A stretch of DNA of 64,000 nucleotides, from the sequence record OP123707.1, one strand, 5' to 3'. The notes under the pieces are model-generated. The model was not told where the DNA came from. It was given only the letters and a program-made list of their open reading frames with translations, and searched no databases. How positions within the stretch are numbered: the stretch's first letter is position 1; each line of letters opens with the position of its first letter. This document shows, one piece after another, positions 1 to 64,000 of the stretch. The position numbers and the translations under genes are program-made.

Positions 1-1359
1 CTCATCTTTACCACCACGACCTTTGGTTCCCCAAATGTAACCGTGTTCCGCGGCAATGAACGATAGCTCATTAGAGATACACTTCGGTTGAGATGGGTAA
101 TCAAAGAACTCAGTAGACTTAAGCAATAAAGGTAAGTTCAGAGACACGTCGTTAGTTTTCTCATCCATCTCTTCGATGACTAAGTTGTCTGAGATGTTGT
201 ACATGCAGTATTCGAACTTGGCGTTCTTTTGCATCCAGATGTGCCACGCTGCTTTACCTTGTGTTAGGTGATTGCCTTTCTTAGTGTAAAGCTTACCCTC
301 AATCCCGTTGTCTTGTGCTGTGAACTCCAGACCGTAAGATTCTTTCTTACCTTTCGGTGCATTCTTAATCGCGTAGAAACTGGCTCCGTCCAACCATTGC
401 CATTTCGCCGCTGCACGAACCGTAGGGTAGCGTTCTTGCCATTCTAGTGGTTGAGTGTCGCCGTTCTCTTTACGTTTGTGTGTGCGTCCCTCATCGAACT
501 TATAGTAACGGAATTCTTGAGGAATACTAGGGTCCGTGTAGACTTCTTCTAGGTTACGGTTGCCCATCAATAGCGCATGCTCATTACGCTGCATATCGTA
601 GGCCGCGTTCCAAGAACTGATGAAGTCTGGTTCCCACATGTGCCACACTTTGATGTTGTTTTCCACACACTGCGTTTGATTATCGACAATTTCGTAATGA
701 ACAGTCGCACCACGTTTGGCCAAACGTTCCCCGATCAACTCTTGCTCTGATTCCTTAAGTCCTTTCATGATGTCTTCATCAGACATGCCATTAAAGAAAC
801 TACGAACCACAGCAAAGTAGATGTGTTTCTTGAACGTAGTGGAAGCCATGATAACGTCTTCACCATTGCCATTGACCATATCGGTCTCCACGTCGTATGC
901 TGCCATGGTGGACGCTTCGGTTTCTTGGAACTCTTCATAACGTTCAAAGTATTTGTGTTTGATCAATACAGGAACCGGAGTTTCACAACCAAAAACGTAA
1001 GGGTTGTTTTTCATCATCATTAAGTCGGCATTGCGATCATTGATCCCGTGTAAGACTCGTTTGATGCTCATGGCTAATCGTGCTTGTGTAGACTTGTACT
1101 CTTTCACTAAGCGTTTGTCGATGTAATCTTTTTTCTGCTCAAACTTACGAAACTTTTCACGAACAATGTAGAAGCTGCGAACGTAATCCGCGACCTTTAA
1201 AAACTGGTTGGTGCGTTCACCGTTTTCATGGATGGTGGTTTGTTTGATGAACGTCATATCCTTAAGCTTGTCTCGCTTAGAAGGAACGTATACGGCGTGT
1301 TTACACACTTTTCCTTTAACAGGAGATTCGCTCGAAGGCGCGGTGTAGCTATAATTCAT
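1..1359 (-). CDS. Split family-B DNA polymerase, 3'-5' exonuclease-bearing subunit (phiKZ gp82-like); 3' end runs off the window
   Basis: Translated by hand: open from ATG at 1359 (GGAAGG upstream) to base 1, 453 codons without a stop. Contains ExoI AAYDVETD, ExoII FISSWNAAYDMQR and ExoIII YCMYNISD motifs. Lies just before the head-protein cluster as in phiKZ. Confidence 0.85.
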   Translation of the reverse strand, partial: MNYSYTAPSSESPVKGKVCKHAVYVPSKRDKLKDMTFIKQTTIHENGERTNQFLKVADYVRSFYIVREKFRKFEQKKDYIDKRLVKEYKSTQARLAMSIKRVLHGINDRNADLMMMKNNPYVFGCETPVPVLIKHKYFERYEEFQETEASTMAAYDVETDMVNGNGEDVIMASTTFKKHIYFAVVRSFFNGMSDEDIMKGLKESEQELIGERLAKRGATVHYEIVDNQTQCVENNIKVWHMWEPDFISSWNAAYDMQRNEHALLMGNRNLEEVYTDPSIPQEFRYYKFDEGRTHKRKENGDTQPLEWQERYPTVRAAAKWQWLDGASFYAIKNAPKGKKESYGLEFTAQDNGIEGKLYTKKGNHLTQGKAAWHIWMQKNAKFEYCMYNISDNLVIEEMDEKTNDVSLNLPLLLKSTEFFDYPSQPKCISNELSFIAAEHGYIWGTKGRGGKDE

Positions 1360-1442
1360 TTCAGCCTTCCTCATTTTATGACTGGATTCTATTTAGGTCT
1401 AGTATAATGCGCATTGTAGTAAATTTTAAAAGGTAATCCAAA

Positions 1443-2774
1443 ATGATTAACAATAAATTCCTTGCTCCTCAATTACGTGTAGCGGGTTTAGAGTTCATGG
1501 ATTTCCAATCTAAAGACTTCTTTAACGAAATGTCTGCTTTGTTTAAGGACCTAGTTGTCGACGGACAATTGGAAGATATCCCACGTAGCGTTCATGAGTG
1601 TATCAAGAAGTATTGTGGATTTGAAAATCTTAAGTTCAACTTACTCGATTACGGTAACCTAGCAATTGATACGGGTTACGTGTCTCCAGGTAATATCCTT
1701 AATTCTAAGGGTATCGAGTATTTCTTCCCTAAAGGTCAAACCAACCTTTACCGCTGGTTCACTCAAAACCAAAGTAATTTCTTACGTGGTTCGATCGACT
1801 TTAAAACGGGTAAAGTGGGTGGCGCTTACGCAACCATGCCGTTTGAACTCTACATCAACATGAATCTGAAAGACTTCATGGGTAAAGGTCTGGATGACCA
1901 AACCATGGCAGACATGTTGGTTTGTTTCTTAACCCACGAACTCGGTCACGCGTTCTCAGGCATCTTTGCTATCCATCGTTTCTTAATGGACTCTTACGCC
2001 ATTAGCTCTGCGGTTCACTTCTTGAGTAATCAAGAATACGGTCAGACTGAAGTGGCCATCTACAAAGACGCACTGAAGCTCTTGGAAATTGAAGAACGTC
2101 AAGTAAAAGATTTACAGAAGATTGCCGAATCCGGCGATCAAGAAGTGATCGTTACGTCTTTAGTGAAGTTGTCACGTCAACGCACCCAAATGAACTCTCA
2201 GTCACTGGGTGTGGATGAGATGAACTCGGAAGTATTGGCGGACGTTTATGCTATTCGTATGGGTTGTGATAAACACATGATCGAAGGTCTAAAACGCATC
2301 GATCAAGAAATGTACCGCGGTTGTGGTATCCAGATTCTGTTCAGTTCACTTATCGGCGGTATGATGTTCTTATCAGTTATCCCATCAATGATCGCGTTTG
2401 GTGCGGGTGCGTTGCTTGTACTGTTCATTACTGGACTGTTGATGTTCGATGACACCATGAACTCAGGCATTTACGACACGTCTTACCGACGTATGCTGAA
2501 CGTGCATCAAGAACAGATTGCTCGATTAAAACAAAGCAAGTTCATTTCTGATTCAGACAAACGTAAGATGTTGGTTGATCTGGACAAAGGTCTGAAAACC
2601 GTTAAAGAACAAAAGCCGTTCTTCGAAGACACGGGTGTTCAACGTTTCATGGGTTGGATGATGGGTTCGGGTACTCCTCGTTTTGACTCGGTCGAGCACT
2701 ACACCAAAATCATGCTTAACAACGAGATGTCGATTGTTAATGCGAAAATTCAATTACTAGGCACTGGAGCATAA
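1443..2774 (+). CDS. Virion head protein with zincin-like HEXXH motif (phiKZ gp84-like), putative metalloprotease
   Basis: LTHELGH plus downstream NSEVLADVYA, a hydrophobic stretch at about aa 295-335, and an N-terminal AGLE cleavage-type site. Synteny and size. Confidence 0.6.
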   Translation: MINNKFLAPQLRVAGLEFMDFQSKDFFNEMSALFKDLVVDGQLEDIPRSVHECIKKYCGFENLKFNLLDYGNLAIDTGYVSPGNILNSKGIEYFFPKGQTNLYRWFTQNQSNFLRGSIDFKTGKVGGAYATMPFELYINMNLKDFMGKGLDDQTMADMLVCFLTHELGHAFSGIFAIHRFLMDSYAISSAVHFLSNQEYGQTEVAIYKDALKLLEIEERQVKDLQKIAESGDQEVIVTSLVKLSRQRTQMNSQSLGVDEMNSEVLADVYAIRMGCDKHMIEGLKRIDQEMYRGCGIQILFSSLIGGMMFLSVIPSMIAFGAGALLVLFITGLLMFDDTMNSGIYDTSYRRMLNVHQEQIARLKQSKFISDSDKRKMLVDLDKGLKTVKEQKPFFEDTGVQRFMGWMMGSGTPRFDSVEHYTKIMLNNEMSIVNAKIQLLGTGA

Positions 2775-2776
2775 TC

Positions 2777-3181
2777 ATGTCCCACTTAAAACACATCATT
2801 GCTTTAAACGCGAAGCTAATCGAAGAAGGCATTACGTGTCCTGAGAAACACAACGCCATCACCACTAGTGCGGTAGTACGTGCGGTTGTAGGTTACTCTT
2901 ACATGACAGGTGGTGTAGACGGTCCTTCAATGACTCCTGAAGCATCAGAGCGCATGGAGCGCACTGTAGGCATGTGGAACGAAGTTTCTCCTCTAGACTA
3001 CGAAGCGATCTTTGATCAAGTCCGTGCAGTGTTCCAACGTCTGTACAACCAAGCGGTAGCAGGTGGTAAGTTCACTCCAATCGTTGTTGAAGACGGTGTG
3101 GATTTCGACCCAATGACCATCCCTGAATTCGAAGCCACGTTCAAAGCTCTGCTTACTGAAATGATCGAATACAACAAATAA
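2777..3181 (+). CDS. Small virion protein (phiKZ gp85-like)
   Basis: 134-aa ORF coupled to the previous gene; synteny and size only. Confidence 0.55.
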   Translation: MSHLKHIIALNAKLIEEGITCPEKHNAITTSAVVRAVVGYSYMTGGVDGPSMTPEASERMERTVGMWNEVSPLDYEAIFDQVRAVFQRLYNQAVAGGKFTPIVVEDGVDFDPMTIPEFEATFKALLTEMIEYNK

Positions 3182-3192
3182 GGAAACCTATC

Positions 3193-4647
3193 ATGAGTAA
3201 GTCTCCTAACTTTGTAGAAATGGGTACACCCAAAACAGTTGGTGTTGCTAACACCAGCGGTACTCAGCTGATCGATCTGGATGAAACGTACGAAGACAAA
3301 TCCAACCCAGAAGAAGTAGAAGCGTTAACTGAATACTTAAAGACGGGTAAGTTGTCTAAGAAAGCCTTGGCAAGTGCGAAGGTGGACGGCATGGAACGTT
3401 TCGAACCAGGGACCACAACACTGAACGGTTTGTTAGGCGGTGAGTCTTTCCTCGAAACCATGAAACAAGGTGTCGTAGACTTTGTTAAATGGATCATCAA
3501 CATCCTTAACGGCATTGCACGTTGGTTTAAAGGTCGTATAAAGGGCATCGTTGATTTCTTCAGTGATTCTCGTGAACTAGCCAAATCAGACGCCATGATT
3601 CGTGAGATCGAAACCAAGCTGGTTGAAATGGGCGGTCCTGCGTTTAACATCATTGACGCTGAAGACCTCTTCGGTAAAAATCCAGTAAGCACACGTAAAC
3701 TCCAAGTCATTCATACACTTCGTACTCGTAACCAAGATACGTTGGCGGCAGCAGCAAAACTGGAAGAGATGATTCCGGTCATCAAAGACTTCATTGCTGA
3801 GATCTCTCGTCACCGTGGTAACGTGGAGCGTGCTCATGATCGTGTGTCTAAGGCAACAGGTCATCTTCGTAAACGTGCTAAAGATAACTCTTTAACGCAC
3901 GGCGATCTTAAGAACTGGCAAGCCGCGGTAACGGATACGATCTCACAATCTCTGATGACACACAAGCTGCAAGGTTTGTACGTGAAATTGGTTAAGATGA
4001 TGACGGACCGCAGTGCGGGTAACTTGGATGGTGAGAAACTGTTCCAAGCATCAACGAAGATGATGAAAGAACTTGCTACTGTTACAAAAGACACCGTATC
4101 AGTGAAGAACTTTTCTGAGCTGTCTAGCTTAGGTGGCCGACTTCGTAAAAAGGTAGCCGAGAACCCAGATCAGTTCCAAGTAGAATTGGATACGTCGGAT
4201 CTTAGCAAACTGGACGATCTAGTGAAACTGGATGACCTAGGTTTCATTACTGAAGTCAGCTCACGTTTCGGTGATAACAACATCGTAGCGACTTACCGCA
4301 TGTTTGCGGCTAACGCAGGCAGCTACTCTAATACACTTCAGAAGTGTGTGGAAACAGCATTGATGTTTAACAACGAGATCACCTACATTTCTGAATGGTC
4401 TCAGCGTTATGAGTTCATCCTTGCAGTGTACTCGCTAGCGGAAGCCAAAGACCGTAACGAACTTCGTGGTAAGTTAAAGGCCGAAATTGGTGTGGAAGTC
4501 GCGAATGGTATTATGGATGGCGTCTCTGATGACACTATGTCTCCTCATGAGCGCAATATCTATAAAGCTTACGGGGTTCTTTTGCCGAACGTGAAACGTA
4601 CCATGAATGAACTTTCTCGTCGTCTGAAAGTGGGAGTCAAAGTCTAA
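3193..4647 (+). CDS. Inner head protein (phiKZ gp86-like), protease-processed
   Basis: Acidic N-terminus with DGME and GGE sites, followed by the amphipathic helix SFLETMKQGVVDFVKWIINIL shared with the inner-head family. Confidence 0.65.
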   Translation: MSKSPNFVEMGTPKTVGVANTSGTQLIDLDETYEDKSNPEEVEALTEYLKTGKLSKKALASAKVDGMERFEPGTTTLNGLLGGESFLETMKQGVVDFVKWIINILNGIARWFKGRIKGIVDFFSDSRELAKSDAMIREIETKLVEMGGPAFNIIDAEDLFGKNPVSTRKLQVIHTLRTRNQDTLAAAAKLEEMIPVIKDFIAEISRHRGNVERAHDRVSKATGHLRKRAKDNSLTHGDLKNWQAAVTDTISQSLMTHKLQGLYVKLVKMMTDRSAGNLDGEKLFQASTKMMKELATVTKDTVSVKNFSELSSLGGRLRKKVAENPDQFQVELDTSDLSKLDDLVKLDDLGFITEVSSRFGDNNIVATYRMFAANAGSYSNTLQKCVETALMFNNEITYISEWSQRYEFILAVYSLAEAKDRNELRGKLKAEIGVEVANGIMDGVSDDTMSPHERNIYKAYGVLLPNVKRTMNELSRRLKVGVKV

Positions 4648-5369
4648 TGATTCGTGAGATTAACAAACAGTACCGTGAACTTCGTAAAAGTGTGCGTGGT
4701 TGGGAACCGGAAGTAACCGAGTTTTCCGACAAAGTGAGTGATCTGTTCGAAGCACTTAAGAAGCCAGTAGACCTGGAAAGTGTTTTAGCGATGGCTAAGT
4801 TTGCAGAAGCACTTCCGAGTGAAATCCGTGAACTGAAGTTACGTTGTACTAAACACGCTTCCCACGTTAATGGTGATACCTTCCGTTACAGTGTGCGTTT
4901 GCGCAGCAACAATGGTTTCGTGGACATCAACACGCTGAACGCCGGTCAACGTATTCTGAAACAATACTACGATCTAGCGGAACAGATGATCAAGTACACG
5001 CTTAAGGAACTAGAAAGCGACCTTACTGAGACCAACGCCCATAAAGCCGTGTGTCTTCATCGTGATGTTGCTCGTTTCCATGCTTACTTGGAGACGTCTT
5101 CTTTCGAAGAGATTGTTTGGGAAAAACTGGAACCTCAAGGCGATTACTTGACAGACGGTTATTCACTGGAAGCTTGTAAGACTTGCATCGTGGATGTTGC
5201 TAAACGTAAAACGGTCCAAGGACTGTACTTGTGGGATTTGAAGTGGGACGTAGAACGTATCCTTCGTATGATCCATGCAATGGAGTCTTTGGTAGCACGC
5301 ATTGCTATCTTCGGTGTGGCTCGACTTGAGTTAACCCCAGAACAATTGGATGCTATTGATCCACAATAA
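4647..5369 (+). CDS. Hypothetical protein
   Basis: 240-aa ORF with TAATG overlap to the previous gene, followed by a terminator. Confidence 0.7.
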   Translation: MIREINKQYRELRKSVRGWEPEVTEFSDKVSDLFEALKKPVDLESVLAMAKFAEALPSEIRELKLRCTKHASHVNGDTFRYSVRLRSNNGFVDINTLNAGQRILKQYYDLAEQMIKYTLKELESDLTETNAHKAVCLHRDVARFHAYLETSSFEEIVWEKLEPQGDYLTDGYSLEACKTCIVDVAKRKTVQGLYLWDLKWDVERILRMIHAMESLVARIAIFGVARLELTPEQLDAIDPQ

Positions 5370-5376
5370 GCAAATA

Positions 5377-5409
5377 AAGTACTCCTACCCTTAGCGGGTA
5401 GGAGTACTT
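5377..5409. terminator. Bidirectional intrinsic terminator (ACTCCTACC family)
   Basis: 14-bp stem AAGTACTCCTACCC/GGGTAGGAGTACTT, loop TTAGC, A-rich left and T-rich right flanks, between convergent genes. Confidence 0.85.
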
Positions 5410-5416
5410 ATTCGTT

Positions 5417-8338
5417 TTATTTATTTTTGTAGTGTGCAAGGAACGCATAAGAGATAGCGTCTTTAACACTCGATACACCATCGCCGGCATTTTCCATTCG
5501 TTTACGAACAGAGAAACTGGTTGTGGTATCCAAGTTAGACACTACATCAATCTCTTGGTTATCCGCCAAGGCATTCAAACGAAGATCCACTACGTCACTC
5601 GGTAATGCATCTTTCAGTGCACGCACGATCTCATTATTAGACACCGTAGGGTTTTGCAACATCTGGTTGATTACATTAGAGGTGATCGATTTCAGCGCTG
5701 GACGAATCGTGTCACTACGCACACCCGCTGGCGTTAGGTAGAAGACCACGTTAAACGCTAAGTCAGCACGGACCTTAGTTTCGAACTGTGAGTTCATGAC
5801 CACGTTGATCAGACCCAGTTTCACTTTAGGAGCGAACATCAAGTCGGTTTTATCTCGCATTTGACTCTCAAAGTTTGCCAAGTCCTGCATGACCACATCG
5901 GTGATGTACGCTTTAGTGCGACGGGCATAATCCAAGTCGTACTCATCGTTAGAGAAATGGTAGTTGCCATCGAAACACACGAAGTCCATGTAGTACTTCA
6001 GTTCGTTGCCTTTCAGTTTGATCGGGTTATCGAACTCATCTTTCACCAAGGAGTTCTTGTAGTGCAGTATGATCGGTTCCCCGTTCTCATTCAGCATCAC
6101 TTCCCCAGCTCGATGTTCTAATACCAGACGACCATCTTCAAAAACGTATTTCCCGTCTTCCCCGCGCTTGAACGTATCTTCCGGCCACGTTTCTGGAACG
6201 TCTTCTTCATAACGCTGGTATTGTGCATCCCCTAACACCGGATGGGCGCGGTGATACAAGTTGTTTAGCGTTTTACCAAAGATCAGATCGTAACCCACTT
6301 CAATCAAACACGTCATGCTGGTCGGGTATAAAGCTGGATCGATCAACAAATCCTGTTCGGTTTGTTTCTCACCTTCCGAACCTTCTACCAAGAACAGTAC
6401 GCGGATGTCAGATTTCAATTCCGCTTTCACACTGGAGATAGGACGGCTGAACATGAACATATTCGTGAAGTTCAATAGATCACGAGAATCCACGTCAAAG
6501 TTGGAATGCAGTTCAAAAGACCAAATGCGATCATTGTCCGCATTACGACCTAAGATACCACCTTTAAGCGTCGCTATGTCATTCGAGTCTGCTGGACTGA
6601 AGTACAGCTGCGCACCTACTTTCTCGTCTGACATATTACGGTAGTTATCGTCACCACGAGTCACCATGATGATGCGGTAACCGGTTTCACGATGTTCCAC
6701 TAAAATAGATTGGACAGACAACTCAATACCTAGCGTATCTTTCTCATACAAGAAGTTTTGATTGTCGTATTTAGGAATATCCAAGAGATAAGGGCGAACC
6801 TTAACCGTACCACCGGTGACGTCCAGAACGGTATGGAAAGGAGAGTACACCAACATATGGTTATTAATGTAATCCAAACGCTCATCCGAGGACATTTCAT
6901 TGATCACGTCAATCTGAGTCTTAGGAAGAATACGAGTCCCGGTGTCCGTAACATCAAAGACTGTGCCTGGTGGGAGGGTAATACGACTGTCGTTATCGTA
7001 GACCACACCAGAGTCCCGCAGCTCGTCCATGGAGTACATCACACTTGAGATGTAAGCATTCACACTCTTAACTGCGTTGTCCGCATCTGTGTACGTTGGG
7101 AGCTCACGAGTCACCTGGTACAAACGGTTAGTGTAAACGTCGATCAGTTTTGTGGCGGAATACCCGTAAGAACTCAAGTACCCACTCAGCTGGTTCTCAG
7201 AGATCGGAATAGATTGACGACGTGCATTATGAATCGCTTCATTCTTAAGTTGCAAGAATGAACGTGGATTACCACCACCCGTTACTTCCGATTGGATCTC
7301 CCAAGCTGAGTTGTTTACTTCACGAATAGGTGCGGCGTAACGGTCCAGCTTATTGGCGTCGTAATCGTAATCCAAATACGTCGGCATGTGCGTATGGGAA
7401 CGCAATGTCGTCATGTCTTGTTCATAAGCTCCTTTGGTCGTGTAAACCACTAAGGTTACGACACCGATACCTTTACCATTACTGATGAAGGTTTCCGGGA
7501 TAGAGTAGACGAAGTTTTGATTGTCTTGGTCGACGTCGACTGTCAATGTCACCTCATCTTGGTTAAAGACTTGGTTGTTGTACGCGATACGTAATTCACG
7601 CGTTTCACCATTGGTTGGCTTCAACCAAGCACGGACACCAAACAACTTATCTTTGAAGTTGTACGTTTCCTTTAAACCCGCAGACGGTGTAACCGCAATC
7701 TTACGTTTGGTCTCACCACGCAATTGTTTAACAGGAATATCCACGTACAAGTATTCTTGATCTAAGATGTTCACCGTACGACGCTCTAATGAGTTCGTAG
7801 TGATGTTAAAGTAAGGGTGTTGAGTCTTAGAGTCGTAAACCACCTGAACGTGTCCAGCTTCCATTAAGCGGAACTCAATCGCGTGAACAATGCTGAACGG
7901 CACACCATAGACTTCAATGATGGAATCTTTTGGCATCGTCAGTTTACGGTAACGGTTAATTACTGTACCGGATTGTTCTTCGTACTCCACCGCCAGGCGA
8001 CGGATTTCAGCGATCGGTAGAGAGTAACGCATGATCGCTTCACTCGGGTAACCGAACAGACCGTAAAACTCATAGTCACTCATGTGACGGAATAAGTCCG
8101 ACGGTGTACGAGCGTGTTCACGGTAAAGACGAGACTCCACATCACCAATGCGGTTGATCAAACCGGCGGATTCTGAACAGATGGTGTCCAACGCTCTTAC
8201 AAAAGGATGTGATGAACTTTCGAACTTCACACGTTGCCCACCAAATGCTTCTGCTGTACGATCGAGTACTAAAGAAATAGCACGACCGGGGTTGTTCGCA
8301 ATTCGGTTTAATTCATCATAGGTTAATTCACCGTTCAT
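5417..8338 (-). CDS. Large virion structural protein, probable baseplate wedge (phiKZ gp87-like)
   Basis: 973 aa, beta-rich, reverse-strand pair with the next gene as in phiKZ gp87/88; synteny and size. Confidence 0.65.
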   Translation of the reverse strand: MNGELTYDELNRIANNPGRAISLVLDRTAEAFGGQRVKFESSSHPFVRALDTICSESAGLINRIGDVESRLYREHARTPSDLFRHMSDYEFYGLFGYPSEAIMRYSLPIAEIRRLAVEYEEQSGTVINRYRKLTMPKDSIIEVYGVPFSIVHAIEFRLMEAGHVQVVYDSKTQHPYFNITTNSLERRTVNILDQEYLYVDIPVKQLRGETKRKIAVTPSAGLKETYNFKDKLFGVRAWLKPTNGETRELRIAYNNQVFNQDEVTLTVDVDQDNQNFVYSIPETFISNGKGIGVVTLVVYTTKGAYEQDMTTLRSHTHMPTYLDYDYDANKLDRYAAPIREVNNSAWEIQSEVTGGGNPRSFLQLKNEAIHNARRQSIPISENQLSGYLSSYGYSATKLIDVYTNRLYQVTRELPTYTDADNAVKSVNAYISSVMYSMDELRDSGVVYDNDSRITLPPGTVFDVTDTGTRILPKTQIDVINEMSSDERLDYINNHMLVYSPFHTVLDVTGGTVKVRPYLLDIPKYDNQNFLYEKDTLGIELSVQSILVEHRETGYRIIMVTRGDDNYRNMSDEKVGAQLYFSPADSNDIATLKGGILGRNADNDRIWSFELHSNFDVDSRDLLNFTNMFMFSRPISSVKAELKSDIRVLFLVEGSEGEKQTEQDLLIDPALYPTSMTCLIEVGYDLIFGKTLNNLYHRAHPVLGDAQYQRYEEDVPETWPEDTFKRGEDGKYVFEDGRLVLEHRAGEVMLNENGEPIILHYKNSLVKDEFDNPIKLKGNELKYYMDFVCFDGNYHFSNDEYDLDYARRTKAYITDVVMQDLANFESQMRDKTDLMFAPKVKLGLINVVMNSQFETKVRADLAFNVVFYLTPAGVRSDTIRPALKSITSNVINQMLQNPTVSNNEIVRALKDALPSDVVDLRLNALADNQEIDVVSNLDTTTSFSVRKRMENAGDGVSSVKDAISYAFLAHYKNK

Positions 8339-9377
8339 CAGGTACCCACCATTCTAGTTCCATGGTTGCTACGTTTATCCATGGGTAAGCTTTAAAGTTG
8401 TAATCTAAGAACTCAGTGCGATCGAGTTTACGATAAAGTCGTTGACGTTTACCATCTGCCATATCGGGATTAAACTTGATCGTTGAGCCGTTGAAACCAT
8501 CCACACATTCGAAAGTGTCAGCGCGAGCACCAATGGATTTAAATTGGATGTCGAACGTATCCTGTCCAGGACCACGTCGCCCACCTTGAGTTAAATCAAT
8601 GCTGGCTAAACTTCCCTGAGGGTGAGTAGATGGAACCGAACTCAAAGTCATATAGATCGATTCGATGTTCACCATGTTCGGGTTCATGAACAGGTGATAG
8701 ATACGGGTATCAAAGTCCCAGTAGTTTTGGTATTGCGCTTCCCAGTACGGCTCCATCCCATGATCCCCTAAACGGACTTCAGGAATGTAATGTTCCCAAA
8801 CCCCGAATAAATAAGGAAGGATGCCACCCTTAACGTTTTTGTAAGACTGGTTGATGGTCAGTGCACCATTGGTTTCCATAATGCCTTCCATCCATTGGTA
8901 AACCTCTTGACGAATACCAGGTTGGGTGGTGCTGTTTTCTAACTCCAGGTCTGGGAACCCATCCGACTTTTGGAGTAAGTTGGTCAACAGTGGCATCCAG
9001 GCATTAAGGTTATCTAACGCTGGGTGATTGTAAGTACGACCTACTCGGTAGTCCAGTAACCCACGAATATACCCACCTAATGAGTTGGAGTCCGCTTTGA
9101 ACAATTTGGCAAACCGAGGGGATTTGGAAACGTTCTCATCGCTGAGATTCAACATTGGTCTGGGGATAAACATTAATCCTATGGTGTCATCAGCCATAGG
9201 CGCGAGTTGTATGCCGTTACCCAATATTTTTATGCCATGTAAAATATTGCCCAACGGACTAAGATAGCTGCCACCGCCATTTTCCTTGAAGATATCGTTT
9301 AACCAAATTTTTACCTTTGGATCGACTTCTCCAGTAAAGGGGTTGAGCTTATCTGGTTGCTTGTCAATTTCATCCAT
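8328..9377 (-). CDS. Virion structural protein (phiKZ gp88-like)
   Basis: 349 aa, overlaps the start of the 973-aa gene; synteny and size. Confidence 0.6.
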   Translation of the reverse strand: MDEIDKQPDKLNPFTGEVDPKVKIWLNDIFKENGGGSYLSPLGNILHGIKILGNGIQLAPMADDTIGLMFIPRPMLNLSDENVSKSPRFAKLFKADSNSLGGYIRGLLDYRVGRTYNHPALDNLNAWMPLLTNLLQKSDGFPDLELENSTTQPGIRQEVYQWMEGIMETNGALTINQSYKNVKGGILPYLFGVWEHYIPEVRLGDHGMEPYWEAQYQNYWDFDTRIYHLFMNPNMVNIESIYMTLSSVPSTHPQGSLASIDLTQGGRRGPGQDTFDIQFKSIGARADTFECVDGFNGSTIKFNPDMADGKRQRLYRKLDRTEFLDYNFKAYPWINVATMELEWWVPDER

Positions 9378-9415
9378 TTTAAATTCCTAATAACTTAACT
9401 TAAAGAGAAACTATT

Positions 9416-10564
9416 ATGAGTACTTTTATCGGTCTTGGCACCGCTTTGCTGAGTTTGATCGGTAGTAAAGAAGCCGAGAATCTCGTAGAAACTGTCGATG
9501 CTAGCATTAAGCACGGCGGAGCAGGTTTAGCGACTGCCCAAGGTAACAGTGTTGTTACCGCTGCTCAAAAAACTATGATTCGCCCTATGGTTGTTGTAGA
9601 GCAATCAGTGGTACATCAGGACTATGCGTCCGACCTGATGACGATCATACAATTGCGTGATATTCAGGCAACTTTGACGCATTTACGCATGCAAGGTACC
9701 ATCGCTGGTCTGCAACTTGAGAAGTACATCGACCCTATTCGTCCTACTCGTAACATGGGTCGTCGCCTAGGCAGCTTCGGTGGTTTGGAGTCTTTTGGTG
9801 GCACACATCTAGTGAAACCGGAAGTTGAAGAGATCGCAGGTCAAGAAGCTCTGGACAACAAAGAACCAGAGAAAACACCAAACGGTGTGGTCATTGATTC
9901 TAAAGCAGCTCAAACGGTCCTGAGCGAATACACACCTTTAGCTCTAGGTCGTACTGTAGATGCACAAATTACCCTTGACGACAAAACCATCACGTTCCCG
10001 CTAACGTTCCGTCAGATCCCAGTTCCAATGGGTCCTCGTGACATCGAACGTATTTTCGACAACGCGAAAGGTGAAGACTCTTGGGGTACACGTTTTGATA
10101 AGTTAGACGTGGGTATGATCACTACACCTGAACTGCTTACTGGTCGTGACATCATCAAAGATAAGTTCCGTGTTCGCTTAGAAGATTTGAAAGCCAACAC
10201 CAACTATATCAACGACTCGATCAAGAACCAACGCAATCACGTTGCTAAAGCAGTAAGAACGGGTCAGATGTCCATGAACAACATGGCTAACACGTTCATC
10301 ATCACCGACACCACAGCTCGTCAAATCGAGTTGGCGACGGGTAAACGTTTTGATAACGTGTCTCAGCGTGAGTCTCTGTGGAAAGGTCTGCGTGCAAACA
10401 CTATCGTGATTTGTAATGAAGCGCGTGGTTTGTTTACGTTCTACACCATGGGCATCAAACTCCCTGAGCAGTACACTCGTAACGACATCAAACAGAAAGC
10501 GGCTAAAGAGTCTAGCGTAGGTTCTTTGGCGGACATCATGAAACTTCTTAACGGCGGTATGTAA
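9416..10564 (+). CDS. Inner body protein (phiKZ gp89-like)
   Basis: 382 aa; GGLE and AGQE sites near aa 125-145; synteny and size. Confidence 0.65.
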   Translation: MSTFIGLGTALLSLIGSKEAENLVETVDASIKHGGAGLATAQGNSVVTAAQKTMIRPMVVVEQSVVHQDYASDLMTIIQLRDIQATLTHLRMQGTIAGLQLEKYIDPIRPTRNMGRRLGSFGGLESFGGTHLVKPEVEEIAGQEALDNKEPEKTPNGVVIDSKAAQTVLSEYTPLALGRTVDAQITLDDKTITFPLTFRQIPVPMGPRDIERIFDNAKGEDSWGTRFDKLDVGMITTPELLTGRDIIKDKFRVRLEDLKANTNYINDSIKNQRNHVAKAVRTGQMSMNNMANTFIITDTTARQIELATGKRFDNVSQRESLWKGLRANTIVICNEARGLFTFYTMGIKLPEQYTRNDIKQKAAKESSVGSLADIMKLLNGGM

Positions 10565-11445
10565 TGAATATCCTTGAGTACAAAAACAACCTAAAGTCGG
10601 TGAAGAAACAAGACTTGCTAAAAGTCATCAAAGATCACCGCAACTTTATTGAAGGTGCAAACGACAACCTACGTCTGTTGCAGTCAGAAGGCATTCCTCT
10701 AAGCCAGGCTATGCAAGGCTGGAAAAATGCCCCGTTGTTGTTCAAAGCAATGCGTGGTAAAACACCGAATTCAATTTCGATGGAAGCCATCGTTAATGCA
10801 GCGATCGTGAACATCACTAAGTTACTGGATGCGCTTGAAAAAGACTTCTCAGCAGGTTCGAATGTGATCGGTAAAGAAACCGCGACCATCCGTGAACTGA
10901 ACGGTCTGTTGTTGGATTCGTACATCGGTTTCTGGGCGGACTACTTAGCTCGTCTGATGAACATGTTCACTTCAATGATGGTGAAAGGCAAAACGGCTGA
11001 GCAGGTTACGCAAAAGCCAGACCTAGAGTTCTTGAACAACGAGATGGCTCGTTTCGGTGAGTTAACTGATCTGTTCTTTGAGCGTGGCGGTATCATCATC
11101 AAACGTTACAACGCTTCACCTAAGTTACTAGCAGATGACCAAACGGTTGACGTGCTAGAGCAAACCAAAGGTAAAGACGCAGTATTGGTAATGACGACTC
11201 GTAACTTCGGTCCGCATTCCCTAAACCCAGGTTACTGGTGGGGTATGTTCCAAATGGAACTTGCGTTGACGAACTACGAGAAACAACAGAACTCGATCGA
11301 AGCGAACGCGCAGAAGATCAGTTACTACCAAGACTTGCAACACAAAGCGCCATCGCCTGCTAACGAACAGATGATCGCGAAGTTGGAAGAACGCATCATC
11401 AAGTCGCAAGCTCGTATGGAAGAAATCGAAGCACGTTACGCATAA
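10564..11445 (+). CDS. Inner body protein (phiKZ gp90-like)
   Basis: 293 aa, helical, TAATG coupling; synteny and size. Confidence 0.6.
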   Translation: MNILEYKNNLKSVKKQDLLKVIKDHRNFIEGANDNLRLLQSEGIPLSQAMQGWKNAPLLFKAMRGKTPNSISMEAIVNAAIVNITKLLDALEKDFSAGSNVIGKETATIRELNGLLLDSYIGFWADYLARLMNMFTSMMVKGKTAEQVTQKPDLEFLNNEMARFGELTDLFFERGGIIIKRYNASPKLLADDQTVDVLEQTKGKDAVLVMTTRNFGPHSLNPGYWWGMFQMELALTNYEKQQNSIEANAQKISYYQDLQHKAPSPANEQMIAKLEERIIKSQARMEEIEARYA

Positions 11446-11456
11446 GGGAGTAAACA

Positions 11457-11975
11457 ATGAGTGACTTTCGTAAAGTTACCTACGGCTATGCTGATAGTCG
11501 TTTAATGGACCCTACGCTAACGGTGATGAACGGCATTCTTCGTGCTTACGTTAAAAGTTCGCAAGACATGGAGATGATGATCGACCCAGGTTCTATTAAA
11601 GAAACCCTGGAGTTGGCCCAGAAATTCATCGGTGGGGATTTCAAACACTGGATGATGGCTAACTACGATCACGGTCAAGGTCCACGTGCACGCTTAGTGC
11701 GTAACATCGTGAAGTTCTTGAACGGTGACATCTCAGCTCGCACACTAACTCAGTGCATCACTGCTGACGAACAATACGTGACGACCACGGAATTGAAGTT
11801 TGTGAAAGGTGCATTTCGCGGTGTAGTGGATCGTCGTGATTACGATGACGTAGAACGTGTCATGGCTGAACTGACTGATCGTGATTTCTACCTCTTAGTA
11901 GAAGGCATTGGTCCTCAGATGTTGGCTCGCATGTTGATCACTTTTAACGGAGAGTCTGCATATGGACGAAACTAA
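11457..11975 (+). CDS. Head protein (phiKZ gp91-like)
   Basis: 172 aa, GGGAG RBS; synteny and size. Confidence 0.6.
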   Translation: MSDFRKVTYGYADSRLMDPTLTVMNGILRAYVKSSQDMEMMIDPGSIKETLELAQKFIGGDFKHWMMANYDHGQGPRARLVRNIVKFLNGDISARTLTQCITADEQYVTTTELKFVKGAFRGVVDRRDYDDVERVMAELTDRDFYLLVEGIGPQMLARMLITFNGESAYGRN

Positions 11976-13242
11976 CGTTAACGACGAACTGGCTAGTATT
12001 AACGTCGTAACGTCTCCAGAACTAGCAGAGCAAGCTAACGAAGGTCGTGACCTAGTTCGTTTGCAAGAAGACATTCAACAGTCCATCGATCGTGTTGCTG
12101 CGGTTAAAGAAGTCCTAGGTGAAGCACAACCAAAAGACGTTAACCAGTTGTTCGGTAACATCGTCGATCGCCAACTAGAACGTGTTGGTGTTCGTTCCTT
12201 CGGTGACGACCCGAGTGTCAGTGGTCTAGAGAACCTCGGTTACGGCATGACGCCACAACAATACCTCGACAGTCGTCTCGCTGGCTGTGAATCATTCCTT
12301 AGTGAATTCGCGGATTGGTCTAAGAACGTAACTCGCAGTTTCTTCTCTGACATCATTGAACGTTTAGCGTCATTGAGAGAAGACCACGATTCTTTGGCTA
12401 AAAAGGCGGACGCGCTTACGGTGATCGTTAACGACCGAGAAACCGTGTTCCCGAAAGACCTGTTGTCTCTCGGTGCGGCTAATCGTGTCCTGTTAATGAA
12501 CGGCAGCATCCCAGCTGACTTAGTGGCGCAGGTCAATCGCTTCACGGCAACAACGCGTGCGATCACCACCAACTTCTACCGTTTGAACCAAGCGAACTCT
12601 AACGAGATCATTTCGTTCTTTGGTGGGTTTGTTGGTCTGAGTGAAGACGATGCTCGCAACCGTCTTCTGATGGCTCCTAAGGCATTGTCGAAGTACCAGT
12701 TCAAAGAAGCCATGTTCCAGGTTAAAGAAGAGTCTAACAACGTCTACCAGACACGCGGCAGCGTGGAGCTTTTAGGTGGACGTCGTTACTACAACTCTTT
12801 CTTGCTGAACCGTGACCCCCTTCCTGATTTCAACAGCCTTTCTGAGTGGTTGGAGATTTACCGTAAACATGAGTGTGTGGAACTTCGTAAGGGTGACCAT
12901 GCGAACGAAGGTGAACTTCAAGTGAAAGGCTTAGATCGTGAAGCGGTAAGCAAAGCACTGAAAATGATCAAAGGCACATTACGTGACGTTGAGACCTTGT
13001 TTAAAGAAGGAGATCGTTATTTAGTGAATGGTGACGAGTATCGTAAATTACTGGCCGTGGTGAAAGATGGTGAGTGGGGTGATGAGGTGAAAGCCGAGAT
13101 CATTAACTCATTCACGTCTCTGATCATGACTCGTAACAGCGAACAAGTCAAAATGCGTTCGGATGTGGTTCGTTACTCTACATTGGTAATGATGGCTGTG
13201 ATGAACGTTTGTGACGCCTCTATGGAGCGAAGCAATGGATAA
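11962..13242 (+). CDS. Inner head protein (phiKZ gp92-like)
   Basis: 426 aa; SGLE and AGCE sites followed by the helix SFLSEFADWSKNVTRSFF. Confidence 0.65.
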   Translation: MDETNVNDELASINVVTSPELAEQANEGRDLVRLQEDIQQSIDRVAAVKEVLGEAQPKDVNQLFGNIVDRQLERVGVRSFGDDPSVSGLENLGYGMTPQQYLDSRLAGCESFLSEFADWSKNVTRSFFSDIIERLASLREDHDSLAKKADALTVIVNDRETVFPKDLLSLGAANRVLLMNGSIPADLVAQVNRFTATTRAITTNFYRLNQANSNEIISFFGGFVGLSEDDARNRLLMAPKALSKYQFKEAMFQVKEESNNVYQTRGSVELLGGRRYYNSFLLNRDPLPDFNSLSEWLEIYRKHECVELRKGDHANEGELQVKGLDREAVSKALKMIKGTLRDVETLFKEGDRYLVNGDEYRKLLAVVKDGEWGDEVKAEIINSFTSLIMTRNSEQVKMRSDVVRYSTLVMMAVMNVCDASMERSNG

Positions 13243-14194
13243 TCCTGATTACACCCCGGAAGAGATGCAACGTGCGCTACAAGCGTTGAGTGGAGAAGAA
13301 TCTTTATTCAGTGACATTAAAGCGGCGTTGGGTTTCGAAACGAGTAAGGTGGAACAGGTGGAAGGATTGACCAATGGTAAATTGGTCAGTCAATTCGCTT
13401 TAGGTGCGAATACAGTCGGTCGTCTAACGGCCAAGGCGTTGGGTTATAATGCCGGAGTGATCAGCACTCTGTTGACCCGTGCTAAGTCTGTGGACACACA
13501 TGAAGTGAAATGCTCAGGTAAGTTGATCGGTGACCTCACCGCCCAAGGAGATTTAGATCATTTGCTCAGTGATCAGAAAACTCTTTCGGAAACCATCACG
13601 ATGGTCATGAAGTACCAAAGTGAACTCGAGTCGTACGGAAAGGAAATCCAGACGTTGATGAAAGGCGCAGCCTCCGCCAAAGACAACGCTAAGATGACCG
13701 AGTACTCAACTCGACTAGGTGGGGTTACCGTGCCTGTGTTGAAACTTTCTAATAAAGAAGGGGAAGGTTACGAGTCTGACACGTTACCGATGGGTAAGAC
13801 GATTAGCTCTAAACCAACCAACAACGCAGTTACGTATCAACTTAACGGCAACGCAGGATCAGTGAGCGAGGCTGAACACCAATTTGATTCTGCGGAACTT
13901 TCCAAGTTCCTCAATCAACTGAAGTGGGTCAACACTCAGCAGAAAGCGTTGAGTGAGATGATTAATCGTTACGCCAAATTCGTAAAAGAGTGGGGTAGTA
14001 CGGTGAAAGACCTACAAGGACATCTAGATAAGACTGAAGGGATTTCTAAGTCTGTGGAAAATGCGTTAGTGACTCACATGTCGCTGAACAGTTCGCAAAT
14101 CGAATTCTACACGACGTTCCTACCTCGACTTATCGCCTACCTTAACCATTACGTTACCCAAGGTTGCGATCTGGCAACAGTAGTAACTAAATAA
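13235..14194 (+). CDS. Inner head protein, divergent family member with short propeptide
   Basis: Start moved to ATG 13235 (GGAG 7 nt upstream); SGEE-SLFSDIK site near the N-terminus. Confidence 0.6.
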   Translation: MDNPDYTPEEMQRALQALSGEESLFSDIKAALGFETSKVEQVEGLTNGKLVSQFALGANTVGRLTAKALGYNAGVISTLLTRAKSVDTHEVKCSGKLIGDLTAQGDLDHLLSDQKTLSETITMVMKYQSELESYGKEIQTLMKGAASAKDNAKMTEYSTRLGGVTVPVLKLSNKEGEGYESDTLPMGKTISSKPTNNAVTYQLNGNAGSVSEAEHQFDSAELSKFLNQLKWVNTQQKALSEMINRYAKFVKEWGSTVKDLQGHLDKTEGISKSVENALVTHMSLNSSQIEFYTTFLPRLIAYLNHYVTQGCDLATVVTK

Positions 14195-14214
14195 ACGTCA
14201 TAAAGGGGACTATC

Positions 14215-15507
14215 ATGTCACTGACTATTAAACAAATCCTAGCAGCACAAGCTGGTATGGAAAACCTCGACACAGCAGCGGTAGAAGTGCCTGAACTTAC
14301 TCCGGTTGAGCAAGCTGATCTACAAAACGAAGTAGAGCATGCTCGTCTAGAAAACGAGATTCGTGAGAACTCTAAAGAGATCTCTCAACTTGCTGACGCG
14401 ATCGAAGAAGTTGACGAAGACGTTGAAGAACTGGAAGAAACCGTTGCAGGTCTTGAGTTCTTAGCAGCACAACCAGAACTGAACCGTGGTGCAATGAATT
14501 ACCTGTACCACCGCGCAAGCAAAATTGTTCATCGCCTAGGTGGTGAAACAACAGAGCAAGTAGTGGGTAATGAGTCGCTGGAATCAGACGATGTCTACCG
14601 AGCAGCAGTAGTATCTGGTTGTGAAGGCTTCATGGATACCATGAAGAAGGCTTACAACGCTACAGCAGATTTCGTGAAGTCCATTTTCTACAAACTGTTA
14701 GACGGCATTAAATCTTTGTTCAACATCTCTTTTGATCAAGCTAAGAAAGCTGAAAAGTTAAAAGAAGCAATTAAAGACAAAGAGGTCAAAACTGAGATCA
14801 CCCTAGGTGGCTGGAACCGTTTCTTTAATGGTAAGCTCTCAACTAACGATAACGCTTTGAAAGCGATCGGTGCGGTTATCCCTGATTTTGGCGCACTCCT
14901 GAAAGACTTCTCAGGCTCCACGGAATTCACTAAAGAGACCAATGAGAAATTGGTGAAGGATATGCTTGCCGTTGGTAAAAAGTTCGATGACGCTGGAAGA
15001 AAAAATACCGCAAACATTTTCATCTTCGGTCATAATTCCATCACTGCACACCGAACCTCCGATGCGACATTCATCAAGTGGTGTGTTCCTTATGAAAGCG
15101 ACGGTTGGGATGCCAGCAACATTGAAAAGGCAATAAATGAATTCGATTTCAATGTTACCGCTTGGGATAAAATCAACATTGACAGTTCCGCAAAACTGAC
15201 AGGTAAACATCAACCTATGATCACCAAGTTCCATGTTGATGCGCTTTTCAACACAATCGCTTCAAACAGTGAACTTGTTAAGAAGTTAAAATCAGATGTT
15301 GAAGGTCTAAAATCGACTGTTGATGGTATCGTTAGCAAGTTGAAACAAGGTCCTAAGAACGATTCTGGTGATGCAGAAGCAACTAAGAAAGCGATCAGTG
15401 TTCTTAAGAAACTGATTGCCAAGTACAGTCAGTTAGTGAACAACTATTGTCGTGTTGTTTCTAATATTGACGCTGCTAAACTAGCTGGAATCAAAGCACA
15501 CTTCTAA
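14215..15507 (+). CDS. Inner head paralog 1 (phiKZ gp93/94/95-type family)
   Basis: AGME, AGLE, VGNE and SGCE sites; acidic coiled-coil propeptide; LGGW motif; ends KAHF. Confidence 0.75.
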   Translation: MSLTIKQILAAQAGMENLDTAAVEVPELTPVEQADLQNEVEHARLENEIRENSKEISQLADAIEEVDEDVEELEETVAGLEFLAAQPELNRGAMNYLYHRASKIVHRLGGETTEQVVGNESLESDDVYRAAVVSGCEGFMDTMKKAYNATADFVKSIFYKLLDGIKSLFNISFDQAKKAEKLKEAIKDKEVKTEITLGGWNRFFNGKLSTNDNALKAIGAVIPDFGALLKDFSGSTEFTKETNEKLVKDMLAVGKKFDDAGRKNTANIFIFGHNSITAHRTSDATFIKWCVPYESDGWDASNIEKAINEFDFNVTAWDKINIDSSAKLTGKHQPMITKFHVDALFNTIASNSELVKKLKSDVEGLKSTVDGIVSKLKQGPKNDSGDAEATKKAISVLKKLIAKYSQLVNNYCRVVSNIDAAKLAGIKAHF

Positions 15508-15514
15508 TTTAATG

Positions 15515-15557
15515 AGGGTCGGGGTTACGACCCCGGTCCTTAATATTTCATTTTTTT
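15515..15557 (+). terminator. Hairpin with UACG loop, possible terminator or stabiliser
   Basis: AGGGTCGGGGT-TACG-ACCCCGGTCCT followed by a delayed T-rich tract. Confidence 0.55.
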
Positions 15558-15580
15558 AATCATCGTCAAAGGAAAAAATA

Positions 15581-16753
15581 ATGAAACGTAACATTACTCA
15601 TACGCTGCGTGCCATGGCAGGTATGGAATCTATGGCTGAAGAACTACCTTTAGAAAGTCAGATTGAGTTGGCTGGTGATGTGGCTGAACTTCGTGCTGAA
15701 GCTGAAACCAAAGAACTTGAAAAAGAAATTCAAGAAATGGGTGAGCAGGCAATTGTTGAAGATGAGTTACGTAAAGAGCTTGAAGACTGTGTTGACGGCA
15801 TGGAGTTCCTTAAACAACACCCGAACCCTCAGGCGATGGTGTTGCTTTACAACCGCGCTGACCGCATCCATGTTAAGTTAGGCGGAGTATCTACTAAACC
15901 TCGCGCAGGCATGGAGTCGGTAGACACACGCACTCTAGAAGCTCACATGATTGTTGGTTGTGAGTCTTTCATGGATACCTTGAAGAAAGGTGCGGATGAT
16001 ACTTGGAAGTTCTTGAAGGCTTTGTGGGAACGTCTGGTGGCCTACGTCGTCGAGAAGACTAACGCCGCTAAACGACTAAGTACTCGCATGGATAAACTCA
16101 TTAAGAAGTTAGAGTCTGACGAAACTGAGATCAAGGAAGAAGTCACATACGGCAAATGGACTGCGTACATGGCTATGTTCTCCAATGGGCGTACTACACC
16201 GATCCAAGAAATCAGTAAACGCTTGGTCAACTCCATCATACCAAAAGACTCAGCAGAAGGTCTAGTTGCAAACGCGAAACACATCCACGAGACTCTTACG
16301 AGCTTCACTTCCAAACTGTCTGAAACCACTAAAACTGAAAAAGGCAAAATGGTTCGTGTTTTCTCTAAAGAAGGTTTGGATTTGGAATACCTTAGCGCGC
16401 GTCCAGAAACAGTCAAGGAAGCGCTGGAGTTCTACCGTACTTTCCGTAAACATGATTTTAAAGTAAACTACACTGCTAAAGAAAAATCATTCCGTCCAAC
16501 CATGCCTAAATCAGGTTACTTGTCGTTCGCTAAACATGTTAAAGAGATCGCGGAAGAAGTGTTCGAACAAGAAGCTATTGCTAAACAAGGTGAGCGCGAA
16601 GTTACTAAAACTACAAAAGAGCTAGATAAAGACGTTCGTGATCTGTTGCGTGCTCAGTCTCGTTTCACCACAGCTATCTTGACCTACGTTACCAGCCAGC
16701 GTTTGAAATATGCTCAGGCATCAGCTGATTACGTCGCAGCTTGTATCAAATAA
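15581..16753 (+). CDS. Inner head paralog 2
   Basis: AGME, DGME, AGME and VGCE sites; YNRADRIHVKLGG; YGKW motif. Confidence 0.75.
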   Translation: MKRNITHTLRAMAGMESMAEELPLESQIELAGDVAELRAEAETKELEKEIQEMGEQAIVEDELRKELEDCVDGMEFLKQHPNPQAMVLLYNRADRIHVKLGGVSTKPRAGMESVDTRTLEAHMIVGCESFMDTLKKGADDTWKFLKALWERLVAYVVEKTNAAKRLSTRMDKLIKKLESDETEIKEEVTYGKWTAYMAMFSNGRTTPIQEISKRLVNSIIPKDSAEGLVANAKHIHETLTSFTSKLSETTKTEKGKMVRVFSKEGLDLEYLSARPETVKEALEFYRTFRKHDFKVNYTAKEKSFRPTMPKSGYLSFAKHVKEIAEEVFEQEAIAKQGEREVTKTTKELDKDVRDLLRAQSRFTTAILTYVTSQRLKYAQASADYVAACIK

Positions 16754-16834
16754 GTTTAGACTAAGGTGATTTTTACTTTAACATGATTAACTTCACTGAA
16801 CTTTACCTGAGCGATAACGCTAAACTAATCTAAT

Positions 16835-16875
16835 GAGGGTCGGGGTTTCGGCCCCGACCCTCTACTTTACTTTTT
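16835..16875 (+). terminator. Intrinsic terminator with UUCG loop
   Basis: GAGGGTCGGGGT-TTCG-GCCCCGACCCTC followed by TACTTTACTTTTT. Confidence 0.75.
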
Positions 16876-16903
16876 CACTAACAACCTCTATTAAGGAATC
16901 ATA

Positions 16904-18103
16904 ATGAAACGTAATGTAGTTCAAGGTTTACGTATTTTGGCGGGAATGGAAACACTTGAACCAGCACCAATTTCTCTAGAAGCGCAAGTTAAGTTAGAAG
17001 ACGAGCTAGCAGATCAACGTGCGGATAACGAGATCATCGAGCTGGCTAAAGACATCGATGAGAGTGTGGAAGAACTCCAAGAACGTGAAGAATTAGAACA
17101 AGAACTTACGGAAGTAGTGGATGGTATGGAGTTCTTATTAAAGAACAACAACCCTCAGGCTTTCGGCATCCTTTACGCTCGCGCTAACCGTATCCATGTT
17201 AAGTTGGGTGGTCAGTGCACACTACCACGTGGCGGCATGGAATCTATTGACGCTCGTCGTATTGAAGCGCATGCCATCGTCGGTATGGAGTCTTTCATGG
17301 ACACTCTCAAAAATGGTGTAGAAATTGGTAAAGACTTAATCCGCCGTGCATTCCAATTCCTTATGGATCTTTGGAGTACAGTAATGTCTTCTGAGTCTCG
17401 CACTAAGCGTAAGATTGAAGATCTTAAAGCTCGTCTGGAAAAGAACGGTCTTAAAGAGAAAGTGAAACTTGGTGACTGGGCCCACTTCTATCCAAAATAC
17501 TCCACTTTAAGTGAAGAAAAAATAGAAGCGTTAAAAGAAGGAAACGAAGGAGCTGAAGCCTTTGAGTCGTTCTTTACCAACCTTGATGGTAAGTTAAATA
17601 GCCAAATGACGGTTGTTCAACACTGCATTGCTATGCACCAAGGTATTAAGTCTTACTTCAGTCTACCTCAAGCTAACGTCGTTAAGAACGGTGACTACCT
17701 TCACCTACGCGCACCGCTAGTAAACGGTTATCGTGTGTTGGATAAAGAAATTGACGACACGTATGACGCGATTGACTTCTTAAACTCGATTCGCGTTCTC
17801 CCACCTATGACGGAGAAACCGAACGGTAACGAAGTCCCAAGAGTATTTGACGAAGAGATGATCAAAAATTATCTTAATGAGTTCCTTCCAGAGACAATGG
17901 ATAAGTTGAAAAATGCCAAGTCTGTGATTAAAGAAACTAAAGATAATATGAACCGTTTGATCGGAAAAGAACAAGATCCGATTACTCGTAAAATTTTCAA
18001 GGCTTACCTAACGGCGGTTGTTAACGTTTATTCTGGCAACCTGCGTGAAACCCAACGTATTTTAAATAATGAGTTGGAAATGGTGAAAGCACACATCGCT
18101 TAA
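16904..18103 (+). CDS. Inner head paralog 3
   Basis: AGME, DGME, GGME and VGME sites; YARANRIHVKLGG; LGDW motif; ends KAHIA. Confidence 0.75.
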   Translation: MKRNVVQGLRILAGMETLEPAPISLEAQVKLEDELADQRADNEIIELAKDIDESVEELQEREELEQELTEVVDGMEFLLKNNNPQAFGILYARANRIHVKLGGQCTLPRGGMESIDARRIEAHAIVGMESFMDTLKNGVEIGKDLIRRAFQFLMDLWSTVMSSESRTKRKIEDLKARLEKNGLKEKVKLGDWAHFYPKYSTLSEEKIEALKEGNEGAEAFESFFTNLDGKLNSQMTVVQHCIAMHQGIKSYFSLPQANVVKNGDYLHLRAPLVNGYRVLDKEIDDTYDAIDFLNSIRVLPPMTEKPNGNEVPRVFDEEMIKNYLNEFLPETMDKLKNAKSVIKETKDNMNRLIGKEQDPITRKIFKAYLTAVVNVYSGNLRETQRILNNELEMVKAHIA

Positions 18104-18111
18104 TCACAACC

Positions 18112-18181
18112 TAAGGTAGTCTTCGGGCTACCTTATCTTAATCTATCACGGTGGATTAAGATAAGACCGGACGCGGTCTTA
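18112..18181 (+). other. Three consecutive RNA hairpins in a 104-nt spacer
   Basis: Stems 18112-21/18126-35 (loop TTCG), 18134-45/18152-63 and 18162-69/18174-81 (loop GACG); no U-tract. Confidence 0.7.
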
Positions 18182-18207
18182 GTTCAATACTTCATGAAGG
18201 ATAACTT

Positions 18208-19464
18208 ATGAACATTCGTAACCAACTGGCTTCATTAGCAGGCATGGAAGGCTTTGGCTCTATGTCTCGTGATGAGGTCACTGATGATCTCCATCAATCG
18301 ATTATTAAAAACATTTTTAATACCGGTGATAAAGACAACCTTTCACCTCCTACCGATTTAGAACAACAGAAAGTCGACGAAACGCTAGCAGCAGCGACGA
18401 CTGACCTAAATGAATCAGAAAAACTTGTAGAACTTTATCTTGAGCAAGAGCAAGCTCAGGAAGAAGCCGTGCAAGATCTCCATAAAGCCGTAGACGGCAT
18501 GGAGCAGCTTCTAATGACTGAATATACGCCAGAGGTTTTAAACGTCCTCACGCGCCACACAGAGCGTTGTGCTAAACGTGCAGGTGTTCCGCTTGCTTTA
18601 GGTGTTAGCGGGATGGAATCTTTCACACCCGCTTCTGTGTATCTGGCGATGCGAGATGGCTTAGAATCATTGGCTAACGTAGAACGCGATAACGTCGGTT
18701 CCATTAAAGGTGGGTACGAGCGACTCACCCACATTTGTGACGATGTTGAAAAGCGTTTTGATCATTTACTGGTCAACTTACAACTTCTCATGAAACGCCT
18801 CAAAAACAATCCTGAGATTAAATCAGAGATTGTTCTAGGGGAGTGGAACAAATGGCTGGATGTCAGAGACCGTGCGCCTAGAAAGATCGTCCGTCTTGTT
18901 AACTTGATGGAAGTAGAATACATCTTAGACCGTATTAAAGTCTTGGATATCGTTTCTAAAGATGACTTAACATCAGCTAAGGCGCAAGAGTTGCTCAGCA
19001 AAGATATCAAGAAGTCTGTTGATGTATCTCGTGATCGTACTGAAGACGGAAAGAATCACAATGCGTGGGAGTTCCGTTTCAACACGGCTTGTTTCTATTT
19101 TGAACTGCCTAACCAGAACGGTACTTCTTTGGAAGCATTGAAAACGTACAACCTACGAATGCAACCATACGGTGGTCGTATTAACGACAAAGCGAAAAAG
19201 GTTTACCAGAGTGTTAACGAGATGGAAAGTGAGCTAGAGGAAATGATCTCTATTGCTGAAGAGACTCGCTCCACTTACGTAGACTGGCGTAAGACATTAA
19301 AGACGGAAGGTGGGATGGTGGTATCAGCGTTTAAGTCTGGTAAAGTTGATCCTAGCAAAGCTCTGGCTTACATCGGTTTACATAACCGCTTCATGGTGAC
19401 CGCACAACGTGGTATCTTCGAAATTATTTCAGCGTACGGACATTTGTTCCGTGCACACCTTTAA
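18208..19464 (+). CDS. Inner head paralog 4
   Basis: AGME, DGME, SGME and DGLE sites; LGEW motif; ends RAHL. Confidence 0.75.
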   Translation: MNIRNQLASLAGMEGFGSMSRDEVTDDLHQSIIKNIFNTGDKDNLSPPTDLEQQKVDETLAAATTDLNESEKLVELYLEQEQAQEEAVQDLHKAVDGMEQLLMTEYTPEVLNVLTRHTERCAKRAGVPLALGVSGMESFTPASVYLAMRDGLESLANVERDNVGSIKGGYERLTHICDDVEKRFDHLLVNLQLLMKRLKNNPEIKSEIVLGEWNKWLDVRDRAPRKIVRLVNLMEVEYILDRIKVLDIVSKDDLTSAKAQELLSKDIKKSVDVSRDRTEDGKNHNAWEFRFNTACFYFELPNQNGTSLEALKTYNLRMQPYGGRINDKAKKVYQSVNEMESELEEMISIAEETRSTYVDWRKTLKTEGGMVVSAFKSGKVDPSKALAYIGLHNRFMVTAQRGIFEIISAYGHLFRAHL

Positions 19465-19486
19465 TCTCAGTAATTAAGGAACAGTA

Positions 19487-20740
19487 ATGTCTAAATACAA
19501 ACACAACTCTCTGATTGCAGCCATGGGGTTTCAAGTTGCCGGGATGGAAAACCTTCCTGCGGAAACGGATACTCTCGAGATGAACCCAGTGGTTCTTCCT
19601 ACTGAAGAGGATCAAGAACGAGCCGCCGCTGAAGCCGAAATTAAGAAAGTCAGCGACGAATTGACTGCTGCGTTACAAGCCGATGCGGAACACCAACAAA
19701 CGGTCGCGGAAGCGACTGAAGCCATCTCGGGCTTGGAGTCCATGTTCCAAGGTGACTTTGATGAAGCTGTTTATCGTAAACATGTCGGTACCCTACAAGC
19801 AATTAGTGAACGCACAGAAGTCCCTCTTGCGGTTACTGTGGACGGTATGGAGTCCCTAAGTTCAGCACAGATTTATCTGGACACCATGAACGGTTTAGAA
19901 GGGTTCGTGGATAACTTGAAAAGTGCGGGTAAAACCATTAAACAGTTTATCATCCAGATCTACAAATACTTAAAAGAACTTTTCACGTCATTCGTAGATC
20001 ATTTTAAAAGCATTGAAAAACAGCTAGTCGAGACTCAGCGATTACTTAATAACGTAGATGAGATCAAGGGTCAGATTACCTTAAATAAAAAGTGGAACCA
20101 AGCACTTAATATTGGCGAAATTCCCATGATCAAAGTCAGAGATATGTCCGTTTTAATAGAAATGGCAGAGGACATTGGTGATGTTAATATTGGTCAAATA
20201 GTGGATAAATCGACTCCACTCAGCTCGAAAGCTATCAAGTTCTTTAAAGAGCGTATTACACAACAACCTGGAGTTAAATTGGTCGGCACAGCCACGGATA
20301 AAGGTCCTAGTAGTACGTCAGTCAAAACTGAGGTTTATGAATTGATAATCGGGAATGTGGAGCTTGGCTATTTCGTCCCGGCTTCGCTAGTCGAAGGAAT
20401 TGAATCGGTGAAAGCTTTTGAGGCATTGGAAGCCATTCGACCTGAAGTAACCGGTGGGGTTCGTGAGAGTGCTTACACCGGCAAACGTGAAATCACCCAG
20501 GAACTTCACGATTTGATAGGTTGTGCATCGGCCGCGAAAGCTGTATTTGAAAAATTGAAGCGAGACATTGATAAAGAACGTGACGCTTTGATCGCAAGGA
20601 TTAATGATCACGACACTTTTTCTGATCGTAATGGGGTTGCAGCAGGAGTAAAAGCAAAACGTAAGTATCTTGAAACAAATGAGAACACACTCTTTAAATT
20701 GCTGCAAGCTAAAAACCACTGTATTCGTGCTCACCTATAG
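19487..20740 (+). CDS. Inner head paralog 5
   Basis: AGME, SGLE, DGME and NGLE sites; ITLNKKW motif; ends RAHL. Confidence 0.75.
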   Translation: MSKYKHNSLIAAMGFQVAGMENLPAETDTLEMNPVVLPTEEDQERAAAEAEIKKVSDELTAALQADAEHQQTVAEATEAISGLESMFQGDFDEAVYRKHVGTLQAISERTEVPLAVTVDGMESLSSAQIYLDTMNGLEGFVDNLKSAGKTIKQFIIQIYKYLKELFTSFVDHFKSIEKQLVETQRLLNNVDEIKGQITLNKKWNQALNIGEIPMIKVRDMSVLIEMAEDIGDVNIGQIVDKSTPLSSKAIKFFKERITQQPGVKLVGTATDKGPSSTSVKTEVYELIIGNVELGYFVPASLVEGIESVKAFEALEAIRPEVTGGVRESAYTGKREITQELHDLIGCASAAKAVFEKLKRDIDKERDALIARINDHDTFSDRNGVAAGVKAKRKYLETNENTLFKLLQAKNHCIRAHL

Positions 20741-20756
20741 GTCTTGAGTATAATGG

Positions 20757-20788
20757 TTACCTCGTCCGTAGATTCATGGACGAGGTAA
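20757..20788. other. 13-bp hairpin upstream of paralog 6
   Basis: TTACCTCGTCCGT/ATGGACGAGGTAA with loop AGATTC and no clear U-tract. Confidence 0.6.
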
Positions 20789-20914
20789 TTATATGTAGAA
20801 TACTATAGTACTGTAGTGCTACACCTTTCGGAATTGTATGTGACAGTTCCGTTTAGATAATTTAATTAAATTCTCTAGTCAAAAGACTAAACTAATTTTA
20901 AAGGAAACATTGAT

Positions 20915-22141
20915 ATGTCTCAAATTCGTAATATGCTTATGGCTCACGCTGGCATGGAAACTCTAGACGCTGAAGAAGTAGCGGTAGTTGAAAAGACGGC
21001 TGAAGAAGTGGCTGAGCTAGTAGCAGACAAAGCTGCTGAAGAAGTCAAAGCTGAAGTTAACGAACTGGCTGACGAAGTTGAAGAACTGTCTGAAGAGATC
21101 GATGAGATCGAAGAAGACGTTGAAGAACTTGAAGAATGCGTTGACGGCATGGAAGCGTTGCTACAAGCTGGTGCATTCAACGGTGCAGCATTCGGTCTTC
21201 TTTACAACCGTGCAGAGAAACTAAACCGTAAACTTGGTGGCAACCAAGCTGGTTCTGTAGTTGGTCAAGAAGCTCTAGGCGATGCAACTTCTGCGGCTCT
21301 AGCAGCACGTGCTGGTATGGAAGACTTCATGGAAACTGCACGCGGCTACAAAGACGCAGCGGTTAAATTCATCATGTCTATGTACGAGTCGCTAAAAGCA
21401 TTCCTGAAAGGTCTGTTCGACAAGTCTGTTGCTATCGAAAACCAAGTGAAAGCAACGACTGCTCGTCTTGAAAAGACTGAAGAAATGAAGAAAGACGTTA
21501 AGCCAGGTAAATGGGCTTCTCTAGCGAAAATCCGTGACACGTCTAAGCTTAAAGCAATCACTTCAGCGGTTGACTCTGTAGTTTCTGCTGGTGCTAAACT
21601 AACAGCTAACGATGTTGCTGGTTACGCTAACGCTTACCGTGCGCTAAAAGCTGCTATCGTTAACCTTGGTAAAGAAGGCGAAAGCAAGCAAACTAAATCT
21701 GGCGACGCTACTACTCACCAAATCAAAGTTGGTGCAGTTCAGATTTCTGCGACTGTATTCGACGGCGAAATCAAAGAGCACGCTGACGTTTCTAAAGCAG
21801 CTAAAGCAACTCGCATCTCTTACAACGTAGCGAAAGCTGAAGGCGAAGTGAAGTTCGAAGCGCTAACTAAAGACAGCGCTAAACAGCTAATCGCTTCTGC
21901 TAAAGCAGACGGTGAAGCACTGAAAGGTCTGAAAGAGTCTAAAGCTGGTAACGACAAAGGTCGTGACGAACTAGTAGCAGCTCTTAAGAAGACTGAAGGC
22001 AAGAAAGAAGAGTGGGTTAAACCTTCTATCTCTGCACTGAAAGCTTCTACTTCAATGACGAACTCTGTGTTCACAGTTGTAGCTAAGATCCTTGGTAACG
22101 TAGCTGACGCTAAACTATCAGCTGTTAAAGCTTACCTATAA
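20915..22141 (+). CDS. Inner head paralog 6, probably the high-copy member
   Basis: AGME, DGME, VGQE and AGME sites; PGKW motif; ends KAYL; capsid-like optimised codon usage. Confidence 0.8.
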   Translation: MSQIRNMLMAHAGMETLDAEEVAVVEKTAEEVAELVADKAAEEVKAEVNELADEVEELSEEIDEIEEDVEELEECVDGMEALLQAGAFNGAAFGLLYNRAEKLNRKLGGNQAGSVVGQEALGDATSAALAARAGMEDFMETARGYKDAAVKFIMSMYESLKAFLKGLFDKSVAIENQVKATTARLEKTEEMKKDVKPGKWASLAKIRDTSKLKAITSAVDSVVSAGAKLTANDVAGYANAYRALKAAIVNLGKEGESKQTKSGDATTHQIKVGAVQISATVFDGEIKEHADVSKAAKATRISYNVAKAEGEVKFEALTKDSAKQLIASAKADGEALKGLKESKAGNDKGRDELVAALKKTEGKKEEWVKPSISALKASTSMTNSVFTVVAKILGNVADAKLSAVKAYL

Positions 22142-22171
22142 TCCAACTCCCGAGTGGGTTAGATAACTGTC

Positions 22172-22220
22172 AATCGGGGAGGGGCTTCGGTCCCTCCCCG
22201 ATTTTTACACTTTTTTATTT
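22172..22220 (+). terminator. Intrinsic terminator
   Basis: AATCGGGGAGGGGC-TTCG-GTCCCTCCCCGATT followed by T-runs. Confidence 0.85.
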
Positions 22221-22232
22221 AACGAGGTCGTT

Positions 22233-23315
22233 ATGCTTAATCAAACAGGCGGTGCTCCAGCTCAGATCTCTACCGTAAAAGACAAATACGAAGAGACCAA
22301 GGACGGAACCAACAAAGCACTGCGTGACGCCAAAGAACCGTTAGACCCTAAAGATGCGGGAGAAGTGAAATCCGAACTCCCTAATGACGGGGATGATTTT
22401 AAAGAGTCGATTGGGTCTACGGATTCCATTTACTCTTTAGGTGGGCTGAACTCCTTACCGGTAGATGGTTGTGAAGGTTTCGTGGAGAACGCTAAGGCTG
22501 CGGTGGAATGGTTATGGAAACGTGCGGTTGACATCTTTAACTTAATTGCTGATTATGTTTACAACCGAGTGTCTAATATCCGTCGTCGCATTACTCGTCT
22601 TAAGCACAGCTTTAATGATAATGGGGTATCTCTGAAAGACGCGAAGTACCCAGCGTCAGTGGTTCGTCTAACTTCGAACCCTACGGTTCCACGTACACCT
22701 AACTTTGCGATCAAGTCTCTTGAGCAAGCTCAGGAGATGTACAAAAAGGTCATGAAGCAACAAGACCAGATCAATAACCTCACACGTCCACTTCCACCAG
22801 AAACTACACGTGAACAATTGTTGAACTTCAGCGAATCGCTATCAAACTCGTACGTAAGTGCTTTAGGTGGTAATAAAGTCAAAGACCACGTTTATGAAGT
22901 TGATATGCCGACAGGCTTCCAGGTTATGAAAGCAACAAGCAATCGCGCTCGTGGCTTCAATGGCTTTGGTTTGAGTGAGTTCTTCCGACCTAAGATTAAA
23001 GTCAACATCCCTGAGTCATTCATTGTTTCAGCGGACGTGGTACAGAGTATTTTGTTGAAAGCGGACGTGCTGTTGATGGACGTAGAGAAAGTGCACAAGT
23101 CTCAACGTAGCTTCTCTAATAAGTTCAAGCGTTCTGTGGATCCTCTAGTGAGTTCTGTGAAGAACTACCCTGAGAAAACCCGTGAAGAGATCACTAAGTT
23201 CTACCGTTGGCTAGTGAACTACCAACACCGTACGATCTCCATTCCTCTTAACTACTACTTGAGTGTTATTTCTGCCAGCATCGATTTGGCGAAAGCCCAA
23301 GTTCACCAAAAGTAA
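22233..23315 (+). CDS. Inner head protein (phiKZ gp96-like)
   Basis: Hydrophilic propeptide, DGCE-GFVENAK site and amphipathic helix; size. Confidence 0.65.
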   Translation: MLNQTGGAPAQISTVKDKYEETKDGTNKALRDAKEPLDPKDAGEVKSELPNDGDDFKESIGSTDSIYSLGGLNSLPVDGCEGFVENAKAAVEWLWKRAVDIFNLIADYVYNRVSNIRRRITRLKHSFNDNGVSLKDAKYPASVVRLTSNPTVPRTPNFAIKSLEQAQEMYKKVMKQQDQINNLTRPLPPETTREQLLNFSESLSNSYVSALGGNKVKDHVYEVDMPTGFQVMKATSNRARGFNGFGLSEFFRPKIKVNIPESFIVSADVVQSILLKADVLLMDVEKVHKSQRSFSNKFKRSVDPLVSSVKNYPEKTREEITKFYRWLVNYQHRTISIPLNYYLSVISASIDLAKAQVHQK

Positions 23316-23324
23316 GGACACCTC

Positions 23325-24743
23325 ATGATCAAGGTATTCAAACACCTGTTCTTCCTTAACACGATTTACCGCGTGATTCGTACTAACTCGGCGATCACCG
23401 ATCATCGTGATGTTATCCTACTTCAACAAACGGCAAAAGACCTGGGCATCGATGAAGCTATCCTAGGTTCGTTTACTCTTACGGAACCTTACGTGCTAGT
23501 GAACGCCATGCGCAACGAACTGATTCTTCATGTACGCGAACTTGAGTCGTTTATTGACGGTGTGGATATTATCATCCCAGAAACCCTAGAGACGTTGTTA
23601 CAGGCTCAAACGTACGAAGACTACCTTCAGTTCTGTCCGGACTTAAATTTCGATCACGCTGGCTTCCTACGTTACGTTACCCCACGCCAACACACTAATG
23701 AGTTGGTGGAGTCTGGTGCCCTTCCAATGCACGCCGCGAATTTCTCTGTGGATTTGGAAGCATTAGTTGCGGAACTTTCTAAAGAGTTCGAACGTGACTT
23801 TGATCTGATCGATCGTTGCATCCGTGAAATGATGTTCATCTTTGCGATCTTCGAAAACATCGAATCAAAAGGCATGGATCTGTTCCTTGCGGAAGACACC
23901 CCAGACGACATCTGGTACAAAAAGTTCCGTCAAGGTATCGACGCAACCTCAACGCTGATTGAAGAAGCCCCAGCGATGTTAACCAACCCACATGAAGTTC
24001 CAGCAGAGCAGCGTGAGGAAATCACAAAAGCCGCAGCTGAATTGGACGTGGATGGCATGGAGTCGTTCTGGGCGAACGCCAGTAACGCAGAATCACTTAA
24101 GTTGCTTGGTCTTACCGGTAATGAAGCGTTTGCGGACGACATGAAGAAAATGGCGGGACGTGCAGCAGAAATGTTGGGTGCAGCCATGAAGTCTCTGAAA
24201 GCTCGCTTTGACGAACGTAAGAAAGAAGGTTCGAAAGAAGCCCAAGGTATCAAAGACGCAATCGATGCATCGATCACTAAGCTGAAAGGTAAAGCAGGTG
24301 AAGTGGATGGTGGTCTGATCGAACAGCTGAAGAAGAAATTGGATTCGGCTGGCTTTGGTGAGATGGCGTCTAAACTGAGTGGTGCTAAGAGCTACACTCA
24401 ACTGACCCAAGCGTTGGATGCAATCTCTGGTGAATTCACCACTAAGATCGAAAGCATGAAGGAAGCGGAATCGGCGATGGCGCAAGCGGAAGCGAAAGTC
24501 AAAGAAGCGTCTAACACCCCATCCGGGACTTCGGACGATGCAGCTCCTGAAGCTCAGACTAAACTGAAGGCTCAAATGAGTGAAGCAAGTAAAGATGCGA
24601 AAGCTCTGATGAAGTCGGCTTCTGATGCCATTGGTGAATCACTGAAAGGTCTTGCCGCACTGCGCAGCATTAAAGCGACACTGGACCGCATTGAAAAGGC
24701 TGCTGAAGCGAAAGTGGATGGTCAAGAAGCTTGGATGCTTTAA
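23325..24743 (+). CDS. Inner head protein (phiKZ gp97-like) with C-terminal coiled coil
   Basis: DGME and TGNE sites at about aa 245-267 and an Ala/Lys/Glu-rich helical C-terminal half. Confidence 0.6.
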   Translation: MIKVFKHLFFLNTIYRVIRTNSAITDHRDVILLQQTAKDLGIDEAILGSFTLTEPYVLVNAMRNELILHVRELESFIDGVDIIIPETLETLLQAQTYEDYLQFCPDLNFDHAGFLRYVTPRQHTNELVESGALPMHAANFSVDLEALVAELSKEFERDFDLIDRCIREMMFIFAIFENIESKGMDLFLAEDTPDDIWYKKFRQGIDATSTLIEEAPAMLTNPHEVPAEQREEITKAAAELDVDGMESFWANASNAESLKLLGLTGNEAFADDMKKMAGRAAEMLGAAMKSLKARFDERKKEGSKEAQGIKDAIDASITKLKGKAGEVDGGLIEQLKKKLDSAGFGEMASKLSGAKSYTQLTQALDAISGEFTTKIESMKEAESAMAQAEAKVKEASNTPSGTSDDAAPEAQTKLKAQMSEASKDAKALMKSASDAIGESLKGLAALRSIKATLDRIEKAAEAKVDGQEAWML

Positions 24744-24744
24744 T

Positions 24745-24791
24745 AATCGAACGAGTGGGTCTTTACGGACCCACTCGCTTTATTCGATTTT
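24745..24791 (+). terminator. Intrinsic terminator
   Basis: CGAGTGGGTC/GACCCACTCG stem, extended by AATCGAA/TTCGATT, with T-rich 3' side. Confidence 0.75.
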
Positions 24792-24817
24792 ATGATTATT
24801 AACCAAGGAGAGAGTTT

Positions 24818-26416
24818 ATGCTCACTGCGTTATTCGATGCTGGGGAAACGTACCGCAATGCGACACGCCCAGCGATTCTCGACAGCATCTACTCTGTACT
24901 CGAACACTATCAAGTCAGAGAAAAAGATCTGTTAGTATACTTGAACGGGGACGCCAGTGACGCGAGACCAATGCACACCAGTCATGACGATCCTTCCCGT
25001 TTGGGTTTCTTTACCGACTTCATTTATCGTAACAAACTGTTTGCTGTTGCAGAAGTGGTTACTACGGAGTTTAACTCCGGGTACGGTAACTTAGGTCGAC
25101 AAATCAACAACGCCCCATTATGGGAAGATAAAGACACTCGAACGTACATGACTCCGATCTTTGAAGGTCGTAAGATTAACGTCGATTGTAACGTCCACTT
25201 TAATACTCGCCAACAAGCCGTTAATTTCCGTAATCGTTTACAACGCATTTATGATGTCCAGGGGGCCAACCCATGGTTCCGTGCTCATATTCATTATCCC
25301 GTTCCTTATGAGTTCATGTTGTTGAGTTCTCACTTACAGCAACTCTCTATTGGTGGCGGTTACAGTGAAGCCGACAAAACCTATCCAGATTGGTTCATGG
25401 AGCGCTGTACGGTCCCTACAAGCGTGATTAGTAATGCCGTGGGTAACAATCCTATTTTTGCTATGAAACGTCGTATAGAGAACTCTGAGATCATTCTGGA
25501 AGAACCGACCATCGCATTGGTTCAGAAAAACCCAGAGGTGCTTGGGAAATACGAAGTCAGTTTCCGTTATTCGTTCTATTGGCAGGAGTTGATTAACTGG
25601 CGTGTGGATTATCCTTTGATGGTGAAGCAACAGCCATTGAGTGGGGATTTCATTAACGGTCCGTTACAAGAAGAAGGTGTTCCTTATTCCCCTTATAAGT
25701 TCTTTGAACTCCAAGCCGGAGATAACTTAAAGGGTTTTGATGGAACGAAGCATTACAACTACGCTCGTTACCCTTTGTACGACCCATGGTTCCCGCCAGC
25801 CAACTACGATCGAGTCGACCCTAAAGTCATCGTCAACTTCGTGGTGGAAGAAGGGGTGGAAGAACAGCTGCTCTTTAACATCAAAGAGATCCCTGGGATG
25901 CAATGGAACCCAATCATTCTGGATTTCATTTTGCAGTACCACGACCTGGTGACCGTCCGTAGTAATTTGATACTGTGGATGCAACTGTATTCTGATGATT
26001 TACCCGTCTTGCAGGAAGACATACGTTTGGATGTCGATGGTAACCTTTGGTTGTTACGCACCCCCGTGATTGAAAACAATTACCGTATGGTGTTAAACAT
26101 CGATGGTATGTTAGGGTTATTAACGTCAGAAGCCAAAGACCTCATCATCAAAGACGACAACTATCGTTTGAAAGTGATTCCTGAAGTCTTTCCATGGTGG
26201 AACTGGAACAAACGTCGTCCAGATGAAAACTCGGACGGTTGGGGAAATACTGCTACGCCTATCCCAGGGTGGGAGCCAAGCGAAGGTGATTATTACGACG
26301 ATCACAACGTGTCCACTCGGGATGAGTTAGAACAAGCCATTGACATCATTTCCGCTTTACCGGAATTCCCAGACACTCCATCTTTCATGATGGACATGTC
26401 TTTACGAGTAAGATAA
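24818..26416 (+). CDS. Virion structural protein (phiKZ gp98-like, tail/neck region)
   Basis: 532 aa; GGAGAG RBS; synteny and size. Confidence 0.6.
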   Translation: MLTALFDAGETYRNATRPAILDSIYSVLEHYQVREKDLLVYLNGDASDARPMHTSHDDPSRLGFFTDFIYRNKLFAVAEVVTTEFNSGYGNLGRQINNAPLWEDKDTRTYMTPIFEGRKINVDCNVHFNTRQQAVNFRNRLQRIYDVQGANPWFRAHIHYPVPYEFMLLSSHLQQLSIGGGYSEADKTYPDWFMERCTVPTSVISNAVGNNPIFAMKRRIENSEIILEEPTIALVQKNPEVLGKYEVSFRYSFYWQELINWRVDYPLMVKQQPLSGDFINGPLQEEGVPYSPYKFFELQAGDNLKGFDGTKHYNYARYPLYDPWFPPANYDRVDPKVIVNFVVEEGVEEQLLFNIKEIPGMQWNPIILDFILQYHDLVTVRSNLILWMQLYSDDLPVLQEDIRLDVDGNLWLLRTPVIENNYRMVLNIDGMLGLLTSEAKDLIIKDDNYRLKVIPEVFPWWNWNKRRPDENSDGWGNTATPIPGWEPSEGDYYDDHNVSTRDELEQAIDIISALPEFPDTPSFMMDMSLRVR

Positions 26417-26426
26417 CGAGGTTATT

Positions 26427-27713
26427 ATGGGTTTCTTAACCAAAGGTCCAGGGATCAATGATCAACCCGATATGGACCAACCAACCATCTACAATAAACT
26501 GTATCGTCACGCCATTGTCGATTCCGAATACACCCCACACACCAGTTTGCTGCACAACGTCAGTGGTCAACCGATTCGTTGTGATTACTACCGCCAGTAC
26601 CTAGGACAAGGTGAAGAAGTCCTCGGTCTCCAGCTGAATGACATTTCCACTTACCAGTCGTACACGGAAATCCGTAATCTCGTTTACAAACGGGATGGGG
26701 ACCCGTCTCGTAACTGGAACGAAGAACGTTACGAAGTCAACCAAACGTGGATGGGTTATTTCCTGTTTGACCTCACCCCATTAAAAGGGGACATCTTCGT
26801 TCAAGACATTGGTGATGGTCGTGCAGGTTTAGTGCAATTAACCAAGACCCCTGAACCGATGTCAATGGCACGGGACAAGGTCTACTACTGTGAATGTACA
26901 TTGCTGGAAGAAATGACTCAAGAGATTGAGGACAACATTCGCAGCAAAGTGGTGGAGACGTCGTGGTTCTCTTCTGAGTCCGCGTTAAAAGGTGGTCATG
27001 CGATCATCACTGAGAACGACCGCACCTTAAACGATCAATTGGATCGTTGGGCGTACATGATCTCACAACATCTGCTTACCACGCATTACTGGAATCCGGA
27101 GCGCACCATTGCGATTAAGGAAGGGGAAGATTACATTTACGACCCTTACTTAGTTCGTTATCTGCAACGGGTGATTCCTCACAAGTACATTCCAGGTGCT
27201 TCCCCAATCGAAGGACTAAACTTTACCGTAGGACGTAACTTCAACTACGAGAAAGACCTCACGATTTGGGATTGCTTTACCCAAGGTTCGTTTGACTTCC
27301 TACCGATGATTGATCGGACGATGTTCAAATACAACCGCACCAGCATGATGGGGACTCGTGGTTACACTGGGTTCTTAGCGACGAAGTTCGACTACATCGT
27401 GCTGCCATCTAAATTAGAGTTTAATGAACTCAACCCACTGTACGTGTCCCGAGACAATGGTTTGGCGTATCGTCCACCAGTAGAAGAACCGGATGCTTAC
27501 CAAAACTATTTCACTGACGAGTTTTACAACGGTTCTTACGGTAATGAGTTTGAACAATGGTGTAAAGCTTTCTTTGGAGACCGTACCGTGGATCGAGCCA
27601 AGCTTTTGCAACTTTGTAAAGATTATGCAAACTGGGAACCAAAAGACCAAATCTACCGAGCCGGTTTATTGGTCTCAGCGATCATGATCTCGAAACGCGT
27701 ATTCGGAGGATAA
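26427..27713 (+). CDS. Virion structural protein (phiKZ gp99-like)
   Basis: 428 aa; GAGG RBS; synteny. Confidence 0.6.
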   Translation: MGFLTKGPGINDQPDMDQPTIYNKLYRHAIVDSEYTPHTSLLHNVSGQPIRCDYYRQYLGQGEEVLGLQLNDISTYQSYTEIRNLVYKRDGDPSRNWNEERYEVNQTWMGYFLFDLTPLKGDIFVQDIGDGRAGLVQLTKTPEPMSMARDKVYYCECTLLEEMTQEIEDNIRSKVVETSWFSSESALKGGHAIITENDRTLNDQLDRWAYMISQHLLTTHYWNPERTIAIKEGEDYIYDPYLVRYLQRVIPHKYIPGASPIEGLNFTVGRNFNYEKDLTIWDCFTQGSFDFLPMIDRTMFKYNRTSMMGTRGYTGFLATKFDYIVLPSKLEFNELNPLYVSRDNGLAYRPPVEEPDAYQNYFTDEFYNGSYGNEFEQWCKAFFGDRTVDRAKLLQLCKDYANWEPKDQIYRAGLLVSAIMISKRVFGG

Positions 27714-27714
27714 T

Positions 27715-28413
27715 GTGGATATCGTCAGATATAAATTCACCCGCGATCGTTTGATTGAATTATGGCGGGATCTCTCATTTAGTGGCTTCCGTATGATGGT
27801 ACCACCACAGATGTTCTTAACAGAAAAAGAACTGATGGAACGGGAAAGCATTACGTATGAAAACCACTACGTTATGGGAGACGGTGTTACGTTGCACCAA
27901 CCCTATTTGATCACACTCCCTCAATTAAGGGGGTTGATTAAAGGGATCAACAAAAAGTCTAACATCGGGTTTTACGACGCTGACGATTCCATTACCCTTT
28001 TTAAGAAGATTACGGAGTATCTGGATCTCTGGATGGACGTCGCTAATGAAACCCCGCAATACTACATCCCACATGCGGATGAGTTGTATGACTTAGAAGA
28101 CATTGCGTTATGGATATTCCATACGTACCGTCCAACGTTGATTCACCAGATGAACCGCAAACTGCATCAAGATCGTGCCAATGCTGACTCGGCTCCTGAA
28201 GGCATGAACCCATTCTTAATCTTGTTGCGAATGGGTGCGTCAGAATCCGTAGAGGAAATCCCAGAAGATATTTCATTCATCTCAGTGTTGGATTCCCGCA
28301 TGCCTGACCGTCTTAAATCCCATTACGAGTCATTGCGTCAAGCGTCGACTAAGATGGACGTTGAAGACGAATGGCGTCTCAACATGTCTGACATTGCGCA
28401 ACTGATCGGTTAG
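27715..28413 (+). CDS. Conserved hypothetical protein (phiKZ gp100-like)
   Basis: 232 aa, GTG start with GGAGGA RBS; synteny. Confidence 0.55.
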   Translation: MDIVRYKFTRDRLIELWRDLSFSGFRMMVPPQMFLTEKELMERESITYENHYVMGDGVTLHQPYLITLPQLRGLIKGINKKSNIGFYDADDSITLFKKITEYLDLWMDVANETPQYYIPHADELYDLEDIALWIFHTYRPTLIHQMNRKLHQDRANADSAPEGMNPFLILLRMGASESVEEIPEDISFISVLDSRMPDRLKSHYESLRQASTKMDVEDEWRLNMSDIAQLIG

Positions 28414-28421
28414 GGGGCGAG

Positions 28422-29753
28422 ATGATTCCATTAGAGTTAAGTAACTTGATTGATCAGGCTACACTCAACGCCACCCAACCTTCTCCGTACATCCATGAGA
28501 TCACAGGTTCATTTGTGATCCCTGAAGGGTACGTTTCCATCATCGGGATTGAACGCATCACTGGACTGGGGAATTACGTGAGTAACCGCGGAGAAGACAT
28601 TCGCATTCGTGTTCGTCTTCAACCCGGGGTGTATCAACGTGAGGTGTTGCCTTATAAAGACGACTTACAGTTCGAGATGATCAATTCAACAGAAGCAGGG
28701 TCCTTTGTTCGCTACTACCGTTGCATCCCATTGTCGGTGAGTGACACGGAATCGTTGGGTAACACCACCAAAGAACTGGATCTCTCGATCTTCGATTCCC
28801 AGAACTTCATCAGTTTGGATTTCCAGCTGCTGGACCTGGGGTTCAGTAAGATGCGGACCATTCCGTTTTCTCAAACGTTCTTAAGTGCGAAAGTACGAGA
28901 CGTCATTCACTACATATTGTCGTCAGAAACATCACGATTGGGATTGCAAGGACAAGACGAGTTCCGTGGAGTAACGATTGAAGAACCCGTGGATAACCAA
29001 GTGGCGTATCGTCAGATTGTCTTCCCGCAAGGAAGGACCAACCTGATCAATATTGTTCAGTATCTACAGGAAAACGATTACGGGGTTTATTCTCGGGGAG
29101 TGGGGTCTTACTATGACCGAGGGGAGTGGCGTGTGTTCACGTTATGGGACACCACCAAATACGAACGGTCGGATTACACCCTGGACATCATTCGTATTCC
29201 TGAAGACGTCATGCCGAACATCGAACAGTCGTATTACTTAAACGAAGGTAATTTGAGTATTGTTTCTAATGGTCGGGCGGAGTTACGCAATTCTGTAGAC
29301 GTAAGAATCCAGAACGAAGGTACGGGCGCTCAGATCATTTCGAGCAAGGCAGCAGCGGGTAATGTGGGTCAACATTACAATAACGGCAAAACCACTTTAA
29401 CACGTAAGGACTCGCTAACGCAGTTCCGTACGGTTGAGAGGAAGTCCGGAGAAGAACGCATTTACGTGAATCCTAACCCGACTAACAACGTGGCTAGAGA
29501 GCTGTCTAAAGCTCGTGTGAACAACGGAGAAATCTTAACCATCCCATGGAAGAACGGCGATCATTATTTGATACGTCCGGGCATGCCCTTCCGTTATTAT
29601 TACTTAACGGGAGACGGGTTGTTAAAGATGCGGACCGGCACCGTAATAGGAAAGGCTTACGATTACGCTCCAGTGGATGCGTCCCCGATGTACAAGTTTT
29701 ATTGCAATTTGAATTTAACGTTGTTCATGGGTCTCGAAGAACAGTTCGCTTAA
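28422..29753 (+). CDS. Baseplate hub-like protein (phiKZ gp101-like)
   Basis: 443 aa, beta-rich, last gene of the late block; synteny and size. Confidence 0.6.
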   Translation: MIPLELSNLIDQATLNATQPSPYIHEITGSFVIPEGYVSIIGIERITGLGNYVSNRGEDIRIRVRLQPGVYQREVLPYKDDLQFEMINSTEAGSFVRYYRCIPLSVSDTESLGNTTKELDLSIFDSQNFISLDFQLLDLGFSKMRTIPFSQTFLSAKVRDVIHYILSSETSRLGLQGQDEFRGVTIEEPVDNQVAYRQIVFPQGRTNLINIVQYLQENDYGVYSRGVGSYYDRGEWRVFTLWDTTKYERSDYTLDIIRIPEDVMPNIEQSYYLNEGNLSIVSNGRAELRNSVDVRIQNEGTGAQIISSKAAAGNVGQHYNNGKTTLTRKDSLTQFRTVERKSGEERIYVNPNPTNNVARELSKARVNNGEILTIPWKNGDHYLIRPGMPFRYYYLTGDGLLKMRTGTVIGKAYDYAPVDASPMYKFYCNLNLTLFMGLEEQFA

Positions 29754-29794
29754 TAATCAGGGGTGGGTTAACCACCTCGGTTATTTTTGTTTTT
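29753..29794 (+). terminator. Intrinsic terminator ending the late block
   Basis: GGGGTGG/CCACCTC core stem extended by ATAATC/GGTTAT, followed by T-runs. Confidence 0.6.
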
Positions 29795-29799
29795 ATAAT

Positions 29800-29817
29800 A
29801 TTTCAAGTCTATATTAC
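29800..29817 (+). promoter_or_regulatory. Early (virion RNAP) promoter motif ATTTCAAGTCTATATTAC
   Basis: Contains the phiKZ early consensus TATATTAC; near-identical 18-mers at 42502, 43225 and 50905, each directly after a terminator. Confidence 0.75.
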
Positions 29818-29872
29818 TTAGATGAAACTATGCCCAGTTTGTATTTATTAAACTTTTTAAAAGGAAAAGAAC

Positions 29873-30796
29873 ATGAACAAGAAAACAGAAAAACCGACTT
29901 TGAATGCTGGCGAGTACTTTGATCGCAAGATGGAAGAGTTAGAACAAAAGAACGATGTGGCGCTGAAGCGCTTTTTAGACGACCAGTGTTACGATGTGAA
30001 GAAAAGCTTCATTGACTTGTCTGTCCGTGTCGTCGACTCTTTCTTAACGGACGGGAAGTTGGATAAGATCGCCATGCTTGCACACACCTTACCAACGTTC
30101 ATTGGGTGGGAGGAAGTTGAAACCAAGGACTTCCTCGACAACATATGTCGAAACGACATTGTCAGTATCCAGATCTTTGCTGACTGCGCACGTTTGATGT
30201 TGGATAAAGCCATCGGGGTTTACGGCATTCCTGTGTCCAAAACAGATGCCCAACAATCGATCCGTCACATCAGATCCGTAATGATGAACAGCACATACGG
30301 TGCCTATGGTACTCCGTATACACTCACACCACCGAGTTACTTCTTAGGTCCTAAATCGGTGAGCTTGTTAGAATTCCAAAATGTATTGGAGAAAGGCGAT
30401 TGGTTAACTGCACACACCTTAAAATCAGGGTGTGTTATGACGTGTTCCCGAGTGGATGAAATGGACTACAGTGGGTCTTACACCTTCGTCAACCTAACTA
30501 AGTCGTTCTACGATGAGAAAAACCATTTTGTCGATCTGATGGAATTGGAGTACCCTCGTAAGATCATCGACCGTTTAGTGGAAGAAGAATACATCCTTCC
30601 TAATTGGGAAACTCGTGCGGTAAATGTAGTCCCGTTCAAACCTGCTGGATTTAAACGTAAGTTGGGTGATAATCCTCAGGGCGTACATTTTGTTATGGAC
30701 GGTAAGAAGATACGTGTTCGTAAAGAACAAGCTGATACCAAACACAACTTACCTGAACTCTCTACACTAATGCAACGCATGATGAAGCGTCTTTAA
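29873..30796 (+). CDS. Hypothetical early protein, paralog of 30843..31610
   Basis: Shares EYFDRK, S[IL]Q[IL]FAD and SYFLGPK motifs with the next gene. Confidence 0.75.
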   Translation: MNKKTEKPTLNAGEYFDRKMEELEQKNDVALKRFLDDQCYDVKKSFIDLSVRVVDSFLTDGKLDKIAMLAHTLPTFIGWEEVETKDFLDNICRNDIVSIQIFADCARLMLDKAIGVYGIPVSKTDAQQSIRHIRSVMMNSTYGAYGTPYTLTPPSYFLGPKSVSLLEFQNVLEKGDWLTAHTLKSGCVMTCSRVDEMDYSGSYTFVNLTKSFYDEKNHFVDLMELEYPRKIIDRLVEEEYILPNWETRAVNVVPFKPAGFKRKLGDNPQGVHFVMDGKKIRVRKEQADTKHNLPELSTLMQRMMKRL

Positions 30797-30842
30797 TTCA
30801 TCGTCACTTAAACCCACAATAATTTATTTAAGGATATTTCCC

Positions 30843-31610
30843 ATGAGCAAGAAACCCACCCTAGACGACAATGAATACTTTGATCGAAAACGTATGATGC
30901 TAGATAAGTGTTTGAAAGATCATACTTCTGGTAAATTTAAAAGTTCTTTTTCTTCACCGTGCAGACTCCCACACTATGAATTTTTTAGCCGTATCTCGGT
31001 AGATTTCTTAAATGAAAGTAAAAAGGAACAGATTACCAAACTAACGGGAATATTCCCTTGTTACATTGGCGTGACAGAAGTCCACCCAAATTTGTTATTA
31101 AATGAAATTGATGTTGGTGATGTTCTTTCACTTCAATTGTTTGCAGACAAAGGTAAACTTATTTTAGAAAAGGCTTCTGGGATTTTCTCACATCCGGTAC
31201 ATCATGATATTGAACATTCGATTAGTAAAGTTGAGAATTTCGTATTAACTACAAGGTATCAAGTCCGCGGTGTAACATACAGTCTTAAATCCAATTCATA
31301 CTTTTTAGGACCGAAGGCAGTAGACCGTAAAACCTTTTCCGACGCCTTAGTGTTCTGTGATCATCTCATAGCTCATGGTGTGGGTTCGTGGGGGTATGTT
31401 AACTGTCCGGGCTATGACGAGGTAGATAAAAATGAATACCCGTTATTCGTTAATGCAATTGCTCAGCAGCGCAACCTTGAAAATAAACTAATTGTTCTGA
31501 GTGAAGAACCTGGAATGGAGGAAAGCTTAGAGCTGTTAGTGAAAGCGGGGTATATTTCACCTGACTGGACTAAAGACATCACCAACGTAAACCCACCAAA
31601 AGACTACTAA
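30843..31610 (+). CDS. Hypothetical early protein, paralog of 29873..30796
   Basis: Shares EYFDRK, S[IL]Q[IL]FAD and SYFLGPK motifs with the previous gene; AAGGA RBS. Confidence 0.75.
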   Translation: MSKKPTLDDNEYFDRKRMMLDKCLKDHTSGKFKSSFSSPCRLPHYEFFSRISVDFLNESKKEQITKLTGIFPCYIGVTEVHPNLLLNEIDVGDVLSLQLFADKGKLILEKASGIFSHPVHHDIEHSISKVENFVLTTRYQVRGVTYSLKSNSYFLGPKAVDRKTFSDALVFCDHLIAHGVGSWGYVNCPGYDEVDKNEYPLFVNAIAQQRNLENKLIVLSEEPGMEESLELLVKAGYISPDWTKDITNVNPPKDY

Positions 31611-31658
31611 TTTTTAAACCAACCACAATCACAACAATTTAATTTAAGGATATTTTCC

Positions 31659-32057
31659 ATGACTATCAAGAAAGAAGGCACTCTAAACCAAGTACGCATT
31701 TTCGCTCTAGTGCAACTAAGCAGTTGGATCTACCGCCACCACAAAGTGAAAAGCATTAAAGCGATGGCAGAAGATGCCAAGGTAAATCCTTCAACCCTCA
31801 GCAGCATTAAGAACGGTTCGATTAAGAGCATTTCGCTTAACCGTATCTTACACATCATGGACGAGTTGAACATCGACTACACTGTCCAGATTGTTCGTCG
31901 CCGAGGGGTGACACACCACTCTTTCCAAATGGATGTTTACAACGTTCGTAAGTCAGACTCTAAACAACCTGACATCAGTTTCACGGCAGAGTACAACGCC
32001 ATGAAGTCTCATTACGAATTGAATCAAACTGGATTCAATAACGTCGCTTACCTATAA
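31659..32057 (+). CDS. XRE/Cro-C1-type helix-turn-helix protein
   Basis: SIKAMAEDAKVNPSTLSSIKNGSIKSISLNRILHIMDEL matches the XRE HTH pattern. Confidence 0.7.
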   Translation: MTIKKEGTLNQVRIFALVQLSSWIYRHHKVKSIKAMAEDAKVNPSTLSSIKNGSIKSISLNRILHIMDELNIDYTVQIVRRRGVTHHSFQMDVYNVRKSDSKQPDISFTAEYNAMKSHYELNQTGFNNVAYL

Positions 32058-32064
32058 CCAACAC

Positions 32065-32105
32065 ACTCGGGGATCCTTCGGGGTCCTCGGGTAGTTTTAT
32101 TTTTT
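32065..32105 (+). terminator. Intrinsic terminator
   Basis: ACTCGGGGATCC-TTCG-GGGTCCTCGGGT followed by a T-run. Confidence 0.85.
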
Positions 32106-32201
32106 GCACTTTAAGTAAATATTTTTTAACTGCAAAAAGCATACTAATGGGGAGGGGGAGAAAGATTGAAAAACATCGAAGATAATTTAATTAATATATA
32201 G

Positions 32202-32312
32202 TTAAATATACCTTAGAGTATGTATGACATTACGTAGTGATGGAGTACATACGGTGAGTGTTGTAGTACGCAGTACGAAGACACGATAAAAAGGTATTTA
32301 ACGTTACTCACC
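32202..32312 (+). ncRNA. Candidate structured leader or ncRNA (three-way junction)
   Basis: Hand-found pairings 32202-14/32291-301, 32218-24/32246-52, 32258-62/32280-84 and an alternative 32253-59/32306-12. Confidence 0.35.
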
Positions 32313-32354
32313 CTCTCAATAACAACCCTTACTATCTAACGAAGAGATATAATC

Positions 32355-33203
32355 ATGTACAATAAAGATAAAGTATTCACTACTAAACATGCATCAAAGT
32401 TTGAAAACAACATCCTGTTGCAAGAACCGGAGTTGTTGAGTCTATATCGCACCGTCCTAAACTTCGATTACTATTACGACTACAGTGATGACATCAGAGT
32501 GTGGCGTAGCGGTAGTGAAGTGAAGAAATCCATCCTTGAACAATTAAGCTTCAACGAATTGCATCCTTACTACCCATTGCTACAGAAGTTATACGCGGCT
32601 AAAGGGGACCGTTCAGCCATCGAGGGAATGGATAATCCATTTGCTGACTACATGAAGAAGTACAATGACCCTTCTATGGAGTTCTACCATTTCTTACATC
32701 ACTTGGATCTACTTGGTGTGACGGAACTGCAAATGGCGCACATGATTCGTGCTGCTCGTTTCATTGCTCGTTTTCTTATTGCTCATACAGAAGCGCAATC
32801 TCCGATGCCGGTTTACCCATACAAGTTGATCTATACCAAAGAACTTGGGGTGAAGAATACTGCGAGTGATTTGAAAGATAAGATGTGTGCTCCGGTTCCT
32901 ATCCAACGCTATTTAAAACGTTACATTAATCGCGTGGAGTTTGAGGACTTCGAATCTTTCGGGATGGTCTCCTCAGCGGCAGGTACCTCTAGTACGGTGC
33001 TCTTTGATGTCAAAGAAGAGATGAGCTTAGAACTGGCTTACATCAAAGGCTACCATTTCTCGGTTCCTTATTCGATCTCTGACAAACTACGTACTTCATT
33101 TGATCGTTCGGATATCCGTTTCGTTAAACTGGTGTGTGACGTGCTTTCTCATAAAGCAAGTGTTGATGAGTTGATGGGAACCAAATACATTGCGAGAGCG
33201 TAA
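32355..33203 (+). CDS. Hypothetical protein with N-terminal DYYYDYSDDxRVW motif
   Basis: 282-aa ORF; function not recognised. Confidence 0.7.
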   Translation: MYNKDKVFTTKHASKFENNILLQEPELLSLYRTVLNFDYYYDYSDDIRVWRSGSEVKKSILEQLSFNELHPYYPLLQKLYAAKGDRSAIEGMDNPFADYMKKYNDPSMEFYHFLHHLDLLGVTELQMAHMIRAARFIARFLIAHTEAQSPMPVYPYKLIYTKELGVKNTASDLKDKMCAPVPIQRYLKRYINRVEFEDFESFGMVSSAAGTSSTVLFDVKEEMSLELAYIKGYHFSVPYSISDKLRTSFDRSDIRFVKLVCDVLSHKASVDELMGTKYIARA

Positions 33204-33205
33204 CT

Positions 33206-33712
33206 ATGGAAGTGAATCATTATGTTCGGGATTGGTTAACGAATAATGATCGGGATATGTGTTGTGCGGAGTTCTTTATCCGCACAGACTACAATGGGAA
33301 GTTTTACACTATGGGGTATTCGATTAAGAACCGAAATCTCTGTAGTGTATTCCTAATGGCTGATCGTGGTCAAGAGGTCCTCCCCGAAGAGTACCGTTAC
33401 CACAACGCACATATTGCGGACCTGATCACCACACTGGATAGAGTACATGATCTGTTGTGCAAATACAGTGAATCACCGTACGCCCCACGTCATTGGTGTG
33501 TGGGGCACATCGACGTCTACAACTCTGTGAACATCTCTTTACAGTCACGGGTTGCCGGTCGTCATCAGTTGTTGTTTCAAATAGGGACAAAGACAACACA
33601 TTTTAACCTATCCACGAAATCGATGATTGATGTGATCTTTAGTCTTATGGACATGGCGAAAGACCATAAACGTAAACTAGAAGGACTCATTGTTCATGAA
33701 GAATCTAAGTAA
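33206..33712 (+). CDS. Hypothetical protein
   Basis: 168-aa ORF coupled to the previous gene. Confidence 0.65.
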   Translation: MEVNHYVRDWLTNNDRDMCCAEFFIRTDYNGKFYTMGYSIKNRNLCSVFLMADRGQEVLPEEYRYHNAHIADLITTLDRVHDLLCKYSESPYAPRHWCVGHIDVYNSVNISLQSRVAGRHQLLFQIGTKTTHFNLSTKSMIDVIFSLMDMAKDHKRKLEGLIVHEESK

Positions 33713-34196
33713 ACGAGCTTTTCTTGGGGACCAGGGATTGAACCTTGTCCAGTACAGTTCACGAATCACCACCGGGGGAGTAATGGATATGACGTTCTCG
33801 TTATTCATCGGTCAAGATGTTACCCTCCATCGGAGTTTCGTGATCGTTGGGAACAAGAACTTCGAACACGATAAAGAAGACGCCTTTGCAAAAATAGAAA
33901 GGTTGACAGACACTCTTTCTCGTTACATTTCGAGGTTGGAGATCAACCAAGACTTTGTTGATCATCGAGGGATTGGGACAATGACCGATCCCGTGACCAA
34001 AGAGTACCATGGTGAATCCAGCACCGTTCACATACAAGCCATCGGACCGGAAGTGATTTTTTCCATCACCAGTTGTGAGCACAAAATCCGCACAACTTAT
34101 GATCGGACAGAAACCACCCGTCTTTTAAAGTGTATACAGAAACACTTAGAAACCCATTTGAGAGACGCTGAACAGCTGCTCCTCGAAAACGAATAA
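33696..34196 (+). CDS. Hypothetical protein
   Basis: Start taken at ATG 33696 (AAGGA 10 nt upstream); overlaps the previous stop. Confidence 0.65.
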   Translation: MKNLSKRAFLGDQGLNLVQYSSRITTGGVMDMTFSLFIGQDVTLHRSFVIVGNKNFEHDKEDAFAKIERLTDTLSRYISRLEINQDFVDHRGIGTMTDPVTKEYHGESSTVHIQAIGPEVIFSITSCEHKIRTTYDRTETTRLLKCIQKHLETHLRDAEQLLLENE

Positions 34197-34209
34197 CAAG
34201 GACTACATT

Positions 34210-34617
34210 ATGTCTACTAACAAACGAGCTTACATTGATCACTACCGTCTACTGCTAGGGATGGAAGCAAAACTGAAACCCGTCGATCTCGACCGAGGGG
34301 AACGTTTAGCAAAAGAGATGGAGATAACTGATAAAGAAGCCACAGCGCTCTTTACCGTACTTTATTTCCATATCCGTAGTCACGTTCGTATCAGCCATGA
34401 AAAGGCTGTCATCGTAGCGTACACGACGTCTGAAGGTGTCCGATTATTAGGAACAGGCATATCCCGAGACAACGTGGTTCTTGAGATCATCGCCATCCCG
34501 AGTAAGTTTGTTCAGGATGAAGATTTAGTTGTGAACTTAGCGGACCTCGCTTTAGGGTATTTTGAGACCTTAATCGAAGTAGCAACGTATGCTTTGAAAC
34601 AAGGAGCGACCGCATGA
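34210..34617 (+). CDS. Hypothetical protein
   Basis: 135 aa, AAGGA RBS. Confidence 0.65.
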   Translation: MSTNKRAYIDHYRLLLGMEAKLKPVDLDRGERLAKEMEITDKEATALFTVLYFHIRSHVRISHEKAVIVAYTTSEGVRLLGTGISRDNVVLEIIAIPSKFVQDEDLVVNLADLALGYFETLIEVATYALKQGATA

Positions 34618-35054
34618 TCATGCACTACGTGAGATTCTTCCAGGAATTGTATTTCCGGGTAGTTTATCGTTTGGACCCTAAGCAAGAAATGTTCAAGGGG
34701 TATTTAAAACATTACTTGGGTTGCTTAGGAGTGGATGAAACAAAACATCATGTCCACAACGAACGCATCACTCGTCAAATCGAATACCTCACACAACACG
34801 GATACCGTACGGACTTCCATGGCGCGGTCTTTATTGCCGGGTGCATTTACGCACAGTTCACGTTACGCTATCCGATGCACCACCAATGTTTGTCTTTTGG
34901 TTGTGCCTTAGCCGACCTGTTTCGACATCGTCACGAGCTTAAAGAAAAGGCTCAAGAAGTCGTCATCAGTGAAACGTTAGAACGAGTGTACTTAACAGAG
35001 ACTCGTCAGTTATACAAAGATCTAAATAAAGCGATCAGTTCGATCATCAGTTAA
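34614..35054 (+). CDS. Hypothetical protein
   Basis: 146 aa, ATGA overlap and AAGGAG RBS. Confidence 0.65.
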   Translation: MIMHYVRFFQELYFRVVYRLDPKQEMFKGYLKHYLGCLGVDETKHHVHNERITRQIEYLTQHGYRTDFHGAVFIAGCIYAQFTLRYPMHHQCLSFGCALADLFRHRHELKEKAQEVVISETLERVYLTETRQLYKDLNKAISSIIS

Positions 35055-35078
35055 TCAACCTTCTATTAGGAAAAAATT

Positions 35079-37166
35079 ATGAAAAATCTAGACAACCGCA
35101 ATACATCACTTGGACTGGAAGTGGAAGGACCTACCGCTATGGAGGTGAGTGCGGTATTAAACAGCTTAACTGACCACATTAACCGTCAGGGTGTTAATTT
35201 TTACGACCTAGCGAAATCACTCACTGAAAGAGAATTAGTTGCGATCGAAGCGTTCTTGGAAGGTAAACATCCCAACATCATGACGGATAAAGACGGACAG
35301 AATACTTTAACTCAGCTGGTACTCACAGGGCGTTCGATCAAAACCATTTCGAAATCGATTGCCGATGCCATGGGAGTGGATCTGAGGACCCACAGTGTCT
35401 CCTCAGAGATTTCACTGTATTCACTTGGTCGAATGTTGTTGTCAACGTTCATTCCAAGCACACCTTTAGATGGTGCACCACTATTGGGAGACGCACTGTT
35501 CTTTGGATTAAATTTTCTAAATAGTTCAATTAAATTATCTCCCGATGATGTGATCAAACTTACGAAAGTCATCGAAGGGAGATTCCCTAATGATCAAGCA
35601 GTGTTATCATTGATCGCACCTCCAGCACAAGGCAAGATCCAAGCTGGCACGCTACAAACCCGAGGTCAACGTATGGACATTCACCCTATGAATAACCAAT
35701 ATACACCTGTTGAAGGTTTCACAGAAGTAGTCGGTGGAATCATTAACCAATTAAAACAAGGCAAAGAAGAAGAGTTGTTAACCAAAACTTCTTATTACCT
35801 ATTCACTCAAATTTCAAAGGAATTGAGTTCAAAATTAGGAATCCATGATTCACGAGGTAACATTTCTGTACTCCGTGCTTTTGTGGATAAACTGGAACAA
35901 TTGTCTTACATCACCTCAGTCTTAGTGAGTGTTGCTAACAACACTTCAATTCAAAGACTGGACCCTAATGACGGTTCTCCGATCTTCGTCAGAGGTGTTC
36001 AATCACTGAAGACCCTACTGAGTTTAGGTGACCAAGAAAACTTTAGTCCTCTCTATCTTGCGGTGTTGTTAGGGAAACGTTCGTTCAACAAAAACCACCT
36101 CACCAAGGAACAGGTGGATCATTTACACAGTGTGTTGGACCAAATCCATTTACCTCAGGAACACAAAGCTGCTATCTATGGGTCCTACATCGTTAATAAA
36201 CCAAAAATCACTCCGGTTAAATATAGTGAGGAGCTGTCAAAAGCTGTCGTTTGTAGCCGTGGTGTAGCGGCTTTAGAGCACGCGCTAAAAGAAAGGAAAA
36301 TCGTTTTACCAGCGGACATTAGTTTGAATCAATTAAAAGACTTCTGGTGTCAAATGTTGACCGTTCCAGCAGCTGAACTGGGTGGTAAATTCCCGACCGA
36401 ATTCTTTGATGTGATTCATGATGCTGCTCGTGCCATGGCAGAAGAAGAACACGGTTTTTACGATTCTGCGCTTAGCTTGTTAAACGCACTGCATGCTCTG
36501 CGTGTTGCTTCACTAGAAGAAATTGAAGAGGACATCAATTCACTCAATTCAATTATCTCGCGTGCCCGTGACAATGCGCGCAAAATACTTGAAGAAGAGT
36601 CCCCATGGATTCTAGAAGTGAAAGAGCTCAATCAAGAACAAACGAAGGAGCTTGAAATGTTATGCAAAAACCCACTGTATGTTTTGGCATTGGCAACTCT
36701 TCCACTTCGTACGTCTGAAATGAAAGAGGGTTCTAATGGCGGGGTGTCAGCACAATCTACTGAGTTAACTCAACACGTCCATCTGACTCCAGAGGTTGAC
36801 TTAAACGTTACCATAGGTCCAGTTGAAATGGTGAAACTCCAAGATGTGATCGATGAATCTAAAGTCATCAAGTTCATCATGGATACACTGCGTGCTGATA
36901 AGGTTCATGATCAATTACCCAAAGGTTGTGATCAAACTTACGTCATCCACGAATACCTAGAAAAGCGACCAGTGTCTGTACAAACAGTCTGTCGCGCCCT
37001 AGGGTTCATTTATTCCAAAGAGAACCGCATGGAACTCGCCAAAGAGATTGAAGACACGTACCACTACTTCGTAACCAAACCAACGAAGTTAGCGGAAGCA
37101 CCTGACGATGAATTACGTCTTCAGATTGGAAAACGTTTATTCACCGCTTTGGCTAAATGGAATTAA
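35079..37166 (+). CDS. Large hypothetical helical protein
   Basis: 695 aa, AGGA RBS, followed by a terminator. Confidence 0.75.
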   Translation: MKNLDNRNTSLGLEVEGPTAMEVSAVLNSLTDHINRQGVNFYDLAKSLTERELVAIEAFLEGKHPNIMTDKDGQNTLTQLVLTGRSIKTISKSIADAMGVDLRTHSVSSEISLYSLGRMLLSTFIPSTPLDGAPLLGDALFFGLNFLNSSIKLSPDDVIKLTKVIEGRFPNDQAVLSLIAPPAQGKIQAGTLQTRGQRMDIHPMNNQYTPVEGFTEVVGGIINQLKQGKEEELLTKTSYYLFTQISKELSSKLGIHDSRGNISVLRAFVDKLEQLSYITSVLVSVANNTSIQRLDPNDGSPIFVRGVQSLKTLLSLGDQENFSPLYLAVLLGKRSFNKNHLTKEQVDHLHSVLDQIHLPQEHKAAIYGSYIVNKPKITPVKYSEELSKAVVCSRGVAALEHALKERKIVLPADISLNQLKDFWCQMLTVPAAELGGKFPTEFFDVIHDAARAMAEEEHGFYDSALSLLNALHALRVASLEEIEEDINSLNSIISRARDNARKILEEESPWILEVKELNQEQTKELEMLCKNPLYVLALATLPLRTSEMKEGSNGGVSAQSTELTQHVHLTPEVDLNVTIGPVEMVKLQDVIDESKVIKFIMDTLRADKVHDQLPKGCDQTYVIHEYLEKRPVSVQTVCRALGFIYSKENRMELAKEIEDTYHYFVTKPTKLAEAPDDELRLQIGKRLFTALAKWN

Positions 37167-37171
37167 TCACC

Positions 37172-37210
37172 GTAGAGCCTCCTAGGAGGCTCTACATTCT
37201 TTCTTTTTAT
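37172..37210 (+). terminator. Terminator formed by a perfect 24-bp palindrome
   Basis: GTAGAGCCTCCTAGGAGGCTCTAC at 37172..37195, then a T-rich tract. Confidence 0.8.
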
Positions 37211-37227
37211 TTTTCTTAGGTGTTTGT

Positions 37228-37566
37228 ATGCCTTTAAGCAATGACATTGAATCTCCGGTGTTTAGGGAGCTTTACCAGCATCTTAATAAACAAGAGTATC
37301 AGCTCAAAGATTTTGAAGATCCACATTTAAAGTCGGAACTTCAAGAACAACTCACCGGTGATCTGTTTGAGATATTTCGTCCTCACGTCATGAAGCGTCC
37401 GGACTTACAAGAGAAATACCAAACGGCAGATTTAAGAGTTCACGTACACTTAACTCCATATGAAGTTCGGTGTTGTGTGAAACCGGTGGTCGTGGAACTG
37501 GCCCATGACCTGATGCAGGATTCGTTACCTGACTACAGTAAGCTACGGGATTCGTTCAGTAAATAA
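37228..37566 (+). CDS. Hypothetical protein
   Basis: 112 aa, AGGTG RBS. Confidence 0.6.
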   Translation: MPLSNDIESPVFRELYQHLNKQEYQLKDFEDPHLKSELQEQLTGDLFEIFRPHVMKRPDLQEKYQTADLRVHVHLTPYEVRCCVKPVVVELAHDLMQDSLPDYSKLRDSFSK

Positions 37567-37617
37567 ATTATGTCCCTATATTACCTAAAGGTAACGACAA
37601 CAATGAAAGGAGTTTAA

Positions 37618-37902
37618 GTGAATTTACCGGCACTAGCGGGTGCGGTCTTTGGAGCAGGGATTACCTATGCCACAACCGAATCCAAAACCTTGACTCTTCT
37701 AAGTGCGTCCGCGGGTTTAATAACCACGGGTATATTGAGCTCAGACCAAAACGACTATTCCGGTCCGGGTGATTTTTGTAAAGCCGCGTGTGCGTCGATG
37801 TCCCCTATTTTGTTCTATGAAAAAGAACAGGAGGAAATCCCTCTTTTTCCAGAAGACGAGGATGATTACGATATCTTGGACATGCCACTTTGGTTTGATT
37901 AA
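37618..37902 (+). CDS. Small membrane protein with glycine-zipper hairpin and acidic tail
   Basis: GTG start with AAAGGAG RBS; LAGAVFGAGITY...SASAGLITTGIL. Confidence 0.65.
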   Translation: MNLPALAGAVFGAGITYATTESKTLTLLSASAGLITTGILSSDQNDYSGPGDFCKAACASMSPILFYEKEQEEIPLFPEDEDDYDILDMPLWFD

Positions 37903-37912
37903 ATGCAGTATA

Positions 37913-37944
37913 AACTCCTACCTCCTTAACGGGAGGTAGGAGTT
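37913..37944. terminator. Bidirectional terminator (ACTCCTACC family)
   Basis: AACTCCTACCTCC/GGAGGTAGGAGTT stem between convergent genes, with a long T-run to the right. Confidence 0.85.
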
Positions 37945-37973
37945 ACTTTTCTCTTTTATTTTTTTTTGTTTAA

Positions 37974-39512
37974 TTACGCATCCCAATCGTCAAACTCATC
38001 ACCGTTCTCATCGAGTTGAACTTTGAACGAACGACGACATTGGTTCTTGCCATTGATGTCATGCATCAAGCCTTTGGTTGGGTCGAGGTTGTAAATACCG
38101 AATCGGTCACTTAACGGAGAACCTTCCCCACCACGAGCTTTACCCAGACACCATGTGAAGTACGCTTTATCATCCCCCATCTTCGCAACGTGGAATGTGA
38201 ACTCGTAATCCACTTCGTTCGTAATCTTAGTCGAGGTTTCCGTCATGGACTTACCACCGACTTCACGAGCAAAGTAAAGTTCCGATTCATCATCAGCTTC
38301 TCGTAAGTGTTTCTTAGCTTCCGGAGATAACTGGTGAGGGGTCACAAACGCAATACCACGGTTTACCATGAACGCTCGGGTTCTGCGGTACAGGTCTTGG
38401 AGTTTGTCACCTTTGGTTTCACCTGTCATGCCTTTCAGGTCAGCCATCGCCAAATAGTCGTAAGCGTAGAAAATGACTTCGTGGCCTTTCATCTCTAACT
38501 TGCGAATACGGTCAGTGATGTTGTAGTAGTTATCTTCCGTCGGGTTAACGCGGTTGATCTTTAACACCCAACCGTTTTCAGAGAACGCATCGATAATCAC
38601 CTTAGCGATTTCTAGGGCAGGAGTATTTGCAAAGTCACCATTTTCACCTGTACGGTTTACCATGATGAGTTTGTAGATACGCTCGATGATTACGTCCAAT
38701 GCATCTTCCGCTGAATCCAACAGTACGGTAGGAATGCGACTGCGGTCACGCAACATCGGCTTGTTGTATAAACCAACCGACGCAACGACGTGTCCCAGAC
38801 CGAATGATTTACCACGGTTAGTCAGAGCGTTAATCAAATAGAACTTACCACGACGCAAACCACAATCCGGATACAGTGCACGGTTCATGCCTTGGAGACC
38901 CAACTTAAGCACACCCTCAGCAGAAGACTCTTCTTTAGCGCGTTCAATGATGGCGGTGAACGAATCAGGGTCATCCGTATCGACTGACTCAACCAACGAT
39001 GGGTCCGTATCCCCTAACATCTTTTCCGTCAGTTTCTGTTCGATCATCTCCGCCAAGGCTGCCCATTTTTCTTTGGTCATTTTAGACGGGTCACCGAAGA
39101 ACGGTTCTTTAATGGCTTCCTTAAAATCCAATCCGAACTTCTCATCGGAGCGCGCTTTACGGATTTCTTTGATGTGTTGATAGATGACTTGACGAGTACG
39201 TTCTTCTGACGGGTAATCCTCTAGGCCGTATTCAATACTGCTTTTAAGTTCAGGAGCTTCTTTAGAGAAGTCCAGTACACGTTGCATCAAATTGGATTTT
39301 ATGACCGCTTCATCTTTAGGCTGGTCTAAAACCCACTTAATCGTATCTCGGATAGAACCTTCTATCTTTTTATCTTGAGTAAACACATCCCCTTTCGTCT
39401 CAGGGATCAGCTCCAAGGTATCGAGCAATTCTCGAGTCAAAGATTCGTCTGTGAGTTTACTTGCCTGATAGAGAGACGTTAGTATCTTGACTAATTGTAA
39501 CAGCGGACTCAT
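37974..39512 (-). CDS. dnaB: DnaB-like replicative helicase (phiKZ gp118-like)
   Basis: Walker A-like INALTNRGKSF, LDSAED, YAYDYL, TPHQLS and GKARGG motifs of SF4 helicases; sits upstream of the capsid gene. Confidence 0.88.
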   Translation of the reverse strand: MSPLLQLVKILTSLYQASKLTDESLTRELLDTLELIPETKGDVFTQDKKIEGSIRDTIKWVLDQPKDEAVIKSNLMQRVLDFSKEAPELKSSIEYGLEDYPSEERTRQVIYQHIKEIRKARSDEKFGLDFKEAIKEPFFGDPSKMTKEKWAALAEMIEQKLTEKMLGDTDPSLVESVDTDDPDSFTAIIERAKEESSAEGVLKLGLQGMNRALYPDCGLRRGKFYLINALTNRGKSFGLGHVVASVGLYNKPMLRDRSRIPTVLLDSAEDALDVIIERIYKLIMVNRTGENGDFANTPALEIAKVIIDAFSENGWVLKINRVNPTEDNYYNITDRIRKLEMKGHEVIFYAYDYLAMADLKGMTGETKGDKLQDLYRRTRAFMVNRGIAFVTPHQLSPEAKKHLREADDESELYFAREVGGKSMTETSTKITNEVDYEFTFHVAKMGDDKAYFTWCLGKARGGEGSPLSDRFGIYNLDPTKGLMHDINGKNQCRRSFKVQLDENGDEFDDWDA

Positions 39513-39557
39513 AAATGCTCCAATTTAATGTATATCTTTAAAGGTTAAAGGTTGAAT

Positions 39558-40130
39558 ATGAAATTTGTGAATAAAGGTCTGTCTGGTCCTCAAACCGTTT
39601 GGGTGCTAACGGACCAACAATTGTTCAGTCTTGAAAAAGCAGGTATAGGATTTGATCAGTTATCAAAACTTCCTAAACACTTGGACGAGTTATCTGAACA
39701 AGACGTGATTGACATTGCGATTACACAATATCGCGCCGGCTTAAAACTTGGGTTGGAAATCGAACCGATTGATGTGTTCGAACAATTTAATGATGACTAT
39801 AAAGATATCCTGCTCAGTAAAATTAAATCTGAACAGAACCGTCTTTCTAAGGTTGAACACTTTAAAGAGTTTACTAACTACAGTAAATTCTATGTACAAA
39901 ACTCCAATGGTATGTTGGTGTTAGTCATCGCGGACCCGAAAGTGTCCATGAATTATATTGGTGAACTCTGTGCTTCGTTCACTGAGCTACATACCCCTTC
40001 GTATACTGAAGCGTTGTTAAAAGCGATTTACTTGTCCTATGGTTACCTTTACCTTCATAATAAAGAATGTAACCCGGTTCTCCCAAGTGCTTCCTTTGGC
40101 ATGGCCGATGTTTATAAAGCGCTGGTTTAG
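39558..40130 (+). CDS. Hypothetical protein (position of phiKZ gp119)
   Basis: Start taken at ATG 39558 (AAAGG RBS); lies between the helicase and capsid genes. Confidence 0.6.
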   Translation: MKFVNKGLSGPQTVWVLTDQQLFSLEKAGIGFDQLSKLPKHLDELSEQDVIDIAITQYRAGLKLGLEIEPIDVFEQFNDDYKDILLSKIKSEQNRLSKVEHFKEFTNYSKFYVQNSNGMLVLVIADPKVSMNYIGELCASFTELHTPSYTEALLKAIYLSYGYLYLHNKECNPVLPSASFGMADVYKALV

Positions 40131-40233
40131 TTAGGTTGTAACATTCTATGTGCAACTAAAAGCACAAACAAATATTTGTTTATGTTTTATCATTAAAAAA
40201 TAGAATACATTTTTTCGATAAAGGAAAAGAGTA

Positions 40234-42414
40234 ATGAAAAGAAATATCGTAGCTCAGCTAGGTTCATCTAACGCGGGCATTTACCAAAGCATCAAGAACT
40301 CTCTTACGAACGGTGCTCTTGACACTCTGAGTGGCATGGAGTCTTTCTCTAGCGCTGCTAACGCACTAGACGCAGTTGCGGGCAACGAATCTTTCCGTGG
40401 CGCTGCTGGTGAATACTTCAAGGGTATGTCTGGCGAGCAAAAGCACGCTGTAATCACAGCAACTCAACGTGCTCTTTCTGGTAACGCAGTTGCAGGTCTT
40501 GAAAGCCTAATCGAATCTGAGCGTGCAGTTGCAGGTCTTGAAGGTTTCTCTTGGGCTCAGTCTTCTGGTACTTCAACTGAAACTAAAGCGGCTTCTATCA
40601 CGCTTAACGCTCTAGCACACCGTCAAACTGACGCTGCTGAAGCAATGTTCAAAACTGTAAGCATCCCTTACGAAGCTGAACAGCTAGAGTACACTGTACG
40701 TACTTCAGGTCTTGGTCGTTACATCTACGGCGCATCTGCTTACGATTCAGCTTCTCAACTACAACCAGTAACTAGCCTTCTACGTCAGTCTAAGTACTTC
40801 CTAGACGACACGCTAGAACTACACCCAGTTTACCCAGCAGCTTCTGAATCTCCAGCTCGTAAACTGTTCGTAGACGCAGCAGACTTTGCTCCTTGGGAAC
40901 AAAGCTACTCTCAAGCTGACGCACTACGTCGTAACACTCACGAAACTTCTTTCCTACGCGTTGGTAAGGCAGTTCCAAACCTACTAGGTCTTTCTGAAGT
41001 ACCTGGACAAACTCCTTACGATTCATCTACTGATGAAATCGAAGCGAACTCAATCACTGTACAGAAAGTTCTGTTCAAAGTGACTGTTGACGGTACAGAC
41101 CACGTTGTGGTTCTTCCTACTTTCAACTTCACTAACTCTTCTTTCGGTGTGAGCTCTATCGGTCACTCGTCTGACGATCGTAACCTAAACATGACTGTTA
41201 AAGGTCTACCGGTTACAGCATTCACTGACAAAGACGGTGAAGCTTCTACAGCGTTTGACGCTCTACAAGCAGCTGGCGCTAAAGCGTTCTTCGGCTTCAA
41301 CCTAAGCGGCACGTTCCAACGTCAAAACTACTCGATCCAAACTTCAGCTTCTGATCTGAACCTTGAGTACATCGAGCTAGACGGCGTTAAACACAACGCA
41401 GCAACTAAGAACACAGCTGTTAAAGCACTGTTCGCTAAATTCGCTGAAGGCGAAGTAATCGGTTGGTTGCCTTCTTACAACCACAACAACGTTAACCGTA
41501 CTAACTTCGGTTACCGCGTAGAAGTGTTCGACGCTCACAAAGTAATGAACGTTCGTCGTGAAACTCCTATCTCTGTGAAATACCCAGTTGATAAGAACGA
41601 CGTAAACGAAGGTTCATTAAGCTTCGCGATCGACGAAATGAACACTATCCTTCAAGCACAAACTACTGCGAAAGCGTACAAAGCTGCTGAAGGTCACATC
41701 GCACGTGTTGCTTCTCTAAACGGTCACGCTATCGTTGGTAACGAGCAATCAGCTTCTGTAATGGCTGGTATGCACTTCGTTAACGCTTCTTACCTAAACC
41801 GTAAGATGAAACTAGCGGACGCAGTATCTGCACTAGATTCAACTACAGTTCTAGAAGCTGTAGAGAAAACTATTACTATGAACATCACAGAAATCTGTGC
41901 TGCTCTAAGTACTATCTCTGGTCTAGCGGCAATCAGCGAATACCGTCGTGTTGAGAAGAAGTGGACTATCATCGGTCACCAAAACCTTTCTCGTTACATG
42001 ATCCGTCAAGGTGACGCTCGTACTCTTGGTAATGGCATCAGCTTCAAGACTATCGACTCTAACCTAGATGACATGATCGGTAAGTTCTACATCATCCCTG
42101 AGTCAGAAACTACTGATAGCAACATCGACGTGATCGGTGGTATGGGTGTAATGATCTCGAAAGAGCATCAAGTAATCCAAGCTAACCTAACTCGTAACAA
42201 CGCGGACTTCGGTATCGTGATCACTCAACCAGCGTACAAACACCACTCTGTGTGTCCAATCGTTGGTGTCCTAGAAATCGAAGATGCAGCAAACGCTATC
42301 TCTGAAGAAGGTCTGATCCGTTACCTAAACGCTCAACGTGTCAACGTTGTTAACGCTGAAGAGTTCCCAACTTCAGAAGCTCCGGCTGGTGAAGAAACTG
42401 GTCAGTTACCATAA
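40234..42414 (+). CDS. Major capsid protein (phiKZ gp120-like)
   Basis: 726 aa, strongest codon optimisation seen in the window, N-terminal propeptide with SGME/AGNE/AGLE/AGLE sites, strong terminator, synteny. Confidence 0.88.
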   Translation: MKRNIVAQLGSSNAGIYQSIKNSLTNGALDTLSGMESFSSAANALDAVAGNESFRGAAGEYFKGMSGEQKHAVITATQRALSGNAVAGLESLIESERAVAGLEGFSWAQSSGTSTETKAASITLNALAHRQTDAAEAMFKTVSIPYEAEQLEYTVRTSGLGRYIYGASAYDSASQLQPVTSLLRQSKYFLDDTLELHPVYPAASESPARKLFVDAADFAPWEQSYSQADALRRNTHETSFLRVGKAVPNLLGLSEVPGQTPYDSSTDEIEANSITVQKVLFKVTVDGTDHVVVLPTFNFTNSSFGVSSIGHSSDDRNLNMTVKGLPVTAFTDKDGEASTAFDALQAAGAKAFFGFNLSGTFQRQNYSIQTSASDLNLEYIELDGVKHNAATKNTAVKALFAKFAEGEVIGWLPSYNHNNVNRTNFGYRVEVFDAHKVMNVRRETPISVKYPVDKNDVNEGSLSFAIDEMNTILQAQTTAKAYKAAEGHIARVASLNGHAIVGNEQSASVMAGMHFVNASYLNRKMKLADAVSALDSTTVLEAVEKTITMNITEICAALSTISGLAAISEYRRVEKKWTIIGHQNLSRYMIRQGDARTLGNGISFKTIDSNLDDMIGKFYIIPESETTDSNIDVIGGMGVMISKEHQVIQANLTRNNADFGIVITQPAYKHHSVCPIVGVLEIEDAANAISEEGLIRYLNAQRVNVVNAEEFPTSEAPAGEETGQLP

Positions 42415-42450
42415 CGGTAACTCGTTAACGATTCGTTAACATAACTCCTT

Positions 42451-42490
42451 ACTCCCTCTACCTTCGGGTAGAGGGAGTTTTTTGCTTTTT
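42451..42490 (+). terminator. Intrinsic terminator
   Basis: ACTCCCTCTACC-TTCG-GGTAGAGGGAGT followed by a T-run. Confidence 0.9.
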
Positions 42491-42501
42491 ACTTAAAACT
42501 A

Positions 42502-42519
42502 ATCTCAAGTCTATATAGT
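42502..42519 (+). promoter_or_regulatory. Early promoter motif ATCTCAAGTCTATATAGT
   Basis: Matches the 18-mer at 29800 at 15 of 18 positions. Confidence 0.7.
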
Positions 42520-42549
42520 TCATGGGTATCTTAATAAAAGGATTATTCC

Positions 42550-43161
42550 ATGAATGACTTAATTCAAAAATACCAACGTTTAGTAATTTATAGACAATCA
42601 TTGATTATGTTAATAGCGGCTCCTGTTCCAGCAGCGATGATTAAGTTGCAAGGGGAGCTGTTGAATGAACAAACTATTGCATTGATAATAATACTGGGTA
42701 ATTTGTTTTCGATGTGTGGGACACAGTTGAATAAACTAAGTACTAAGTTGTTATTTATTGGTGGTAATGTAATTAGTGTGATTGCGGTGTTAGGTATTGT
42801 GTTGATGTATTTAGGAGAAATAGAGAATAGTGTTATAGTGGTGTATTTTCCAATAGTGTCTTGTATGGGATTTTTATTAGTTGGATTAGCATCAGGTCAA
42901 GTGAATGATGCAATGAAAAATAAATATAAAGAAGAGTTTGATATAAGTCATTATAATGCTAAGAAAAGTTCATTTGCAAGCGCAGCTATGGTAATGGGGC
43001 AAGGGATAGCATTAGTGTTTTATAATTTGGTAGATGTAGATCCAATTATGGTTTTGTTATTTTTAGAAACTGTGAATTGTCTTTTATATTTGATAGCTGA
43101 GATAAATAGGTGGGGTCTAATTAAAGAGATGGAATTGGAATTAAAGGAAAGCAGAATATAA
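42550..43161 (+). CDS. Polytopic membrane protein (about 6 TM segments, half-MFS-like topology) in a cytosine-depleted gene
   Basis: Six hydrophobic segments; AAGGA RBS at 42538; own promoter and terminator. Confidence 0.75.
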   Translation: MNDLIQKYQRLVIYRQSLIMLIAAPVPAAMIKLQGELLNEQTIALIIILGNLFSMCGTQLNKLSTKLLFIGGNVISVIAVLGIVLMYLGEIENSVIVVYFPIVSCMGFLLVGLASGQVNDAMKNKYKEEFDISHYNAKKSSFASAAMVMGQGIALVFYNLVDVDPIMVLLFLETVNCLLYLIAEINRWGLIKEMELELKESRI

Positions 43162-43164
43162 GTG

Positions 43165-43189
43165 AAGGGCTTCGGCCCTTTATTTTTTT
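43165..43189 (+). terminator. Intrinsic terminator
   Basis: AAGGGC-TTCG-GCCCTT followed by TATTTTTTT. Confidence 0.85.
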
Positions 43190-43224
43190 GTCTTTTTTAA
43201 GAAGTAGTTCAGTTTCGGTAAATT

Positions 43225-43242
43225 ATTTCAGACCTATATTAT
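43225..43242 (+). promoter_or_regulatory. Early promoter motif ATTTCAGACCTATATTAT
   Basis: Same family; precedes the operon containing the nvRNAP subunit, which must be an early product. Confidence 0.75.
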
Positions 43243-43300
43243 CTAAGTGATATATGACGATATATCGAATGAATTAAGTCATTCTCATGAGGATAAAATT

Positions 43301-44362
43301 ATGTCTATTAAAGTACCAACTAACCACACTGAAGACCCATCCATGCACATGGCGGAAAGATACCCGCATGAGGATCAACTCGGATACAAAATCGTTAATC
43401 AAACCAACAAGGATGTTTTGATTAAGCGCAATGCGTTTAACACCACCATCCCGGGTATAACGATTGGAGATCAGGACAGCAACTGTATTAAAGTTCATGT
43501 TACCTTTGGACTTACTGTTACCGATCTCAACGAATTCGAAGTTGAAACTCCTTTTGATGCATTGCTCATGGACATGATCCACGAGCACGATGGAAAGCGG
43601 TCAGCTTTATTTGGCTCTTTTTGCTCAACCACGGTATCGATCGGAATAGCGAAACACAACCTTCCAGAATTCGTAGGACCAGACGGTGGAATCCATTCTC
43701 GGCTACTAGGATTTTCACTGTACGGTTTCGACGGATGGGAAGAGAAGGATCTTATTGAACCAGGACCGTTTACAAATAAAGAACTTTGTGACGAGCATGG
43801 GAATAAAATTAGTAAGAACCAATACGCTCAGATCATCTATGAGTACATCAACAACACAGAACCTGATTTGATTTTGTTTACCCCAGTCGGTAATCAGATC
43901 ATCAAACTGGTCCCTAAACAGGACCCAACGTTGGAGAACCAACTCCGCATCCACGTACAAAACGAAGGAAAAGGTAAAATGACGACATACAGTTATAACT
44001 TGCCAGATTCTCGTGTGGATCTGGTTAAGTTCCATAAGGCTCTGGAAGAGTACGATTTGCATTTGAATGCATCGAATGCAATGGAGTCGTACAACAGCAA
44101 ATCTTTACTGCGAATGCAATCTATCGCAAAAGAACAAAATAAAGAAATTGAACGTCTAAACAACCAGCTAGTTAAACTAGAGGACTCTAAAGGCAAGCTT
44201 AAGGAGGCAAATAGCAAACAGCAGCTCAAGCACGAGCAGTCGTCCATTTGGACTAAGTTGTTTGAGAGTATCATTAAAGTGCCGTTCAGTATCATAGCTT
44301 CTTTACTAGAGCGAAAGTTAACAACGGTATTAGCAGCACGGCTGTTTGCTGCCTTGATTTAA
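43301..44362 (+). CDS. Conserved hypothetical protein (position of phiKZ gp122)
   Basis: Start moved to ATG 43301 (GAGGA RBS; the track start lies immediately after the promoter motif); C-terminal coiled coil plus amphipathic helix. Confidence 0.7.
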   Translation: MSIKVPTNHTEDPSMHMAERYPHEDQLGYKIVNQTNKDVLIKRNAFNTTIPGITIGDQDSNCIKVHVTFGLTVTDLNEFEVETPFDALLMDMIHEHDGKRSALFGSFCSTTVSIGIAKHNLPEFVGPDGGIHSRLLGFSLYGFDGWEEKDLIEPGPFTNKELCDEHGNKISKNQYAQIIYEYINNTEPDLILFTPVGNQIIKLVPKQDPTLENQLRIHVQNEGKGKMTTYSYNLPDSRVDLVKFHKALEEYDLHLNASNAMESYNSKSLLRMQSIAKEQNKEIERLNNQLVKLEDSKGKLKEANSKQQLKHEQSSIWTKLFESIIKVPFSIIASLLERKLTTVLAARLFAALI

Positions 44363-44397
44363 TCTAGCCCGTGAGTCCTCATAACCGAGGAAACACG

Positions 44398-46077
44398 ATG
44401 GACCCTAGATTACTCGACTCGATTGACAATACGATGCCTAAAATTAATACCGATCTCACGAAAGGTTTTCATGCTAGGCAGTTCGACGATATTGTGAAGT
44501 GGTACGAACGACAACTTCGCATGACGTTACAGTCACTAGAGTCAAAAGGGGTGAAATTCCATGGCTTACGTCCAGTTCGCCCCGATGAGATGTTTAAGGT
44601 CATCAGCGAAACTACGCAAAACAAAACATTTGAAACTAACCGTGAATCTTTGTATCCGACTAATATACACATAACGTATACGGACCACCAAGGCACGGAA
44701 CACTCGTTTGATAACATCTACGTTATGCTTCCTTTTACGGATGAGTACGGCGACATTTACATTCGAGATTCTTTATGTTCGTTGCAAATAGTATTAGCTG
44801 ACCGAGGACTTAGTGTCACGAAAGATGAGCAAATCTTTGTGAAAATTCTTGGTTACAAGTTTAAGATAGGTACGGAAAACGTCGGATTCGTTCGATTGTA
44901 CCCGGGACCTACAGGCACCCGTTCCGCCCGCATGCAGTTGAACTTGCCGGCTAACCGCTTCTATACGCCAAAAGAAGCGTGGCGAGTGAATCCTAAGAAA
45001 GTACCAGAGCCATTACTCGCTTGGTACATGTTCGCGGAACACGGGGTAACCAAAACGATAGAAAAATATGGTGAATGCGAAATCGCCGTAGGGGATGCTG
45101 AAGTCATTAGTGACTCGTACCCTGAAAGCGAAGGTTGGGAGATCTACGCAAGTACAGGTCGTCGTACCGATAGACAGTTGACGAAGACCTTTATTTACAA
45201 CCCGTTCGCGATTGCGGTTCGTCCGCTTAATCGTAAACGTGGAGAAATCCCGACAGTGGCATTACAATACGTAGCAAGTTTAATCTTCTTGTTTGATTGC
45301 GGTTCCACTCTGATCGATTTAGATCGATTAGATGACCGAATGTTCTGGCGTCTTATTATAGGTATGTCCTCAATGTCCTCTAGGGGAGGTTCGGATAATA
45401 TCCTGAGACAAATGTCAGACCATTTCCAAAGCATCTATGAATACATGGATGAAAGTTCAATCAAGCGCTTTGCCGCGCAACGAATTGTTGTCGATGATAT
45501 GTTCGATTTGTTCAACTACATCATCGCAAACCGTACCGAAATCGTTAAGACTGTCGACCGAGCAGATATGCTCCACAAAGAAGTTTGTTCTCTCGAATAC
45601 ACTATGGACCGTCTCATCATACGTGCCAATCGTTTTAAACACGAAATTAAAAACATCACCGATCTGAATACACAAAAGGTAGCACACACTGTAGTTCGTT
45701 GGTTCGGCTTACGAGATATTGAGCCAGCCGCACGGGAATCCAACCTGATCCAAGAGTCCACACCGACTGACTGCCCATTAGCAGATTACGTTCTAGGTGT
45801 CATGACTCAGGCTAAGGTCTGTTCATCTAGAGGAGGGAAGCGAGCAGGTTTTAACGTTAGCGACCCTGCTAACGGAATACACCCGTCGTTACCATTCGCT
45901 ATGTCAGCAGAACGCATTACAAAACCAGACCCAGATGGCCGAGGCTATTTAAGCCCTTGTGTCCATGTGAACATGTCGAATTGTATTGTGTTAGATCCTA
46001 AGCTCCGAGAACTATATAACAAAACTACCTCACGTTTGACGATCCGTCAGCCGAGAGACCAAAAAGATGAGTCATAA
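44398..46077 (+). CDS. rpoB: Non-virion RNA polymerase beta subunit, N-terminal part (phiKZ gp123-like)
   Basis: GIHPSLPFAMSAERITKPDPDGRGYLSP corresponds to the RpoB RDVHPSHYGRxCPIETPEGxNIGL region; size and synteny; start at ATG 44398 with GAGG RBS. Confidence 0.75.
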   Translation: MDPRLLDSIDNTMPKINTDLTKGFHARQFDDIVKWYERQLRMTLQSLESKGVKFHGLRPVRPDEMFKVISETTQNKTFETNRESLYPTNIHITYTDHQGTEHSFDNIYVMLPFTDEYGDIYIRDSLCSLQIVLADRGLSVTKDEQIFVKILGYKFKIGTENVGFVRLYPGPTGTRSARMQLNLPANRFYTPKEAWRVNPKKVPEPLLAWYMFAEHGVTKTIEKYGECEIAVGDAEVISDSYPESEGWEIYASTGRRTDRQLTKTFIYNPFAIAVRPLNRKRGEIPTVALQYVASLIFLFDCGSTLIDLDRLDDRMFWRLIIGMSSMSSRGGSDNILRQMSDHFQSIYEYMDESSIKRFAAQRIVVDDMFDLFNYIIANRTEIVKTVDRADMLHKEVCSLEYTMDRLIIRANRFKHEIKNITDLNTQKVAHTVVRWFGLRDIEPAARESNLIQESTPTDCPLADYVLGVMTQAKVCSSRGGKRAGFNVSDPANGIHPSLPFAMSAERITKPDPDGRGYLSPCVHVNMSNCIVLDPKLRELYNKTTSRLTIRQPRDQKDES

Positions 46078-48520
46078 TAACCCAAACTTTCCACAACAAC
46101 CATTTACCCGAGCATCAGCGGGCCGTCCTATTGACGACCCAGGTGCCGGGTGGGGTAATCGTCAGCAAGCCCCAGGTGGGATGCCGACAATGGGAATGCC
46201 TGCAATGAGTGGTGGACAAGGCATGCCTACTATGGGCGGTCAACAACGTCCTATTTCACAAGCAGCGCAATTCGAAAACATTTCACGCCAAATTGGTTTG
46301 AATAACGACTACGGCACAACCAACCAATCCAACAACGATTACTCAGCAGTCACCGATTTCATTAATGGTGGTCGCGAAGGTACCGATGCGGACATGGTGG
46401 CGTTGAAAACGGAAGAAGCCAAGAACTCCGTGTTTCCATTAGCGATTCACGTCATGACTGAATTCCAACACCGCAGTGGTCGTTATGCGGCCTTTGATGT
46501 ATCGATCAATGAATTCTCAATGAAGTTCACTGCCCCGGTACAATGTCAAACGATTCTTAAGTTCCGTGACTTAATCAACAACAGCATGAAGTTCCGTCAA
46601 AACATCGGCTTAAACGTCGGTACGTTGTTGGGACATCAGATAGCAGATGCGATCATCAAAGATCAACAGATTGACCAGCGTCAAACTCAAAGTTGGTACA
46701 TGGGTTGTCTGGATAACATCATCGCTCTAGAGTTGATTAAGTGGTTAAGTGCGAACCAAGCAGCACGTAATGACCTGATGGCGGAAGGTTTGGTGGGTGA
46801 CACCATGCGCCGTCGTCTGATGGAACAGTTCCACGCAAGAATCACACACGTTAACGATTCGTTTAACTTCATGGGCATTCAGTCTCCTTACGAGGCAATG
46901 GAACCGAAGTTAGACAATGCGTTTGATGTGACCGCTAACCCTTCTCACTATGTCATGGACGCTCGTCGTAGTTCACACCCAACAATGAATTACGGGGACG
47001 TGAGCAGCAACATGTCTGGACAAACTCTAAGTGATGAAGAATACCGCGCGTACTGTCTACACTTGAGTGAACGAGACGCCATGTCTTACGCAAAACAATA
47101 CGGTCAACGATCTCAGGAGGTCAGCTACCAACCAGATTTTTCTAACAGCGCAGAGGAACCATTGAACTTTGGTGAATCGAATGCTGCACCAACGGACCTA
47201 AGTCAAATGACCACAACCAATCACCAAGAGTACGATTGGATGTCTCATTTGATTCCATTACCTAAATGTGATCTTTGGACAGCCGATAACGAAACAGTTA
47301 ACTACTTACGCAATACGTTCTTTGCGGGTCGATTCGACCGCTTACGTACCGCCGACGGTTCTCTAACTGTGTTCACGCTAGACAAAGAAGGCAAACCTGG
47401 TGAAGATGACCGAATCATCAACCTACACGGTAGATCTATGGAAACGTTTCTAACGAACCCTTCTCTATTACTTCCGTTGCTAGAGGAAACTCCTGAAGGC
47501 ATCGTAGAAGTCACAGAAGTAAAAATGACTGTTGATGAAAATGAACAGTACGACCTAGCGGCTTTGAAAGAAGCAGCGATGGGAACCAAAAATGTCCGCA
47601 ACACACTAATCGAAGATTTCACTTCTACGGATTTGGAAGCGTTCGATCGTGAAGCTGGTTACATTCACAATGCGGGTCGTCGTCAAGACGTCGTCCACGC
47701 AACAACAAACGTTGAAACGCATTACCAAAGCGTAGTGGTTTCATCACCAAGTCAAGTCGGTGAAGTTTACCGTACTTTGTCTATGTTGGTTAAAGGCGAA
47801 ACTCAAGCCATCAACTACTTTGATTGGATTCGTTCAACGTACGGAGCGTTGTGCAAACACCACATTGAAGAAGTAGAACTGATCGGCATGGCGGATTCTT
47901 ACATCCGTCTTGAGTTAGAACGTCACATGGTAGAACGTTACGGTTACAGCAATGATGCAAGTCACCAACGTTCATTTACTGTCGATACACTGGCAGACTG
48001 CTTTAACGACATTGAAGGTTACATTCGTGATCTGTGTCCAGAAGCATGGGAAGAACTTTCTACAGTGAAAGGCTCTCAAGCATTGATTTCTAAATCTCAA
48101 TGTTTGATGCCTCGTAACGAAGGTCTTCTAGTGATGGGTGCAAACGTGCGTGCAAAATCACGCATTAAGAATTTAGAGGATTACAACATCTCAATTCGTT
48201 TGTGTTTCGCTCGTCAAGTGATCGTCACTCGTATCTCGAACATGGCTCCACCAGTGAGCAGTTCAGAAGAAACGATCGCCGTTATGAAGCGCAGTGAAAA
48301 CCCGGACTTCTTCTCGGTAATTGCTGTTGCCTACGCGAAAGCTTCTGCGCGTCTGCTGGACGGTGCTGAGCAGCTGGTGATCTTTACAGATGCTAGCGAG
48401 GCTCGTTGGTCCTTCCAAACTAACCGTTACGATGGTAGTAACGTGGGTGCCATTCGTCGCTTGAAACGCTACGAAACCAACCTAACTATCCTGCCATTGG
48501 AAATGACACATCGACTGTAG
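46067..48520 (+). CDS. Large hypothetical protein with Q/G/M/P/N-rich low-complexity N-terminus
   Basis: 817 aa, overlaps the RNAP gene end; GGMPTMGMPAMSGGQGMPTMGGQQ. Confidence 0.75.
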   Translation: MSHNNPNFPQQPFTRASAGRPIDDPGAGWGNRQQAPGGMPTMGMPAMSGGQGMPTMGGQQRPISQAAQFENISRQIGLNNDYGTTNQSNNDYSAVTDFINGGREGTDADMVALKTEEAKNSVFPLAIHVMTEFQHRSGRYAAFDVSINEFSMKFTAPVQCQTILKFRDLINNSMKFRQNIGLNVGTLLGHQIADAIIKDQQIDQRQTQSWYMGCLDNIIALELIKWLSANQAARNDLMAEGLVGDTMRRRLMEQFHARITHVNDSFNFMGIQSPYEAMEPKLDNAFDVTANPSHYVMDARRSSHPTMNYGDVSSNMSGQTLSDEEYRAYCLHLSERDAMSYAKQYGQRSQEVSYQPDFSNSAEEPLNFGESNAAPTDLSQMTTTNHQEYDWMSHLIPLPKCDLWTADNETVNYLRNTFFAGRFDRLRTADGSLTVFTLDKEGKPGEDDRIINLHGRSMETFLTNPSLLLPLLEETPEGIVEVTEVKMTVDENEQYDLAALKEAAMGTKNVRNTLIEDFTSTDLEAFDREAGYIHNAGRRQDVVHATTNVETHYQSVVVSSPSQVGEVYRTLSMLVKGETQAINYFDWIRSTYGALCKHHIEEVELIGMADSYIRLELERHMVERYGYSNDASHQRSFTVDTLADCFNDIEGYIRDLCPEAWEELSTVKGSQALISKSQCLMPRNEGLLVMGANVRAKSRIKNLEDYNISIRLCFARQVIVTRISNMAPPVSSSEETIAVMKRSENPDFFSVIAVAYAKASARLLDGAEQLVIFTDASEARWSFQTNRYDGSNVGAIRRLKRYETNLTILPLEMTHRL

Positions 48521-48531
48521 TAATTAAGGTA

Positions 48532-48557
48532 AGGGGAGTTAACGCTCCCCTCTTTTT
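48532..48557 (+). terminator. Intrinsic terminator
   Basis: AGGGGAGT-TAAC-GCTCCCCT followed by CTTTTT. Confidence 0.75.
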
Positions 48558-48573
48558 CTAGGATTTATTTTTT

Positions 48574-49110
48574 ATGATTTTTAATAAACTATTGTACCCG
48601 CGTACAGTGGAAAGCTTCATTGATAAACTGGGAGGTCAACTTGATCACTTAGCTCGTAATAATAAAACGGCGTACTATGAACATCTGTTTAACATCGTCA
48701 ATGAAGAATACACACGTTGGGTGAATTACCGTGTTACACCTCGTATCGGTAAAACCAATGAAGTACGTTTCATCAACGTCAGCATTCCGCTGAACAACCG
48801 CAGCCGTGAATTAATCTTTTTCCGTCTTCCGATTCCTGTGGGAACACGTTTGGATAAAAACACCAGTCGCGTTCTTGGGGATTATTGTCGGGGTCTTCAT
48901 GAAGCTGCCATCATTAACCCTAAGAAAAACACACCATTGGTATTGGATGTATCAGAGAGCCCAGTAAACGCTTCTGAATTGATCTCTCCAGCACGTTTTT
49001 ACAGTAACGCAAGCTTTGCATTGCTTCGTCGTAACGGAGCCGTACAGCGCACCGTAGACCCTTCTCGTTTATGGGGAGTTGCCACCCCAAACTTCAGGAG
49101 ATATAAATAA
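48574..49110 (+). CDS. Hypothetical basic protein
   Basis: 178 aa, coupled to the next gene. Confidence 0.65.
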   Translation: MIFNKLLYPRTVESFIDKLGGQLDHLARNNKTAYYEHLFNIVNEEYTRWVNYRVTPRIGKTNEVRFINVSIPLNNRSRELIFFRLPIPVGTRLDKNTSRVLGDYCRGLHEAAIINPKKNTPLVLDVSESPVNASELISPARFYSNASFALLRRNGAVQRTVDPSRLWGVATPNFRRYK

Positions 49111-50099
49111 TGGGAAACCCTATTTTTGATTTAAATGAATTAGTGTTCGCGATTCATCTGCGTCTTCAGAACGAACTCGAAAACACAGAGTCTCGAGATC
49201 GTAAAACCATCATTGATAAAATTTATCGATCTTACCCATTCACTAGCGATTTATTTGAACTTCCTAAAATGAAAGTAAGTTTGCTGGACAAATGGTTGAC
49301 GGTCGAATTTCCGAGTAAGGATGTTGAGTTAAGAACCTTCAATAAAGAACCACATCTTTACTTCACGGAAATGCACGGGAAATTGGTGTTTAGTGATGAC
49401 GAGCCCCACTTACCAACCGTCAAACAAACCTTCCAACGTCGTTCCGATTTTGTTGGGATATACGAAGGCATTATGCATCCAGGAAACGCTTGGTTAAGAC
49501 CATCTCAAGGTTATCCGTTCCAAGGGGTTATTCGTTTGATGAACCGAGGGGTTAGTTATGTGCTCCTTCCTACTACTCAAATTTATATCCCTGAAGGCAC
49601 TTCTTATCAAACACCATCCGACGTCTTTGAAATGGGTGACGGGAAGAAACCCGATTTTACCCTGATCGGACGTCTGGAAGCACAACGTTTAGCGGAGCTG
49701 TTACACAACACCAAGACATCTCAGGAACTGTTAGAGACGTTCGTACGATTCTTCGATAAACCACGCTACCCGCCTTATGACGGTAACTGTCGAGCTAGAT
49801 ACGGTCGCTACATCGTAAACTATTTGTTTGACCAGCGAGATTTAATTCATGTTCGAGGAAACCCTGAACAGAGTTTTAACCGCATGGTTCGTTGCGCAAT
49901 GGACCCGAGCAAAGACATTAAGTTATCTAAGGAGGAGTTCGCGGAACCTCAATTTGTATTTGTGGATGCTCATGAAGTTCCAGAGAAGCACATTGAACAC
50001 ATCAATTTCATTCGTAAGCAATTGGGATTAGCTCCCCAAGCTGCAATATGGAATCCCGATGGTACGTTAGACAAATTAGTGGATGAGGACATGGCGTGA
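49110..50099 (+). CDS. Hypothetical protein
   Basis: 329 aa, TAATG overlap. Confidence 0.7.
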   Translation: MGNPIFDLNELVFAIHLRLQNELENTESRDRKTIIDKIYRSYPFTSDLFELPKMKVSLLDKWLTVEFPSKDVELRTFNKEPHLYFTEMHGKLVFSDDEPHLPTVKQTFQRRSDFVGIYEGIMHPGNAWLRPSQGYPFQGVIRLMNRGVSYVLLPTTQIYIPEGTSYQTPSDVFEMGDGKKPDFTLIGRLEAQRLAELLHNTKTSQELLETFVRFFDKPRYPPYDGNCRARYGRYIVNYLFDQRDLIHVRGNPEQSFNRMVRCAMDPSKDIKLSKEEFAEPQFVFVDAHEVPEKHIEHINFIRKQLGLAPQAAIWNPDGTLDKLVDEDMA

Positions 50100-50833
50100 G
50101 TGAAGAATTAAAAGAACAAGTGTTTGAAGAACTGAAAGGTTATTTGGCTAACATTCGTACTGTTCGATTGGGTGCGGACGAAGAACTTTATGAATGGGTT
50201 TGCGGCCTCACTGAAGAAAAACTTGCGTGTTTACCGGAGTCGTTCTCGTTTGAGATTGTCAGTGGTAAGCACCACTTCTTGTTCCCGGTAAGCAAACCAC
50301 AACAGGACGCAGTTAAACTCTTTGGGTCGGTTCCTGAGGTAACAATATCTGATCGTGAACCTTATTTGGAAACTCCAGAGGACGTGCTACGAGCTATTGT
50401 TGTACGTTCATATAAAGAGAAGGGATACGTTTCTACAGTCATAGCTAATCTCATTGCGGCGTTTAGTGCGGATGAAATGTACCCTATCATCTTTGAGGCC
50501 AAGGTCAATAAACGACTATTGATCATCAGCATCACTGATGGTAGTAAACTCAGTATCCCGGATGAAGAGTTCAACCAACTCTATGTTCACGCTCGACCAC
50601 TATCAGATCATCCTGAGGACACCGAGGAAGGTCCAGTGACTTCATCAGACCAGATGTTCGAAGAAGTGTCTGAAGCGATGCAGGAAGCCATACAGGAAGA
50701 AATAGAACCACCTCTACCTGAACGCTGTACTATGGCGACCACGGAGACGGGAAGATACGCCGTAGAAGTGTATCGTGAATTCCCTAATCGTGAAGCAGCT
50801 TTAAACTTCATGAAAGCGCAACTTGATTTATAA
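50096..50833 (+). CDS. Hypothetical acidic protein
   Basis: 245 aa, GTGA overlap and GAGGA RBS. Confidence 0.7.
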   Translation: MSEELKEQVFEELKGYLANIRTVRLGADEELYEWVCGLTEEKLACLPESFSFEIVSGKHHFLFPVSKPQQDAVKLFGSVPEVTISDREPYLETPEDVLRAIVVRSYKEKGYVSTVIANLIAAFSADEMYPIIFEAKVNKRLLIISITDGSKLSIPDEEFNQLYVHARPLSDHPEDTEEGPVTSSDQMFEEVSEAMQEAIQEEIEPPLPERCTMATTETGRYAVEVYREFPNREAALNFMKAQLDL

Positions 50834-50839
50834 TGTATC

Positions 50840-50871
50840 CTACTCCTCTCCCTATTACGGGAGAGGAGTAG
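50840..50871 (+). terminator. Hairpin terminator (ACTCCT-related family)
   Basis: CTACTCCTCTCCC/GGGAGAGGAGTAG 13-bp stem, with a T-rich tract further downstream. Confidence 0.75.
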
Positions 50872-50904
50872 TGTTGTGGTTCTTTATTTTTTAACATACA
50901 GATT

Positions 50905-50922
50905 ATTTCAGACCTATATAGT
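50905..50922 (+). promoter_or_regulatory. Early promoter motif ATTTCAGACCTATATAGT
   Basis: 16 of 18 identical to the motif at 43225, and both are preceded by ATT. Confidence 0.75.
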
Positions 50923-50988
50923 CTAGGTGTATAAGCATATACATATTTAACTTTCAATCTATCTAACCTTATTAAAGAGGAACTTATT

Positions 50989-51438
50989 ATGATTAACGCT
51001 GCAACTAACACTGAAAAAACTGTTGAAGAAATCGCTCAAGATCTACTAAACAAAGTACAGGAAGATCAAAAGGCTCCATCAACATCTGGTCGCAAAGGTT
51101 ACAATGGTTACGTTCTTGTCGGTGGCGCAATTGGCGCGGCAGGCACAGCGGCACTAACTCAAAACCCTGTATCAGCAATCGGTGGTCTAGCAACTACGCT
51201 AGTAGCTTCATACTTCTTCTCTCAAGAAGATCGCGAAGGAAGCTTCGTTAAAGACGGAGGCATCGGCCTAGCTGCTGGTGTGGCTGGCACTTTAGCTTGC
51301 GACTTAGGTATGAGCAAATTTAACAGTGGTGACGAAAGTGACACACCAACAGAGAATGAATCTGGTGTCGCACTTGAAGTCACAATGGACTCAGATCCAG
51401 AAGCATCACTTGAGTCTTTCCTAAAATCATTTCAATAA
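50989..51438 (+). CDS. Glycine-zipper membrane protein A
   Basis: VLVGGAIGAAGTAAL...GGIGLAAGVAGTLA flanked by acidic segments; GAGGA RBS. Confidence 0.7.
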   Translation: MINAATNTEKTVEEIAQDLLNKVQEDQKAPSTSGRKGYNGYVLVGGAIGAAGTAALTQNPVSAIGGLATTLVASYFFSQEDREGSFVKDGGIGLAAGVAGTLACDLGMSKFNSGDESDTPTENESGVALEVTMDSDPEASLESFLKSFQ

Positions 51439-51450
51439 GAGTACAGCATT

Positions 51451-51906
51451 ATGAGCATCCACGGTCAGAACATCCAAGAAGTACCAGCAGTAGAAACTAA
51501 CCCATCAGTAGATCCAATCGTTTACCAAACGAACACAGAAGGCAACAATATCATGGAAGAAGAACTAAGCAAGATTCTGGGTGAAGTTGAAGAAGAACAA
51601 TCAACTCCAGTAGAGTCTGTTGAAGAAGATGACAAAAAGGTTATCTCTAAAACACTTTACGTTTCACCAGAACGCATGCTAGCAGGTATCGCAGGCACCA
51701 TGTGTGGTGCGGTAGCAACTAATAGCAACACCGCAGTGATCACTGGTACACTAGCTTCTATGGCGGTATCGGTGTCTACTGAACCTAGTGATGAAGAGAA
51801 ATCACTAACTAAAGAAATCGGCATCGGTCTAGTAACGGGCCTAGCAGGTTCTACAATTGGTGGTCTCCTAGCTAACATGCTATCGTCTAGCAAAGCAGAA
51901 GCGTAA
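51451..51906 (+). CDS. Glycine-zipper membrane protein B, paralog of A
   Basis: LAGIAGTMCGAVA...EIGIGLVTGLAGSTIGG aligns with protein A. Confidence 0.7.
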   Translation: MSIHGQNIQEVPAVETNPSVDPIVYQTNTEGNNIMEEELSKILGEVEEEQSTPVESVEEDDKKVISKTLYVSPERMLAGIAGTMCGAVATNSNTAVITGTLASMAVSVSTEPSDEEKSLTKEIGIGLVTGLAGSTIGGLLANMLSSSKAEA

Positions 51907-51981
51907 TGATTTAGAATGTTATGGGTCGAGAGGCCCATAACTTCTTTACTTTATTTTTTTGTTCTAGTTAAGGTTATAACT

Positions 51982-52347
51982 ATGTGTAGTGGCGTCTTAA
52001 GTCATCCAGTCCCTTTCCTATCTTTAGGCTTAACGTTAGGAGAGATCGACGACTTCAAAACGAAGCTAGATAAAATCCGTATAATGGAAAACCTTCCTTT
52101 AGACATTGCGCACCACGACCACACGTTATGTGTGGAGATGTTGTACGTGAAACAATGGTATCGAGGAGATCCAGAACTTACTCAGTTGGTGGCAACTTTA
52201 TTTTTATCATGGACGTCCATCGATGGAACAGTCAAAGGGATTTTAGATCGAGCTCAACGTTACTTTTACCTTTTAGGTGATATCAACTTTAAGTTCTTCG
52301 AACACCTTACCGTTCTGTACAATGATTATATCAAGCAAAAGCAATAA
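51982..52347 (+). CDS. Hypothetical protein
   Basis: Start moved to ATG 51982 (AAGG 8 nt upstream). Confidence 0.55.
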   Translation: MCSGVLSHPVPFLSLGLTLGEIDDFKTKLDKIRIMENLPLDIAHHDHTLCVEMLYVKQWYRGDPELTQLVATLFLSWTSIDGTVKGILDRAQRYFYLLGDINFKFFEHLTVLYNDYIKQKQ

Positions 52348-52348
52348 T

Positions 52349-52381
52349 ACTTACCTACCGTCCTCAGGACGGTAGGTAAGT
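52349..52381. terminator. Bidirectional terminator
   Basis: 15-bp stem ACTTACCTACCGTCC/GGACGGTAGGTAAGT between convergent genes. Confidence 0.85.
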
Positions 52382-52397
52382 TATCGTATTATTTTTT

Positions 52398-55286
52398 TTA
52401 CGCTAGATCGTCGTCTTCAGGGTTAGGTTCTTCCTCTTCTTCCGACTCTTCCTCTTCAACAGCAGGTTCTTCCTCCTCCTCTTCTGATTCAGGGTCTTCT
52501 TCTCCGGTTTCCTCTTCTTCCTGTTCGAAATCTAGTTCGTCTTCTGGTTGTTCTGGTTCGTCTCCGAGGGACTCTTCTTCCTCGAACTCGTCGGAACCAC
52601 CAATCGGATCTTCTTCATCGGTTTGACCAAACTCATCATCTTCTAATTCACCTTTCGGTTTCGGCATCATCTTAATGAACTTCTCCGAACGCTTATCGAA
52701 TTGTTTCTTGTATTCCACCATGAACATCGACAAGTTCTCATTGAAGTAATCCAGATCGTTCAGCAGCGAGTACATACCACCTTCACGACCTTTGTTGATG
52801 ATGTCATCAAACGGTGTAGGAACGTTAAACAATTTGAATGCACGGAAACGAATCACCGCCGCGAACTGTTTGGTGATCTCTTCAGGATCCAGTTCCTCAG
52901 TATCAATGCCCGCACGACGTAACAACGGTTCCATCAAACCTTTCGTTGCAGACATTTCGATGACCTTCTCAGACCAATCTTCCGCCAACTCCATTTTCTC
53001 TTTGATCTTATTCACAGATTCCATGGTAGTTGGTTCAGGGAGCTCTACGTAGAAGTTCTGTAAGAAGTCATTCAAAACAACCATGACTTTCTCACGGTCT
53101 TCGCCCTTGATCTCCTTCTTAGAGTCCGGGACCCATAGGTTCTTCGGTGACTCCATAATGACATCAATCAAACGGTTCATGACCAACTCATTCACCATGA
53201 CGTCTTTACGAATGATGTCTGAGATCATAGCACCTAAGTTAGATTGGTACATGATGGTTTGGTTACGTAACGTTTCTTGTTCGCTCAATGCTTCGATTTG
53301 GAAGTTGTTACCGTTCTCATCACGTTCGTCCAGCCAGCTGCGAGGAAGACCAAAAGTGTTCGCAATCGAGCTCAACAAGTATTGACGAGAATCTTCGTCT
53401 ACACGTTTAAACCCGGTACGGTCAATCTGGTTCAACTGCATCTGAGGTGCTGTGATGAATTTGTTGTCACCCGCTTCTACACGTACCAACAACGATTGTT
53501 CTTTCAACGCATCCACGATCATCGGCATCGACAACGTACCTGTAGAGATCAGGTTATGGACGGTTGGGTTCGATTTAAAGAACTCGTAACGTGCCATACT
53601 GATCGTCGAATCAGGGTCAGTGTCTTGAGCTTCCAACGCCACGACTAACTCATTACGAGTTTGTGCGTTATCTAACTGCGCCAATGCATCCGCCACGTCC
53701 AACGCCGCTAAGCGAGCGATGAAGTCTTTTGCTTGAGTAGTCAAAGACTCACCAATACCCAAACGGTTGTGTTGGAACGCCATGTACGTAAAGTAACATT
53801 CTGGGATGTAAAGAACACGAGTACGTTGTTGTTGGAATGCGCGCTCTAGGAACAACTTCAATACCGACTCTTCCAAATCGATAGAAACGTCTTCACCGTC
53901 ACCACCAGACCAGACTGCCTGATACAGTTCTTTCTCAATTTGAGTTTTCGCAATCATCGCGAACTCAGACATATCGAAATCACATTCACCACCTTGCTGA
54001 ACTTTACGCAAGTTAGCAATCAAGGTATTGGTGTCTGTACCACTTGGTTTGTCATCGATCTTATTGTTCTGTGCAGAAATCGATTGGTAGAACTGATAGT
54101 CTTTCGACATCTTCAAGAACTCACCGTTGTCATCGATCAATGCATAACCACCACGCAAACGGTTCACATCACCATGTACGTGCACTGGGATGAAACATTC
54201 ACTTGGTAAGTGGTATCGCAATGGAGTGCCCCAAGGACGTTGAGTGTAAACGTTCGGCTTACGAATCGATTGAGTCGTCTTGGTTGCGAAGCTACGCTGA
54301 CCTGGCATGGCTTGTTGCAGTGCTTCTTGTTGCGCTAAGTTCAGGTTATAAGTTTTCGAACCTGGGTTAGGTTGGTCTTTACCTTTCTTCTCTTCTTTAC
54401 GATGTAGTTCATCCGTTTTATTAAAACGGTTTTCGATGTAAGAAGCGGTAGACTCCATACCCCCTACTTGATGTAAACGACTTTGAACACGCTGACGCAT
54501 GTTACGAAGTGATAAACACGCCGGGTTATCGGTCACCGTGATACCGAAAGACTTATCGATGATAGGGTATTCGTAATCGTCATCAGCAGGTTTGCCCCAG
54601 ATCGATTCCATTCCACCAACGTCACTGGTATTCGGGTTACGGACAAAACCCACGTTCTTCGCAAACAACGTCTTTTTATCAAACAAGCTGTCTTCTTTAA
54701 AGTCTTTCTTAATACCACCTTCGACTTCTTTACGGAAAACCTCTTGGTCAAAAGACTCCGTGCCTTCTACCAATTGGTTGCCATTGATTAAGTTGTCCAG
54801 TGCTGGACGAGTCAATGCCAGCTTAACGTAACTACCACTACCAACCAATAAGTCTCTCACCATGTTAGGGAGTTCTTGCTCGATTTTATAGTCGTTGGTG
54901 TAGTATTCACTCAAGACCTTTAATAAGCTTTCATGTAACTTGGTGTTTTTAAACTGAGACGCGTTAGTATCGTACTCTAAGATGTTTCTCTTGGCACCGT
55001 TTGGGTGCAGGATTAACGTCTTCCAAATGATCTCCGCTTTGGTTATGTACGGAGTGATTTTCTTCAAGTCCACTGTTGCATTAATGGACGTAGCGATGAT
55101 ATCACCTAAGTTTTTAAGCTTTCGGTTCTGAACACGACGCAGTTGTTCTTCTTCGTCCCCCCTTCCAGCGGGACGTGTTTCTTCAACGCGTACATTCAAA
55201 ATGGCTTCTAGCGACTTAGGTATCCTCGTAACGTTCTTACGCAATTGTGTAAGATCAGTACGCTGATTACCTCTAGTTTTTGACAT
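52398..55286 (-). CDS. Portal protein (phiKZ gp129-like)
   Basis: 962 aa, divergent from the gp128-like gene; internal EGTE/GGME/GGME sites and a long acidic tail, matching the processed portals of this group. Confidence 0.72.
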   Translation of the reverse strand: MSKTRGNQRTDLTQLRKNVTRIPKSLEAILNVRVEETRPAGRGDEEEQLRRVQNRKLKNLGDIIATSINATVDLKKITPYITKAEIIWKTLILHPNGAKRNILEYDTNASQFKNTKLHESLLKVLSEYYTNDYKIEQELPNMVRDLLVGSGSYVKLALTRPALDNLINGNQLVEGTESFDQEVFRKEVEGGIKKDFKEDSLFDKKTLFAKNVGFVRNPNTSDVGGMESIWGKPADDDYEYPIIDKSFGITVTDNPACLSLRNMRQRVQSRLHQVGGMESTASYIENRFNKTDELHRKEEKKGKDQPNPGSKTYNLNLAQQEALQQAMPGQRSFATKTTQSIRKPNVYTQRPWGTPLRYHLPSECFIPVHVHGDVNRLRGGYALIDDNGEFLKMSKDYQFYQSISAQNNKIDDKPSGTDTNTLIANLRKVQQGGECDFDMSEFAMIAKTQIEKELYQAVWSGGDGEDVSIDLEESVLKLFLERAFQQQRTRVLYIPECYFTYMAFQHNRLGIGESLTTQAKDFIARLAALDVADALAQLDNAQTRNELVVALEAQDTDPDSTISMARYEFFKSNPTVHNLISTGTLSMPMIVDALKEQSLLVRVEAGDNKFITAPQMQLNQIDRTGFKRVDEDSRQYLLSSIANTFGLPRSWLDERDENGNNFQIEALSEQETLRNQTIMYQSNLGAMISDIIRKDVMVNELVMNRLIDVIMESPKNLWVPDSKKEIKGEDREKVMVVLNDFLQNFYVELPEPTTMESVNKIKEKMELAEDWSEKVIEMSATKGLMEPLLRRAGIDTEELDPEEITKQFAAVIRFRAFKLFNVPTPFDDIINKGREGGMYSLLNDLDYFNENLSMFMVEYKKQFDKRSEKFIKMMPKPKGELEDDEFGQTDEEDPIGGSDEFEEEESLGDEPEQPEDELDFEQEEEETGEEDPESEEEEEEPAVEEEESEEEEEPNPEDDDLA
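52401..52650 (-). repeat. Low-complexity Glu/Asp/Pro-rich C-terminal tail of the portal
   Basis: TCT/TCC/TTC-rich plus strand encoding ...EQEEEETGEEDPESEEEEEEPAVEEEESEEEEEPNPEDDDLA. Confidence 0.85.
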
Positions 55287-55306
55287 AACACCCTCTTGGA
55301 TAAATT

Positions 55307-57415
55307 ATGGAAAATATTGAATTTAACGCCCACGTGGAGAGCGTATTCAGTCTGGTGCGAACACTGGTTATTAAATGTGAAGCCATAGGCGTCACTGATA
55401 ATCAGTTATTAGCGAACGCGGGTTATCCGGTATCAGAAGATAAGCGCCAGTGGCGTTATTATCTCAATATGAACGGAGAGTACCACGCGACGGATACCCC
55501 GATGTACGTTACCTCTATCGATAACGGCGAACAAATACTCTTCACTAAAGCGAACCTCGATATCCACTTGGCTACACGCCGAGCATATCAACCGGGTTCG
55601 TATTGGTATAAGCAATTATCCGACCAACACCCAGGTCAAATCGACTTAATCAACGGGATTATGGATCCCATTGATATGGAATACGCCATTGGAGCCGAAG
55701 ACTATAAGATCTTACGTTACAATAAAGATCTGATCGAAACCAATGAAGATCAGTTGATTCCGGGGTTACAACGTTGGATTAAAGCTTACACCCAACGTCA
55801 TTTTGAAAGTGACTACATTCACACTGAAAACTTACAACTCCCTATTGATCTGGCTACCATGTACGGATTAATGGTTCCTCTTATATTGATCGTGCGGTTA
55901 GAAGCTTACGGAACTCGTAACGTATCTGACTACCATGTCTGGAACCGTCTGAACTCTTACGGGGATTTCCGGGTCTATCGTAACGGCATTTCTGATCAAC
56001 AGAAAATGTGGTTGTATCGCAACATCGAATACATCACCAATAACCTAGGTAAGAACTTTACTTTAGAACAATTGATCGACAACCTATTAACCCCAGAGTC
56101 CATCCCAATCTTCCACTACCGTACCTTAATCAACACGGAAGCCATGGAAGAAGGTGGACAAGCTAACGGACTGTTCATTAAAGAGCGTTTGAACTTTAAA
56201 GAACTGGAGTACGACACCGGAGAACGTTTCACGAACCGTCAAATCATTAACCTCGAAAAACGCATGGCGCGAGATAATGAGATCATGGCGGAATGGTTTG
56301 ATGAAGTCACCATCCCGGAATCCAAAGAATCGACCTTTAACGATTTGTCGACGAAGGTGCTGGACTCTACCATGGAAGACTACACCAACCGACACGCTGA
56401 CACGCTCATGAAGACGTTGTACCATGAATGGATCTACATGACCAAGCACGGACTCTATGACGCCGTGGTCAACTTTGTGGACCCGATTAATGGTAACCAC
56501 ATTCGTCTAAATACTCGAGACGCGTTGATCTACTGGCAGTTGTTGACCCGCAAACTTCGTGATGAACCATTGGAAGCAGTCGACCCATTCTGGTTCCAAG
56601 ACGTCATGACCCGAGTATTACGTCCTCATGAAGTCTTCCAAGCGGCTGGTCCTTCTGAAACTCTGGACCATGAAACGGTCGTGGCGATTCGTAAGCAGTG
56701 GGTTCCAACTCTGAAAGTCATCTCTCCGGATAAATTCTTCGAGCAATGTTTCGGAATCCATCAAGCGAAATGGCAAGCGAAAAAGATCTACTCACAATAC
56801 GACGAACTTTACCAGAACGCATTTACTCGTGAATGTGTCCGTCGTTTGTATGACCATGGTCTTTACTGGCTACACGATCCAGAAACCCACCCTACCGTCC
56901 AGTCATGGTTGGATGACAAAGAACTGAGCTTAGCGGAATATAACATCCCGGAACTGATCGAGTTAAGTTGGACCATATTCTCCAAGGCAACCGGTTGGGA
57001 TGTGAAAGGGATAGTTTCGTTGCGAGAGATTCAAGGTAACTTGGTTTCTTTGGTATCGGAACTCAGCTCATACACGGTGCAGTTCTTACGGGACATCGAT
57101 GATGGCAACACCATCGCTGAACGTACTGAAAACATTCACTTGGGATTGAGTGGACAGAACTTGTTAAGTAATGTGGGGAACTACCTACTTAACCCGATTC
57201 TTCCAGCGCATGTGAAAGCCCATCCAAAACCTGGCTTAGTTTCATCGATTACTCGAGTCGATAATCGTAACCATGATGAAACCCTGATAACTCGAATGGA
57301 AGGGTATTGTCACAGTGAGATTGACATCAAATTGAACGAAGTGGTGGAAGACCGTCACGTCGTCATGAAGATCCCAGTTGACATTGGAGTTCGGGAAGCT
57401 ACCTGGGCGTATTAA
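55307..57415 (+). CDS. Virion structural protein (phiKZ gp128-like)
   Basis: 702 aa; synteny and size. Confidence 0.6.
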   Translation: MENIEFNAHVESVFSLVRTLVIKCEAIGVTDNQLLANAGYPVSEDKRQWRYYLNMNGEYHATDTPMYVTSIDNGEQILFTKANLDIHLATRRAYQPGSYWYKQLSDQHPGQIDLINGIMDPIDMEYAIGAEDYKILRYNKDLIETNEDQLIPGLQRWIKAYTQRHFESDYIHTENLQLPIDLATMYGLMVPLILIVRLEAYGTRNVSDYHVWNRLNSYGDFRVYRNGISDQQKMWLYRNIEYITNNLGKNFTLEQLIDNLLTPESIPIFHYRTLINTEAMEEGGQANGLFIKERLNFKELEYDTGERFTNRQIINLEKRMARDNEIMAEWFDEVTIPESKESTFNDLSTKVLDSTMEDYTNRHADTLMKTLYHEWIYMTKHGLYDAVVNFVDPINGNHIRLNTRDALIYWQLLTRKLRDEPLEAVDPFWFQDVMTRVLRPHEVFQAAGPSETLDHETVVAIRKQWVPTLKVISPDKFFEQCFGIHQAKWQAKKIYSQYDELYQNAFTRECVRRLYDHGLYWLHDPETHPTVQSWLDDKELSLAEYNIPELIELSWTIFSKATGWDVKGIVSLREIQGNLVSLVSELSSYTVQFLRDIDDGNTIAERTENIHLGLSGQNLLSNVGNYLLNPILPAHVKAHPKPGLVSSITRVDNRNHDETLITRMEGYCHSEIDIKLNEVVEDRHVVMKIPVDIGVREATWAY

Positions 57416-57479
57416 TTTATCACCCGTACCGTAATGGTATGATACGACACATTATTAGATCATTCAAGGATCCTTCAAC

Positions 57480-58394
57480 ATGGCAATTGAAAACGACATT
57501 ATCAGAGAATCTGATAACTCACGCGTCCCAGCGCAGATGGTCAGCACCCAACCAATGGGTACGAACATCATGATCGCTAAAGCGTGTAACAAGTCTCTCA
57601 ACATCCCACCGAACACCACCCTCAACGAACACCATGAAGTTGAAGCGAGTAAATCGGTCGGCGTAAAGAACGGCATCGACTTTAAGTTGGGTTATTTCGG
57701 CGTAGGCATCAAAGGTTACCAAATTGTTGGTAATCACCCGGTAACACAAATCCCGGTAAACTACACCAACCAACACCAGCCGTTCGATCAAAACCTGTTC
57801 TACCCAATCCCAATGTGTGCACGTCCTATCGATGACGATCTAACCGAACAAGAACGTGATGCTTACCGTATGCGTACTGTTAAGATCATCGATGGTGTTC
57901 CTACCGCTTTCTATTGGTTACATACCGTAGGTGATGCGGAGTTTAACCCTAAGACCAAACGTGGTTACCGTAACCCAGCGACGGGTAACGAAGTTCCTGA
58001 AGATTACGTGTACCGTCCAGAGTCATTAAACCCAACTACGATTGCCTTGAGTTCAGATGGTACCGTGCCGCTATCAAACACGTACTTGATGTCTTCAGGT
58101 CTGCTGGATTTGTCATTAAACGGCACTCAGCTTGAAGAACTGCGTAACGTATGTCGTCTGTTGTTTGGTGACCCATCATTGGCTGCAATCAGCGAATACC
58201 AAATCGTGTGGGGTATCGAATCTACCACAGAAGGTCAAGGTCCTGGTGGTACTACGTTCCGTTACAAAGAGTTAATCTCCGCGGTAACGGCATACGTAGT
58301 GTCTGAACGTCATGCTCGCGACGCCAACGCGAACGGTGATATTGTTCTGAAATATGACTTGGGTGCTGCGTACCCAATGTTGATGGAAGAATGA
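57480..58394 (+). CDS. Virion structural protein (phiKZ gp139-like)
   Basis: 304 aa, AAGGA RBS, directly upstream of RuvC. Confidence 0.6.
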   Translation: MAIENDIIRESDNSRVPAQMVSTQPMGTNIMIAKACNKSLNIPPNTTLNEHHEVEASKSVGVKNGIDFKLGYFGVGIKGYQIVGNHPVTQIPVNYTNQHQPFDQNLFYPIPMCARPIDDDLTEQERDAYRMRTVKIIDGVPTAFYWLHTVGDAEFNPKTKRGYRNPATGNEVPEDYVYRPESLNPTTIALSSDGTVPLSNTYLMSSGLLDLSLNGTQLEELRNVCRLLFGDPSLAAISEYQIVWGIESTTEGQGPGGTTFRYKELISAVTAYVVSERHARDANANGDIVLKYDLGAAYPMLMEE

Positions 58395-58993
58395 TTGTAA
58401 CTCCTCTTGAAGACGGATGGATTCGTTCCATCGCCATAGACCCATCGACCATGCGGATGGGTGTATCGGTACTAGATGTCAACCTAGCAGAGACTGAGAA
58501 GTTCAAACTCCAATGGGTGGAAACCATCCACGGTGAGAAATTGGAACACTTTGATTCAGTCAACTACGCGGATGACAACGCTGTGCAATCTCGTATGCAC
58601 GGCCTCTCTAAGAGCTACCGCCAACTCTTAGAGTTCTTTAAACCCACTATTGCTGCTTGTGAAGATAACTTCTTAGGAAGATCCCCAGACACCTTTAAAC
58701 GTTTGATTGAAGTGGTGTCGTTACTCCGTATGCAAACGGAATCCTACGGGAATGGTTTGTACATGGTGAACGTTCCACCGAGAGCCGCTAAAGAGACGGT
58801 AGGGGCTAATTTCAAAGGCACACAAAAAGAAGACGTAACCAAAGGGATTAAGAAATACCAATCCATTGATCTCAATGGTTACGACTTAGACGTGTTAGAT
58901 GAACACTCCATCGATGCTATAGCGATAAACTTAAACGTATGTGAAAGAATCGCTAAAGATCGAGGAAAGTTCTATGACAACGTCAAAAGCTAA
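58391..58993 (+). CDS. ruvC: RuvC-like Holliday junction resolvase
   Basis: IAIDPS (catalytic D), ACED (catalytic E) and HSIDAIAI (catalytic D) in RuvC spacing. Confidence 0.85.
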   Translation: MIVTPLEDGWIRSIAIDPSTMRMGVSVLDVNLAETEKFKLQWVETIHGEKLEHFDSVNYADDNAVQSRMHGLSKSYRQLLEFFKPTIAACEDNFLGRSPDTFKRLIEVVSLLRMQTESYGNGLYMVNVPPRAAKETVGANFKGTQKEDVTKGIKKYQSIDLNGYDLDVLDEHSIDAIAINLNVCERIAKDRGKFYDNVKS

Positions 58994-59345
58994 AGAGGGA
59001 CCAATCCCTTCTACTGAAGACATCGTTTTAGGGAAATGGGGAACGCGGTTCCGCACACTGTGTGGTATCATCGCGGTATTCACCACATGTTGGGTATCAT
59101 ACTCCGGTATGTCATCCATCGTGGCCTCTGTGGAATCAGGCAAAGGTTGGCCGAGCGATATGACGGTGTTTTTGATCGTCTTTGGTCCGGTCGCAATTGC
59201 GTGGCAATACATGAGTGTGAATAAACTCCTTTCCTTGTTGTTCAGTTCTAATGATCCTAATGCCGTAAATATTAAAGACCGCTTACGGGGGTTCTTAGAT
59301 CCGAATAATAAACCTTCAGTAAAACCCGGGGAAAGTTCTCCATAA
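58974..59345 (+). CDS. Two-TM membrane protein, holin candidate
   Basis: Start moved to ATG 58974 (GAGGA RBS); TMs TLCGIIAVFTTCWVSYSGM and MTVFLIVFGPVAIAWQYM; charged C-tail. Confidence 0.5.
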   Translation: MTTSKAKEGPIPSTEDIVLGKWGTRFRTLCGIIAVFTTCWVSYSGMSSIVASVESGKGWPSDMTVFLIVFGPVAIAWQYMSVNKLLSLLFSSNDPNAVNIKDRLRGFLDPNNKPSVKPGESSP

Positions 59346-59357
59346 TAAAAAGAAATA

Positions 59358-59388
59358 ACTACTCCTACCCGCTAAGGGTAGGAGTAGT
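59358..59388. terminator. Bidirectional terminator (ACTCCTACC family)
   Basis: 13-bp stem; 59360..59386 is the exact reverse complement of 5380..5406. Confidence 0.88.
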
Positions 59389-59400
59389 ATTCTTTATTTT

Positions 59401-59907
59401 TTATTTCTCTTTGTCTTCGTTCGGTGGTTTATCATCTAAAATAGCGTAGATACGATCCAACGTACGAATCAGCTGATTGACTGTCACCTTAGCCCCGTGC
59501 AGCTCCTCAGCTTGGCTGTCTGCGCGGTTTGCCAACTCAATAGAGTAAATCACTGTGGCTAGCAAACACTGCTTAGGAACTTGATCACCCTCACACTGTT
59601 GCGAGTCAAGGAACGTCTTCATCCTTTCAAGTTCACTCGGTGGAAAGACAGGTGGGTCTTCTTTAAGGTAAGCCGGGATGTCAGTCACACTACTTCTTAG
59701 AGAACCGACGTTAGCTCGTACAACGTCTAACTTGGCGATCTCTGTTTCTACTTTTAGTTGTGCGCTTCCTTCCTCGAAGCTTGGTTGACTACTACATCCT
59801 AAAAGACTAAACAATACGATTAGGACAATGATTCCGATCAGACTGAAACGGCTAATTATGTACTTCACCAGCCCCAGCATCTTCCACGCTTTGATTAATA
59901 GGAACAC
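59401..59907 (-). CDS. Lipoprotein, o-spanin candidate
   Basis: Signal peptide ending in the lipobox-like SLLG-C, a Pro-rich patch DPPVFPP, a Cys pair and a coiled coil; GTG start with AGGAG RBS; overlaps the 3' end of the upstream TM gene. Confidence 0.55.
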   Translation of the reverse strand: MFLLIKAWKMLGLVKYIISRFSLIGIIVLIVLFSLLGCSSQPSFEEGSAQLKVETEIAKLDVVRANVGSLRSSVTDIPAYLKEDPPVFPPSELERMKTFLDSQQCEGDQVPKQCLLATVIYSIELANRADSQAEELHGAKVTVNQLIRTLDRIYAILDDKPPNEDKEK

Positions 59908-60238
59908 TAGGTATTACTCCTTCCATTTCTTGTTGGTACTTACTCATAAGCTCCGTATACGTTGTATTGCGGTCACTTCGCTTGACTTCTAAGAATTGAC
60001 TGAGTGCTAAGTTCGTGGCTCTATTTTGTTGCACGAGAGTACGGGATTCTTCGTTCAATGCTTGAAGCGATTGAATGACGTTTTCCATACGGTGAATGCT
60101 GTCTTCAGACATAGAAGGTTTTCTAGTTCCGAAGGTGTTGATTGAGCTTAACAAAGCAATGACAATTAATAGCCCGACGATGGTACCGAATTGCACGGTA
60201 CTCCACGCCATGTTTTTATCTTGATCAGGCATAATCAT
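59852..60238 (-). CDS. Single-TM coiled-coil protein, i-spanin candidate
   Basis: N-terminal TM FGTIVGLLIVIALLSSI followed by a helical domain; start taken at 60238 (ATGA overlap; 60232 is also possible). Confidence 0.55.
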   Translation of the reverse strand: MIMPDQDKNMAWSTVQFGTIVGLLIVIALLSSINTFGTRKPSMSEDSIHRMENVIQSLQALNEESRTLVQQNRATNLALSQFLEVKRSDRNTTYTELMSKYQQEMEGVIPSVPINQSVEDAGAGEVHN

Positions 60239-61470
60239 AGATCCTTGAATATCGAGTAGATTTTGAAGTGATAAGCTTCTACCAAAGTATGAGGTCGATC
60301 CCAATTCACCTTATCGTGAAACAAGTCTCCCCCGTTCTTGGATCCCGTGGAATGGTCCATTGGGATATCGATCAACCGAACATCAAAGTCCAGCAGTCTA
60401 CGCCCTGCTCCATCGCGATGCCGGTACGTCGGGAAACGTCCATCGGATAACATCACGGGATGGTGGAAACGATCTTGCGTTGCGAAAGTCGTTGGGAACG
60501 TATACTGTTCTAGTGGTGAAACGTCTATCCCCATGTAGGGGTTCGATAACGCCACTAGGAAACTGTTGAAGTTGGTGAACAGTTTCTCGATGGTACTGAC
60601 TTCTTCCAGTACCCCTGCTTCGACAATACCGCTGGTACAATTAGCGATATTATCCAAGTCGATATGCTTAGCCGATTGAATCAACAATCGTCCTAAGTCT
60701 AAAGCTCTCAGATCTATGCGTACAGTGTTAGGGCCGGTCTTCGTTACCGCAGGCGCACCACAGATCAGTTTCCCTGCTATAACGAACCAGATGGTTTCGT
60801 GGAGCATGTCGCGATCTAACGTTACATGCACGGTGTTTTTCTTAGGTTGGATATCCATTGCTTCAGCTTTAAACGGAATCGTTTCAATTTTACTGATCCC
60901 TTTAAAGTCCAAAGCGCCTACGTGTCCTTGGTCATTGATTTGAAAGTTCTTGCCCGCGCCTTCTAAGTAGATGCCTTCTTGACGACCATGAGCACGAACA
61001 AAGTAACCGTTGTAAGTAAAGAGGGTGGTTTCTACAAATGACACATAATTCGGGTTAGCGACTTCAATGTGTTTGACTAGGATGTCTTTCGCACCCGCTG
61101 AGGTAACCATGGATTGACGACTGCCCGCTAGCTCCAAACGAGCCGGCAGCATTTTGTACCCCATGAGTTGCATGTCTTCCATGCGAACGTGGTACTGTTC
61201 TCCCCCGATGGTACCGGTGAATACTTTTAAAGGTATTTTCTCTTTGGTGTCTAACCAGTCCTGAATGGTCCCTTTAAAGAAGATGGTTTCGGTACGATAC
61301 TCATTCATATCGATCGTACTTTCTTTAAGCAAAAGCTTATCGTAAACCGTGATGTACAGCGCCCGCGTTTTCAAAACCACGTCACTTAACTTTGAGTTTT
61401 CAATGTTCAGCGGTTGCAGACCAGCCAAGTCTCCTTGGAAGGCCCCGATAGCTCGTCTGAAAAGATACAT
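60235..61470 (-). CDS. Virion structural protein (phiKZ gp130-like)
   Basis: 411 aa, GGAGA RBS, divergent from the tail fibre; size and synteny. Confidence 0.55.
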   Translation of the reverse strand: MYLFRRAIGAFQGDLAGLQPLNIENSKLSDVVLKTRALYITVYDKLLLKESTIDMNEYRTETIFFKGTIQDWLDTKEKIPLKVFTGTIGGEQYHVRMEDMQLMGYKMLPARLELAGSRQSMVTSAGAKDILVKHIEVANPNYVSFVETTLFTYNGYFVRAHGRQEGIYLEGAGKNFQINDQGHVGALDFKGISKIETIPFKAEAMDIQPKKNTVHVTLDRDMLHETIWFVIAGKLICGAPAVTKTGPNTVRIDLRALDLGRLLIQSAKHIDLDNIANCTSGIVEAGVLEEVSTIEKLFTNFNSFLVALSNPYMGIDVSPLEQYTFPTTFATQDRFHHPVMLSDGRFPTYRHRDGAGRRLLDFDVRLIDIPMDHSTGSKNGGDLFHDKVNWDRPHTLVEAYHFKIYSIFKDL

Positions 61471-61548
61471 TATAGATTGTCTCCTAGGTGAATTCTATAG
61501 AATCGTATCGATACTTGGACGATTTTACACTAACATAAGGCCTTTGTT

Positions 61549-63984
61549 ATGAGTTACCTAAATTATCCTTGGAACCCCTTTGGGGACAATCAAGAATGTT
61601 TGGTACCGAATGAAAACATCACTGCTTTAGGAGAAGAACGAGATCTACTCGTCCCTCGCTACGGCCCGTTCTTTGAGAAAAACTTCAAACTCAAAGATGC
61701 GCAAACGGGTGTCGAACTGAAAGCCGGTCGTGATTTCGTTTTCGTGTACCCATTCAACGAATTCATCAAACAGTACAACCGTACGGTATTTGGTGGTATC
61801 ACACTATTAAGCAGCGGTAAGAACCGTCAGTTAATCATCGAACGTTACGTAACGCTCGGTGAACCGTTTACGATGAACGATCAAGAGTTCATTAACCTGA
61901 CGGCGAACATCATTCACTCTGACCGTATCGCGAACTGGAGTCAAGTGGTTAACCTTCCAATGGAAGGCTTCCCATCAGACCCACACGCTCATGAACCTGA
62001 TCTGACGTACAACTACCAAGCGTTAATCGATGTATTAACACAATTGGACCAAGCTCAGCGTAATGAGTTCAACAACCCAACCGTAGCAACCGAATTAATT
62101 GAACACATTAACAAGTCGTTCAAATTGGCTCACCCAAGCGCTACCGCTGAAGACTTTAACCTCGGTAAAGTGGCGAACTACGCTCCTGCAACCGACGCCG
62201 ATCTAAACGGTAACTCCGATCAAGTGTATTTGACCTTAGCCAAGGGTCGTGCATTGACTGAGAAGATTCTTACTGATTTAGGGATGATGCCAGATCAACA
62301 ACCTTTACCTCCGGGTTCTGAAGTCATCGACGATACGTTGACGACCAAAGATGCTCTAGCGATGTTCTTGAGTAAGAAAGGGTTGTTATCGGAAATCTAT
62401 GAAGGTGGTAAGGTCGCCCAGCGTGCAGCGCGTTTGAACTTAGGTCTGAACACTGGTGCTTTGGCTCAGGTCGTTCAAGCGCTAGGTCAGTCTGTTGTAG
62501 ATGTCGTTTCTCAAAAACTATTGACAGACGAGCTGGCAAAGAAAGTTCCGACTACTCGTAAGATCAACGGTAAGCCACTGACATCAGACATCACGATCGA
62601 CGTGGAAACCATCGATACTTACACCAAAGAAGAAATCGATGTTAAGTTAAATACCAAGCTAAATAAGTCTCTAGTGGTGCAGACAACCGGTACCTCTACG
62701 ACACAAGTCATGTCTCAAAAGATCGTCACGGATGAAATCGCTAAACGTGTCCATAACTCACGTACGATCAATGGTAAAGCGCTGACGTCGAATATCTCAT
62801 TAAGTGCGGCGGATGTTGGCACTTATACGAAGTCTGAGATCGATAGTAAAGACACCTCAGTCCGTAATGCCGCGGTATTGAAATCAGCGTTAACTGAGTC
62901 CACTGGTACTAACACTGAAATCGCGATGTCGCAGCGTGGTGTAACGAATGCCATCAACACCCGTGTCCCAACAGGGCGTAAGGTGAACGGTAAGACGTTA
63001 ACCACAGACATTTCCATTACAGCTGCTGATGTAGGTGCATACACTAAATCAGAAGCGGATTCTCGTTACAACAACTACATTCCGAAATCTCGTATGACGA
63101 ACTCTACCGGTTCTAGTACGGAATACGTAATGACTCAGCGTGGTGTGACGGATCAACTCAACACCAAAGTTCCGACCAGTCGTACCATCAACGGCAAAGC
63201 GTTGACCGGAAACATTTCATTGTCAGCCGGTAACGTGGGTGCGTACACCAAAACCGAAGTGGACAATGGTTTGGCTAACCGTGTTCCTAAAACTTGGATT
63301 CAACAAGGCACCGGGTCCAATACGTCTTATGTGATGTCACAGAAAGCCGTGACTGACCAGTTGAACACCAAAGTTCCTACTGGTCGTACGATCAATGGTA
63401 AGTCCTTAACTGCGAACATCTCACTGGGTGCAGGTGACGTTGGTACCTACACTAAAGCTCAGATCGATTCTAAGATCGGGACGAAGTTAGATAAAGCTAA
63501 ACTGGTGCAAGGTCTCGGGCCGTATGCCGACAACATCATGTCTCAGAAAGCAATAACAGATGCGATCTATGCTCGTGTACCGACAAGCCGCAAAGTGAAT
63601 GGTAAAGCTTTAACTGGTGACATTACCATCACTAAAGCGGATGTGGGTTTACCTCACGTAGAGGACAGGAGGTGGGCGTTAGTTAAATCAGGTTCTTTAG
63701 ATCTTGGTCTGGCGAACGGTAACTACGTATACCGTGGTTCGGTTTACACTGGTATTAAAACCAGCGGGCGTCGTTTTGACCCAATGCGTTATCGTGTAAT
63801 ATTGAAAACTGACGGTACGGTATCGTCATCGGCTCCAACAACCATGTGGTGGAATGCTTATCCTCGCTTGGATGCCCGACAATACTGGAGTGACGGTAAC
63901 CAGCTTTGGATAACCGTTTACAGTTCAGGTTACAAGGTTGCAGGTGGTAAAATCACTGGCTACGATTTGTACGAATGGCGATAA
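61549..63984 (+). CDS. Tail fibre protein (phiKZ gp131-family N-terminus) with tandem fibre repeats
   Basis: N-terminal YPWNPFG...PRYGPFF attachment-type motif, about 68-aa VPTxRxINGKxLT/SQKxVTD repeats and an aromatic C-terminal tip. Confidence 0.8.
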   Translation: MSYLNYPWNPFGDNQECLVPNENITALGEERDLLVPRYGPFFEKNFKLKDAQTGVELKAGRDFVFVYPFNEFIKQYNRTVFGGITLLSSGKNRQLIIERYVTLGEPFTMNDQEFINLTANIIHSDRIANWSQVVNLPMEGFPSDPHAHEPDLTYNYQALIDVLTQLDQAQRNEFNNPTVATELIEHINKSFKLAHPSATAEDFNLGKVANYAPATDADLNGNSDQVYLTLAKGRALTEKILTDLGMMPDQQPLPPGSEVIDDTLTTKDALAMFLSKKGLLSEIYEGGKVAQRAARLNLGLNTGALAQVVQALGQSVVDVVSQKLLTDELAKKVPTTRKINGKPLTSDITIDVETIDTYTKEEIDVKLNTKLNKSLVVQTTGTSTTQVMSQKIVTDEIAKRVHNSRTINGKALTSNISLSAADVGTYTKSEIDSKDTSVRNAAVLKSALTESTGTNTEIAMSQRGVTNAINTRVPTGRKVNGKTLTTDISITAADVGAYTKSEADSRYNNYIPKSRMTNSTGSSTEYVMTQRGVTDQLNTKVPTSRTINGKALTGNISLSAGNVGAYTKTEVDNGLANRVPKTWIQQGTGSNTSYVMSQKAVTDQLNTKVPTGRTINGKSLTANISLGAGDVGTYTKAQIDSKIGTKLDKAKLVQGLGPYADNIMSQKAITDAIYARVPTSRKVNGKALTGDITITKADVGLPHVEDRRWALVKSGSLDLGLANGNYVYRGSVYTGIKTSGRRFDPMRYRVILKTDGTVSSSAPTTMWWNAYPRLDARQYWSDGNQLWITVYSSGYKVAGGKITGYDLYEWR
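62545..63651 (+). repeat. Five full and one partial tandem repeats of about 68 aa (204 nt) in the tail fibre
   Basis: Units begin VPTTRK, VHNSRT, VPTGRK, VPTSRT, VPTGRT and VPTSRK. Confidence 0.9.
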
Positions 63985-64000
63985 ACATTTAGCTTACTAG

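Follow-up and report, generated by a model that had tools for sequence, protein, structure and literature searches.

Six adjacent genes of the Vibrio phage phiKT1028, here named P1 to P6, encode paralogs belonging to PF12699, the family of phiKZ-type internal head proteins. In the explanation that we consider likely as a whole, they form an array of processed head proteins with one fold, comprising P6 as main component and a set of exchangeable accessory copies. Family membership, motif conservation, a common predicted fold, a protease gene, codon bias and a mosaic pattern form the basis of this explanation in our analysis; cleavage, packaging, copy number and ejection in phiKT1028 we infer from experiments with phiKZ, SPN3US and Goslar at 12–25% identity. 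The family itself is ordinary for such phages, and the set of its copies is reshuffled between near-identical phages.

Gene array and family assignment

The window, i.e. the whole analyzed stretch of 64,000 nucleotides of sequence record OP123707.1, showed a 100% match to phiKT1028, a nucleus-forming Vibrio jumbo phage belonging to the chimalliviruses. An initial annotation had described six adjacent genes of 390–430 amino acids (aa), and all six were found as intact open reading frames on the plus strand at exactly these positions (Table 1). They were all assigned to PF12699 and phrog_5750, i.e. to phiKZ-like internal head proteins, in agreement with the proposed inner-head paralogs of the phiKZ and SPN3US kind. 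Five of the six exceeded the curated PF12699 cut-off of 27 bits. P4 was under this cut-off (22.1 bits), and despite this it matched both phrog_5750 (Table 1) and a family HMM (2.6e-76). Matches to phrog_5750 ranged from 3e-61 to 5e-123 for the six proteins, and E-values of the family HMM for the array genes ranged from 1e-76 to 1e-120, so that the resemblance is not due to chance. Also, the family profile matched phiKZ gp162 (4.6e-8) and gp93 (3.4e-7) in PDB entry 8y6v. Orthologs in relatives are already labeled as phiKZ-like internal head proteins in RefSeq. PF12699 proteins are also named inner-body or ejection proteins. An extra recognizable domain was found in none of the six window proteins.

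The array extends beyond these genes by three distant relatives (Table 1). Profile comparison (hhalign) aligned 256 columns of up2 with the family, two G-x-E sites among them (97.3%, E 2.4e-11); in relatives, up2 is labeled 'virion structural protein'. For dn1 (96%, E 4.8e-9, 86 columns), the common part by profile-profile comparison consisted only of the module around the last G-x-E site and the next long helix, whereas its family HMM envelope was longer (aa 77–356). The third relative contains two G-x-E sites (aa 66–68 and 82–84) followed by a helical region and had no Pfam match.

Table 1. Genes and hairpins of the internal head protein array of phiKT1028 in the window
Feature	Position	Strand	Evidence or remark
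Distant relative, 484 aa	3193–4647	+	Family HMM E 2e-8 (aa 53–205)
up2, distant seventh paralog, 426 aa	11962–13242	+	PF12699 76.5 bits
P1, PF12699 internal head protein precursor, 430 aa, allele type L	14215–15507	+	PF12699 81.3 bits; phrog_5750 1.7e-98
Terminator-like hairpin after P1	15513–15542	+	−18.0 kcal/mol
P2, PF12699 precursor, 390 aa, allele type C	15581–16753	+	PF12699 194.3 bits
Terminator-like hairpin upstream of P3	16835–16862	+	−25.1 kcal/mol; 78% copy of the element after P1
P3, PF12699 precursor, 399 aa, allele type G	16904–18103	+	PF12699 178.0 bits
Three hairpins in succession after P3	18112–18181	+	Counterpart of the pTD1 slot 2–slot 3 spacer
P4, PF12699-type precursor, 418 aa, allele type B	18208–19464	+	PF12699 22.1 bits; phrog_5750 2.3e-119
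P5, PF12699 precursor, 417 aa, allele type M	19487–20740	+	PF12699 127.5 bits
Long hairpin after P5	20753–20792	+	−23.7 kcal/mol
P6, PF12699 precursor, 408 aa, allele type A	20915–22141	+	PF12699 115.4 bits; phrog_5750 5e-123
G+C-rich hairpin, then T run, after P6	22172–22203	+	−27.6 kcal/mol; conserved in pTD1
dn1, 360 aa	22233–23315	+	phrog_5750 5.9e-8

Predicted processing sites and propeptides

The N-terminal part of each precursor (~130–150 aa) is acidic and helical. It carries four G-x-E sites which are in register and invariant in the six proteins; the A-G-M-E near the N-terminus, likewise present in six of six, is one of these four and not an extra element as described before. The first site is located at about aa 12–21 and is followed by the three others; in P1, the glutamates are aa 16, 81, 120 and 137. 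Among 106 family members, the four site glutamates are the only invariant or near-invariant columns (93–100% conserved), and site position P3 is occupied by G in 84–89, A in 5–15 and S in at most 6 sequences. The sites thus match the motif published for the prohead proteases phiKZ gp175 and SPN3US gp245 (S/A/G-X-E and A-X-E; PMC5694885, PMC10052503). Using phiKZ gp175 as tblastn query, a homolog was located in phiKT1028 outside the window (OP123707.1, 138874–139515; E 5e-15, 28.9% identity over 73% of the query). The Aphrodite1 homolog of this gp175-like protease is annotated as head maturation protease.

Plotting identity by position revealed non-uniform divergence, as had been expected: mean pairwise identity of the paralogs was 23–41% in the first ~210 aa, 10–19% in the core and 27% in the last 14 aa, and this profile was repeated across the 106 family members. 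Two further motifs had been claimed. In K-x-x-[IV]-x-x-G-x-W, K and W are invariant in all six proteins, but P5 has one additional residue inside. The C-terminal [KR]A[HY][LFI], said to end five of the six, does so in P1, P4, P5 and P6; P3 has one Ala beyond it and it is absent from P2.

Cleavage after the last glutamate would remove propeptides of 128–153 aa and yield products of 29–32 kDa (for P1, 293 aa with a pI of 9.2). The predicted mature parts are mostly basic, with net charges of +9 to +13 for P1, P2 and P6, and that of P3 is neutral (pI 7.0). The predicted sizes and the position of the first sites resemble SPN3US gp53 and gp54, from which propeptides of 125 and 137 aa are removed, with several internal cuts, a cut near residue 12 and products of 31 kDa (PMC5694885, PMC10052503). 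These two proteins (paralog family A) also have conserved N-termini on otherwise diverged paralogs. SPN3US, however, has two copies, both very abundant and with A-x-E sites, whereas phiKT1028 has six plus three distant copies with mainly G-x-E sites and seemingly unequal expression.

Core domains

The cores had initially been regarded as unalignable by eye and as exchangeable cargo domains; our comparisons did not support exchangeable, unrelated domains. In core-only hhalign comparisons, 8 of the 15 pairs scored 32–162, while the maximum for 30 reversed profiles used as control was 18, and all six cores were connected. The P6 core is the hub joining the cores of all other paralogs; those of P4 and P5 are homologous with an E-value of 4e-26. 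Structures were predicted with AF2 for P5 and P6 (pLDDT 90.1 for P6 and 87.2 for P5; pTM 0.84), and the fold of P1–P4 is deduced from homology. Both models have an identical order of elements, although they were built on one family alignment, which could favor similar topology. Their top five BFVD matches were the same and covered the full length (TM 0.61–0.84); these predicted structures belong to other slots as well as to PhiPA3, 201phi2-1, RAY and Ralstonia phage proteins. The predicted mature domain consists largely of helices, the C-terminal one being long, and includes a small beta-meander. Judged from profiles and models, the six cores represent a single domain in diverged copies and have one predicted fold.

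Elongated helical membrane-active proteins, i.e. ClyA/MakB-type toxins and type III secretion tip proteins, were also considered, but a Foldseek search of the P6 model gave no significant PDB match (best E 0.05; SipD/IpaD E 0.17–0.8, MakB E 1.6, all TM <0.2), and a hydrophobic segment was not predicted.

The arrangement resembles the T-even Ip1–3 locus, a variable locus of injected head proteins whose N-terminal packaging leader is removed by the prohead protease and whose set varies between related phages (PMC12373910, PMC3012670). Yet, the T-even leader has 10–20 aa, and no sequence relationship exists between the mature Ip proteins. In phiKT1028, a short leader of this type as the sole common sequence is ruled out by ~200 common aa (23–41% identity) plus the C-terminal helix, the shared N-terminal part being ~130–150 aa; unrelated mature parts are ruled out by the core-only comparison described above and the single predicted fold. 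The first G-x-E site (aa 12–21) is similar to such a leader, but it has three further sites behind it. Anti-restriction activity has been shown for Ip1–3.

Codon usage and expression signals

As noted initially, P6 has capsid-like codon usage. Its capsid-referenced codon adaptation index (CAI) of 0.74 is the highest among the 39 long open reading frames of the window, and it contains no ATA, AGA or TTA codons; the CAI of the other five paralogs is 0.29–0.44 (P5 0.29, P4 0.36). A concentration of rare codons in the cores was not found consistently, as the CAI difference between the N-terminal 200 codons and the rest runs either way between paralogs. The dS of P6 is below that of its flanks. With codon usage and reduced dS as proxies, P6 is predicted to be the dominant, high-copy member. 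This parallels Goslar, where gp58 is present in ~2150 copies per virion compared to 50–330 for its paralogs.

The previously reported expression signals were found as well: AAGGA-like ribosome binding sites (RBS) precede all six genes, and strong hairpins are located 3′ of every gene except P4 (Table 1). The hairpin after P1 sits in a 51-nt element (15504–15554) which is repeated at 16825–16875.

Polymorphism of the array among related phages

The array content is not fixed among relatives, as the initial annotation had anticipated. Across the nine arrays compared, 15 allele types were distinguished, with copy numbers ranging from 4 to 6. P6 (type A) alone is universal and, considering its codon usage as well, looks like the high-copy member, the others being variable extras. 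Type B (P4) occurs in seven of nine arrays at 68–86% identity, while P1 (type L) and P5 (type M) are each unique. P3 (type G) represents a present/absent cassette: it is absent from pTD1, VP4B, PDCC-1 and 2 TSL-2019, and L014, in which it has 77% identity, corresponds to VP4B plus type G and is otherwise 99–100% identical to VP4B. The ends of this indel coincide with the only two copies of CTAAGGT in the region (16761 and 18111). Also, L009 and pTD1 are 96–100% identical at slots 2–5 but 55% at slot 1.

P2 shares 98% aa and 96.2% DNA identity with pTD1 against a background of 74–77%, and its dS to pTD1 is 0.01–0.03 versus at least 1.0 in the flanks; to slot 2 of VP4B it is just 37% identical. 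On this sequence evidence, P2 was recently exchanged with the pTD1 lineage. Compared to slot 1 of pTD1, P1 has an identity of only 44% (68% in the propeptide, 29% in the core), and P5 one of 40% to slot 4 (63% and 25%, respectively). DNA similarity stops near aa 141 in P1 and aa 156 in P5, just past the last cleavage site. The P1 propeptide follows genome relatedness, whereas its core is nearer to Aphroditevirus alleles (45%) than to pTD1. Within allele types, omega was below 1 wherever measurable, indicating purifying selection on the mature parts (0.05–0.07 for P4; 0.05–0.08 for P2 and P4 together). In the relative P0007, a SUKH immunity-type domain is inserted between two G-x-E sites of a slot-1 gene, suggesting PF12699 precursors as carriers of folded modules.

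The variable copy number and the low CAI of P4 and P5 would be in line with P1–P5 being decaying duplicates of P6 without own function. We regard this as highly improbable because it is contradicted by the selection and conservation data: all frames are intact and have their own RBS, every copy keeps all four processing sites, omega is far below 1, and type B has been retained in most arrays.

A stronger competitor, though in our judgment still unlikely, is that the conserved ends serve as frame for packaging and ejection, with the variable cores as functionally distinct injected effectors, e.g. anti-defense or host-specific factors, swapped in an arms race. The allelic diversity with near-identical phages differing at single slots, the end of DNA similarity just past the last cleavage site, the incongruent relatedness of P1 propeptide and core, and the natural SUKH fusion all fit such cargo. 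There are also precedents: the T4 Ip1–3 proteins have the packaging leader alone in common and differ in the restriction enzymes that they block (PMC12373910). In phiKZ, gp184 (Tad1) is a packaged and injected anti-defense protein, and according to a published model its N-terminus, like that of gp93, is wedged in the capsid while the head protease releases the C-terminal part for injection (10.1101/2025.11.23.690004). gp184 does not belong to PF12699, but P0007 suggests a similar ride on a PF12699 precursor. However, the cores of phiKT1028 are homologous with one predicted fold, unlike the Ip proteins, their mature parts are under purifying selection within allele types, and none of P1–P6 matched a family whose function is known. 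The proposed tag can be kept in part: packaging is plausible by homology to phiKZ gp93 and gp162 and SPN3US gp53 and gp54 (PMC11297242, PMC10052503, PMC5694885), and the SUKH insertion fits it, but cleavage is predicted to remove the conserved N-terminal part, which therefore cannot guide ejection. That several phiKZ paralogs tolerate insertions in the laboratory host fits redundancy as well as specialization.

Proposed packaging and delivery

As for phiKZ gp92–97, gp162 and gp163 and Goslar gp53–58, the PF12699 genes of phiKT1028 are clustered, present in multiple copies and adjoin head genes. Their products have helix-rich predicted folds with N-terminal S/A/G-x-E sites, phiKT1028 is likewise a chimallivirus with a gp175-type protease (PMC10587174), and one member is dominant as in Goslar, here judged by codon usage. 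Differences are the identity of only 12–25% and the arrangement as six copies of near-equal length in one unbroken tandem run, where every gene has an RBS and most also have a hairpin.

We propose that P1–P6 are each made as a precursor whose N-terminal 128–153 aa with four [G/A/S]-x-E sites would carry it into the procapsid, the probable mechanism being binding to the inside of the shell. The gp175-type prohead protease of phiKT1028 would cut these sites, and cleavage after the last glutamate would free the mostly basic, helix-rich domain, which would remain inside the head together with the DNA and probably accompany it into the host. [quoted passage not shown] The majority of PF12699 proteins is injected; delivery into the host was found for phiKZ gp92, gp93, gp95 and gp97 and Goslar gp58, whereas phiKZ gp162 stays in the head (10.1101/2024.03.24.586471; 10.64898/2026.04.21.720040).

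The last-mentioned protein, together with the capsomer-cementing N-terminal fragments of gp93 and gp162 (PMC11297242; 10.1101/2024.03.24.586471) and the co-pelleting of phiKZ gp93 with DNA (10.1101/2025.11.23.690004), would agree with a purely structural role as shell cement, inner-body scaffold or DNA counter-ions without meaningful delivery, with the variety as drift on bulk filler. An acidic propeptide combined with a basic mature part in P1, P2 and P6 fits DNA charge neutralization, and no transmembrane segment was predicted (top 19-residue hydropathy 1.21). We nevertheless consider this role improbable, given the injection directly shown for the phiKZ and Goslar proteins, the neutral mature part of P3, the low omega of P2 and P4, which indicates strong constraint and not drift, and the discrete allele replacement between near-identical phages, which drift leaves unexplained.

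In the favored explanation, P6 would be the fixed, highly expressed main component and the other copies accessory and partly redundant. Recombination among related phages would gain, lose and replace accessory copies, with breakpoints near the propeptide boundary or within the hairpin-bearing spacers.

More speculatively, and with a rather low probability, P1–P5 may represent a recombining repertoire of injected proteins with one scaffold fold and allele-specific surfaces tuned to hosts or defenses, in which the conserved capsid-binding propeptide doubles as homology arm. For an anti-defense or host-range role, the polymorphism itself would be the sole pointer found here. If this reading were true, the SUKH insertion would show that the propeptide can deliver foreign folded modules, and the PF12699 array would be to jumbo phages what the Ip hotspot is to T-even phages.

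Family assignment and extent of the array

Phage phiKT1028 (OP123707.1; genome 238.8 kb; Gorgonvirinae/Tidunavirus), which was shown experimentally under the name 'Ariel' to be a nucleus-forming chimallivirus (PMC10587174), carries six tandem paralogous genes (P1 to P6) as predicted in the initial annotation. All six are intact + strand open reading frames, and none of the genes in the region is disrupted. In the GenBank record they are designated 'hypothetical protein' and in the phiKT1028 paper they are not mentioned; their orthologues in pTD1, VP4B, PDCC-1, Aphrodite1, 2 TSL-2019 and USC-1 are listed as 'internal head protein' in RefSeq.

Five of the six paralogues exceeded the Pfam cut-off of the phiKZ-type internal head protein family PF12699 (phiKZ_IP), and four of these five span the entire 387-position model including the core. 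P4 reached 22.1 bits at a cut-off of 27 and matched phrog_5750 'internal head protein' with 2.3e-119. As a word-index search for homologues that started from the alignment of the six paralogues yielded 15 matches, chiefly P1 orthologues, an exhaustive profile search was used instead, which returned 277 cluster representatives (E ≤0.001), mostly aligned end to end. The family profile also matches phiKZ gp162 and gp93 in the solved capsid structure 8y6v. The phiKT1028 locus is a new, previously unannotated member of the PF12699 family, and the assignment corrects six 'hypothetical protein' labels in GenBank.

The PF12699 array is larger than six genes, since three further relatives were found in the window; the one located 3′ of P6 is conserved in all related phages (59–78%). 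The gene up1 was considered as another paralogue and rejected (hhalign probability 1.5%). Also, the gene at 9416-10564, named 'capsid and scaffold' in relatives, was dropped as a protease candidate because it had no match in Pfam, NCBIfam or PDB sequences. Both products contain conserved G-x-E motifs and may be further prohead-protease substrates. Independent of the array, the GenBank product name of 26427-27713 looks like a misannotation.

Features of the array and related loci (positions in OP123707.1 unless a contig is named)
Feature	Position	Remark
P1	14215-15507	
P2	15581-16753	
P3	16904-18103	
P4	18208-19464	
P5	19487-20740	
P6	20915-22141	
Distant paralogue	11962-13242	Pfam 76.5 bits; hhalign E 2.4e-11, 256 columns
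Gene 3′ of P6	22233-23315	last G-x-E module and following long helix only; hhalign E 4.8e-9, ~86 columns
Distant relative	3193-4647	family HMM 2e-8
up1	13235-14194	LAGEES, aa 18-23
'Capsid and scaffold' gene	9416-10564	invariant GGLESFGG, ~aa 122-129
Gene with head-tail joining domains	26427-27713	GenBank 'indole-3-glycerol phosphate synthase/phosphoribosylanthranilate isomerase'; Pfam PF24214 (195.9 bits) and PF24215 (247.4 bits)
Protease homologue	138874-139515	outside the window; 28.9% identity to phiKZ gp175, E 5e-15
51-nt hairpin element	15504-15554; 16825-16875	after P1; 5′ of P3
CTAAGGT	16761-16767; 18111-18117	only copies in 14000-22400
P0007, slot-1 relative	L009:7016-8707; L010:1643-3334	uncultured contigs

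Conserved motifs and predicted processing

In the six-protein alignment, A13-G14-M15-E16, G79/E81, G118/E120, G135/E137, K192 and W200 (P1 numbering) are invariant. The initial annotation had listed an AGME motif and four in-register G-x-E sites; the four sites are present, with AGME itself being the first of them and not an extra element. The expected pattern of conserved ends and a variable middle was observed as well, with mean pairwise identities of 23–41% over the first ~210 residues, 10–19% in the core and 27% in the C-terminal 14 residues. By BLASTP, the N-terminal half was aligned for every paralogue pair and the full length for P1/P6 and P4/P5. A C-terminal [KR]A[HY]-hydrophobic ending, claimed for five of the six proteins, is found in P1, P4, P5 and P6, while P3 has one additional Ala after the motif and P2 lacks it; the ending recurs across 36 proteins from seven phages. 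The segment after the last G-x-E site is strongly amphipathic, in agreement with the proposed amphipathic helix. Prediction of transmembrane segments in P1 to P6 was negative.

In a 106-member family alignment, the four glutamates are the sole invariant or near-invariant columns. The residue two positions before each glutamate is G in 84–89 sequences, A in 5–15 and S in at most 6, and the intervening residue is hydrophobic. Judged from these residues, the conserved four-site motif corresponds to the prohead-protease cleavage motifs S/A/G-X-E of phiKZ gp175 and A-X-E of SPN3US gp245 (PMC5694885, PMC10052503). A homologue of the phiKZ gp175 head maturation protease is encoded elsewhere in the genome; in the GenBank record this homologue is split into two hypothetical proteins. 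For SPN3US gp53 and gp54, mass spectrometry revealed removal of propeptides of 125 and 137 residues, several internal cuts and one near residue 12, and 31-kDa products. In P1 to P6, the segments up to the fourth site comprise 128–153 residues with a net charge of −12 to −25, and the predicted remainders have 29–32 kDa and a pI of 8.6–9.5, except for P3 with a pI of 7.0.

In the phiKZ capsid structure, the inter-site fragments of gp93 (14-84) and gp162 (19-134) remain attached to the shell on its inner side, and the helix-rich domains are set free (PMC11297242). According to the model of a phiKZ transposon study, the N-termini are wedged in the capsid and the protease frees the C-termini, which are then injected (10.1101/2025.11.23.690004). 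Conservation of the N-terminal part among the paralogues is thus most simply explained by docking to the same shell and cutting by the same protease. Of the packaging and ejection tag assumed in the initial annotation, the packaging function is supported by this explanation; as an ejection tag, the N-terminal part is ruled out by its predicted removal. The propeptides were also considered for concerted evolution within the genome, which was rejected, as orthologous propeptides are 61–97% identical, whereas paralogous N-terminal regions share 24–43%.

Core domain and predicted fold

For comparison of the cores, taken to begin behind the W motif and to stop 25 residues short of the C-terminus, one profile per paralogue was constructed from its nearest relatives, and each profile was compared with every other. 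Of the 15 pairs, eight scored 32–162 in roughly collinear registers, thereby connecting all six cores, and 30 reversed-profile controls scored at most 18.0 (mean 14, sd 2). The E-values were 4e-26 for P4/P5, 7e-10 for P1/P6, 6e-8 for P2/P6, 1.8e-5 for P4/P6, 8e-5 for P2/P3, and ~2e-4 each for P1/P2, P5/P6 and P3/P6.

AlphaFold2 models of P6 and P5, based on the 106-sequence alignment, reached pLDDT values of 90.1 and 87.2, respectively, and a pTM of 0.84 for both. The succession of elements is the same in both: the propeptide forms a long helix, which is followed by a second helix, a pair of long helices beyond the last site and the loop with the W motif; next come several helices, a beta-meander of three to four strands with a short helix, further helices and, at the C-terminus, a long helix. 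In a Foldseek search against BFVD, both models had identical five best matches (at least 413 columns, TM 0.61–0.84). The four named top matches correspond in length and phage of origin to other slots, or gene positions in the array (pTD1, 430 aa; Aphrodite1, 399 aa; VP4B, 409 aa; USC-1, 416 aa), and further matches were PF12699 proteins of PhiPA3, 201phi2-1, RAY, Ea35-70 and Ralstonia phages. One helix-rich predicted fold has also been stated in publications for the phiKZ and Goslar paralogues. The initial annotation had interpreted the unalignable cores as different cargo domains; from the linked core profiles and the common predicted fold of P5 and P6, the cores are instead diverged copies of one domain.

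A Foldseek search of the full-length P6 model, propeptide included, against the PDB gave no significant match (best E 0.05, TM <0.2). The type III secretion tip proteins IpaD and SipD appeared far below significance both in a PDB sequence-profile search (E 0.23–0.7) and with Foldseek (E 0.17–0.8, TM <0.2), and this resemblance is a lead only.

Array polymorphism, breakpoints and selection

The array contains six genes in phiKT1028, Aphrodite1 and USC-1, five in pTD1 and VP4B, and four in PDCC-1 and 2 TSL-2019, with syntenic flanking genes in all of them. The flanking genes are 65–84% identical to those of pTD1, and the array genes 44% (P1), 98% (P2), 86% (P4), 40% (P5) and 83% (P6), with no counterpart of P3. 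IMG/VR scans with P6 and an alignment of P6 orthologues gave nothing beyond the isolates pTD1, VP4B and PDCC-1; additional arrays were taken from Logan contigs. Clustering of the array proteins at 60% identity resulted in 15 allele types in nine arrays, two of them uncultured (L009 and L014).

Allele types of array proteins in gene order
Phage or contig	Allele types
phiKT1028	L C G B M A
pTD1	F C B E A
L009	D C B E A
VP4B	F H B E A
L014	F H G B E A
PDCC-1 and 2 TSL-2019	D C I A
Aphrodite1	D J K B N A
USC-1	D J K B O A

The sole type common to all nine arrays is A (P6). As had been proposed, array content varies among close relatives: L014 and VP4B are 99–100% identical at five slots, the sole difference being an extra G-type gene (77% to P3), and L009 shares 96–100% with pTD1 at slots 2–5, but only 55% at slot 1. 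The array of the Vibrio/Photobacterium group behaves as a cassette system with one fixed, predicted highly expressed member and replaceable accessory members.

Background DNA similarity to pTD1 (74–77%) extends from the upstream flank into P1 and ends near codon 141. Similarity to pTD1 also continues through P4 into P5, ends near codon 156 and is back in the spacer before P6. In P1 as in P5, the stop lies shortly beyond the glutamate of the final G-x-E site (137 and 138, respectively). The P1 propeptide is nearest to pTD1 (68%), while its core is 42–45% identical to Aphroditevirus alleles versus 29–30% to pTD1 or VP4B, which points to different histories. Breakpoints at the predicted propeptide/mature boundary therefore appear to separate two parts that evolved independently of each other. 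A block of 96.2% DNA identity with pTD1 covers the last ~28 codons of P1 and the whole of P2. Because dS of P2 versus pTD1 (0.01–0.03) is far below that of the flanks (at least 1.0), the P2 cassette has moved recently between the phiKT1028 and pTD1 lineages.

The P3 segment of 1.3 kb, absent from pTD1 and VP4B, is bounded exactly at its ends by the heptamer CTAAGGT. Also, a G+C-rich hairpin lies in a 51-nt element that occurs both after P1 and 5′ of P3; the two copies share 78% identity and are far more alike than the flanking coding sequences. Hairpin-bearing spacers are therefore plausible crossover sites. The right copy of CTAAGGT forms the left arm of a terminator-like hairpin.

The mature parts of P2 and P4 are more conserved than their propeptides, with omega values of 0.05–0.08 compared to 0.07–0.13 in the flanks, and in no comparison with usable dS was omega near or above 1. 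The cores are thus not hypervariable as such, contrary to the earlier description. These values and the similarity pattern indicate that the allele lineages are old and discrete, are under purifying selection and are shuffled by recombination, instead of changing continuously and rapidly; that P1 to P5 are decaying duplicates is less likely.

Expression signals

Each of the six genes has its own AAGGA-type ribosome binding site, and strong hairpins are located 3′ of P1, P2, P3, P5 and P6, both as anticipated; the gap between P4 and P5 is only 22 nt. The capsid-like codon usage proposed for P6 was verified, with a capsid-referenced CAI of 0.74 and without ATA, AGA and TTA, the other five genes having 0.29–0.44. 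A concentration of rare codons in the cores, also proposed, showed no consistent pattern. For P6, dS versus pTD1 is 0.21–0.57, and that of the flanking genes is several-fold higher (1.0–2.1); this low synonymous divergence is consistent with codon choice being under selection in a gene of very high expression. A sigma-70 promoter scan revealed no enrichment (14 found, 17.9 expected) and is uninformative, since the phage uses its own RNA polymerases.

SUKH passenger and proposed mechanism

P0007, a slot-1 PF12699 relative of 563 aa from an uncultured pTD1-like phage, was recovered from two independent samples. Its residues 30-148 form an immunity-type SUKH (SMI1/KNR4) domain, which directly follows the first G-x-E site and precedes a second, duplicated G-x-E site and then a normal propeptide. 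The predicted protease sites on either side of this insertion suggest that a folded domain can travel as a passenger of the propeptide; cleavage at both of them would release a folded module of ~135 aa within the capsid. P0007 is the best support for the tag-and-cargo idea of the initial annotation, with the passenger located in the propeptide and not in the core. It is the only clear fusion so far, as no recognisable extra domain was detected in ten other long family members.

Family membership, motifs, predicted fold, protease gene, codon bias and mosaic pattern are observations on the locus itself. By homology, the best-supported course of events is that the precursors would dock in the procapsid via their acidic N-terminal part, a gp175-type protease would cut all four sites, and the basic, helix-rich domains of 29–32 kDa would stay with the DNA. 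P6 would be the bulk component, like gp58 in Goslar, which is present in ~2150 copies compared to 50–330 for its paralogues. At infection, the domains would exit with the DNA, as has been shown for most phiKZ and Goslar members; a purely structural role confined to the capsid is less likely. The initial annotation further assumed delivery of effectors, here considered for the accessory slots. Such a function is favoured by the polymorphic array, by the P0007 fusion and, as precedents, by T-even Ip1-3 and phiKZ gp184/Tad1, but these are its entire positive support, and we regard it as unlikely.

Significance for the PF12699 family

The family, its multi-copy arrays, copy-number variation, proteolytic processing, capsid-bound N-termini, injection and individual dispensability have already been published. 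The additions made here are that near-identical phages differ as a mosaic of allele types, that breakpoints lie at the propeptide boundary and that a SUKH domain is inserted between predicted cleavage sites. In the literature, the function of PF12699 proteins, which are packaged at copy numbers of hundreds to thousands and for the most part injected, is a key unsolved question of chimallivirus biology. The phiKT1028 locus leaves this question unanswered and adds three descriptive points, namely cassette behaviour, breakpoints and the SUKH passenger, and the allele sets provide concrete material for comparative proteomics and structural work.

Follow-up and report, generated by a model that had tools for sequence, protein, structure and literature searches.

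A single gene of the Vibrio phage phiKT1028 nearly lacks cytosine on its coding strand, and its deficit is shared by several diverged members of the same protein family. The gene, a 203-codon ORF at 42550..43161 (+), lies within the window that we analysed, which is a 64,000-nt stretch of sequence record OP123707.1. Taken as a whole, the evidence is best explained by selection that minimizes the number of C's in one transcript and so maintains the avoidance, an account that rests on sequence comparison and that we regard as probable, if only just.

The gene occupies an accessory cassette that contains or adjoins the following features.

42451..42478 (+): upstream intrinsic terminator of the major capsid gene, a 12-bp stem followed by a T-run, which forms the left boundary.
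42489..42530 (+): promoter-like element, comprising an AT-rich tract, an octamer at 42511-42518, and a G-run ca. 7 nt downstream of the octamer.
42499..43214 (+): the accessory cassette, ca. 0.7 kb, with limits set by alignment with relatives.
42538..42542 (+): RBS-like AAGGA, 7 nt upstream of the ATG, read from the sequence.
42550..43161 (+): CDS for a 203-aa, six-helix membrane protein predicted to resemble one half of an MFS transporter (C 8.2%, C3 2.0%, where C3 denotes C at third codon positions).
43160..43195 (+): intrinsic terminator of the cassette itself (GC-containing hairpin, then a T-run), which holds several of the few C's of the unit.
43234..43241 (+): canonical promoter-like octamer of the next gene (43301..44362), which lies outside the cassette and marks its right neighbour.

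The cassette is thus accessory and monocistronic, and it brings its own terminator along with a promoter-like element, an RBS, and an ORF of 203 aa. The octamer at 42511-42518 is one or two letters off an octamer that recurs between the genes of phiKT1028, the core of which is found in 13 intergenic segments and at 28 sites genome-wide. Nearly all family members have a similar promoter-like element 40-70 nt upstream, and the canonical octamer at 43234..43241 is conserved in pTD1, VP4B, and phiKT1019. Intrinsic terminators were verified at 42451-42478 and at 43160-43185. The cassette terminator is kept in phiKT1019, and equivalent terminators are found 3' of the homologues. No sigma-70-type promoter was found when we searched upstream of the ORF. 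In phiKZ-like phages, the early operons carry a phage-specific AT-rich motif whose centre lies near -10 relative to the transcript start (PMC7598289); by likeness to that motif, the promoter-like element putatively belongs to the early class, read by the virion RNA polymerase. The original prediction of an early promoter, RBS, and terminator belonging to this gene was therefore borne out as to the RBS, the terminator, and a promoter-like element, whereas "early" stands by analogy. A sub-threshold match to the PyrG leader (Rfam RF02371), a CTP-sensing attenuator, at the capsid-terminator hairpin (42451..42478) was rejected as chance: its score of 34.5 bits falls short of the gathering threshold, 65, its E-value is 0.78 over the window, and the alignment covers the terminator hairpin only, with no sign of the 5' start element, a G-run beside the promoter able to pair with the CU-rich arm of the terminator. 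The phage that carries the cassette, phiKT1028, is a nucleus-forming jumbo phage.

All base and codon counts of the original prediction were reproduced. The 612 nt of the ORF comprise 50 C (8.2%), 144 G (23.5%), 203 A, and 215 T, giving a C/G ratio of 0.35, and the third codon positions hold 73 A, 72 T, 54 G, and 4 C. The C-ending codons are numbers 3, 8, 144, and 201, and codons 9-143 include none. The adjoining major capsid gene (40234..42414) uses C-ending codons freely, as had been claimed, with a C3 of 27.5%. Within the window, a GC skew of +0.45 to +0.58 was seen across this ORF only. Over the full phiKT1028 record, 268 ORFs reach 100 aa; their C3 averages 0.261 (SD 0.058), and the value of 0.020 for this ORF is followed by a next lowest of 0.139; the gene is the sole C3 outlier among the 591 ORFs of the 239-kb genome. 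When C3 was computed genome-wide and across the fetched loci, the same level did not appear in many other genes, in keeping with the prediction.

Expected counts were taken from a model in which the amino-acid sequence is fixed and codons are drawn from genome usage, with the simulations drawing counts only. Under this model, 49.9 ± 5.1 C-ending codons are expected and 4 were observed (z = -9.0). Total C is 50 versus an expected 112, and the theoretical minimum for the 203-aa protein is 35. General AT-richness was rejected as the cause, since G3 is normal (54 observed, 51.8 expected) and G and C are balanced in the window's other low-GC ORFs; the original argument against an ordinary AT-rich transfer is therefore upheld. 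The argument against tRNA supply also stood: ARAGORN found no tRNA genes in any of the five pieces into which the phiKT1028 genome was divided for all statistics, and two-fold NNY codons are C-depleted as strongly as four-fold boxes, with the wobble U form used in 8/8 Phe, 12/12 Asn, and 7/8 Tyr codons.

A cause at the level of translation, in which slow or rare codons pace membrane insertion or hold a toxic protein at a low level, would fit the prevalence of U forms among NNY codons and the strong enrichment of ATA and AGR, both of which are atypical for phiKT1028 (of 23 Ile codons, 12 are ATA; of 4 Arg codons, 3 are AGR vs. ca. 8% in the genome). ATA is also high in family members that show no C depletion, as this idea would have it. 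However, the common codons GGT, GAA, AAA, and CAA, which do not end in C, occur at normal rates, an observation that also led us to reject general rare-codon selection; the phage lacks tRNA genes; and other multi-pass membrane proteins of the same phages are normal. For the same reason, membrane-protein composition was rejected as a cause: C3 ranges from 0.19 to 0.36 in the TM ORFs of phiKT1028, hydropathy and C3 show a correlation of r = 0.02, and PnuC in locus L024 has a C3 of 0.246 vs. 0.075 for the neighbouring family member. Moreover, C is avoided through the choice among six-fold codons and through the amino acids themselves. The Leu TTR:CTN ratio is 26:5 in the phiKT1028 gene and 25:1 in L023, the Ser AGY:TCN ratio is 16:1 in L015, and the fraction of amino acids with an obligate C is 0.12-0.15 in the extreme members against 0.20-0.25 otherwise. 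Avoidance by way of TTR, AGY, AGR, and amino-acid composition suggests that the target is the nucleotide rather than the codon, and we judge a translational origin improbable.

We can hardly credit a further idea, that the skew serves a nucleic-acid function of its own, either as an unstructured message or as an R-loop, for example at a priming site. The GC skew of +0.5, which extends for 0.6 kb beyond a promoter-like element, would suit it, as would a minimum free energy of -133 kcal/mol, which is weaker than the -166 ± 12 of other genes. Yet when random strings of matched base counts were folded as controls, those with G = C and the same A/T were less stable (-117.5 ± 6.8) than the skewed ones (-123.4 ± 7.5), showing that structure is not reduced by removing C in particular, and the message itself folds into more structure than shuffled versions of it do. 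A region of 68% A+T is also ill suited to stable R-loops, G is unenriched in most family members, and the trait travels with the protein family to different genomic positions.

The cassette is both atypical in composition and polymorphic for presence among relatives. Alignment showed that VP4B lacks it entirely, that pTD1 lacks 42541-43214 yet retains the 5' promoter-like stretch in decayed form, and that phiKT1019 carries the whole of it at ca. 91% nucleotide identity. The decayed remnant in pTD1 indicates that the cassette is old in the lineage. A tblastn search of 50,697 phage records found the gene in just 2 of them. Between phiKT1028 and phiKT1019, the gene differs by 7 amino acids and 44 synonymous changes, which implies strong purifying selection on the protein; in flanking genes of the same pair, 12-56% of residues differ. 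T/C differences between the two copies number 8 vs. ca. 12 expected under neutrality (unpolarised counts, since silent sites are saturated in the nearest outgroup), a result compatible with weak selection and also with no current selection, and nearly all C3 positions are private to one copy or the other.

Its product is one of a small, undescribed family of 172-210 aa proteins, so far seen on phiKZ-like jumbo-phage contigs only, where the homologues occupy differing genomic neighbourhoods. Searches of 5.8 billion proteins and of 1.84 billion representatives returned no homologue outside such contigs, a pattern scan of IMG/VR gave none outside phiKZ-like phage contexts, and a scan of 185,579 bacterial and archaeal genomes in GTDB gave none. 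When C3 was expressed relative to each member's own contig, z was -8.5 in phiKT1019, -8.1 in L015 (51% identity), -7.8 in L023 (38%), -5.4 in L024 (35%), -4.8 in L020, and -4.7 in L005. Among all 604 ORFs across the fetched loci, eight have z below -4, and seven of these are family members. Three distant members have z of -2.0 to 0.1; L021 and L022 show little C depletion and the outgroup (L016, L017, and L018) shows none, so not every form of the protein is under the pressure. Four-fold sites differ between members at 42-83% and are thus saturated, and C3 positions are never common to the extreme members, which together indicate that the C-poor state has been kept rather than passively inherited. 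The feature common to the lineages is the lack of C, with the replacement base varying: the phiKT1028 gene gains A3 (+25) and T3 (+17), L024 gains A (+35) and loses T (-9), L005 gains G (+18), and in L023 the replacement is mostly T.

These comparisons bear on two explanations offered originally, import from a skewed donor and strand-specific C-to-T deamination, both of which they disfavour. A relic of transfer from a low-GC replicon with extreme strand asymmetry, not yet ameliorated, would account for a cassette that is an indel between related phages, for its GC content (32% vs. 45% for the phiKT1028 genome), for its unusual ATA and AGR codons, and for the private C3 positions of the two close copies, which look as if C's were now accumulating. 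We nevertheless consider this reading largely refuted and give it little credence. No donor was found in the databases searched, where every homologue sits in a phiKZ-like phage context, and depletion lasts at 35-51% identity with saturated silent sites. The varying replacement base would require several recent imports from different C-free donors, and the promoter remnant in pTD1 speaks for an old cassette rather than a recent arrival.

Deamination of the non-template strand is expected to leave the sense strand with more G than C. Gene-specific mutation of this kind, through C-to-T deamination of a strand exposed by transcription or through a deaminase, therefore fits both the sign of the asymmetry and its confinement to the transcription unit, and it would fit the predominance of T among the lost C3 positions of L023. 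It does not fit the gain of A3 over T3 in the phiKT1028 gene, or the gain of A only in L024 and of G in L005, and C-to-T changes are unable to yield the ATA and AGR codons that are enriched. In addition, the adjoining capsid gene, which is very highly expressed, has more C than G, and nothing unusual was seen in other genes preceded by this promoter-like motif. We regard mutation as an improbable source of the avoidance.

The protein itself was predicted to fold with confidence as a monomer of six long helices in one bundle plus a short N-terminal helix (pLDDT 92, pTM 0.83); an earlier model built from three sequences (pLDDT 52) was too poor and was left unused. In Foldseek searches, the top 50 PDB matches were all MFS-type transporters, one half of which aligned over ca. 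190-230 columns, with TM scores of 0.41-0.61 (most 0.5-0.6), probabilities of ca. 1.0, and a best E-value of only 5e-3. The best matches were MelB (9oli), NorA (28vj and 8ttf), LmrP (6t1z), and G6PT (9lnb), with query-normalised TM scores of 0.5-0.61, and giant-virus MFS proteins were matched in a viral structure library. The predicted model and the fold search thus agree with the original description of a six-TM, half-MFS-like protein. MFS transporters are twice the size of the phage protein, with twelve helices in two halves of one chain; its six-helix bundle superposes on one six-helix half, but it has only 203 aa, the E-values are weak, and there is no sequence match. Indeed, none of the 18 members matched an MFS profile of Pfam at E ≤ 0.1, and sequence-level searches of Pfam, PHROG, and PDB gave no match, so the likeness is one of fold, with homology unproven. 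Judging from the model, we think a permease-like protein of the inner membrane the most likely identity of the product, which would have to pair up before a full transport path existed.

Selection to minimize C in this one transcript would act at third codon positions and, within six-fold families, at the first two positions as well; in the most extreme family members it would reach even the choice of amino acid. The C's that remain are 70-75% obligate given the protein, and their contexts show no motif bias, which fits a cost attached to each C. Our guess, which has a modest chance of being right, is that this cost arises during RNA synthesis. CTP may be the scarcest NTP in early transcription inside the lipid early-infection vesicle; alternatively, some hosts may poison or drain the CTP pool, for example through viperin-type ddhCTP. 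A C-poor message could then be finished where others stall, and such a scheme would make sense if the task of the protein were required under exactly the CTP-limited condition. How nucleotides enter the early-infection vesicle of nucleus-forming phages is described as unknown in the literature. C content is normal in the other genes that this promoter-like motif precedes; a general early shortage of CTP alone fails to explain a single gene. Likewise, the family is rare and dispensable, being absent from pTD1, VP4B, and all other isolates, and so it is no core solution to nucleotide supply.

Selection could instead act on the finished RNA, a C-poor message evading an agent that recognises cytosine. 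We think this rather unlikely, and hold the same view of its candidate agents taken jointly, which are a low-specificity C-dependent endoribonuclease (a host toxin or a phage shut-off enzyme) and Rho. The comparative evidence for it is the same as for a cost during synthesis, and a monocistronic transcript of a nucleus-forming phage would be exposed to the cytoplasm. Rho loads on C-rich, G-poor RNA, and at a C/G ratio of 0.35 this message never presents C in excess of G. Additional G would help further against Rho, yet most members have no G enrichment, and all other phage transcripts, with their normal C, would be equally exposed. Motif-specific RNases are disfavoured because ACA is at expectation (17 occurrences vs. 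18.3 expected); UAC and GCU are still present, and sites for motif-specific interferases are avoided no more than the general loss of C entails. Thus, the original suggestion of selection on transcript C content remains a candidate consistent with all of the findings, while a motif-specific RNase as the agent loses ground.

More speculatively, the family may be a permease for cytidine-type nucleotides or their precursors, or a counter to a host defence directed at CTP. The protein would then act at the inner membrane or at the lipid early-infection vesicle, and its message would be "CTP-independent", made while CTP is scarce or poisoned, which would amount to cognate sparing at the level of nucleotides. 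We rate the likelihood of this as low. If true, it would bear on the route by which nucleotides reach the enclosed early transcription compartment.

The evidence as a whole suggests that the base content of one mRNA is under a selective pressure of an undescribed kind. A full-text literature search for cytosine-poor phage genes, and for ddhCTP in relation to transcript composition, returned nothing. If the selection is real, it is a kind of constraint on gene sequence for which that search gave no precedent, distinct from codon bias, motif avoidance, and genome-wide skew. It would mean that, in some jumbo-phage infections, a particular protein is produced or not according to how much cytosine its transcript contains, and that these infections include an unnoticed bottleneck in, or attack on, CTP or C-containing RNA. 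The undescribed six-helix, transporter-like family, specific to nucleus-forming phages, may bear on how small molecules cross phage-made compartments. Finally, the protein-fixed test for depletion of a single base, applied gene by gene, offers a cheap new screen for selection at the nucleic-acid level.

The cassette can be compared with several known systems. Like phage morons and accessory early genes, it is self-contained, sits between conserved genes, is present in some relatives and absent from others, and is compositionally atypical; unlike morons, its composition is not that of a fading import but the avoidance of one base maintained through saturating divergence. ACA-less, MazF-resistant messages and the avoidance of restriction sites are known signatures of motif avoidance. 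They share with the present case the idea of protecting a nucleic acid by removing the target that an enemy recognises, but here one whole base is minimized, down to the choice of amino acids. Transcription- and replication-associated asymmetries give the non-template or leading strand more G than C. The skew described here has the same sign and coincides with a transcription unit, yet it is far larger (skew +0.5, C3 2%) and confined to a single gene, and G and T are not raised as C-to-T asymmetry predicts, with replacement bases varying by lineage. In low cognate bias, or element sparing, proteins of assimilation and biosynthesis are depleted in the element or amino acid that they supply. That sparing concerns atoms and amino acids in proteins, whereas here it would concern a nucleotide in one message; the logic would be the same if the phage product acts when cytidine nucleotides are scarce.

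The ORF at 42550..43161 (+) of phiKT1028 (203 codons) contains 203 A, 215 T, 144 G and 50 C, and its third positions comprise 73 A, 72 T, 54 G and 4 C, the C-ending codons being numbers 3, 8, 144 and 201; on recount, the base and codon counts of the original prediction were exact throughout. A GC skew of +0.45 to +0.58 is confined to this ORF, with values of ~0 on either side. The remaining phiKT1028 record was taken as four more pieces, with statistics computed piece by piece. Among the 268 phiKT1028 ORFs of at least 100 aa, the mean fraction of codons ending in C (C3) is 0.261 (SD 0.058); the target stands alone at 0.020, the second lowest value is 0.139, and genome-wide the target is also lowest in total C and highest in 600-nt skew. 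When amino acids were held constant and synonymous codons were drawn from genome usage, the target had 4 C-ending codons versus 49.9 ± 5.1 expected (z = -9.0), and 50 C in total versus 112 ± 6, the floor for the same protein being 35. G-ending codons, which AT-rich transfer was argued to deplete as well, occur at the expected level (54 versus 51.8). The anomaly is real and cytosine-specific, and is no by-product of protein composition.

Several more familiar causes were examined and rejected. A membrane-protein effect fails in that C3 is 0.19-0.36 in other phiKT1028 ORFs with several TM segments, a PnuC transporter gene has a C3 of 0.246 beside a homolog of the target at 0.075 (locus L024), and hydropathy is uncorrelated with C3 (r = 0.02). 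A tRNA cause was ruled out because no tRNA genes were found in phiKT1028, and rare-codon selection because frequent codons not ending in C are used normally. The folding energy of the target message is -133 kcal/mol, versus -123 ± 7.5 for shuffles and -117.5 ± 6.8 for random strings with equal A and T but G = C; avoidance of RNA structure was rejected, as dropping C rather than G+C gives no less structure.

Other biases were observed along the genome. The capsid gene (40234-42414) has more C than G and a G3 of 0.118, and G3 is very low (0.074 and 0.139) and A3 high in ORFs 50989-51438 and 51451-51906; these genes are biased opposite to the target, which may be a high-expression effect. Small ORFs at 89527-90137 of the record (L011 25527-26137), and at 9445-10214 of L005, a locus with another family member, are G-rich and C-poor overall (skew 0.26-0.40); most have elevated G3 (0.30-0.38), and C3 is 0.14-0.19. 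Their skew is milder, and G-driven rather than a loss of C; ORF 89527-89847 scored as multi-TM.

Vibrio phage phiKT1028 ("Ariel", OP123707.1) belongs to the subfamily Gorgonvirinae, genus Tidunavirus, and has a genome of 238,838 bp, of which the window is bases 1-64000, numbered identically. It infects Vibrio parahaemolyticus and has been published as a nucleus-forming jumbo phage (PMC10587174). The target is preceded by a gene for a major capsid protein of phiKZ type (Pfam PF25620, E 6e-131), and each of the two genes ends in an intrinsic terminator:

42451-42478, intrinsic terminator at the end of the capsid gene
43160-43185, intrinsic terminator at the end of the target gene

The region holds 4 terminator-like sites versus 0.5 expected. 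With AAGGA 7 nt upstream of the target ATG, the gene has its own terminator and ribosome-binding site, as originally predicted. The sole Rfam match, a PyrG leader (a CTP-sensing attenuator) at 42418-42489 (+), lies over the capsid-gene terminator and was set aside as probably chance (34.5 bits, the gathering threshold being 65; E 0.78 over the window): the CU-rich hairpin alone aligns, and the defining 5' element is absent. A search for a sigma-70-type promoter ahead of the target gene found none. De novo comparison of intergenic 8-mers produced one non-trivial recurrent element, the octamer read at 43234-43241, which occurs in 13 intergenic segments, preceded by an AT-rich tract and followed by a G-rich patch; its sites include 29809, 37576, 43234 and about 25 more across the rest of the record (L011-L014). 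The next gene is preceded by a perfect copy and the target by a near-match at 42511-42518, and another near-copy lies at 50914. According to a review, each jumbo phage has a conserved AT-rich motif of its own, situated near -10 of the early transcripts made by the virion polymerase (PMC7598289). By analogy, the octamer element is probably the early-promoter class of phiKT1028, and the accessory unit, or cassette, at 42499..43214 (+) is probably transcribed early.

The cassette is present in its entirety, at the same site, in phiKT1019 ("Eric"), with 91% nucleotide and 97% amino acid identity. VP4B lacks 42499-43214. pTD1 lacks 42541-43214 (ORF and terminator) and keeps a decayed promoter-like stretch (L003 about 3040-3100) corresponding to 42480-42540, which suggests that the ORF was lost rather than never there. 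No relative of the target protein was found in other phages among 50,697 phage records. Seven of the 203 residues differ between the phiKT1028 and phiKT1019 proteins, alongside 44 synonymous changes in the gene, whereas flanking genes differ at 12-56% of residues; the non-synonymous/synonymous ratio is near 0.06 (a rough value), and thus the cassette protein is functional and tightly constrained. Intergenomic similarity between the two phages is just 42.8% (PMC10587174), and the cassette may have been swapped between co-circulating phages. The protein encoded immediately downstream (43301-44362; L002 4830-5900 in phiKT1019) is only about 44% identical between them, and the junction as it stands in phiKT1019 is almost identical to pTD1, indicating local mosaicism and recombination there. 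Elsewhere, a putative homing endonuclease gene separates the two annotated pieces of the thymidylate synthase gene (record 146028-148069; L012 33028-35069), an arrangement that looks like an intron- or intein-type insertion.

Searches of Pfam, PHROGs and PDB sequences with the target protein gave no significant match. Two relatives emerged from a word-indexed search of 5.8 billion proteins, and searching 1.84 billion representatives exhaustively with HMMER added 15 members of 172-210 aa and no other credible match. An AlphaFold model from 18 sequences (pLDDT 92, pTM 0.83) was used, a three-sequence model not being usable; it predicts an all-helical six-helix bundle after a short N-terminal helix. 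The structure search proposed in the original prediction, was run with Foldseek against the PDB; the best 50 matches were all MFS-type transporters, each aligned over one six-helix half (query-normalised TM 0.41-0.61, most 0.5-0.6; probability about 1.0; best E 5e-3). "Half-MFS-like" is therefore a fair description of the fold; membership in the MFS is not established, as the phage protein is half-size, has no profile match and is at most a putative dimer. A viral structure library yielded matches to MFS proteins from giant viruses and, of the same size as the target protein, to two unnamed viral proteins. The latter, BFVD I1VXE0 and I1VXD0 (190 and 203 aa, adjacent accessions, TM up to 0.67), are the best same-size matches and may be distant members of the family from another phage.

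DNA was recovered for 14 family members. On sufficiently long contigs the neighbors are phiKZ-type (capsid, tail tube and sheath, inner-body proteins, divergent DnaB), and the position of the gene varies from phage to phage; pattern scans of IMG/VR and of 185,579 bacterial and archaeal genomes found no relative. In nearly all members a comparable promoter-like element lies 40-70 nt ahead of the gene and a hairpin with a T-run follows it, so the stand-alone architecture is a family trait. Tandem or multiple paralogues occur on two contigs (L018/L022 and L017). At L018 10001-11284 (= L022 7284-8567) are P0020 and P0009, about 20% identical, each with a promoter-like element; L017 7047-10519 holds two more ORFs of similar size (7047-7628 and 9246-9878), with 3 hydrophobic segments each, that are candidate relatives. 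One member adjoins a NadR-like gene, the PnuC transporter gene and a NUDIX gene (L024 8684-11072), and another thymidylate kinase and ribonucleotide reductase genes (L023 8700-13280). These neighbors are suggestive of a role in small-molecule supply, in a pattern inconsistent across loci.

The C-avoidance follows the family. Each member was compared, with its protein held fixed, to the codon usage of its own contig:

C-ending codons in family members (locus; identity; observed/expected C3; z)
phiKT1028 target; 100%; 4/50.7; -9.2
L002 (phiKT1019); 97%; 8/48.9; -8.5
L015; 51%; 5/46.1; -8.1
L023; 38%; 5/45.9; -7.8
L024; 35%; 15/42.4; -5.4
L020; 44%; 12/34.6; -4.8
L005; 60%; 19/42.5; -4.7
L021; 53%; 24/35.9; -2.4
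L016; 31%; 23/32.3; -2.0
L022; 39%; 18/25.2 (G3 z = +6.4); -1.7
L018; 24%; 24/29.5; -1.2
L017; 29%; 34/33.6; +0.1

The L026 member is moderately depleted (C3 20/197 versus 35/149 in its neighbor); raw C3 is 28/196 in L019 and 30/205 in L025, with total C of 13.9% and 15.9%. In a distance tree, one large clade unites the depleted members, extreme and mild interspersed, with the normal L016, L017 and L018 as outgroup. Many genes with equally low C3 would have spoken against a special case; instead, z falls below -4 in only 8 of 604 ORFs (at least 80 aa, all loci), seven of them family members and the eighth a 1,657-aa ORF with a proportionally small deficit.

Between extreme members, 42-83% of four-fold degenerate sites differ, which is saturation with only three bases used, and C-ending codon positions are not shared (0, versus 8-10 in either). 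The replacement for C3 varies: A+25/T+17 in the target, A+25/T+10 in L015, T+33 in L023, A+35 with a decrease in T in L024, and G+18 in L005. Leucine TTR:CTN is 26:5 in the target and 25:1 in L023, serine AGY:TCN is 16:1 in L015, and AGR accounts for 3 of the 4 arginine codons in the target versus about 8% genome-wide; C is avoided wherever the genetic code permits. The fraction of obligate-C amino acids is lowest in extreme members (0.12-0.15 versus 0.20-0.25), and 70-75% of leftover C's are obligate, with no context bias. Because sites are saturated, replacements vary by lineage and avoidance extends to wherever the code permits, the depletion appears to be a maintained state rather than history. 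Import from a donor of skewed composition, one of the original hypotheses, is opposed by the same data: a passive relic would have returned to about 25% C3, and a single donor composition would not yield differing replacement bases. Strand-specific deamination, another, fares no better, since pure C-to-T change yields T only and cannot make ATA or AGR codons. Synonymous third-position differences between phiKT1028 and phiKT1019 (8 T/C, 21 A/G) fit neutrality (about 12 T/C expected) and a simple weak-selection balance (about 5) alike, both being rough figures from the flanking-gene spectrum. The argument for selection thus draws on the deep comparisons and not on this pair.

These data show that nucleus-forming jumbo phages carry a stand-alone accessory gene family that is under constraint and in which the sense strand is kept poor in C. 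We infer that selection acts on how many C's the transcript contains or, equivalently, on how many G's the template contains. Our favored guess at the agent is a cost that would be paid per C while the RNA is synthesized. Of the NTPs, CTP is usually the scarcest, and certain bacterial defenses produce CTP analogues that terminate chains. These phages carry out their early transcription inside a lipid vesicle, to which nucleotides must somehow be supplied. Such a cost could account for the pattern only if the target product were specifically needed under that stress, and other putatively early genes are not C-poor, which counts against it. The main rival is C-dependent attack on the RNA itself, by a low-specificity nuclease or through Rho loading; sequence data alone do not separate it from a per-C cost of synthesis.

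Full-text literature searches found no phage or bacterial gene described as avoiding one base in this way, and the protein family is also undescribed. As the nearest concepts differ as well, we regard the phenomenon as new. Those concepts are motif-less messages that resist interferases, the sparing of elements or cognate residues in proteins, and strand asymmetry, each of which differs in kind or scale from a C-poor message.
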